A stretch of 33,569 nt of DNA from Promethearchaeota archaeon (GCA_011364975.1 RDOE01000035.1:1-33569); one strand, 5' to 3'. Counted from the stretch's first letter, positions 1 to 33,569 are shown. Translations and numbers: made by a program. The notes: generated by a model not told the origin, from the sequence alone.

Positions 1-587
1 CGAGCTCCATCTTCCATACCAGTTCTTATAATATAATCTACCTCAGGAAAATTGCGTGTATATAGATATCCTTTAATTAAATTTTTATTAATATCATCCA
101 CTTTGATCCCTTTTTTGATTATATCTTTTACAGCATCTACAATTTCTTCTTGTCCATCATACATTATACATAGATTGATAAAATATTGATTATGATCCTT
201 AGTAAAATCAATCAATTCCCTAATTTTTTCTCGTACACTCAATGGTAATAAATGAATCCGCCCAATTACATTAAAATTAACTTTATCTTCTTTGACAGTT
301 GACTCTTTTATAACTGTATCTACAGCATCTAGTATGATACCAAAGATATACTCAATTTCTTTTTCGTTTCTTTTTCTTACATTCTCAATTGATAAGGCAT
401 AAATACTTAAGTAATGTATTCCCGCGTCGAAAAAGTCGAATAACCTTTCTTTCAGATTTTTATAACCAATCAAGTGGCCCACATTAGGACTAAGGAGATT
501 CTTTTTTGCCCACCGACGATTTCCATCAAGTATCAAACCAATATGCTTAGGTAATCTATTCTTCGGTATCTCCTCTAATTCTTCCAA
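1..587 (-). CDS. uppS: cis-prenyltransferase (UppS/polyprenyl diphosphate synthase), 3' end runs off the window; not in the ORF track
   Basis: Manual minus-strand translation from TTG at 587: (M)EELEEIPKNRLPKHIGLILDGNRRWAKK...FPEVDYIIRTGMEDGAR. Has the P.HI..I.DGNRRWA motif and the D..IRT motif. An in-frame TGA just upstream limits the start. Confidence 0.93.
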   Translation of the reverse strand, partial: MEELEEIPKNRLPKHIGLILDGNRRWAKKNLLSPNVGHLIGYKNLKERLFDFFDAGIHYLSIYALSIENVRKRNEKEIEYIFGIILDAVDTVIKESTVKEDKVNFNVIGRIHLLPLSVREKIRELIDFTKDHNQYFINLCIMYDGQEEIVDAVKDIIKKGIKVDDINKNLIKGYLYTRNFPEVDYIIRTGMEDGA

Positions 588-919
588 GGTAAATTTAACC
601 TTACATCAAAATTAATTCCTATAATTTATTATTAAAACTTCATGAATATTAATACTCGGAAAAATATTAAATTGCTGGTGTAAAAATAAATCATTAAAAT
701 TTTAAGATAAATACAATCTCGAAGAATTATAGTAAATTTCCCTACTTTCAATAATATGAATTGTTGAAAATATGATAATAATGGGAATTTTTAAATAGCT
801 ATTTTACTTAGAATCAGTAATATTTAATTAGATAAGTTTTTGAGTAAATAAAAACTATAAAGAATAATTTAACTTTTAAATTAAAAGATAATTAGTTATG
901 ATTTTAGTGGAAATGGAGC

Positions 920-2548
920 ATGATGAGGAACGGCTTTTTGTATTCTAACATTGGGATTGATTCGATTGGATTTCATGCCCCTAGATATTTTATTAAATTA
1001 AAAGATTTAGCCAGAGAAAGAAAAATAGACCCTGAAAAGTATAAAAAAGGTTTGATGGCAATAGAAATGAGATTACCTGAAATTAATGAGGATATTATTT
1101 CTATTGGGTTAAAAGCAGGGTATAATGCGCTTATTAAAGGAAATATTTCACCTAAGGAGATTGACGCACTTTTTGTAGGAACTGAGACAATAACATATGC
1201 CGTTAAGAGTGTTTCTAATATTTTTGCAGAGTTATTAGAAATTTCACCTAACAGTTTTACTCAAGATTGCTATAATGCGTGCGCTGGTGGAACTTTAGCA
1301 CTACTTAATGCTATTGCATTAATAGATAAAGAAGTTATCAAAAAAGCTCTTGTGATTAGTGCAGATATTTCTTCATATCAGATTGGATCTCCTAGTGAGC
1401 CCACTCAGGGTTCAGGTGCCGTTGCATTAGTTATTTCAAAGAATCCAAGAGTTGCTGCCTTTAGTGAAAAATTTGGAAAGGTTTCTGGGAATGTTGATGA
1501 CTTTTTTAGACCAGCATATGAAAAAAATGCTAAAGCATTTGGTCATTATTCTGTAGATACATACCTTGATTTTCAATTAAGAGCATATGATGATTTAATT
1601 AATAATGTGGGAGATTTTTATGCTGACTTTTATACATTTCACGCCCCTTATTCTAAATTACCTATAAAATGCATGCAATATATCATTCAAAAACGATGGA
1701 TAAATCATATCAATAACCTACCGAGATTAAAAAGAAACCAAATTAAATCATCTATTCTAAAGAAATTAGATTCCTTTATGCATGATATAACAGTTTTACC
1801 TGAATGGTTATATTTGAAATTGAGAGAAAGAGGTTTTTCTTCTGAAACACTGGAATCCCTCTCACATAAATTGATCCGTGATATTAAAGGAAGAGTACTT
1901 CCACAATTAAGAGTTCCCTCTCATTTTGGAAATATGTATAATGCCTCCGTTTGGGCTCAAATATTATATATTCTTGAAAATTATGCTCGCGTAAATGATA
2001 CTATCTATTTTGGTTCTTATGGATCGGGGGCAACATGTATCTCGGGACTATTAAAGATTAAAGAAGATTTCAAAAGTGTTATTGATAAAAGCCCTAAAAT
2101 TGATGATTTTATAAACAATAAAGAACGAAAAACAGTTCAAGAATATGAAATAATAAAAAATGGGAATTTCTTACCTAGCACTGTATTAGGAGAAATTATC
2201 GAACACGAACAAAACCAACATCGAGGTTTCACGCTCCATTTTTGTGATGAAGGATGCATTATTCCTAATATTAAAGGGCTAAATCATTGCCCTAAAGGAC
2301 ATTCTGGGTTTCATACAAGATTTTTTCCACTTTTTGCTGTTCTAAAATCAGAACCTATAGAAAATCCTGACGAAAATAATCTTACCTTTCTCCAGAATGG
2401 ATTAGTTAGGATTATAGGTAAAGTTAAACAAGGAACATTACTAGAATATGAACTCCGGCGGATTGAAAATAAAAATGAGAAAAATTTCAATGCAATTGGT
2501 TTATTAAATTGGAGTCCTATGTATATTCCAATTCAAAATGTTTATTAA
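920..2548 (+). CDS. mvaS: Hydroxymethylglutaryl-CoA synthase with internal insertion and C-terminal DUF35-like (Zn-ribbon/OB) extension
   Basis: Catalytic motifs GTET (Glu), NACAGG (Cys), EPTQGSGAVA, FHAPYSK (His), GNMYNAS, YGSGA; first gene of a mevalonate operon. Confidence 0.93.
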   Translation: MMRNGFLYSNIGIDSIGFHAPRYFIKLKDLARERKIDPEKYKKGLMAIEMRLPEINEDIISIGLKAGYNALIKGNISPKEIDALFVGTETITYAVKSVSNIFAELLEISPNSFTQDCYNACAGGTLALLNAIALIDKEVIKKALVISADISSYQIGSPSEPTQGSGAVALVISKNPRVAAFSEKFGKVSGNVDDFFRPAYEKNAKAFGHYSVDTYLDFQLRAYDDLINNVGDFYADFYTFHAPYSKLPIKCMQYIIQKRWINHINNLPRLKRNQIKSSILKKLDSFMHDITVLPEWLYLKLRERGFSSETLESLSHKLIRDIKGRVLPQLRVPSHFGNMYNASVWAQILYILENYARVNDTIYFGSYGSGATCISGLLKIKEDFKSVIDKSPKIDDFINNKERKTVQEYEIIKNGNFLPSTVLGEIIEHEQNQHRGFTLHFCDEGCIIPNIKGLNHCPKGHSGFHTRFFPLFAVLKSEPIENPDENNLTFLQNGLVRIIGKVKQGTLLEYELRRIENKNEKNFNAIGLLNWSPMYIPIQNVY

Positions 2549-2681
2549 ATTTACGTTCTAAACTTATTGTTAATTATGATTTTACCAATTTCAAGCAATC
2601 TTATATATAGAAATGGATTCAATTTCACCCGAGGTAAAATTATTAGAAGAAGAAATAAAAAATGTGAAAATAGATTGATAG

Positions 2682-3971
2682 GTGTTAAAAATAAACGAGA
2701 TAAATTCAGATATTTCCCAATTTTACAAACTCTCTTTAACTGAACGACAAAATCAGTTAGCAAGGATGTTTAATCTTGACAAGGATGATCGTGATCTATT
2801 AAAAAATTTAGGATACTTAACGAAATCTCAAATTGATACTATGATTGAAAATGTCGTAGGAAGTTATCAATTACCATTTGGAATTGCTTTGAATTTCAAA
2901 ATAAATGGGATTGATTATATTATCCCTATGGTTATTGAAGAACCTTCTGTTGTTGCTGCTGCCTCTAATGCCGCAAAAATTGCAAGAAAACATGGTGGTT
3001 TTCATTCTGATAAAGTAGAATCAATAATGATTTCACAAATCCAAATTGTAGGTTTAAAAAATATTGAATCTTCAAAAGAAAAGCTAATAAAAAATAAAGA
3101 AAAGATATTGAAAATTGCAAATGAGCAAGATCCAATGTTATATAAGCTTGGAGGGGGTGCAATCGATATTGAGATTAGAGATTTAAATACAAGAAAAGGA
3201 TCTATGTTAATTGTTCACCTTCATGTTAATGTATTAGACGCTATGGGTGCAAACATAGTAAATACAATGGCTGAAGCTATAAGTCCTTTTATAGAAGATA
3301 TTAGTGATGGGAAAGTAAACATAAGAATAGTATCAAATTTAGCTATTAAGCGTGTTGTAAGATGTCAGGCCGTATTTGATAAAGATATGCTTGGGGGTGA
3401 AGAAGTGATAGAAGGAATACTTAATGCCTATGAATTTGCTCTCGCTGATCCTTATCGGGCAGCTACTCATAATAAGGGAATAATGAATGGCATTATTGCA
3501 TTAACATTAGCAACTGGAAATGATACACGAGCAATTGAAGCAGGAGCTCATGCTTATGCGTCTTTAACTGGTCAATATTCGCCCTTAACAACTTTTCGAT
3601 TAGATTCAGATGGAAATTTGCTGGGAGAAATACAGTTACCTCTTGCTTTAGGAATTATAGGAGGAATTACTAATATACACCCTATGGCACGGTTAGCTTT
3701 AAGAATATTAAGAGTTAAAAGCGCAGAAGAGTTATCTCAAGTGGCTGCTGCGTTAGGTTTAGCCCAGAACGTTGCGGCATTAAGAGCATTAGCAGCAGAG
3801 GGGATACAAAAAGGTCATATGGCTCTTCATTCAAGAAATATTGCAAAAATCGCGGGTGTGCCAGATAACTTAATAGAAAAAGTAGCGAATTTATTGGTTA
3901 AAGAGAAAAAAATAAGAGTAGATTACGCAAAAGAAATATTAAAAAGAATAAGTGAGGGTGAAAAACTTTAG
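2682..3971 (+). CDS. mvaA: HMG-CoA reductase, class II
   Basis: ENVVG, EEPSVVAA, DAMGAN, ATHNKGIMNG and GIQKGHMALH motifs typical of class II HMGR; GTG start. Confidence 0.96.
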   Translation: MLKINEINSDISQFYKLSLTERQNQLARMFNLDKDDRDLLKNLGYLTKSQIDTMIENVVGSYQLPFGIALNFKINGIDYIIPMVIEEPSVVAAASNAAKIARKHGGFHSDKVESIMISQIQIVGLKNIESSKEKLIKNKEKILKIANEQDPMLYKLGGGAIDIEIRDLNTRKGSMLIVHLHVNVLDAMGANIVNTMAEAISPFIEDISDGKVNIRIVSNLAIKRVVRCQAVFDKDMLGGEEVIEGILNAYEFALADPYRAATHNKGIMNGIIALTLATGNDTRAIEAGAHAYASLTGQYSPLTTFRLDSDGNLLGEIQLPLALGIIGGITNIHPMARLALRILRVKSAEELSQVAAALGLAQNVAALRALAAEGIQKGHMALHSRNIAKIAGVPDNLIEKVANLLVKEKKIRVDYAKEILKRISEGEKL

Positions 3972-4051
3972 TTTTATAAAAAGTGTTTCTGTAACTCCAC
4001 TTAGAAAACCATTTTTATTGAAAATTGAATTATAATAGATAAATTATAGAG

Positions 4052-5374
4052 TTGAAATTTATGGGATTTAGAGAATATTTAAAAAAGATTGATGAAGCGG
4101 GGTATCTTCAGAATGTAGACGCTGAAGTCTCAAAAACATTAGAAATCTCTGGAATTTTAAAAGAAATAGAACCAACACCAGTAATATTCAATAATGTGAA
4201 AGAGTCTGAATTTCGTGTTGCTGGAAACCTTTTTTGTAGCAAGGAGGTAGTTGCTTCATATTTCGGAGTACCTTCCACAGATCTTATACCCATGCTCACG
4301 AAAGCTATTTCTGAACCCTCAGAACCAGAAATTGAGCCTAATGCTCCCTGTCAAGAAGTTATAGAATCAAATGTTGATTTAGATAAATTACCCATTTTAT
4401 TCCATTGTGAGAAAGATGGTGGAAATTATATTAGTTCTGCTGTAGTTATTACTAGAGATCCGGATTATGGTCAAAATATGGATTTTCACAGAGCAATGCA
4501 ATTTTCTAAAGATAAATTTTCAACGAGAATTGTCAGCGGACGCCATTTTCATCAATTTTTAAAAAGAAATATCGAATTAGACGTTGCTTTTTGCATAGGA
4601 AATACTCCAAACGTCCTTATTGCAGGAGCAACATCAGTAGATATTGGAATTGATGAGTTACATATAGCAAACGCATTAGAACCTATCAAACTTGTTAAAG
4701 CGAAATCAGTTGATCTCTTAATACCCGCAGAAGCAGAATTTGTTTTAGAAGGACGGGTTTTTTTAGAAGAAAAACATGCTGAAGGTCCTTTTGTTGACTT
4801 AACGGAGACTTATGATGTAATTAGGGAAGAACCTGTTTTTGAAGTTAAAAAAATAACTCATAGAATTAATGCTATATGGCAAGCTTTATTACCAGGCGCG
4901 CTTGAGCATAAATTGTTGATGGGAATGCCTCGAGAACCTACTATTTTTAAAAAGGTGAATGAAACAGGTGTTAAGTGCCTAGATGTGAATGTAAATCCTG
5001 GTGGATGTTCTTGGTTACATGCTATAGTTCAAATTGATAAAAATTCAGAGGAAGATGGTAAAAAAGCTATAGAGGGTGCATTTGCTGGTCATACTAGCTG
5101 TAAACATGTCTTTATTGTAGATAAAGATATTGATATTTATAATCCTCTTTCAGTAGAGTGGGCAATGGCTACTCGCTTTCAAGGAGATGTGAGAATGATC
5201 ATCAAAGATAAAGAACCAGGCAGTAGTTTAGATCCCAGTGCTGAACCAGGAACAAAGATGACTACGAAAATCGGATTTGATTTAACTAAACCCCTTACAG
5301 TAAAAGGAAAGAGTTTTGAAATTGCCGAGTTTCCTAAGGTTGATATTAACAAATATTTCAAAGGAAAGGATTAG
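4052..5374 (+). CDS. UbiD-family prFMN decarboxylase, probable anhydromevalonate phosphate decarboxylase (AMPD); true start possibly ATG at 4061
   Basis: UbiD motifs DGGNYI, FHR, PAEAEFVLEG, EGPF.D, VD.DID, WAMATRFQ, SSLDPS; lies between HMGR and the AcnX subunits, with ubiX nearby. Confidence 0.9.
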   Translation: MKFMGFREYLKKIDEAGYLQNVDAEVSKTLEISGILKEIEPTPVIFNNVKESEFRVAGNLFCSKEVVASYFGVPSTDLIPMLTKAISEPSEPEIEPNAPCQEVIESNVDLDKLPILFHCEKDGGNYISSAVVITRDPDYGQNMDFHRAMQFSKDKFSTRIVSGRHFHQFLKRNIELDVAFCIGNTPNVLIAGATSVDIGIDELHIANALEPIKLVKAKSVDLLIPAEAEFVLEGRVFLEEKHAEGPFVDLTETYDVIREEPVFEVKKITHRINAIWQALLPGALEHKLLMGMPREPTIFKKVNETGVKCLDVNVNPGGCSWLHAIVQIDKNSEEDGKKAIEGAFAGHTSCKHVFIVDKDIDIYNPLSVEWAMATRFQGDVRMIIKDKEPGSSLDPSAEPGTKMTTKIGFDLTKPLTVKGKSFEIAEFPKVDINKYFKGKD

Positions 5375-6574
5375 TTGAAAATGGACTTAACATCAGAAGA
5401 GCAAGATATGCTCGATGGTAAATTTGGAAAAGCAGCTCAGAAATCTATGGAAATTTTATCAGCTTTAGGTGAGATTTTTAATGCTGAATCTATGGTTGAG
5501 GTTACCGGTGTTCAGATAGCTGGAGTTTCATATGATAATCTAGGTGAAGCGGGTTTGGAATTTTTAAGTGAAATGGCAGAAGATGGAAAGGTTAAAGTTC
5601 TAACAACCTTAAACCCCGCAGGAATGGATCGCGAAAATTGGCGTTTATTAGGAATAGATGAGGACTTTGCTAAGAATCAGAATCGTGTAATTGATGCATT
5701 TGCAAGAATGGGGGTAATTACTACATGTTCTTGCACTCCTTATTTAATCGGAAATTCGCCTCACTTTGGACAACATATTGCATGGGCTGAAAGTAGTGCA
5801 GTATGTTATGCAAACTCGGTTATTGGTGCACGAACAAATCGAGAAGGAGGACCAAGTGCATTAGCATCCGCAATAACTGGAAAAACACCAAATTATGGGT
5901 ATCACTTAGATGAAAATCGTCACGGTCAAGTTTTAGTAAAGGTAAATTGTGATCTCAAAGGTACTGACGAATTTGGTGTATTAGGAAAAATTATTGGTGA
6001 TAAATTAGTAGAATTAGGAATGAAAATCCCCTATATCATTGGAATAACTTCTGCTACAGTTGAAGAGCTTAAATCATTTTGTGCATCAGTAGCTACATAT
6101 GGGGGAACAGCATTATTTCATATGAAAGGAATAACTCCCGAATATGATAAATATCCACAACCTAGCGAAAATTTAATTGAAATAAATAAGATTAATTTAG
6201 AACAAGCCCGAAATAAACTTATTGATGATGATATTGAAGTGGATTTTGTAAGTATTGGTTGTCCTCATGCGTCAATTTATGAAATTGAAAAAATATCGCG
6301 TTTATTAAAGGGTAAAAAAGTAAATAAAGAATTTTGGATTACTACCGCAAGACCTACTAAAAGAATTGCTGATGAAGCAGGTTATTCTAAAATTATTGAA
6401 AAAGCGGGAGCAAAATTTGCTGCAGATACATGCTGTGTTGTAGCTCCAATAAAGGGACGGTTCAAAGGAATTATGGTTGATTCGGCTAAGGCTTGTTATT
6501 ATGGTCGTGCAAAGAACAAATTTAAAGTAAAAATTGGAACGATTGAAGATTGCATTGAGGAGGCTATAAAATGA
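5375..6574 (+). CDS. Aconitase X catalytic subunit, probable phosphomevalonate dehydratase large subunit (PMDh-L); true start possibly ATG at 5381
   Basis: TTLNPAG, CSCTPY, WAESSA, NSVIGARTNREGGP, GCPH and DTCCVVAP motifs of AcnX (DUF521); mevalonate operon context. Confidence 0.92.
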   Translation: MKMDLTSEEQDMLDGKFGKAAQKSMEILSALGEIFNAESMVEVTGVQIAGVSYDNLGEAGLEFLSEMAEDGKVKVLTTLNPAGMDRENWRLLGIDEDFAKNQNRVIDAFARMGVITTCSCTPYLIGNSPHFGQHIAWAESSAVCYANSVIGARTNREGGPSALASAITGKTPNYGYHLDENRHGQVLVKVNCDLKGTDEFGVLGKIIGDKLVELGMKIPYIIGITSATVEELKSFCASVATYGGTALFHMKGITPEYDKYPQPSENLIEINKINLEQARNKLIDDDIEVDFVSIGCPHASIYEIEKISRLLKGKKVNKEFWITTARPTKRIADEAGYSKIIEKAGAKFAADTCCVVAPIKGRFKGIMVDSAKACYYGRAKNKFKVKIGTIEDCIEEAIK

Positions 6575-6960
6575 AATTAAAGGGAAGAAAAATATATAAA
6601 GGAATTGTTGAAGCTAAAGCAATTGTAACTAAGGAAGGAATTTCATTTTATGGAGGAGTTGATCCTGAAACCGGTAAGATTGTTGAGGTAGGCCATGAAC
6701 TTGAAGGCCAATCTATCATTGGAAAGGTTTTAGTCTTTCCATCTGGCAAAGGCTCTACAGTTGGATCTTATACCATGTATAGAATGACGAAAAATAATAC
6801 TGCCCCTGCAGCAATTGTAAATGAACAAATTGATACAATCGTAGCTGTAGGGTGTATCATTAGCGAGATTCCTTGTATAGATAAAGTAGACATAAATAAT
6901 ATTAAAACGGGACAAAATATACTTGTTAATGCTTCAGAAGGATTTGTAGAGGTGAAATAA
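6571..6960 (+). CDS. Aconitase X swivel subunit, probable phosphomevalonate dehydratase small subunit (PMDh-S)
   Basis: ISFYGGVDPETG, GKGSTVGSY (DUF126); ATGA overlap with the large-subunit stop. Confidence 0.92.
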   Translation: MKLKGRKIYKGIVEAKAIVTKEGISFYGGVDPETGKIVEVGHELEGQSIIGKVLVFPSGKGSTVGSYTMYRMTKNNTAPAAIVNEQIDTIVAVGCIISEIPCIDKVDINNIKTGQNILVNASEGFVEVK

Positions 6961-7896
6961 TTGGGTACCGGGAGGGGTTATGGAAAAACTATCTTATTCG
7001 GGGAACATTTTGTAGTTTTTGGGCTCCCTGCAATTGCTTCAGCATTAGGATCTTTTACCCTCGCAGAAGTTAAAGTTTCTGAAGGAAAAGGATATACTGT
7101 GAATGATCAGAGACCTGCTACACCCGGATATAAAAAAACAAAATATAAAGAGTCAATGCAATCAATAATGAATGTAATTGATCATTTAAATATTGATTTA
7201 AATAATAATAAACTTGAGATTACTTTTTCTGGTGACTTAATTGCTGCAAGTGGAGTTGGGGCTTCTGCAGCTCAATGTACATCATTAGTTCGTGCGTTAA
7301 ACAGTACCTTTAATCTTAATTTAAATAACGAAAAGGTTAACGACGCAGCCTATGAGGGAGAGAAAGCATACCATGGAACACCTTCTGGAATTGATAATAC
7401 AGCTTCTACATATGGTGGATTGATTTGGTTTGTTAAAAACCTAAGTGGGGGCAAAAATACAATGGATCTTTTACAGATGCCAAAAAAAGTACCTCTAATA
7501 ATAGCTAATTCAGGAATTACGGCTTCAACAACTGAAGTTGTTGCTGATGTTCGCCGTTTAAAAGAAAAAAATCCTGAAAAGTTCGAAAAAATTTTTGTTA
7601 AATATAAAGAATTAGCAAAATCAGCTAAAAAAGCCATACTTGAAGGAGATATTGTCGATATAGGTAAACTAATGAACCAAAATCACAAACTATTACAAGA
7701 GATCAATGTGTCGGGAGAGATCAATGACAAATTAGTCAACCTTGCTCTGAAAAATGGAGCTATTGGTGCTAAAATGACTGGAACTGGTCGAGGTGGTTTA
7801 GTTATTGCTTTAGCAGAAAATGAGATAATGCAAGAAAAGATTGCTAACGCTATTGAAAAAGAAGGATATGTTGTTTGGAAAACCATGATAGGATGA
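6961..7896 (+). CDS. mvk: Mevalonate kinase (GHMP family)
   Basis: GK.ILFGEHFVV, SGVGASAA, HGTPSGIDN, GAKMTGTGRGG motifs; TTG start preceded by SD-like GAGGTG. Confidence 0.95.
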   Translation: MGTGRGYGKTILFGEHFVVFGLPAIASALGSFTLAEVKVSEGKGYTVNDQRPATPGYKKTKYKESMQSIMNVIDHLNIDLNNNKLEITFSGDLIAASGVGASAAQCTSLVRALNSTFNLNLNNEKVNDAAYEGEKAYHGTPSGIDNTASTYGGLIWFVKNLSGGKNTMDLLQMPKKVPLIIANSGITASTTEVVADVRRLKEKNPEKFEKIFVKYKELAKSAKKAILEGDIVDIGKLMNQNHKLLQEINVSGEINDKLVNLALKNGAIGAKMTGTGRGGLVIALAENEIMQEKIANAIEKEGYVVWKTMIG

Positions 7897-7909
7897 GAGA
7901 GATTGAAAA

Positions 7910-9817
7910 TTGCGAAAGAACAATGAAGTAATAATTTTAAAATTAGGTGGAAGTTTATTAACTGATAAAAATCAACCATTTTCAATAAGACAAAACGTAA
8001 TAGAAAATTCAATTGATCAAATAATAAATTATAACAAACCACTTATTTTAATTCATGGAGGGGGATCTTTTGGTCACCCCCTAGCAAAAAAGTATGAAAT
8101 TTCTGAAGGACGGAACATTTCTATTGAAAACCAAGTATTAGGGCTTTCAAAAACACACGAGGCTATGAATAAATTAAATTCACTACTAATTAATAAGTTT
8201 TTAGAGAAAAATTTTCCCGTGATTCCTTTTCAACCTTCTAGTATTTTTTTCAAAAATTATGAGAAAATCTCAACACCTACGATAGATATAATTGAAACTG
8301 CACTGGATATTGAACTATTGCCTATTTTATATGGAGATATCATTTTTGACATAAATGGTTCTTTTTCAATTATTTCAGGAGACAAAATAATTCTTGAATT
8401 ATGCAAAAAATTAAAGCATTATAAAGTTTCAAAAGTTATATTTGCAATTGAAAAGGATGGGATTTTTGTACGTAGCAACAACAAAGACGAAGATTATCAA
8501 AAATTAGTATCTGAAATTAGCTATGATGATTTAGACAATTTAGTCTTAGCTAATTTAGATAACAAAATCGATGTTACGGGAGGAATCCGTGGAAAGATTG
8601 ATATTATTAAAAAAATTTGTAAAAAACATATTCCTGTTCAAATAATAAACGGTATGAAGGAAGAATTTATCATGAAGGCTTTAAAATCTAAAGATATAGT
8701 ATGCACAAAAATAAATCCACCTAATAAAGATAAATTAGAAGATATTAGGGAGAGAAAATTAGATCATTTAAAAATTCCGATAGAATATGACGTACAACAT
8801 AGGATAAACCATTTTAAGGATATAAAGTTGCTCCATTATCCACTTCCGCAAATAGATATTAGTGAAGTTAATCTTTCTACTAGATTCTTTAATAAAATGA
8901 TCTCTGCTCCGATTTGTATAGCTGCTATAACGGGCGGACATGCTTTATCAGGAAGAATTAACGAGATTTTAGCGAAAGCGGCTGAAGCTGAAAATGTAAT
9001 TATGAGTGTGGGTAGCCAACGAGTTGGATTAATGGATCCTACATCAGTTGAAACGTTCAAGGTGGTGAGGAAGGTCGCTCCAAATATCCCTATAATTGGA
9101 AATTTAGGCATTGGCCAGATCAGTGACCCTAAATTTAACATTGAAGACTTTAAAAGCTGTATTGAAATGATTAATGCTGATGTTATGGCTATTCATTTTA
9201 ATGCTCTACATGAATTAGTTCAAGATAAAGGGGATATTTCATATAAAAATTTCAATAAGAATTTCGAAAAAATTAGAAATACTTACGAAATTCCGATCAT
9301 CGCAAAAGAAGTGGGAACCGGCTTTAATCAAGAAGTAGCCATAAATTTAGAAAAACTTGGTTTTGATGGTTTTGACATTGGTGGAACTGGAGGCACCAGT
9401 TTTGCAGCTATAGAATCTAACCGGGATAATTTTGATAATGATAAGTATTCACGTAATCCTGCTGAGGTTTTTAGGGAATGGGGTATACCAACACCAATCA
9501 GTATATTAAATGTGAGAAAAATATCGCAAAAGCTCATAATTGCAACCGGGGGGTTAAAAACAGGTTTGGATATTGCTAAAAGTATAGCATTAGGAGCAGA
9601 TATAAGTGGTTTTGCTTACAAATTCCTTATAACCGCATGGGAAGATATGAAAATTCATACAATTTCTAATACAATAAAGGAAATAAAGACATTAAAAAAC
9701 GAATTACGGTCTAGCTTATGGCTAATGAATCTTAAGAGTCCACTCGAGTTGAAAGGTAATCAGAAAAAATACATACTCCTTGGAAAACTTAATCAGTGGT
9801 TAAATCAAAATTATTAG
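7910..9817 (+). CDS. fni: Fusion of isopentenyl phosphate kinase (N-terminal ~270 aa) and type 2 FMN-dependent isopentenyl-diphosphate isomerase (C-terminal)
   Basis: IPK: LKLGGSLLTDK, HGGGSFGH, SGD, DVTGGIRGKI. IDI-2: RKLDH, ITGG, GSQR, GNLG, KEVGTG, GGTSF, WGIPT, TGGLKTGLDIAKSIALGA. One uninterrupted frame. Confidence 0.94.
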   Translation: MRKNNEVIILKLGGSLLTDKNQPFSIRQNVIENSIDQIINYNKPLILIHGGGSFGHPLAKKYEISEGRNISIENQVLGLSKTHEAMNKLNSLLINKFLEKNFPVIPFQPSSIFFKNYEKISTPTIDIIETALDIELLPILYGDIIFDINGSFSIISGDKIILELCKKLKHYKVSKVIFAIEKDGIFVRSNNKDEDYQKLVSEISYDDLDNLVLANLDNKIDVTGGIRGKIDIIKKICKKHIPVQIINGMKEEFIMKALKSKDIVCTKINPPNKDKLEDIRERKLDHLKIPIEYDVQHRINHFKDIKLLHYPLPQIDISEVNLSTRFFNKMISAPICIAAITGGHALSGRINEILAKAAEAENVIMSVGSQRVGLMDPTSVETFKVVRKVAPNIPIIGNLGIGQISDPKFNIEDFKSCIEMINADVMAIHFNALHELVQDKGDISYKNFNKNFEKIRNTYEIPIIAKEVGTGFNQEVAINLEKLGFDGFDIGGTGGTSFAAIESNRDNFDNDKYSRNPAEVFREWGIPTPISILNVRKISQKLIIATGGLKTGLDIAKSIALGADISGFAYKFLITAWEDMKIHTISNTIKEIKTLKNELRSSLWLMNLKSPLELKGNQKKYILLGKLNQWLNQNY

Positions 9818-9860
9818 TTCTTTATCTGAATAGTCAATTTAAACGAAGTTAGGTATTAGA

Positions 9861-10409
9861 CTAATAATCTCCCCATCTTTTTATCTCGCTCTCAATACCA
9901 ACGTGATCTAAAATTCTACAAACAAAATATTCATGAAGTTCATCAATATTTTTAGGTTTTATGTAGTAGGAAGGAATCGGAGGAGCTATTATAACTCCAA
10001 GTTTTGATAATTTAAGCATGTTTTCCAAATGAATTGCGCTAAAAGGACTTTCTCTTACCACAAGGATAAGTTTTCTATTTTCTTTTATCATTACATCTGC
10101 TGCTCGAGTAATCAAATTATCGGCATAACCATTAGCGATAGAAGCTAAGGTTTTCATTGAACAAGGTATTATAATCATTGCATTCACTTTATATGAGCCG
10201 CTAGCTGGTGGTGCAGTTAAATCATCAGCATTATAGTTTTTATCTGCTAATTTTCGAATATCTTCCACTTTATATTCAGATTCAATCTTAATGATTTTTT
10301 CAGCTATTTTTGATATTATTAATTCTGTTTTAATATCCTTTATTTTTAATTTTTCCAATAATTTAACCGCAAGTATTATACCTGAGGCACCTGTAATCGC
10401 AATTAACAC
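9861..10409 (-). CDS. ubiX: Flavin prenyltransferase UbiX (supplies prFMN to the UbiD-type AMPD)
   Basis: ITGASG, ASGS, PCSMKTLASIANG, NLITRAADV, RESP..IHLENM motifs; GTG start with upstream GGAG. Confidence 0.95.
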   Translation of the reverse strand: MLIAITGASGIILAVKLLEKLKIKDIKTELIISKIAEKIIKIESEYKVEDIRKLADKNYNADDLTAPPASGSYKVNAMIIIPCSMKTLASIANGYADNLITRAADVMIKENRKLILVVRESPFSAIHLENMLKLSKLGVIIAPPIPSYYIKPKNIDELHEYFVCRILDHVGIESEIKRWGDY

Positions 10410-10506
10410 TTTGTTCTCTCTCCATTAATGTTTGAATTTTATTATTTCTGAATAATATTTAATTATTTTAGTGATTTTTTAAAAAACATTTTTTAAACAA
10501 AAAATA

Positions 10507-11574
10507 TTAAAATTTTCTATTAACCACAAAATTTAATAAGTCATTAAAGAACTCCAAATCTGAGTCATTTATTACAGATTCCAATTTTTCAAGTGAGTCT
10601 CTTGCTTCTTCATAATATTTTTTTGCCAGCATTTTGCTTGAATTAGTTACATCTGCTTTAAGAAACATCGCTTTAATTTCTTTTACCTCTGAATCTGTTA
10701 TTTCTTGTCTCTCAATTAACTGATTAAGGCGATCTACGTCGTTATTTTCCAACTTATTATACGCTTCAATCAATAAACAAGTTTTCTTTCCTTCTCTAAT
10801 ATCACCGTCAGTAGGCTTTCCTGTAATCTTTTCATCTCCGAAAGTTCCTAAAATATCGTCAATGATTTGAAAAATAATTCCTAAATTAATCCCATAAGTT
10901 GATAACATAGTCTTGTATTTATCTTGAACCTTAGCATAGTTTGCTCCTATTAAAATTGATTTTTCTAGCAGAGCACCAGTTTTCAATGAAATCATTTCAA
11001 TATAATCTTCAATTGCCAAAATTTTACGATTTACCATATCTGTTTCAATCAAAACTCCATTAGCAATTTCTATAAAAGCTTGTTGATAATAATTAATAGC
11101 ATTTAAATTCAAATCCCATTTAAAGTCATTATAAAGATAAGCATCTAAACCTAAGAAAAATGCTGAATCACCCCCTATAATCCCTATTGAGTTACCAAAA
11201 TCAATATTATTCATCTTATTCAGACTATAATTCTGATGATAATTTTGAAATCTATAATGAAACGCAGGATTTCCTCTTCTAAAATTGTCTTTATCTATGA
11301 TATCATCATGTATTAATGAAGCATTATGAAGAAATTCTACTCCAACACTAGGAAATATTATCCTTTCATCTTTTTCATTGCTAAACGCATTAAATGAAGC
11401 AATACATAATAACGGGCGGATTCTTTTTCCCCCTGCTAAAAAATAGTTTTTTAATTCCTGGTAATACTCTTGTAAAAAGCTATTTTTGACCTCTTTTAAC
11501 TTCTTATCGTAAATTATACTAATCGCATCGTTAATTTTTTCATTATAATATTTTACATATTCTGGAAATTTCAT
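10507..11574 (-). CDS. idsA: trans-isoprenyl diphosphate synthase (GGPP/GFPP or longer polyprenyl synthase)
   Basis: GGKRIRP, FARM LIHDDIIDKDNFRRG, KTGAL, SARM FQIIDDILG, GKP..GDIREGKKT. Confidence 0.92.
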   Translation of the reverse strand: MKFPEYVKYYNEKINDAISIIYDKKLKEVKNSFLQEYYQELKNYFLAGGKRIRPLLCIASFNAFSNEKDERIIFPSVGVEFLHNASLIHDDIIDKDNFRRGNPAFHYRFQNYHQNYSLNKMNNIDFGNSIGIIGGDSAFFLGLDAYLYNDFKWDLNLNAINYYQQAFIEIANGVLIETDMVNRKILAIEDYIEMISLKTGALLEKSILIGANYAKVQDKYKTMLSTYGINLGIIFQIIDDILGTFGDEKITGKPTDGDIREGKKTCLLIEAYNKLENNDVDRLNQLIERQEITDSEVKEIKAMFLKADVTNSSKMLAKKYYEEARDSLEKLESVINDSDLEFFNDLLNFVVNRKF

Positions 11575-11589
11575 CTTTTGATATCTCCT

Positions 11590-12696
11590 TTAAATTAATT
11601 TCCTCATAACAATTTCGGAGCTCCTGTATTTTTCCCAAAGTGATAAAAACTTCTTTAAAGTCTCATCATTATCAAATATTTTATCTCTCGCTGTCCTTTT
11701 AGCCTTTAATACTCTTAGAAAATTTTTATCTAATAATCTTTCATATTGAGTTCCTAATTTATCAAGCCTATCTTTTGATTCACATGATTTAATAGACTCA
11801 ATAGCAAATTGACCAGACATCATAGCATATGGGATTCCTTTTCCACTTATTGGATCCACAATTCCTCCAGCGTCTCCCACTGCAAATACATTCTCTTTAT
11901 AAAGTTGAGACCTTAAACCTACAGGAATCAAATGTGGTTTAAATATTTCAATTGCTGAATTTTTTAGAGCGGTTTGTACAAAGGGGAGAGCTACAAATTT
12001 TTTAAACTCTTCCCTTGAATTCTTTATTAGATTAATTTGGTTTCCCCAGCCCACCGTTATAATTTCTTCTTTTGGAAATAACCAGGCATACCCAATTGGA
12101 ATTAGGTTTTTAATTCCGAAAAATAAATGAACTACATCAGATCCCAGAGTACTATTAATATAGGATTTTGAAGTTTTCATTTCTTTGGTTATTGTCAAAA
12201 TAAGATTCGATTTTTCGAAAAATGGCCATTTAAGTGCTTTCAGAGTGGATGATGTAACACCATCAGCGGCGATTACATACTTTGTAGAATATTTTTCATT
12301 TTTTGTGTTAATTTGATATGAATCCCCAATCTTAACTATCCTTATGAGTCTTTCTCTATCTTTTAATATCACTCCACTAGCAACAGCCATATCGGATAAA
12401 AATTTGTCAAATACGCTGCGCCAGATTACAGCTCCTTTACCTTTTTTTGAAAAATCGTAACCATCAACATGGTGTAATTCTAGAGATTCTATAATTCTTC
12501 CAATCATATTCTCGGGATAATCAATTTCTTCTACTAACTCCCATGCTATTGCCCCACCACAAGCTTTATACCTTCCACCTTCATTAAGGCTCTCTTTTTC
12601 AAGTAAACATACAGAATATCCATTTTCTGCAGCAGTTTTAGCAGCTATTGAGCCTCCAGGTCCAGCTCCAACAACAATTATATCATAATTTTGCAT
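11590..12696 (-). CDS. Geranylgeranyl reductase family FAD oxidoreductase
   Basis: GAGPGGS FAD motif, KACGG, R..FD, GYAWLFPK (YxWxFP), GDAGG.VDP.SG.GI; co-oriented with idsA. Confidence 0.88.
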   Translation of the reverse strand: MQNYDIIVVGAGPGGSIAAKTAAENGYSVCLLEKESLNEGGRYKACGGAIAWELVEEIDYPENMIGRIIESLELHHVDGYDFSKKGKGAVIWRSVFDKFLSDMAVASGVILKDRERLIRIVKIGDSYQINTKNEKYSTKYVIAADGVTSSTLKALKWPFFEKSNLILTITKEMKTSKSYINSTLGSDVVHLFFGIKNLIPIGYAWLFPKEEIITVGWGNQINLIKNSREEFKKFVALPFVQTALKNSAIEIFKPHLIPVGLRSQLYKENVFAVGDAGGIVDPISGKGIPYAMMSGQFAIESIKSCESKDRLDKLGTQYERLLDKNFLRVLKAKRTARDKIFDNDETLKKFLSLWEKYRSSEIVMRKLI

Positions 12697-12843
12697 GAAA
12701 CTTCAATCTTTAATTAATTTTAGAACTAAGTAAAAAGATAATGATTCTATAAAAAGAGTATCACATAAACAATATTCTTAATAATAGAGAATATAAAATA
12801 TACTGAATCGCCTTTTATTCAATAATAGAATATGATGAATAAA

Positions 12844-13434
12844 TTACAGAAGTTTCAAATCATTTGTCTCAGCTGATAATTTATCTAAAAAATCTATCAT
12901 TTCTTTCTTTCTATTATTACCAATTTCTTTAGCTTTATCTGAATATAATTTTTGAGGTAATTCATTACAAAATCTTCTAACTATTTTTAATGCACTTGCC
13001 AAATCTGGGGTCCAGTCATCAATACCAACAATAGATAATATTCTTGTAATCCCAATTATACCCATAAAGTCTAACGTATCAGCATCATGAAACAATATTG
13101 ACTCAATATTATTCGAAGGATTATTATAAAACATATGACTACTGATAATCTCTTTTACTTTTGGAATTTTAACTTGAGGGAAACCTAACTCTTGAAGAAT
13201 CTTATCACAATTCTGGACAGTCACCTCACCATGATCTTTCCCTTCTTGTTTATATGGCTTAAAAGCACCTATATCATGTAAATATGCCGCAGCAAATATA
13301 CAATCTTCATCTATAATTCTTTCTTGATAAGCTGCTAGTTCAATTGTTAAATCATAGGTACGTCTGAAATGGGAAAAACCCCACGCAGGGTGCTCAAATA
13401 TTTTTGCGAAATTTATAATTCTGGCTCTCCACAT
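12844..13434 (-). CDS. HD-domain metal-dependent phosphohydrolase
   Basis: H...H..R, AAYLHDIG, H, SH, DADTLD..G..G..R pattern. Confidence 0.88.
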   Translation of the reverse strand: MWRARIINFAKIFEHPAWGFSHFRRTYDLTIELAAYQERIIDEDCIFAAAYLHDIGAFKPYKQEGKDHGEVTVQNCDKILQELGFPQVKIPKVKEIISSHMFYNNPSNNIESILFHDADTLDFMGIIGITRILSIVGIDDWTPDLASALKIVRRFCNELPQKLYSDKAKEIGNNRKKEMIDFLDKLSAETNDLKLL

Positions 13435-13563
13435 AAAAACAATATATTAAACATATAATTAATAATTTAATGACTTCTACTTAAAATTAAAAGATATTAA
13501 ATGACAAAACGATTTATAAACAATTTTACAAAAATTTAAATTTGTTTACCCAACTTTTGTTTT

Positions 13564-14313
13564 ATGACATATACACCGTTTGAACTTCGCGTTTTGCCAA
13601 TGTTTCTTTATTATTTTGCACTCTCGATATTCAGTATTATTCTTACAGTCAAGATGTATTTGAAATGGCGAGAAAGAAAAGTACCTCCACCTCTTTATTT
13701 AACATATACGTTTATATTTTTTGCCCTTGCAATAATAATGCTAACTATCGGCTTATCTGAGGCAGTTATTACAGGATTTTATAAAGAGGTTTATCGATTT
13801 TCTTTGCCTTTCGCATATGCTATGGTGATTCTTGCAGATATAACCCTTTTTAAGTTCGTAAGTTTTCTCACCAATAGTGGGAAAAAAATCTTCATTCCTT
13901 TAGTTATAATAGGATTAATAGTAATCATTATTTTATTTTTACCATGGAACTGGTGGGGAGTTCCTCCAGAAGATTATGCAGGCATGCTGAATATTAGATT
14001 ATATTCAACCCTTAGCTTAGTTATTTATTCATATTTTATATATATCCAAATAGCAATTACTAGCAAAAAGGGTATGGGGGCAACGCAGGATAAAATCACT
14101 CATATGGGTCTAAAACTTTTATTTTATGCTATGATCTCAATGATTCTCTTCTTTCTAATGTTTATTGGGGACACTTTAATGATTGCTTTATTCGATCATC
14201 CAGGATATTCTGAATTTGTATATATTGCCTGGATTTTTGCTATTTTAGCATATATTCTTATGTATTTATCCTTGGTTATGCCAAAATGGTTAGTGAATCG
14301 AATTCAAAAATAA
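13564..14313 (+). CDS. Hypothetical membrane protein, about 7 TM helices
   Basis: Seven hydrophobic 20-25 aa segments, basic loop after TM1 (KWRERK), ends MPKWL; no Lys inside helix 7. Confidence 0.75.
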   Translation: MTYTPFELRVLPMFLYYFALSIFSIILTVKMYLKWRERKVPPPLYLTYTFIFFALAIIMLTIGLSEAVITGFYKEVYRFSLPFAYAMVILADITLFKFVSFLTNSGKKIFIPLVIIGLIVIIILFLPWNWWGVPPEDYAGMLNIRLYSTLSLVIYSYFIYIQIAITSKKGMGATQDKITHMGLKLLFYAMISMILFFLMFIGDTLMIALFDHPGYSEFVYIAWIFAILAYILMYLSLVMPKWLVNRIQK

Positions 14314-14318
14314 AAATC

Positions 14319-14337
14319 TTTTTTTTATTTTTTTTTT
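14319..14337 (+). terminator. Possible oligo-T archaeal terminator between convergent genes
   Basis: T8-A-T10 run just after the stop of 13564..14313; partly the antisense of the terminal Lys codons of the GH38 gene. Confidence 0.35.
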
Positions 14338-17114
14338 ATTGTAATTCGAAATGTTGCTATTACGTGCGAATCTAATGAAATTTTAAAATCACATCGATTA
14401 GCCGAAACGATCTTAGCCTTGATTGGATTAATAGGTTTTTCTTCTAATAAGTTTACAAGCTCAACTTTTTCTATTATTAAACCATCATAAAGTGATACAT
14501 TTGCTTCTTCATATGTAGGTGAAATATTATAGACTCTCAATATAAGATTATTTCCTTCTTCAGACCTTTTTAAAGCACTTAATATAATCTTATTATTATT
14601 AATTTCTATAAAGCTAAGCTTTTCGGGCAAATATGGTTCTAAATCTAACGCTTTAGTAGCTCCGAAGTAAGATAATATCCCGAAAGGTAATAATACAACC
14701 CTATCTGAAACCCGAAGTGAAGTTCGAGCCATAAATGGAAAAATTATTTTTAGAGGATTATTAAATTCTTTTGCCCTTCCATGAATATTGGATTCTATCC
14801 AATTTGGTTTATTACTCTCTATAACTAAAGACAACTCAAATGTATGCTTTCCTAAGCATTGAGCTTCAGGAGTATTTAGATCAGGACCTGCATTAGATCT
14901 TCTCGTATTTACATCAACTCGCGATAACCATTCGATGCATCTTAACAATGTTATTGCTATAATAATAGTATTATCTTCATTTTTAATAGCCTCATATTCA
15001 GGTAAACCTTTATTAAACACCGCAAAAGTTCGCATGTTATCATTAATACTAATAAAATCCTTCTGATGATTTGTAGGTAAGGCTTTTTGTGCCCACCCTT
15101 CTGAGTTTGGTAATTCAATATCTCTTGATATGACATAAAAATGCCCGTCTGCTTCAACTTGATTTGAAATGATCATTGATGGAAAAAGCACTCTTATTCT
15201 ATGATCTTTACTATTATTCTCCAAATCTATTCTAAAATCTATTCTTTTAATATCATTATAAAGACTAATATAAATATCAATTGGATTAGATACTAAATAG
15301 GTATCTCTATTATAACGGTCTTCTGAAAAAGAAGCTGGTAAATTTAGATTTGCTTTAATTAGTAAGGTTTTATGAGTCGGTCCATCAAAATAGGGTTGAA
15401 TTGAGAGAATATTGAGATCTTCAGATGTGAATCTAAGGTCAGTTTGGTTATCATTCGGTCCAGAAAAATCATATTCATCCCCCCAATCCCCTATATCTTC
15501 AAAAAAGCATATTTTTTCGTACCAAACTTTACTTTCTTTGTCAAAAACACTTATATCTCCTTTTAATGAAACTTTAACTTTATAAAATTGGTTTTCAACC
15601 ATTCTAATATCTAAATGCAATGTTTCAGGAGTATTTTCAAAAACAGAGGGTTTTTTTTCAGGGATGATGTAATATGTAGAATAACCACAAGCAGGAACAT
15701 CAGCAATGAAAGTACACAAGGCACTTTTACCTTCTACTTGAGTATATCGTGGGTTTTCTTTAATTGGAATAATTTGGTATTCAACTTCTTCCTCCTCAGT
15801 ATTAATTATTCTGAAAAAGTCAGAAGTTTTTAATCCCACACTCTTTATATTTGAAATTATATTAAATTGAACAATATCATTTCTTTTCCAAGGAAGAGGG
15901 TTATAAATAATAAGCGGAATAATATTATTTTCATCTTTTAATTTTACTAGATTTGACAAATGGATAATAGAATTCTTAAATATTTCTTCTCCTATTTGTT
16001 CTGCCCAATCAAATCGTGTGGTCATTTCTCTATGTACTTGATCAATACTACAGCCACAAATTGAGTCATGTGGATGATTCTTTAAAAGCCACCTCAAACC
16101 AGTAAGTATATATGAGTTAGGATAATTAAATTTTTCATATTTATCAAGTACCCATGTTATTGTTGAGATAGGTTCAGTATATTTTTCATATAAATATTCT
16201 ATCTGTGTATTTCTCTGCTTAATCCACATCCTTGCTGAAAGTACTCCTGAAAGTAGATGGGCATACTTTCCACCTCTAAGTTCTCCTTGAAATGATTTTA
16301 GAGTGGGTTTACAGCGCAATACTTTATATGAATAATCTTCAAAATCATTTTGCTCCATTCTTATATCGGGATACATCTCATTCCATTCTCTTATAATTTC
16401 AGGTATTTCTGGTTTTGCTTCATGATGATCTGATCCACTATTAAGAAGCACAATCGGAGTGGCAATATATTTTTCAAAATTATTAATAACTCGTTTAATT
16501 TTATGTAATGCTAATTTATATCTTCCGCTTTTTTTGGAAAGGTTTAAATCAGCTACAGAACCATAACTCATTATGAGATGAATTGCTAAAATTGAAGCTA
16601 CTTTCCCAGGAGCATTCCATTGAAACTCTATATTTAAATTGTTTTTTTCAAATTCATTACCAAAACCACGCCAAAATATTATTGAAGGGAGCTCAAAACC
16701 GCTCAGAATTTGGGGTAATTGAGCAATATGGCCAAATGGATCTGGAATATATCCCGCTTTCATTACCCTTCCAAATTTTTTGGCTATCTGATGCCCTATT
16801 AATAAATTTCTAATTGTAGATTCTCCACTAACTAAGAATTCATCAGGCAAAATGTACATCGGACCTATCGAAAGTCTTTTCTGTTTTACAAAATTCTCAA
16901 TTTCTTCCCTCTTTTCTGGTCTTACCTCTAAATAATCTTCTAAAGGTATTGTTTGACCATCTAATGTGAAATTAGTATAAGTAGGATCATTATTAAGAAT
17001 ATCTAAAAGTTTATCCATCATTAACACTAATTTCGCTCTGTACTCTTGAAAGGGGAGATACCATTCTCTATCCCAGTGAGTTTCAGGGACAATAATAACA
17101 TATTTCGCTTTCAT
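14325..17114 (-). CDS. Glycoside hydrolase family 38 alpha-mannosidase (MngB-like)
   Basis: THWDREW, FTLDGQ, PDEFLVSGES, PDPFGH, HDSICGCS, DWGDEY, ITLLRC motifs; 929 aa. Confidence 0.92.
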   Translation of the reverse strand: MKAKYVIIVPETHWDREWYLPFQEYRAKLVLMMDKLLDILNNDPTYTNFTLDGQTIPLEDYLEVRPEKREEIENFVKQKRLSIGPMYILPDEFLVSGESTIRNLLIGHQIAKKFGRVMKAGYIPDPFGHIAQLPQILSGFELPSIIFWRGFGNEFEKNNLNIEFQWNAPGKVASILAIHLIMSYGSVADLNLSKKSGRYKLALHKIKRVINNFEKYIATPIVLLNSGSDHHEAKPEIPEIIREWNEMYPDIRMEQNDFEDYSYKVLRCKPTLKSFQGELRGGKYAHLLSGVLSARMWIKQRNTQIEYLYEKYTEPISTITWVLDKYEKFNYPNSYILTGLRWLLKNHPHDSICGCSIDQVHREMTTRFDWAEQIGEEIFKNSIIHLSNLVKLKDENNIIPLIIYNPLPWKRNDIVQFNIISNIKSVGLKTSDFFRIINTEEEEVEYQIIPIKENPRYTQVEGKSALCTFIADVPACGYSTYYIIPEKKPSVFENTPETLHLDIRMVENQFYKVKVSLKGDISVFDKESKVWYEKICFFEDIGDWGDEYDFSGPNDNQTDLRFTSEDLNILSIQPYFDGPTHKTLLIKANLNLPASFSEDRYNRDTYLVSNPIDIYISLYNDIKRIDFRIDLENNSKDHRIRVLFPSMIISNQVEADGHFYVISRDIELPNSEGWAQKALPTNHQKDFISINDNMRTFAVFNKGLPEYEAIKNEDNTIIIAITLLRCIEWLSRVDVNTRRSNAGPDLNTPEAQCLGKHTFELSLVIESNKPNWIESNIHGRAKEFNNPLKIIFPFMARTSLRVSDRVVLLPFGILSYFGATKALDLEPYLPEKLSFIEINNNKIILSALKRSEEGNNLILRVYNISPTYEEANVSLYDGLIIEKVELVNLLEEKPINPIKAKIVSANRCDFKISLDSHVIATFRITIKKK

Positions 17115-17234
17115 CTTTATCGTAATTTTCCTATAATATAATGATTCTTCTACATCTTGCAGAAAAAAAATTCATTTATTAAATTCTTTTTTATAAGAAT
17201 ATGAAAAAAAAGTTATGAATTCTTAATATTTTAG

Positions 17235-18110
17235 TTATGATTTTTGAAGGTCAAAAGGATTTTCTAAAGGCTTTTCAATTCCAAGCTTTTTGGCAAATTT
17301 TAGGATGAATCTTCGCCTAGATTCTAAATTTAAATCTAAAATTATTAAAGTAGGCAAACAAAAAATTGATAGTAAGATGGGCATGATCCAAAGAGAAACA
17401 GCAGCAGAAATAAATCCACCATCAAGTGGATTATTAAATTCTCTCAAAATGTTGATAACATAGATTATATAGGAAACAACTACACCAATCCCTGCATACC
17501 CTTTTAAAAGGTAATGATACCAGCCTCCGATGCTTCTTACTTCAATTGGCTCAATTTTATCTCTAACTTTAGTTTTATTTGTAAATACAATCCCTGAATC
17601 TAGAAGAAACCAAACTGGAGAGAATAATCCCATTGAAATTCCACTCATTAATGGAAGTGATACTATAAAACCGATTAATGGCGCTAACCCTGGGTTGTTT
17701 GTTGCATAATCTGATCTTACAATCAGATCAATTCCAAATTGAGAAGTGCCAATCATTAATGCAAAATTTATAGCCATAAAAGCAGGGAAAATGCCCTTCC
17801 ATGTTTGCATAAAAATCTTTGGTTTTATTCTTGTTTGTATGCCAAAATCCATTTGTATTCCAATAGTTTTCTTATAGAATAAAAGAAATAATGGTCCCAA
17901 AAAATATCCAGTAAATAATCCACCAATCAAAGTAGTTATAGGAATTAAAATAAAAATAAATGTAGCTTGGAGCATCATGTTATTAGTTGGTAATAGATTC
18001 GTAAACCCAGGTTCGTTCACTATGAGAGAAAATAGACCAAATGACAAAACTGCTAGAAGAAATAGAACTAAAAATAACACTATTTGTTTTTTATAACGTG
18101 AATTTACCAT
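17235..18110 (-). CDS. Hypothetical multi-pass membrane protein
   Basis: 291-aa ORF with about 6 hydrophobic segments; no family recognised. Confidence 0.7.
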   Translation of the reverse strand: MVNSRYKKQIVLFLVLFLLAVLSFGLFSLIVNEPGFTNLLPTNNMMLQATFIFILIPITTLIGGLFTGYFLGPLFLLFYKKTIGIQMDFGIQTRIKPKIFMQTWKGIFPAFMAINFALMIGTSQFGIDLIVRSDYATNNPGLAPLIGFIVSLPLMSGISMGLFSPVWFLLDSGIVFTNKTKVRDKIEPIEVRSIGGWYHYLLKGYAGIGVVVSYIIYVINILREFNNPLDGGFISAAVSLWIMPILLSIFCLPTLIILDLNLESRRRFILKFAKKLGIEKPLENPFDLQKS

Positions 18111-18197
18111 AATATCCCATTATATAGAAAATTATATGTTTATAATACTAAGACGTAATTATATTTAATAAAATTATATATTTAGTTTGTTAGTCGG

Positions 18198-19718
18198 TTA
18201 TATAACCGATTTTCCCACTACAGATTTGTCAGATTTTACTCCTAATAATTCTAATAATGATGGAACCATATCTGTTGTTTTACAATAACTTAGTTCTTTT
18301 TGAGGGATATTTGAGGACCCTCCAATAATAAATGGAACAACCATCGAAGATCTAGTTCCAATATCATGAGAATATGGGGATGAACCCATAGTTTTACCAT
18401 GTTCATAATTAAAACTATATTCCCCCAAAGTGGAAATAATAATATCACAGGAACGTGGATTTTTAAAATATCGAGGGAGTTGGTCTATTATTATTGGGAA
18501 ATCAATTTCATTAGTAGCATTTAGCCATTCATCAATTGTAAATTTTCCGTTATTAACTAATTTCGCAGATTTTTCATGATGCTCATAACCATAAACATCC
18601 AAATTTTCATAGATATATCGCGATTTTTGTTCCTTTCCAGCACCTTCATATTCAATTTTGGCATTTAAAATTTTTCCTGATTTTTCCTCTAATCGTTTAA
18701 TATGGATGATTCCTTTGTTCGGGTCATTATTATCGTCTCTGTAATACATATACTTCACTCCAGAAATCTTCCATAGCTCGTTAAAAACATTAATTTGAAT
18801 TTTTTTAGGACCACTACTATGTAAATTTTCAAGTTGAGTAATTGTCGGATGATGATACCATGTTTCTCCAGGGAAGTTAAAAAATCCTAGTGAGCCAATA
18901 TTGGCATCAAAATCGCCCTTTCCTGTATCAGGATTATAAGGAATTAATCCAAGTTTATTAAAAAATGGTTTTAAATCAATAACATTTTTCGCTTTATAGT
19001 TCCCGTGATCTGTAATTATTCCAATAGCAGTCTCATCATAATAACCTAACTGTTTAAGAGTTTTCATTAAAGAACCAATATATTTATCACATTCAATAAT
19101 TAAATTTTGAAAATCAGGATGATCAAATCCTTTTGCATGCATTATATCATCTGTATGAGAGACATAGCCTACTGTAATTTTGGGGACCTCCTTATTTGGG
19201 AAAAAAGAGCCAGGATTTCTAAAAGCATTTTCGATATTTTTAAATATGGGTGCTACATCAAAGAAGTTTTCAGCAAGAGCGAAAAAATTAGCACCTCGAT
19301 ATAAAAAACTCGTTGCACTTAAAAAGTTCCCCTCATTAGCTTGTTCAAAAATAGTTTTAACATTAGATCCAATATCTCTATTAATTTTAAGTAATTGGGC
19401 TCTATCACCATAATTTCGAATAAAGGGAGGCTTTTTTTTCTCCTTTGGCGGATCGGTTCTATCAAGCCAATGATAAAGTGGAACACCATTACCTTCTTTA
19501 GGAAAATAACCAGAATATGATCCTGTAATAATATTGCCATAACAAGGAAAAGTTATGGCTGGGTATGAAGTTATACAATTAGTACATTTAATTCCATTAT
19601 TCGCAATAATACTAATATTAGGTAACTTACCTTCGTTTATAAGATTAAAAAGCTGAGACGCTCGAATATCATCAAATATTATTAATATTACTTGATTTAC
19701 TTTTCTATCATGTACCAT
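18198..19718 (-). CDS. Alkaline phosphatase superfamily protein (nucleotide pyrophosphatase/phosphodiesterase type)
   Basis: N-terminal IIFD, P.ITFP (Thr nucleophile), TDDIMH, ITDHG, late HD and TTDMVPS motifs. Confidence 0.85.
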   Translation of the reverse strand: MVHDRKVNQVILIIFDDIRASQLFNLINEGKLPNISIIANNGIKCTNCITSYPAITFPCYGNIITGSYSGYFPKEGNGVPLYHWLDRTDPPKEKKKPPFIRNYGDRAQLLKINRDIGSNVKTIFEQANEGNFLSATSFLYRGANFFALAENFFDVAPIFKNIENAFRNPGSFFPNKEVPKITVGYVSHTDDIMHAKGFDHPDFQNLIIECDKYIGSLMKTLKQLGYYDETAIGIITDHGNYKAKNVIDLKPFFNKLGLIPYNPDTGKGDFDANIGSLGFFNFPGETWYHHPTITQLENLHSSGPKKIQINVFNELWKISGVKYMYYRDDNNDPNKGIIHIKRLEEKSGKILNAKIEYEGAGKEQKSRYIYENLDVYGYEHHEKSAKLVNNGKFTIDEWLNATNEIDFPIIIDQLPRYFKNPRSCDIIISTLGEYSFNYEHGKTMGSSPYSHDIGTRSSMVVPFIIGGSSNIPQKELSYCKTTDMVPSLLELLGVKSDKSVVGKSVI

Positions 19719-19858
19719 ATATACAATCTATTATTTTTTACATATTAATTTTATCAGAAGGATGAAATTTATTATTCTTTTATGAGTTTGATGAAATTAT
19801 ATCTTCTTATATTTTCCTAACATAAAGTTTTTGTTCTATTAAATATTCAATATTTCAA

Positions 19859-20959
19859 ATGAGTGAGTCTTCAGAACGTAATTTTATTGTAGGAATTTTT
19901 GGGGAAAATTTAGAAATAAATAATCGTATTGGACAAGCGATCGGATCCCCTGGAACTAAATCGGATATCCAATTTTATAATAGACTTGACTCAGAGTTAA
20001 ATCAGATTTTTTGTGCTTTAACTCCATTAGATTATCCAGATAAAATCAAATCGTTTCTTCAATCTCTAACTTTAACAAATATTCATCTTTTAATTGTTGA
20101 TTTAAATTTAGGTTTAAATGCTGTATTAGGAGAGATGATTATAGCTCTTGATTTATTTCACCAATTATATAATACTGAAATTTTAGTTGTACTTGATGGA
20201 ATAGATTCTAAAAATGAATGGAAATTGCCAGAATTAAAGAAGAGACTTTCACATATTCTTGGAACAACTAGTTTGAAAAACAGTGAATTATTTGAAATAA
20301 GGGAAAAAGAAGATTATCACCTAATGAAACGTAAAATCATTGAGCTAGGTTTAAAAGTCTTAGGAAAAGAACCTCAAGATGATAATCACACAAAAATTTT
20401 AATCGATCATGCTTTTCCAGTTAAAGGAATAGGGACTGTAATTTTAGGGATTGTAAAAGAAGGAAAGGTAAATGCTGGACAGATGTTAGATTTATCTGGT
20501 TATGATGGACCGAGTAAGAAGGTTATTATCCGGAGCATTCAAAAACATGATAGAGATTTTAAAACAGCTTTTCAAGGAGATAGGGTTGGACTTGCCTTGA
20601 AAGGAAATATATCACCAAAAGAAATAAGCAGAGATAATTTTTTAATATCTCATGGAATTTATAAACCTGAAACAGATATTAAAGCCAAGGTCTACATTAA
20701 TGACTTCTTTAAACCTAAAGATAATTATATCAAACCTGGAAATGGCATACAGTATAATGCTTTAGTAAATGTTAAGTTATCTCCTGTTAAGTTTATATCA
20801 GGTGAAGATCTTTACCCTGGAAAAAATGGAGAGGTAATTTTGAAATTTGATAAATATTTATATCACAATGGTGCTGGTCTAAAAGGAATTATAACTGATC
20901 TTAATAAGTTTGAAAACAAACTTAGAATAATTGGTTATTTCACCCAAATTCTCAACTAA
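19859..20959 (+). CDS. SelB/EF-Tu-like protein with degenerate G domain (archaeal SelB-like, SelBL)
   Basis: Domain II motifs IDHAFPVKGIGTVILG, RSIQKHD, GDRVGLALKG; N-terminus G..GT.SDI..Y and YPDKI; no GxxxxGKT/DxxG/NKxD. Confidence 0.82.
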   Translation: MSESSERNFIVGIFGENLEINNRIGQAIGSPGTKSDIQFYNRLDSELNQIFCALTPLDYPDKIKSFLQSLTLTNIHLLIVDLNLGLNAVLGEMIIALDLFHQLYNTEILVVLDGIDSKNEWKLPELKKRLSHILGTTSLKNSELFEIREKEDYHLMKRKIIELGLKVLGKEPQDDNHTKILIDHAFPVKGIGTVILGIVKEGKVNAGQMLDLSGYDGPSKKVIIRSIQKHDRDFKTAFQGDRVGLALKGNISPKEISRDNFLISHGIYKPETDIKAKVYINDFFKPKDNYIKPGNGIQYNALVNVKLSPVKFISGEDLYPGKNGEVILKFDKYLYHNGAGLKGIITDLNKFENKLRIIGYFTQILN

Positions 20960-20999
20960 AAATTTAAATAAGTCTTTAAGGCTTATTATAAGCAATAGA

Positions 21000-22217
21000 A
21001 TGAAGATTGAAGAACCTATTATCTATTTTAAATCTTCTGAAAATATGGATGAGTTGAATGATAATTCAATTCAGCTTATAATAACATCACCTCCATACGG
21101 TAAAATTAAAGATTATGGAAATCATAATCAAATAGGGTTTTCTGATTCATTTGATATATATTTCAAAAGACTCCAACAAGTCTGGAAAGAATGTTATCGT
21201 GTATTAGAGCCACATTGTCGTATGGTTGTTAATATAGGAGATCAATATTTAAGGACAGCAAAATTTGGGCGTTATCGAATCATATCAATTGCGAGTCAAA
21301 TTATTAACGATTGTTGTAATATTGGGTTTGATTTCTTAGGTGATATTATCTGGCAGAAAGTAAGTACTACAAATACCACTGGCGGTTGTTCATTCATGGG
21401 TTCTATTTTTTATCCTCGAAATGGATTATTAACTTATGATTATGAACATATATTAATTTTTAAAAAATATAAAGGAAAAAATAAGCGAATTACTGAATTA
21501 AGATGGAAAGAATTATCAAAAATTTCATTATGCGAATGGAAGAAATGGTTTGTTGGTCATTGGAAAATACCAGGCGTTCTACAAAAGGAACACATCGCGA
21601 TGTTTCCGGATGAAATTCCTTATAGAATTATTAGAATGTTTTCTTTTATTGGTGATAGGGTTTTAGATCCATTTCTTGGATCAGGAACCTCATTAAAAGT
21701 CGCAAAATCACTACTACGTAAAGGGATTGGATATGAAGTTAATCCAGAATTTAAGCAAACCATAGATAATAAAATAAAGCAAGCGAAGTTAGGTTACTTT
21801 GAAGACTATCAATTCTTATCATATATTATTTTTATTAAAGCTCAAGAACAAGGTTATGAAATAAATTTTAATTCTCAAAAGCAGAAAAGTATAATCATAT
21901 TAAAAGATAAATTTAGAAATGAAATTTTAATTGATTACTTATTAATTGATGAGGATTCTATACATAAAGAATCGCTAATAAATGAATTAGGTGCAAAATT
22001 TGAAGAAAATACCTTTAAAAATTATCTAAATGAATTGCCAAAATGGGAAACTTATCAACATTATATTATTATAATTAACGCCAAACCAAAAATCAAAGAA
22101 TTTAAATCCGTAATAGATGAGATGGTAAAATCCTTAAGCTTAAAAAAACCGGTTTCCATTTTATTTATGCAATCTGTAATTTCTGAAACCTTTCAGTTAG
22201 CAGATTTTTTTATATAA
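21000..22217 (+). CDS. Site-specific DNA methyltransferase, N4-C/N6-A beta class, with C-terminal extension (ORF track starts at TTG 20931; ATG 21000 more likely)
   Basis: Motif IV ITSPPY precedes motif I VLDPFLGSGT; IIWQK, YEHILIF, H.AMFP, GIGYE. Confidence 0.88.
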   Translation: MKIEEPIIYFKSSENMDELNDNSIQLIITSPPYGKIKDYGNHNQIGFSDSFDIYFKRLQQVWKECYRVLEPHCRMVVNIGDQYLRTAKFGRYRIISIASQIINDCCNIGFDFLGDIIWQKVSTTNTTGGCSFMGSIFYPRNGLLTYDYEHILIFKKYKGKNKRITELRWKELSKISLCEWKKWFVGHWKIPGVLQKEHIAMFPDEIPYRIIRMFSFIGDRVLDPFLGSGTSLKVAKSLLRKGIGYEVNPEFKQTIDNKIKQAKLGYFEDYQFLSYIIFIKAQEQGYEINFNSQKQKSIIILKDKFRNEILIDYLLIDEDSIHKESLINELGAKFEENTFKNYLNELPKWETYQHYIIIINAKPKIKEFKSVIDEMVKSLSLKKPVSILFMQSVISETFQLADFFI

Positions 22218-22238
22218 TGTCTTTTGTTATTAAAATAA

Positions 22239-22323
22239 TGCGGGAAGGGAGATTCGAACTCCCGAACCCCTACGGGACTGGATTCTGAGTCCAGCGCCTT
22301 TGTCCAGACTTGGCAATTCCCGC
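22239..22323 (-). tRNA. tRNA-Leu(CAG): tRNA-Leu, anticodon CAG, no intron, CCA not encoded
   Basis: Minus strand GCGGGAA TT GCCAAGTCTGGACAAAGGC G CTGGA CTCAGAA TCCAG TCCCGTAGGGGTTC GGGAG TTCGAAT CTCCC TTCCCGC A. Full cloverleaf, long variable arm with GTAG loop, A73 discriminator. Confidence 0.96.
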
Positions 22324-22515
22324 GAGTAATTAAAAAAATATTAGAATGGGTTTTGAAATAAATAAGATGGGAAAAATAATTTCACGATATTTTTATATCT
22401 TATTACAAAATCTAATAAAATCACTTTTATCAACGTTCTTAACAATAAAAAGCTAAAATTCAAATAACTTTTTAATTTATTGAAAAGAAAACAAATCTAA
22501 AAATATTCACATCCA

Positions 22516-23310
22516 ATGCCCTCACTAAAAATAAATAACTTTAACATTTTCTATGAAATTCATGGACAAGGGTATCCTTTAGTTATGATACTTGGATTAG
22601 GAGCAAATATTAATTGGTGGGGTAAATATTTTTTAAAAGAATTAGCAAAAGAATTCACCATCATTATTTATGATAATCGGGGAACTGGAAAATCACAAGA
22701 TCCAGATGAAGATTTTACTATTAAAATACTTGCTGAGGATGTAAAATTTTTAATCGAAAAATTAGGACTTAAACAAGTTAATGTGTTTGGGCACTCTATG
22801 GGAGGAAGTATTGCCCAAGAATTAGCATTAAACTATAACTTAGTTAAAAAGCTTGTATTATGTTCTTCTTCTTGTGGCGGGAAAATGTCTATAACCCCTT
22901 CAAGAGAAGTATTAAATATAGTAGAAAGATCCCGGAAAGGAAGGATGGTAGAAGAGATTGCTAAAGATAATTTATTTCTTTTCTTTTCTGAGGAATTTTT
23001 GTCTAAGAATCCAAAATTAATTGAATATGCTATAATAAATATGTCAGAGAGCCCAATTTCCGGCAAAAATTATATTAGGCAACAAAATGCTATAAACCAT
23101 TTTAATACTTGTAATAGATTACCACAGTTAGAAATTGAGACCCTCATAATCCACGGAAAAAAAGATATTTTAGTTCCTCCTGAGAACAGCAAGATTCTAA
23201 ATGAGCTTATTCCTAATTCGAAATTAAGATTTTTTGAAAAAAGCGCTCATGCTCCGTTCACAGAAGAACCAAATGAAGTACTAAAGACATTAATTGAATT
23301 TTTAAAATAA
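22516..23310 (+). CDS. Alpha/beta-fold hydrolase
   Basis: DNRGTGKS, GHSMGG nucleophile elbow, HG.KD..VP, terminal H. Confidence 0.92.
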   Translation: MPSLKINNFNIFYEIHGQGYPLVMILGLGANINWWGKYFLKELAKEFTIIIYDNRGTGKSQDPDEDFTIKILAEDVKFLIEKLGLKQVNVFGHSMGGSIAQELALNYNLVKKLVLCSSSCGGKMSITPSREVLNIVERSRKGRMVEEIAKDNLFLFFSEEFLSKNPKLIEYAIINMSESPISGKNYIRQQNAINHFNTCNRLPQLEIETLIIHGKKDILVPPENSKILNELIPNSKLRFFEKSAHAPFTEEPNEVLKTLIEFLK

Positions 23311-23405
23311 TCTCTGGTCATGCAATCTATTTTTAAATCAGTAACAATAATATTATATTAATAGAACCAATTTAGTTATAAATAAAACAAATAACCCTCA
23401 ATAAA

Positions 23406-24140
23406 ATGCCAAATAATGAACCCCCAGATAAGAAAAAAGCACCAAAAAGAGAAGAGCTACATATTACAGTATATCAATTCAACGATCAAATTGGAGATTT
23501 TGAAGAATTAATAATTGATCCCGACGTTGCATTATCTGATTTATTAGATGATGATTTTATACTACTTTTTGTTGATCCTCAGCATTATAGAGTTTGGTTA
23601 TGGCATGGTTTTAATACTACTACTAGAATGAAGTTTATCGCTGCCAAAATGGCAGCTCCAATAAGAGATAGGCATGGAATTGCCTTTAAGATCACAGCCG
23701 TGGATCAGGATAATGAATCCCATGCTTTTAAAGTAATGATAGGTTTAGAGGAGGCTATAGATTATGAAACCTCTCAAACAGGTCCAACTTATGAAGGAAC
23801 AGAAAAAGATCTTGAATTACTTGAGGAATTATCAAGAGAGAAAATATTATATATTCTTGAAAAAACAGATATCCCCGAGGGTTATGAAAGAAAGATGGTT
23901 ATCGTTAAAAATAAAATCTATGGATACAGAGAATATGAAAGGAATTATTTAGGTTCTGTAATAAAAGAAAAGAAATTATTTCCTCTAAAGGAGGAAATTG
24001 AAGATGGTACATATCTCGCAGAAGAATATATCCCTCGAATGCTTTTTTCTTACAACAACGTTGTACTTACAGAATTACTACAGAAGGTAGAAATTGACGA
24101 CAGTATTAAGAAAGAGCCTCTTAAAGGAGTAAATGTTTAA
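23406..24140 (+). CDS. Asgard gelsolin-domain protein with C-terminal domain X (1DGelX-like)
   Basis: L..DFILLFVD...VWLWHG..T..RMKFIAA..A..IR.....KI..VDQ.NE...F fits a gelsolin repeat; C-terminal LE...PEGYER.MVIV...YIPR fits my recollection of Asgard domain X. Confidence 0.72.
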   Translation: MPNNEPPDKKKAPKREELHITVYQFNDQIGDFEELIIDPDVALSDLLDDDFILLFVDPQHYRVWLWHGFNTTTRMKFIAAKMAAPIRDRHGIAFKITAVDQDNESHAFKVMIGLEEAIDYETSQTGPTYEGTEKDLELLEELSREKILYILEKTDIPEGYERKMVIVKNKIYGYREYERNYLGSVIKEKKLFPLKEEIEDGTYLAEEYIPRMLFSYNNVVLTELLQKVEIDDSIKKEPLKGVNV

Positions 24141-24141
24141 A

Positions 24142-24294
24142 ATGACACCACCAAATCGTAATAAATATCAAAAAGGAAGAACCTATTCTTCTAAAAAGGA
24201 AAGAAGGAGAACAACATTTGCACTCCTAATAATTTCATTATTTGCGATTTCAATTATTGCAAGCGTTATCATCACAATTTATTCGATGCCATAA
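24142..24294 (+). CDS. Small 50-aa protein with basic N-terminus and one C-terminal TM helix (not in the ORF track)
   Basis: MTPPNRNKYQKGRTYSSKKERRRTTFALLIISLFAISIIASVIITIYSMP*; ATG one base after the GelX stop, AGGAG upstream, fills the gap before the DedA gene. Confidence 0.65.
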   Translation: MTPPNRNKYQKGRTYSSKKERRRTTFALLIISLFAISIIASVIITIYSMP

Positions 24295-24365
24295 AATTTT
24301 ACAATGTTAATAATTAAAATTATGTATTTTCACTCAAATTAACGTAATAATCATTCTCTATTCTC

Positions 24366-25085
24366 ATGCGGATTAAAAGAATTGATTTAATTTTCATGAT
24401 TATTATGGTTATTATTACTATAATCTCCATAGATTTCATAATTAATGAATCTCATAGAGAAATCATCGAAAATATTTCACGTTTCCCTCCTTTTCAAGAC
24501 TTAGCTTTAGGACTCTTAATTACATTTCTTGTTTGCTTAATGGGAAATTTAATTCCTTTTCCAACACCCTATACATTCGTACTGTGTTATAGCAGCCTTC
24601 CATTTTTGAATTTAAATTTTTTTATTCCCTTCATAATAGCTTTGATAGCTAGTTTAGGAAGTCTAATTGGAGAATTAGGAGGATATTTTTTAGGAATGGG
24701 TATTTCCGAATTAATTTCTGACGAGACATACCTAAATTTAAAAAATTATCAACAATATCTTGTTAATCATCCAAGATTAGCACCTATATTGATTTTTATT
24801 TTTGGGTTAACACCATTAAATGATGATTTAATAACAGTTCCTTTAGGGATAATAAGATATAGCTTAAAAAAAACCATTTTTTGGTGTTGGTTAGGAAAAT
24901 TAGGTTTAATGTTAATTTTTTCTTACAATTTGATAAATATATGTTCCCTATTAGGCGGTGAAAATTGGATATTAAGTATTATAACCCTTTATTTATTAGC
25001 TATCTTTATGTATCTATTAATTAAAATCGATATTCTTGAATATCTTAAGAAAAAATTCAGATTCAAATCTAAGAAGAATCTTTAA
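24366..25085 (+). CDS. DedA/VTT-domain (SNARE-associated) membrane protein
   Basis: N.IPFPTPY, LGSLIGEL.GY.LG, FGLTPLNDD..VPLG..RY......W.GK pattern. Confidence 0.82.
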   Translation: MRIKRIDLIFMIIMVIITIISIDFIINESHREIIENISRFPPFQDLALGLLITFLVCLMGNLIPFPTPYTFVLCYSSLPFLNLNFFIPFIIALIASLGSLIGELGGYFLGMGISELISDETYLNLKNYQQYLVNHPRLAPILIFIFGLTPLNDDLITVPLGIIRYSLKKTIFWCWLGKLGLMLIFSYNLINICSLLGGENWILSIITLYLLAIFMYLLIKIDILEYLKKKFRFKSKKNL

Positions 25086-25112
25086 TAATCATCTATTGGT
25101 AGCTAATATAAC

Positions 25113-26648
25113 TTACTTTTGTTCTTTAATTTCAATACCATCTGGTAAAGTTACACTATCAACCATCATACCTTCAGCTTTCCGATAATCATCGAAAGTT
25201 CTCGCTCCAACTTGTTTCATATATTTAAGTAGTGTATTTTCCACATCTTTATCAATGGTAGTAGGTTGATGCTCTTTAAGAATCTGATCAACTTTCTCAC
25301 GAGCTCGTTCTATGATATCCTTTCCCCCTTTCTTAAACCAAGAAGAACGTCTGGCTCTATCGGCTAATCTAGGCATATACAATTCTGATTTCATATACTT
25401 CCGAGTATGACTCTCTGCGAGAAAATTAACTCCTTTAATATCACTCGTTGCTACTTTCTTAATTATATCGAAACCGATCGTATCTTCATTAACTTTTATC
25501 CCTTCTAAGGCTCTTTTTACCATCCCTGCTAAATCATCATCTATAACAAGTAGCTCTAATGCTTCTACTAAAGTGGCTTCATATGTACCTGCGCATGTAA
25601 TATAATTTACTCCCGCTTGAGCTGCTAGCATTAGAGTTTGAAGGCGTTCATATCCATTCTGTAAATCCAAAACTTTAGAATCAGTACCACCTCCCGGACC
25701 CCTTGATGGAATATTATAAAACCGGGCTAGTTGTGCTATCCCTGCCGTAATAAGCCCCATTTCCACAGATCCCATAGCAGAGTTACCTGTTCGCATATCA
25801 GTTATATGTGACACAGTCCCAAAGAATACAGGCGCTCCAGGATTAAGAATCTGCGACAAGACAACACTTCCAATGATTTCCGCATTTGTTTGAGTAATTA
25901 AGCCTGCTAGAGTCACAGGAGCAGAGGCTCCTGCTAGTGCTTCTGGAGCAATTATAGTCGGTTGCTTATATTTGGTAAAAATTGAAAATCCATTTGTCAT
26001 TAATTGCGGAAGATGAAGTGGACTTGTAGGATTCATAAAACCAACAAATCGTGGGTTCTTAATTAATTCATCATCCCCTCCTACTATAATAGAGGCCATA
26101 TTCATCATATCCTGGGAAGCTAATCGTCCAAGACATCCCAAACCATAAGGTTTTTTTGTGTTTTTAACCCATTGATAGATACATTGGGCGTGAATAGTTA
26201 TATATGAAACGTCATTAGGCCATACATCGATATGAGAACAAACAATATTTTCTAAACTATCAACAATTTTAATCTGCTGAATAGTATCAGATAATAATGT
26301 TTTACGAACACCTGCTTTTTTACTTTCATCTTTTATTTTTACAGGAGTCCCAATAGTAGCAAATTGGGTGCTAGTTGTATTCACTTCAAATTTAAACGTA
26401 CCGTCTGGTCCATACAGATTAAATGAATTAGGTGTAGATTTTATTTTTTCTTTAACAAGAGATTCAGGAAATCTAACAAAATGCGTTTCTTCATCGACAA
26501 TAGCACCATAATCTCTTAAAAGGGCTCTAGTATCTTGAGCATCTATTTTCAATCCTACATTAGCTAATAATTGCATAGAAGTTGAATGAATTAATTCTAA
26601 CTCGTCTTTAGAAAAAACTTCCAGATAATTTAATTTCAATTTATGCAC
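25113..26648 (-). CDS. mttB: MttB-superfamily corrinoid methyltransferase, pyrrolysine-free (paralog 1)
   Basis: IH..S..LL..VG, NPTSPL, AGASAPVTLAG...QTNAE, PGAPVF, D.RTG, QLARFYNIPSR, TDSK..D.Q.GYE, LVIDDD; no in-frame TAG; GTG start. Confidence 0.92.
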   Translation of the reverse strand: MHKLKLNYLEVFSKDELELIHSTSMQLLANVGLKIDAQDTRALLRDYGAIVDEETHFVRFPESLVKEKIKSTPNSFNLYGPDGTFKFEVNTTSTQFATIGTPVKIKDESKKAGVRKTLLSDTIQQIKIVDSLENIVCSHIDVWPNDVSYITIHAQCIYQWVKNTKKPYGLGCLGRLASQDMMNMASIIVGGDDELIKNPRFVGFMNPTSPLHLPQLMTNGFSIFTKYKQPTIIAPEALAGASAPVTLAGLITQTNAEIIGSVVLSQILNPGAPVFFGTVSHITDMRTGNSAMGSVEMGLITAGIAQLARFYNIPSRGPGGGTDSKVLDLQNGYERLQTLMLAAQAGVNYITCAGTYEATLVEALELLVIDDDLAGMVKRALEGIKVNEDTIGFDIIKKVATSDIKGVNFLAESHTRKYMKSELYMPRLADRARRSSWFKKGGKDIIERAREKVDQILKEHQPTTIDKDVENTLLKYMKQVGARTFDDYRKAEGMMVDSVTLPDGIEIKEQK

Positions 26649-26657
26649 TCCGTAGCT

Positions 26658-27299
26658 TTATTTGCATAATTGTTGTACTTTTTGTACTGCTTCTATTGCG
26701 TCATCTGCATGTGCATCAGCCCCGATTTGGTCTGCCCACTCTTCTGTGGTGGGAGCGCCCCCTACAATTACTTTATATTTCTCCCTTAAGCCTCTCTTTT
26801 TTAATTCCTCAATTACTTGTTTTTGAAAATCCATTGACATCGTTAATAAAGAAGAAAGACCAATAATATTTGCCCCTACTTCTTCCGCTTTTGAAATAAA
26901 TTGATCAGCTGTCACTTCAACACCTAAATTATAAACTTCAAAACCATTTGAAAATAGAAAGGATGCAACAAGGTCCTTTCCAATACTATGGACATCACTT
27001 TCTACAGTCCCTATTACTACTTTTCCTAAAGATTTCTTCTCTCCACCTGAAGCTCTAATAGCAGGATCTAATACTTCATTAATTGCTTTCTTTACTACTT
27101 CTGCAGAGCCTATTAAGTCTGGCAAAAAAATTTCTTCACTCTCAAACTGATCTCCAATAAATTTCATAACTTTTCCGATTATCTTTAATAATTCTTCAGC
27201 AGTAGCTTCTTTGTTCTCTAAAGTAGAGAGACATAATTTAATTAATCCTTCTTCATCCCATTCAACAATAAGATTTTTCACTTTTTCTTCTAAAGCCAT
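26658..27299 (-). CDS. Cobalamin-binding corrinoid protein (MttC/MtgC-like)
   Basis: N-terminal cap (IG..FE..EIFLPDL), DVHSIGK (DxHxxG), GLSSLLT, VIVGGAP, WADQIGAD. Confidence 0.94.
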   Translation of the reverse strand: MALEEKVKNLIVEWDEEGLIKLCLSTLENKEATAEELLKIIGKVMKFIGDQFESEEIFLPDLIGSAEVVKKAINEVLDPAIRASGGEKKSLGKVVIGTVESDVHSIGKDLVASFLFSNGFEVYNLGVEVTADQFISKAEEVGANIIGLSSLLTMSMDFQKQVIEELKKRGLREKYKVIVGGAPTTEEWADQIGADAHADDAIEAVQKVQQLCK

Positions 27300-27366
27300 T
27301 TTCTTCTCTCTAAATAAATTTCGAAATATAATTTTAATTTAGTACTACTCAGTATAAAAGAAAAAG

Positions 27367-27386
27367 TTTATCAAAAAATTGATAAA
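27367..27386. promoter_or_regulatory. Candidate operator, perfect 8-4-8 inverted repeat TTTATCAA-AAAA-TTGATAAA
   Basis: Sits near the middle of the 142-bp divergent intergenic region between the corrinoid gene and mttB paralog 2; AT-rich, so chance is not excluded. Confidence 0.35.
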
Positions 27387-27441
27387 TAAATGACTTCTTG
27401 TTAGTAAATATTGAAACTGATTTTTATAATATGATTTTAGA

Positions 27442-28950
27442 ATGAATTTAAGCAAAATAGAACTATTTTCTAAAGAAGAAATTGAACAGATTCATCAAGC
27501 ATCAATAGAGTTATTAAAGGATGTTGGAGTAAAGATTGAGTCTGAAGAAGCATTAAATTTATTGAAAAATCATGGCGTTATTGTGGATTTAAAAACAAAA
27601 TTTGCTAAATTTCCAGAAGAGTTGATAAAAAATCAATTAAATCATGTCCCAAATTCCTTTAAATTGTATGGGAGAGATGGGTCCTTTCAGTTTGAAGTAA
27701 ACACAACTAGCACCCAATTTGCCACCGTTGGCACACCTGTAAAGATTTATGATCCCTCTGATAAAAAGAAAGTACGAAAGACAGTTCTTGCTGATACTAT
27801 TAGTCAGATACGTATCGTTGATAGTTTGAAAAACATTATGTGTTCTCATGTGGATGTGTGGCCAAATGATGTTCCCTATCTAGAAACTCATTATCATGCA
27901 ATAAGAGCATGGGCTGAAAATAGTTTAAAACCATATGGTCTGGGATGTTATGGAAGACTAGCAAGCACTGATATGATGAAGTTAACATCAATCGTAGTTG
28001 GTGGAGAAGAGGAGTTAAAGAGACACCCAAGATTGATTGGATTTTTCAATCCTACTAGCCCATTAACACTCACAAAAATAATGTTAAACGGCCTTTTTGT
28101 TTTTGCTGAATGGAATCAGCCTACCATTATTGCACCAGCTGCAAGTGCAGGTTCAACTGCCCCTGTAACTTTGGCAGGGTTACTTGTCCAAACTAATGCA
28201 GAAGTACTTTCTTCTATAGTATTAACCCAATTAATAAAGCAAGGTACTCCTGTATTTTATTCTACTATGAATTGCCCTATGGATCCCCCAACTGGCAATG
28301 TTGCGTGGGGATCAGTTGAAACTGGGTTAATCACCGCAGCAGTGGCTCAGATGGCACATTATTATAACATCCCTTCTCGAGGTCCAGGTGCAGTTACAGA
28401 ATCTAAATGTTTTGATATCCAAAATGGCTTTGAACGTTTTATGACATTATATTATGCTGCCAATTCAGGTATTAATTATATAACATGTGCCGGAACATAT
28501 GAATCATCATTAGCAGAAGCCTTAGAGTTATTGGTCATCGATGATGAATTAATAGATATAATGAAGCGGGGGATGGAAGGAATCAGGGTAAATGATGAAA
28601 CCTTGGCTAAAGAAGAAATTAAACGGGTAATTACTGAAGGAAAAAATTATTTAATGTTAAAACACACTGCTAAAAATACAAGAAAAGAGATCTTTGTTCC
28701 AAAGCTAGTAGATAGAGAACGGAGAGGTATTTGGATACGAAATGGATCTAAAGATATTGTAATGCGAGCAGGAGAGAAAGTAAATGAAATTTTAAGTAAA
28801 CAAAAAGGACTTGGGATCACTATAGATGAAGATAAAAAATTTCAGGAATTCTTCAAAATTATTTCAGCGAGGAGTTATGATGATTTCCGTAAAGCTGAGG
28901 GAATGGATGAATTAGATTCAACTTCTGGATTATCTGGAGTGGAGGGATAA
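27442..28950 (+). CDS. mttB: MttB-superfamily corrinoid methyltransferase, pyrrolysine-free (paralog 2)
   Basis: Same motifs as paralog 1 (NPTSPL, STAPVTLAG, YNIPSRGPG, ESK.FD.Q.GFE, INYITCAGTYE); no in-frame TAG. Confidence 0.92.
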   Translation: MNLSKIELFSKEEIEQIHQASIELLKDVGVKIESEEALNLLKNHGVIVDLKTKFAKFPEELIKNQLNHVPNSFKLYGRDGSFQFEVNTTSTQFATVGTPVKIYDPSDKKKVRKTVLADTISQIRIVDSLKNIMCSHVDVWPNDVPYLETHYHAIRAWAENSLKPYGLGCYGRLASTDMMKLTSIVVGGEEELKRHPRLIGFFNPTSPLTLTKIMLNGLFVFAEWNQPTIIAPAASAGSTAPVTLAGLLVQTNAEVLSSIVLTQLIKQGTPVFYSTMNCPMDPPTGNVAWGSVETGLITAAVAQMAHYYNIPSRGPGAVTESKCFDIQNGFERFMTLYYAANSGINYITCAGTYESSLAEALELLVIDDELIDIMKRGMEGIRVNDETLAKEEIKRVITEGKNYLMLKHTAKNTRKEIFVPKLVDRERRGIWIRNGSKDIVMRAGEKVNEILSKQKGLGITIDEDKKFQEFFKIISARSYDDFRKAEGMDELDSTSGLSGVEG

Positions 28951-30234
28951 GTGATGGAAGAAAAAGAAAGAAAAACACAAGATCAGATTAATAAAGAATT
29001 AAGAGAAGAATGGGACAAATTAGAGTTTGCTACACAAGAAGTAAGAGCCGGAGAGGATCCCTATCCAAGCACCAATAATAGTTTGAGAGTTCCTATTTAT
29101 GCTACTAAATCTTATGTCTATCCTACGATGACTGATATGCTTAAACATCATTATTTTTATTCAAGAACTGAAAATCCTACTCTATATGCTTTAGATAAGA
29201 AACTAGCAACTTTACATGAAGGTGAGGATGCTATATCAGTAGCATCAGGAATGGGGGCAATACATCTTGCTTGTTCAAGTATCCTTCAAAAACGATTGAA
29301 GCGTATAAAGCCACATAAAATAGGAAAGTTTCTTCCTCAGACTAACTCTGAGAAGATTCCAAACTTCGTTGTTCATAAAAATCAATATACTGGAACATAT
29401 CGTTTATTTTTAAATCTATACCCCCAAATGGGTTTTATGCCTCGTATTGTCGATTTACGAGATATAAATGCTTTAAAAAAGGCAATAGATTCTGATACAA
29501 GATTTATATTTTTTGAAACTCCGGCAAATCCATCAATTGATGTAATCGATATTGAAAAATGTGCAGACTTGATACATGAAGTAAACGGAAAATGTATTGT
29601 AGATAATACTTTTGCAAGTCCAGCGTTGCAAAAACCATTACAATTAGGTGCAGATATAGTAATCGAAAGCTTAACAAAGTATATTAATGGGCATGGAGAC
29701 GCAATGGGTGGGGTAATTGTCGGTCCTAAAAATGATCTCCTCAATATTAGATATTTTTGGTTAGAGTTAGAGGGCCAAGTAATGAGTCCTTTTAGTGCTT
29801 GGCTCATTTTAAGAGGTTGTAGAACTCTAAGCATTCGAATGGATAAACATTCCTCGACTGCAATGCAAATCGCTGAATTTTTGGAGAATCACCCAAAAGT
29901 AGCTAAAGTGATTTATCCTGGATTAAATTCGCATCCTGCTCACGAAGTTGCTAAAAAGCAAATGAGCAATTTTGGAGGGATGATTGGGTTTGAACTAAAT
30001 TCTATGGAAGAAAGTTATAGCTTTATTGATAATTTAAAAACGATAAAAATAGGCGTTTCTTTAGGCGATACAACATCTTTAATGGAATACACTTCGATTA
30101 TGACAGGAATCGATTTAGCATCTTGGGAAAAAAAATTGATGGAAATGTCTGATACACATTTTCGTTTTTCTGTTGGTTTAGAAGATCCCCAAGATTTAAT
30201 TATAGATTTAGAACAAGCGCTAAATAAAATATAA
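28951..30234 (+). CDS. PLP-dependent trans-sulfuration family enzyme (methionine gamma-lyase/cystathionine gamma-lyase/synthase-like), divergent
   Basis: YSR.ENPT, ASGMGAI, ETPANP, VDNTFASP, ESLTKYINGHGD (PLP Lys), RG..TL..RM..H, VSLG, R.SVGLED. Confidence 0.9.
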   Translation: MMEEKERKTQDQINKELREEWDKLEFATQEVRAGEDPYPSTNNSLRVPIYATKSYVYPTMTDMLKHHYFYSRTENPTLYALDKKLATLHEGEDAISVASGMGAIHLACSSILQKRLKRIKPHKIGKFLPQTNSEKIPNFVVHKNQYTGTYRLFLNLYPQMGFMPRIVDLRDINALKKAIDSDTRFIFFETPANPSIDVIDIEKCADLIHEVNGKCIVDNTFASPALQKPLQLGADIVIESLTKYINGHGDAMGGVIVGPKNDLLNIRYFWLELEGQVMSPFSAWLILRGCRTLSIRMDKHSSTAMQIAEFLENHPKVAKVIYPGLNSHPAHEVAKKQMSNFGGMIGFELNSMEESYSFIDNLKTIKIGVSLGDTTSLMEYTSIMTGIDLASWEKKLMEMSDTHFRFSVGLEDPQDLIIDLEQALNKI

Positions 30235-30246
30235 AAAAATAGAAAT

Positions 30247-31611
30247 TTAAGCAGATTTAACTTTATCCATTTTCTCTTGATGAAGCTCCTTAAGTTTCAC
30301 CTTCATCTCAAGTACCTTTTGCTTTGTAAAAGGAAAGAAATACAAACTTATCAAAGATACTCCTAAGGCTATACCCGGAACCCATACAAACAAAAATCGT
30401 AATCCGAACTCAACATTTGGGATGTTTGGAACATATTCTTCCCAACCAGTCTGAGTAAAGACTATGCCAACTATTATTATTGATAGAATCATTGATAATC
30501 TCATAAAGAAGTTTGCAATCCCGAAGAAAATCCCTTCTCGCCTAACACCAGTTTTCAACTCATCATCATCAATAACATCCGCGACGATGTACCAAATAAA
30601 GTAAAGCATTCCTCCAAAGCCAATCCCCATGAAAATTACAACTATAATTGCATCTATATATGAGGAAATGAATAACATTGGCAAAGAAGCAATGAAATAT
30701 AAAATAACTGATAAGCCATATCCGATTCGACTACCCAATTTAATGTCAAGTTTTTTCCATAGAAACATAGTGACAATTCCAACAATATAAAGAAGACCCA
30801 TCAAGATAGAAGTTTCAAATGAGCTCGTAGTCCCTAAAATCTCCGCTGAGAATAATGGAACGATTGTAGCCAATAATAAAAGGATGAACTCATATAAGAA
30901 AAACATTATAATATAGAGTACAAATCCCTTATTTCTAAATGTATAACCTAATGCTTTAATATAAGAAAATTGTTTTTGATAATCAAGTTTAAATTCTTCT
31001 CGTTCTTTAGCGCCCCATATTAAGAAAATTATTAAGGAAACTCCCACAATAATCGTCGTAGCAATGCCATTCAATAAATACCCCTCTCTTACATTAGTTT
31101 CTCCAATAAATATTCCTGGTATCAAAGCTGCTAGTATTAATCCTACAGCGGCAAAAATCTGTCTTATAGTGTTCACTTGTGTTCGTTCTTCGACAGATGT
31201 GTAAAGCTCGGGGAAAAGAGAGTCAGTAGGAAGAGCAATGAGAGTATAAGCAGTGTCGTAAAGTAATAACATTATCAAAAGATAATAGAATTGGGTTATT
31301 TCTCCACTTAAAGGTGGGAGCCAAATTAAAATTTCCAACGCCAAAACAGGAATAAAACCTATCATGATATATATTCGACGACGACCAAACCTTGAATGCG
31401 TTCTATCTGAGAGGTAACCAATCAAAGGATCATTGAAAGCATTCCAAATAGTCCATATGATATATGCCGTCATTATATAGCCTATACTCAATTTAACAGC
31501 AGAAAAATAAAATGTAAACACCCAAAGGTTAAACGCACTGTTGATGAACCACTCTACACCATTGCCTAATGAAAATGCATATTTTTGACTTTTACTAAAT
31601 CGCATACTCAT
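30247..31611 (-). CDS. MFS transporter, glycoside-pentoside-hexuronide (MelB/GPH-like) family
   Basis: WNAFNDPLIGYLSDRT.SRFGRRR, ER, ADVIDDDELKTGVRREG motifs; about 12 TM. Confidence 0.9.
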   Translation of the reverse strand: MSMRFSKSQKYAFSLGNGVEWFINSAFNLWVFTFYFSAVKLSIGYIMTAYIIWTIWNAFNDPLIGYLSDRTHSRFGRRRIYIMIGFIPVLALEILIWLPPLSGEITQFYYLLIMLLLYDTAYTLIALPTDSLFPELYTSVEERTQVNTIRQIFAAVGLILAALIPGIFIGETNVREGYLLNGIATTIIVGVSLIIFLIWGAKEREEFKLDYQKQFSYIKALGYTFRNKGFVLYIIMFFLYEFILLLLATIVPLFSAEILGTTSSFETSILMGLLYIVGIVTMFLWKKLDIKLGSRIGYGLSVILYFIASLPMLFISSYIDAIIVVIFMGIGFGGMLYFIWYIVADVIDDDELKTGVRREGIFFGIANFFMRLSMILSIIIVGIVFTQTGWEEYVPNIPNVEFGLRFLFVWVPGIALGVSLISLYFFPFTKQKVLEMKVKLKELHQEKMDKVKSA

Positions 31612-31729
31612 TCTAATTCACTTAAGATTGAAAAAATTAATAATTAGCATTAAGAATCTTTTTTAATATTTAAATGGATATAGTTAAGATTAGAAGCCTA
31701 TAAATATGAAAGAGGAAAAGAATCTAGGC

Positions 31730-31942
31730 TTATTCTCTTGAATACTTTTCTATAATATATTGTTGAAGTGACCATACGTATTTTTCAAGATTAAGAATGA
31801 GGATGTTCTGTTGGAGTTCTCTTAAATAGGATACATCTAAATCATCGAAAAGACTTTTTAAATGATCAATAATATTGAATATATTCACGATGATATTCCA
31901 ATCGTGCGCCCATTCCTTATCTTGAACAACAACTTGTTCCAT
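31730..31942 (-). CDS. Small hypothetical helical protein (70 aa)
   Basis: ATG start with GGGGGA SD-like sequence upstream, fills an intergenic gap, co-oriented with its neighbours, amphipathic pattern. Confidence 0.65.
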   Translation of the reverse strand: MEQVVVQDKEWAHDWNIIVNIFNIIDHLKSLFDDLDVSYLRELQQNILILNLEKYVWSLQQYIIEKYSRE

Positions 31943-32051
31943 TCTTTTGATCCCCCATTATCTGCTTTAAACTATTTAATATTTATTTATCTAAGATTCC
32001 TATAAAGTTCTAGATTAAAAAATGTTTAGATTATTTCAAATTAGTAATTTT

Positions 32052-33194
32052 TTATAAATATAATTCAAAATTCTGTTCTATAATCTCTTTTGTATCCTTG
32101 AATTCCGAAATATTAATTATTCGATTTAAATCCTGAATTTCAGTTAATTCACGTATATAAGTATTTTTAAAATTAATTGAAAATTTTTTAATGAGATCTT
32201 CAATAATACTATTTTTTCTATTAGTTATTACAACTACTGCATACCCGTAATCATCCTCATACTTAACTACTATTTCAGTGCTTTTAGTTTGAATTAAATC
32301 TATTTTATCAGTCTTATCGATAAATTCACTGAGAATATGATTTAATCCAATCAAAATATTACCCCAGATTGCAGCATCTGTCTCAAATTTTCTCCCAAAA
32401 TTATAAGTATATAACATAACTCCGGATTTATGATATATATTAATAGAATAGATTTCGTTAGGTAGTATAAAGAACATTTCAGGCTCTTTAATGAGCATTA
32501 TATATAAGCCAAAAATAGTAATCCATAATAATATGATATCTAATTCTCTAAAAATAGTCAATTGAAAAATTATGTAAGAGATAAACATCAGTATAGGTAT
32601 TAAAAAGATGAAGGAATTAATTAGCAGAGGAAAAATTCTTTCCTTTTTTCTTGTTCTTAAATAAATCATCATTGAATTATAGATAAAATAAATTGAAATA
32701 AAGCTATACAAAATAATTATGATTAATCCAGTAACGATATTAAAGAGATAATGAATATTTGAGGGTGCAATAATTGTAAAAGAATTAGGAATCGGTAAGG
32801 CGTATTCAATTACAACAGAGTTTGGAATTACTAATATACCGATTAATAAACCATATAAAACTGAAAGTAAAATAAATGGACCAAGTGGAATTTTTTTGTA
32901 TTCCCTAAAAAAATAATAAATGACAAGGGTTAATGTTACAGAAACGAAACCACTTATTATTGAAAGTTTCCATAATAGGAGATTTATCTCCAATGAGAAA
33001 AAAAAGACAACGGAACACATGAATAAGGATGAATAAATGAATCCAAAGTTAAGAATAATTACTGAAATTAAAAAAGCAATTAATTCTGTTCCATACCTCT
33101 TTCTATTCTTATAAACGTAAAGCATAGTTATACCACTCAACAAAAAGAACAAAATATATCCTGTTATGAGGGAAATTGAAGTTATATTTAGCAT
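32052..33194 (-). CDS. 7TM membrane protein with C-terminal longin/roadblock-like cytoplasmic domain
   Basis: About 7 hydrophobic segments, then IYSINIYHKSGVMLYTYNF, a helix, three strands and helices (F...F...Y), matching longin topology. Confidence 0.68.
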   Translation of the reverse strand: MLNITSISLITGYILFFLLSGITMLYVYKNRKRYGTELIAFLISVIILNFGFIYSSLFMCSVVFFFSLEINLLLWKLSIISGFVSVTLTLVIYYFFREYKKIPLGPFILLSVLYGLLIGILVIPNSVVIEYALPIPNSFTIIAPSNIHYLFNIVTGLIIIILYSFISIYFIYNSMMIYLRTRKKERIFPLLINSFIFLIPILMFISYIIFQLTIFRELDIILLWITIFGLYIMLIKEPEMFFILPNEIYSINIYHKSGVMLYTYNFGRKFETDAAIWGNILIGLNHILSEFIDKTDKIDLIQTKSTEIVVKYEDDYGYAVVVITNRKNSIIEDLIKKFSINFKNTYIRELTEIQDLNRIINISEFKDTKEIIEQNFELYL

Positions 33195-33276
33195 TGGGAA
33201 TTCCTTTATTAACTTTTAGTTTACTTTTTTCTACTAATCCAAATGATATTATATTTTAAATATAGCTAAATTTTAA

Positions 33277-33569
33277 TCATGCTAGAATATAATGCTTAAA
33301 ATGGCGATTAATAAATTCTTTTGCATCCTCAAATCCTGAAATATCTATCAATCCATTCAATTTGCTTAGTTTTTCTTTATGTGCTTGAGAAAAGTCATTC
33401 ATAAATGTATTAATTGATTTTTCTAATATTGAATTTTTATGTTTAGCAACCAATTATACTGCAAATCCAAGTTGATTGTCAAAATTAACTACGATAGCTT
33501 TATCCTTCATTTTAATATACGTTAATTGATTTTCAATATTGGACAAATTTGCCATTATATGACTAATTC
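33277..33569 (-). pseudogene. 3' part of a paralog of 32052..33194 (longin-like domain) with an in-frame TAA at 33454-33456; pseudogene or sequence error
   Basis: Manual translation ISHIMANLSNIENQLTYIKMKDKAIVVNFDNQLGFAV*LVAKHKNSILEKSINTF...LIDISGFEDAKEFINRHFKHYILA* aligns with the neighbour's C-terminus on both sides of the stop. Confidence 0.7.

Follow-up and report, generated by a model that had tools for sequence, protein, structure and literature searches.

A stretch of 33,569 nucleotides from a Promethearchaeota archaeon, referred to here as the window, carries two methyltransferase genes of the MttB superfamily side by side with genes for a corrinoid protein, a PLP enzyme resembling γ-lyases, and a carrier; hence the question of which substrate could call for both a methyltransferase and a lyase. 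To our knowledge, few methyltransferases without an assigned function are as numerous in anaerobes as the non-pyrrolysine MttB homologs, whose known substrates number only about five and all resemble betaines.

Architecture of the divergent locus

All five ORFs are present at 25113–31611, where the sequence-only reading had placed them, and the closest proteins bear source names of Promethearchaeota or Lokiarchaeota. On the minus strand, the non-pyrrolysine methyltransferase MttB1 (MT1; 25113..26648, 511 aa) shares its orientation with a corrinoid (B12) carrier protein (26658..27299, 213 aa). On the plus strand, the MttB1 paralogue MttB2, an accessory member of the cassette (27442..28950, 502 aa), is followed by a γ-lyase-like enzyme from a divergent subfamily of the Cys/Met-metabolism PLP family (28951..30234, 427 aa), on which an MFS_2/GPH-type carrier gene converges from the minus strand (30247..31611, 454 aa). 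ORF coordinates and Pfam assignments thus agree with the divergent layout proposed earlier. Between the corrinoid gene and mttB2, an AT-rich divergent intergenic region of 142 bp, recognised by reading the sequence (27300..27441), presumably holds the promoters, going by its position. The lyase start abuts the mttB2 stop, as had also been claimed: the TAA at 28948–28950 is immediately followed by GTG ATG, and a GGAGTGGAGGGA stretch lies just upstream, so that translational coupling of mttB2 and the lyase is plausible.

Both methyltransferases belong to the MttB superfamily (PF06253; 338.8 bits for MttB1 and 302.7 bits for MttB2, cut-off 25) and share 55% identity. The corrinoid protein exceeds the cut-offs of PF02310 (88 bits) and PF02607 (47.7 bits), and the DVHSIG of its translation fits D-x-H-x-x-G. 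This pairing of a helical cap (B12-binding_2) with a Rossmann B12-binding domain agrees with a corrinoid protein of the TIGR02370 type that serves methyltransferases. Its best NCBIfam match is MtgC, at 176 bits against a cut-off of 310, and no named corrinoid-protein subtype applies because every equivalog remains under its cut-off. The PLP enzyme scores 397.6 bits against PF01053, with all NCBIfam equivalogs below cut-off (best 352 versus 513), and no other protein of this 99%-complete genome passes the PF01053 cut-off. The carrier matches PF13347 at 201.1 bits; against TIGR00792 (cut-off 231) it reaches 147 bits and its Anaerolineales counterpart 262, and its nearest solved chains are the MFSD2A lysophosphatidylcholine symporters (81 bits) and MelB (60 bits). 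It is presumed to import the substrate, but GPH/MFS_2 carriers are known mainly for glycosides rather than amino acids, which counts against amino acid import.

Linkage and loss in archaea and bacteria

Within the genus sample, 25 lyase orthologues with 58–77% identity were found. The upstream neighbor is MttB2 (19 loci) or the corrinoid protein–MttB1 pair (4 loci) in 23/23 loci with upstream sequence, and an MFS gene lies downstream in 22/22 loci with downstream sequence. In other genera of the family, the lyase, the corrinoid protein, and MttB1 occur together in 19/20 loci, in at least four flanking contexts and three gene orders; the G042 locus has nothing but the five genes in common with the window. 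The synteny of lyase and mttB is accordingly conserved in related Asgard genomes, with genomes from one genus or family counting as non-independent observations. None of the four distant lyase homologs (33–36% identity) has MttB/corrinoid or MFS neighbors.

The invariant methyltransferase of these cassettes is the MttB1 orthologue, present in 19/20 cross-genus cassettes. Because MttB2 is missing or relocated in many of the genus and cross-genus loci and its pocket motifs are identical to those of MttB1, the earlier proposal that two MttBs are required finds no support. Two further paralogues of the subfamily are encoded in this genome on other contigs (C70 and C11), neither of them adjoining any lyase.

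The lyase has no match in 12 of 36 same-genus genomes, including the near-complete genomes G018, G010, and G019. In their contiguous loci the module has been removed by three different deletions, one leaving an 81-nt mttB1 remnant (G018), one clean (G010), and one taking mttB1', the corrinoid gene, mttB2, and the lyase (G019). The lyase therefore behaves as an accessory enzyme, and the housekeeping cystathionine role that the sequence-only reading had named as its counter-case is set aside.

Outside the archaea, Anaerolineales carry an operon with the order MttB→MFS_2→lyase and unshared flanks. Counting loci that extend 4 kb or more on each side, 19/20 from Anaerolineales and 7/10 from metagenomes include the lyase, one and three, respectively, lacking it, against 0/20 control loci, the controls being distant MttB loci from the same scans (0/35 overall). 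MFS_2 is found in 31/34 Anaerolineales, 14/30 metagenome, and 0/35 control loci, and no corrinoid protein was found in the flanks of the 34 Anaerolineales operons. With these conservation counts and the empty control, the MttB–lyase linkage is far beyond chance. One bacterial operon contains an M28 aminopeptidase, and a Leu/Ile/Val-type binding protein adjoins MttB in two loci (L151 and L152), each a weak hint of an amino-acid-like substrate.

In the MttB tree, all linked MttBs, MttB1 and MttB2 included, form one clade of 46 rows (SH-aLRT 99), split into an archaeal half and a bacterial one, and the 22 distant rows lie outside it. Both the MttB tree and the lyase tree, each built by a "quick" method, recover the Asgard clade and the same pair of bacterial sub-clades. 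The AU test decides neither for nor against a common origin of all the linked lyases (p = 0.43), and the bacterial linked lyases score highest against methionine γ-lyase (MGL) models.

These patterns bear on the simplest alternative, in which ordinary quaternary-amine (betaine) methyltransferases are accompanied by a PLP enzyme of unrelated role. Asgard genomics does regard non-pyrrolysine MttBs as likely quaternary-amine enzymes without an assigned substrate (PMC11291895). However, only one MttB subfamily shows the lyase linkage, which is absent from all 35 control loci and persists across rearrangement, changed flanks, and a domain boundary; furthermore, the MttB and lyase sub-clades match, and the MtgB residues for glycine betaine (Y97, H348, and F356) are not kept, which makes this alternative quite improbable. 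The MttB, corrinoid, PLP-enzyme, and carrier genes very probably constitute one functional unit, and the earlier proposal of a module for a methylated, amino-acid-like substrate finds strong support in the conserved and rearranged Asgard synteny, the joint loss, and the independent bacterial operon.

Active sites of the MttB subfamily and the PLP enzyme

The AF2 model of MttB1 (pLDDT 88.6) superposes on MtgB (2qne) with TM-scores of 0.85/0.91 at 31% identity, and the MttB model gives TM-scores of 0.83–0.91 to 2qne, 9yce, 7xcl, and 4yyc. In the case of MttB/MttC from Methanosarcina barkeri (7XCL), the fold is the same, the distance is similar (241 bits for MttB1 and 221 bits for MttB2), and the β8 loop is equally long, but MttB1 and MttB2 lack a pyrrolysine codon and carry an Arg in place of its Tyr. 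In the alignment to the 7xcl chain, its pyrrolysine (X) falls on the final Gly of GPGGG-TDSK for MttB1 and, for MttB2, on the Val of GPGAV-TESK, so the Gly and Val assigned to this position from the sequence hold. The profile search of this genome returned no PylS above cut-off. True trimethylamine MttB (TIGR02369) was rejected, the scores being 411 (MttB1) and 394 (MttB2) against a cut-off of 525, with no pyrrolysine at the aligned position.

The system resembles MtgB/MtgC(/MtgA) from Desulfitobacterium hafniense (2QNE, 9YCE) in its non-pyrrolysine TIM barrel, its two-domain corrinoid protein, and the retained R312. MtgB is described as binding its substrate through cation–π interactions of Y97 and F356 and through carboxylate contacts of R312 and H348 (PMC13080624). 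Only the Arg is kept in MttB1 and MttB2: Y97 is replaced by Ile/Val, H348 by Thr-Cys with a one-residue gap, and F356 by Thr/Ser. An MtgB identity was rejected on this basis, which speaks against the earlier counter-case of ordinary glycine-betaine enzymes. Unlike the MtgB system, the present one has an Asp141/Trp143/Cys352 signature and a loop one residue shorter at the H348 equivalent, its cassette is without an MT2 gene, and it is linked to a PLP lyase and a GPH-type carrier, for which the MtgB system offers no parallel.

The full subfamily signature comprises D141, W143, T351-C352, and T355, all placed by the AF2 model at the ends of strands on the barrel's catalytic face, together with R316 and H153, and is complete in both MttB1 and MttB2. 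Within the subfamily, the Arg equivalent to MtgB R312 is present in 43/45 rows, with Lys in the other two; Cys352 (44/46), His153 (45/45), and Asp141 (45/46) are all situated on the catalytic face of the model. An R312-equivalent Arg is present in all characterised members, whose substrates are acidic quaternary amines (PMC13080624). The same source covers Eubacterium limosum MtcB, MtyB, MtpB, and MthB, likewise non-pyrrolysine enzymes with the conserved Arg and acidic onium substrates, namely carnitine, γ-butyrobetaine, proline betaine, and phosphocholine. In a comparison of structures, the onium-to-carboxylate spacing in γ-butyrobetaine and carnitine equals that in S-methylmethionine; these E. 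limosum substrates differ in having no free α-amino group, and no PLP lyase partner has been reported for their enzymes. The retained Arg and the subfamily-specific Asp and Trp therefore favor a predicted action of MttB on the amino acid itself, not on a small volatile.

This pocket weighs on the reverse order, the second option of the sequence-only reading, in which the lyase acts first, methionine yielding methanethiol or S-methylmethionine yielding DMS, and the released group is demethylated by the MttBs onto the corrinoid protein. A metagenome protein (P0121), in which a URO-D/MtaA-type methyltransferase domain is fused to a Cys/Met PLP domain in one long chain, indicates that corrinoid-type methyl transfer and the PLP family can share one polypeptide, but it is a single sequence, 39% identical and outside the linked clades. 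Neither methanethiol nor DMS would call for a carboxylate-binding Arg and an added Asp, the Arg is replaced by Tyr in M. barkeri MttB, whose substrate trimethylamine is small and non-acidic, and the known methylthiol:corrinoid enzymes are from another family; a lyase-first order is thus very unlikely.

The best solved-structure match of the PLP enzyme is L-methionine γ-lyase (C. freundii 2RFV and Pseudomonas putida 1GC0; 300.6 bits), and the equivalents of C. freundii MGL Y58, R60, Y113, D185, K210, S339, and R374 are kept in all linked clades. The linked sequences, 37 from Asgard and 38 from bacteria or metagenomes, thus retain the Schiff-base Lys, the Tyr that stacks on PLP, the Asp facing the pyridine N, and the carboxylate-binding Arg. 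Unlike MGL, the linked lyases have Tyr-Thr-Gly (Asgard) or Tyr-Ala/Thr-Gly (bacteria) at the site of Tyr-Gly-Cys, Thr/His/Gln in place of the family-conserved Glu of SLGxxES, a remodelled HPxxxTH loop, and, in Asgard, an insertion of about 21 residues at about 113–140. Tyr-Gly-Cys is an active-site hallmark of MGL according to PMC10248269, and an MGL identity (TIGR01328) was rejected at 341.6 bits against a cut-off of 549.7 and with the motif missing. With Tyr-Gly-Cys and the SLGxxES Glu both missing, methionine is possibly not the lyase substrate, and the missing motif mildly disfavors plain methionine in that role.

The same divergence would suit a scheme in which methionine is the methyl donor: MttB would S-demethylate L-methionine onto the corrinoid protein, and the PLP enzyme, without the Cys of the MGL Tyr-Gly-Cys (PMC10248269), would be a homocysteine γ-lyase whose irreversible step (H2S + 2-oxobutyrate + NH3) pulls the unfavorable demethylation. 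The carboxylate-binding Arg and the subfamily-specific Asp would suit an α-amino acid, and methionine should be within reach of any protein fermenter, which fits Asgard archaea and Anaerolineales. In the model, Cys352, His153, and Asp141 could in principle bind a thiolate-stabilising metal, such a leaving group having its precedent in the Zn-dependent thiol methyltransferases. However, a thioether is a far poorer methyl donor than an onium, and the candidate ligands C137 and H139 are archaea-only, with C172 kept in 35/45 rows. Furthermore, all characterised non-pyrrolysine MttB members use onium donors (PMC13080624), and methionine as the donor is considered unlikely.

A putative route for a methylated amino acid

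The preferred reading, to which a probability of roughly 0.55 is assigned, is that the region is a substrate-specific catabolic module that demethylates an amino acid and then γ-eliminates the same skeleton. Which way the flow runs, which enzyme acts first, and what the substrate is are inferred, the last purely from family chemistry. The MFS_2 carrier would import a methylated compound bearing a carboxylate and a free α-amino group, and MttB1, with its redundant paralogue MttB2, would move one methyl onto the neighboring corrinoid protein in its Co(I) state. The downstream machinery is encoded elsewhere in the genome (two MtrH, one MeTr-like, and one RamA-like): the MtrH- or MeTr-type methyltransferases would pass the methyl to a C1 carrier, and the RamA-type activase would keep the corrinoid active. 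The demethylated amino acid would next undergo α,γ-elimination by the PLP enzyme, yielding 2-oxobutyrate and ammonia and releasing a thiol or another leaving group.

A module running in the biosynthetic direction, with betaine methyls passed to methionine and a PLP enzyme making homocysteine, or methionine from activated homoserine, would be consistent with the finding that no MetE-type domain (PF01717) was detected in this genome, and with a locus on contig C159 that pairs an MttB-like gene with a homocysteine S-methyltransferase and a corrinoid protein. For marine bacteria, a 2025 paper reportedly connects methionine synthesis with the demethylation of glycine betaine. Against this direction, homocysteine synthesis is encoded apart from the module by HcyBio genes present twice, the module is absent or deleted in near-complete sister genomes, the conserved core holds no homoserine-activating or homocysteine-methylating gene, and a dedicated importer would be better suited to catabolism, which leaves biosynthesis highly improbable.

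For the catabolic module, the likeliest substrate class would be a (3-amino-3-carboxypropyl)sulfonium. S-Methylmethionine would be converted to methionine and further to methanethiol, 2-oxobutyrate, and NH3; that it is itself the substrate is a tentative suggestion from family chemistry, with S-adenosylmethionine a distant second. Known routes of methyl-sulfur and sulfonium methyl transfer are MtsA/MtsB, MtsD/F/H, and the MmuM-type enzymes (PF02574), which would be functional analogues if the substrate were S-methylmethionine or methionine; the Mts enzymes belong to the URO-D family and MmuM is a Zn-dependent Hcy S-methyltransferase, both differing from the MttB family. The literature search found no MttB-superfamily member acting on a sulfur compound. 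With considerable doubt, the locus may represent a corrinoid-dependent system that demethylates a sulfonium amino acid (S-methylmethionine or S-adenosylmethionine), which would be the first of its kind, combining a distinct MttB subfamily common to Lokiarchaeial Asgard archaea and Anaerolineales with a co-evolved non-canonical γ-lyase that would cleave the S-substituted homocysteine so formed.

One MttB subfamily is thus delimited by phylogeny, signature residues, and the PLP γ-lyase and GPH-type carrier that accompany it, which narrows its predicted substrate to a methylated α-amino acid and opens the question to direct assay with three recombinant proteins. The linked bacterial operon is new here, the MttB→MFS_2→lyase trio being kept in sediment bacteria unrelated to Asgard, and it offers a simpler experimental system than the uncultured Asgard host. 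The trio shared by Asgard archaea and bacteria points to an undescribed way to feed on a compound that is methylated and amino-acid-like. Should that compound be a sulfonium or methyl-sulfur amino acid, MttB chemistry would reach from nitrogen to sulfur, and the sulfonium reading would add an unrecognised anaerobic route from organosulfur to C1 units and a biological source of methanethiol in sediments. The sulfur and C1 cycles of sediments would thereby be linked in one more way, and Asgard archaea and Anaerolineae would have a defined methylotrophic niche.

Cassette genes and their genome setting

The five-gene layout proposed by the sequence-only reading was recovered in full, with all five ORFs situated where it had placed them and their Pfam families in agreement. 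The minus strand carries MttB1 (25113–26648, 511 aa; MTTB, 338.8 bits) and the corrinoid protein (26658–27299, 213 aa; B12-binding and B12-binding_2). The plus strand carries MttB2 (27442–28950, 502 aa; MTTB, 302.7 bits) and the Cys/Met PLP enzyme, hereafter the lyase (28951–30234, 427 aa; Cys_Met_Meta_PP, 397.6 bits), and the MFS carrier lies on the minus strand at 30247–31611 (454 aa; MFS_2, 201.1 bits). A GTG ATG is located directly 3' of the mttB2 stop, with the purine-rich GGAGTGGAGGGA just upstream. None of the five cassette proteins reaches the cut-off of an NCBIfam equivalog. The pyrrolysine (X) of the M. barkeri MttB chain in 7xcl aligns to Gly in MttB1 and to Val in MttB2, as that reading had also claimed, and no PylS above the cut-off was found in the window genome.

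The window corresponds to contig C134 in a 3.74 Mb assembly, 99% complete. Six MttB-family genes exist in this genome; MttB1, MttB2 and the paralogues on contigs C70 and C11 share 42–59% mutual identity, and the paralogues on C121 and C159 show 26–29%. The lyase is the single Cys/Met PLP member above the Pfam cut-off, and its nearest relatives carry Lokiarchaeota/Promethearchaeota source names. Two MtrH homologs, one MeTr-like pterin-binding protein and one RamA-type activase are encoded outside the cassette, so partners of a general type exist for passing on the methyl group and for reactivating the corrinoid. In addition, the genome contains an MFS_2 expansion (19 paralogues of the window carrier by BLAST) and 15 URO-D/MtaA-like proteins, several of whose genes adjoin one another or corrinoid domains, such as a B12-binding and URO-D fusion on contig C39. 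The homologs of a chloromethane dehalogenase reported in Asgard archaea by a 2026 paper belong to this URO-D family and are not MttB proteins.

The remaining content of the window is unrelated to the cassette and comprises a mevalonate/isoprenoid cluster, a GH38 mannosidase, a phosphodiesterase and a DNA methylase. The isoprenoid cluster (920–12696) is of archaeal type and looks complete, containing HMG-CoA synthase, HMG-CoA reductase, a UbiD-like decarboxylase, the large and small subunits of AcnX, a GHMP kinase, a UbiX-like flavoprotein, a polyprenyl synthase and a geranylgeranyl-reductase-like protein, together with a 635-aa fusion of an amino-acid-kinase-fold domain to an FMN-dependent dehydrogenase-like domain. 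The N6/N4 DNA methylase (PF01555, 20931–22217) possesses a TTG start overlapping the end of the upstream gene and a long C-terminal extension matching no known family.

Linkage and loss across Asgard archaea

The synteny of mttB and the lyase gene, which the sequence-only reading had put forward for checking, is conserved in Asgard archaea. A lyase match (E ≤ 1e-40) was present in 30 of the 61 genomes searched, including 24 of the 36 other genomes of the genus. Within the genus, 25 lyase orthologues were recovered at 58–77% identity; all 23 with upstream sequence adjoin MttB2 (19) or the corrinoid protein–MttB1 pair (4), and an MFS gene lies next to the lyase in all 22 with downstream sequence. 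Among four distant lyase homologs (33–36%), none has MttB2, the corrinoid protein–MttB1 pair or an MFS gene as a neighbor. A scan of the phylum for lyase orthologues (E ≤ 1e-90) returned 76 of 400 genomes, with 71 of 134 in the family of the window and four outside that family.

The cassette is embedded in a common backbone within the genus, and the cassettes of other genera occupy at least four distinct flanking contexts; between the window and G042, a genome of another genus, the five cassette genes are the sole shared genes. In these other genera and the outliers, the lyase, the corrinoid protein and MttB1 are kept together in 19 of 20 loci, the exception being a 45–48% homolog on a 6-kb contig. 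Five-gene forms, four-gene forms without MttB2 and forms with the lyase followed by MttB2 were all observed. The core is therefore MttB1, the corrinoid protein, the lyase and the MFS carrier, and MttB2 is accessory.

Two other neighbors were rejected as core members. Flavin-reductase-like genes (PF01613) stand beside the cassette in G042 (L045:10208–10801) and in genus g18 only (L054:10882–11457, genome G187), and the two share 27% identity. Similarly, a recurring ORF of approximately 180–210 aa beside the MFS gene encodes an RDD-like membrane protein, which belongs to the backbone of two genera only and is absent from the window.

Three related genomes have lost the cassette as a unit. In G018, an 81-nt 3' remnant of mttB1 alone remains between the backbone genes, and in G010 the backbone genes adjoin each other with the cassette absent. 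In G019, the MFS gene survives a deletion that took out the corrinoid gene, mttB2, the lyase gene and the 5' half of mttB1. G029 and G022, whose contigs end inside or beside mttB1 (the L050 match breaks off some 435 nt short of the contig end), were left out of this evidence. No genome examined in the comparison retains the lyase without an adjoining MttB and corrinoid gene. A housekeeping role in trans-sulfuration was rejected for the lyase, since it is patchy among relatives and deleted in some, and homocysteine synthesis can be assigned to the two HcyBio genes of the genome. Meanwhile, the lyase orthologue at G017:C65:50049–51311 (loci L005 and L033), in a cassette without MttB2, is broken by one in-frame TAG; no PylS above the cut-off was found in the G017 genome, so this TAG more likely reflects a nonsense mutation or sequencing error than a recoded codon.

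Bacterial counterparts and phylogeny

An exhaustive MttB1 search over 1.84 billion cluster representatives yielded 6753 hits, of which only five clusters reach at least 41% identity before a plateau at 30–38%. The Cys after β3 and the Thr-Cys in β8 are confined to those five clusters, whose members are uncultured and comprise Promethearchaeota, one Bathyarchaeota-labelled MAG and sequences without names. P0126, a protein from one of them, was used as the query for a scan of species genomes, giving 35 loci at 60–90% identity, all in Anaerolineales/Chloroflexota MAGs, besides 37 more distant MttB loci. These Anaerolineales loci form a one-strand operon in the order MttB, MFS_2 and Cys/Met PLP gene, with both the MFS_2 and PLP families confirmed; the PLP enzyme shares 36–40% identity with the Asgard lyase, and no further flanking gene cluster is common to more than three loci. 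Furthermore, a metagenome scan supplied 37 loci with MttBs mostly 39–46% identical to MttB1, in arrangements that vary from a divergent lyase with MttB and then MFS to a row of lyase, MttB, corrinoid protein and MFS. The metagenome scan with the protein P0127 gave no close relative of that protein (best 42%) and returned other subfamily members.

The distant MttB loci from the same scans, taken with the same flank length, served as controls, and the length filter was passed by 34/35 Anaerolineales, 30/37 metagenome and 35/37 control loci. With both flanks of at least 4 kb, the lyase is present in 19/20 Anaerolineales and 7/10 metagenome loci versus 0/20 controls; for all loci the corresponding values are 26/34, 15/30 and 0/35. 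MFS_2 occurs in 31/34, 14/30 and 0/35, respectively, and the corrinoid protein in 0/34, 7/30 and 17/35. Separately, the metagenome contig L163 bears a larger methyl-transfer island, where three MttB-family genes and a corrinoid protein occur together with a GntR-like regulator, a class-I aminotransferase and a distinct Cys/Met PLP enzyme that looks canonical.

Both trees were built by quick searches with few outgroups. In the maximum-likelihood tree of 68 MttBs, constructed without the characterised E. limosum members, the Asgard and bacterial/metagenome subfamily forms one clade of 46 rows (SH-aLRT 99), divided into archaeal (100) and bacterial (99) halves; the 22 distant rows outside include the paralogues on C121 and C159. 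The lyase tree (39 rows) unites the bacterial/metagenome linked lyases in one clade (95) and the Asgard lyases in another (100), and the two bacterial sub-clades match the two sub-clades of their partner MttBs. A single clade of all linked lyases is neither supported nor rejected by this tree (AU p = 0.43). The matches listed in a first homolog search with the lyase were orthologues at 66% identity or above and were uninformative on outgroups.

Active sites and the predicted substrate

According to a 2026 study (PMC13080624), Y97 and F356 of the glycine betaine methyltransferase MtgB are cation-π partners of the substrate, R312 and H348 are its carboxylate partners, and every characterised member, all of them acting on acidic quaternary amines, keeps R312. 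In the alignment, this Arg is retained in the window MttBs, whereas Y97, H348 and F356 are replaced by Ile/Val, by Thr-Cys in a loop one residue shorter, and by Thr/Ser, respectively. The pocket motifs are practically identical between 35 MttB1 and 26 MttB2 orthologues, and the residue aligned with pyrrolysine is G, V or I in the former and Val in the latter. Set against 146 further MttB representatives, the subfamily is marked by D141, W143, W160, G169, M181, Q229, R335, T351, C352, T355 and E492; across the archaeal and bacterial rows, H153 occurs in 45/45 and R316 in 43/45, with Lys in the other two. With an Asp and a Trp added next to the carboxylate-binding Arg, the pocket would suit a substrate bearing two positive groups, such as an α-ammonium and an onium.

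An AF2 model of MttB1 (pLDDT 88.6, pTM 0.89) superposes on the MtgB and MttB structures with TM 0.83–0.91. Positions 137/139, 172, 316 and 352 are modelled at or just after the ends of β2, β3, β7 and β8 on the catalytic face, and C137, H139, C172 and C352, at these strand ends, are conserved in the archaeal half. A Zn(Cys)3 site was rejected: in the bacterial half C137 becomes N/S/T, H139 becomes Q and C172 occurs in 18/27 rows. A candidate Asp/His/Cys metal site in the pocket is a weak possibility.

Two distant paralogues differ at the Arg position. At C159:2158–5173 (L074), three genes stand in a row, for an MttB-like protein with His there, for a homocysteine S-methyltransferase (PF02574, 218 bits) and for a corrinoid protein; this trio may constitute a split, methylamine-fed methionine synthase, and the genome yielded no MetE-type domain. 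At C121:23258–27106 (L075), an MttB that shares Tyr at the Arg position with true MttB and has Leu aligned to pyrrolysine adjoins a PIG-L-family deacetylase and an MFS_2 carrier, near Fe-S and molybdopterin oxidoreductase genes.

The nearest solved structures to the lyase are methionine γ-lyases (MGL; 300.6 bits), with the alignment broken into two pieces by a lyase insertion; this insertion of approximately 21 residues exists in Asgard members only. The 37 Asgard and 38 bacterial/metagenome linked lyases compared keep the equivalents of Y58, R60, Y113, D185, K210, S339 and R374. However, the Tyr-Gly-Cys described in PMC10248269 as the MGL hallmark becomes Tyr-(Thr/Ala)-Gly in all linked lyase clades, the Glu of SLGxxES becomes Thr, His or Gln in all but three sequences, and the HPxxxTH loop is remodelled in all. 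For the bacterial linked lyases the top-scoring models are MGL, still below the cut-off. The lyase is thus predicted from its residues to be a catalytically competent γ-family PLP enzyme whose distal substrate pocket is altered, and it lies outside every named equivalog. Only two long, fused lyase homologs were found (URO-D + PLP and PALP + PLP), and neither is a fusion of lyase and MttB. One of them, the single metagenome sequence P0121 (757 aa), carries a URO-D/MtaA-type methyltransferase domain at its N terminus and, at its C terminus, a Cys/Met PLP domain that shares 39% identity with the window lyase.

Full-text literature searches returned no account of the linkage of MttB and lyase, a coverage that leaves out the supplementary MttB tree of PMC11291895 (Fig. 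12), which may already delimit the subfamily; that paper regards Asgard MttBs of such type as likely quaternary-amine enzymes of unknown substrate. Seven metagenome studies account for the DNA runs holding the region, their sources being marine sediment, estuary, mangrove, soil-labelled and other sediment, and none of the listed runs holding window 25113–31611 is RNA. These habitats do not discriminate between substrates and fit an anaerobic, detritus-fed niche.

Substrates of PLP enzymes in the Cys/Met family must offer a free α-amino group together with a leaving group at the β or γ position. A non-pyrrolysine MttB depends on a good methyl donor, and the cassette MttBs would additionally need an acidic group. 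Of the compounds combining all of these features, the simplest is a (3-amino-3-carboxypropyl)sulfonium, the leading candidate for the substrate. S-methylmethionine would be demethylated to methionine, which the lyase would then cleave into methanethiol, 2-oxobutyrate and ammonia; alternatively, the sulfonium could be S-adenosylmethionine, yielding S-adenosylhomocysteine. Ranked lower are methionine itself acting as a thioether donor with subsequent cleavage of homocysteine, a reverse order in which the lyase acts first and releases methanethiol, and a biosynthetic role of the module. The methyltransferase (MT1), the carrier and the PLP enzyme, which occur together in both domains, are the parts expected to be substrate-specific, and the corrinoid protein, MT2 and activase can be shared with other systems.
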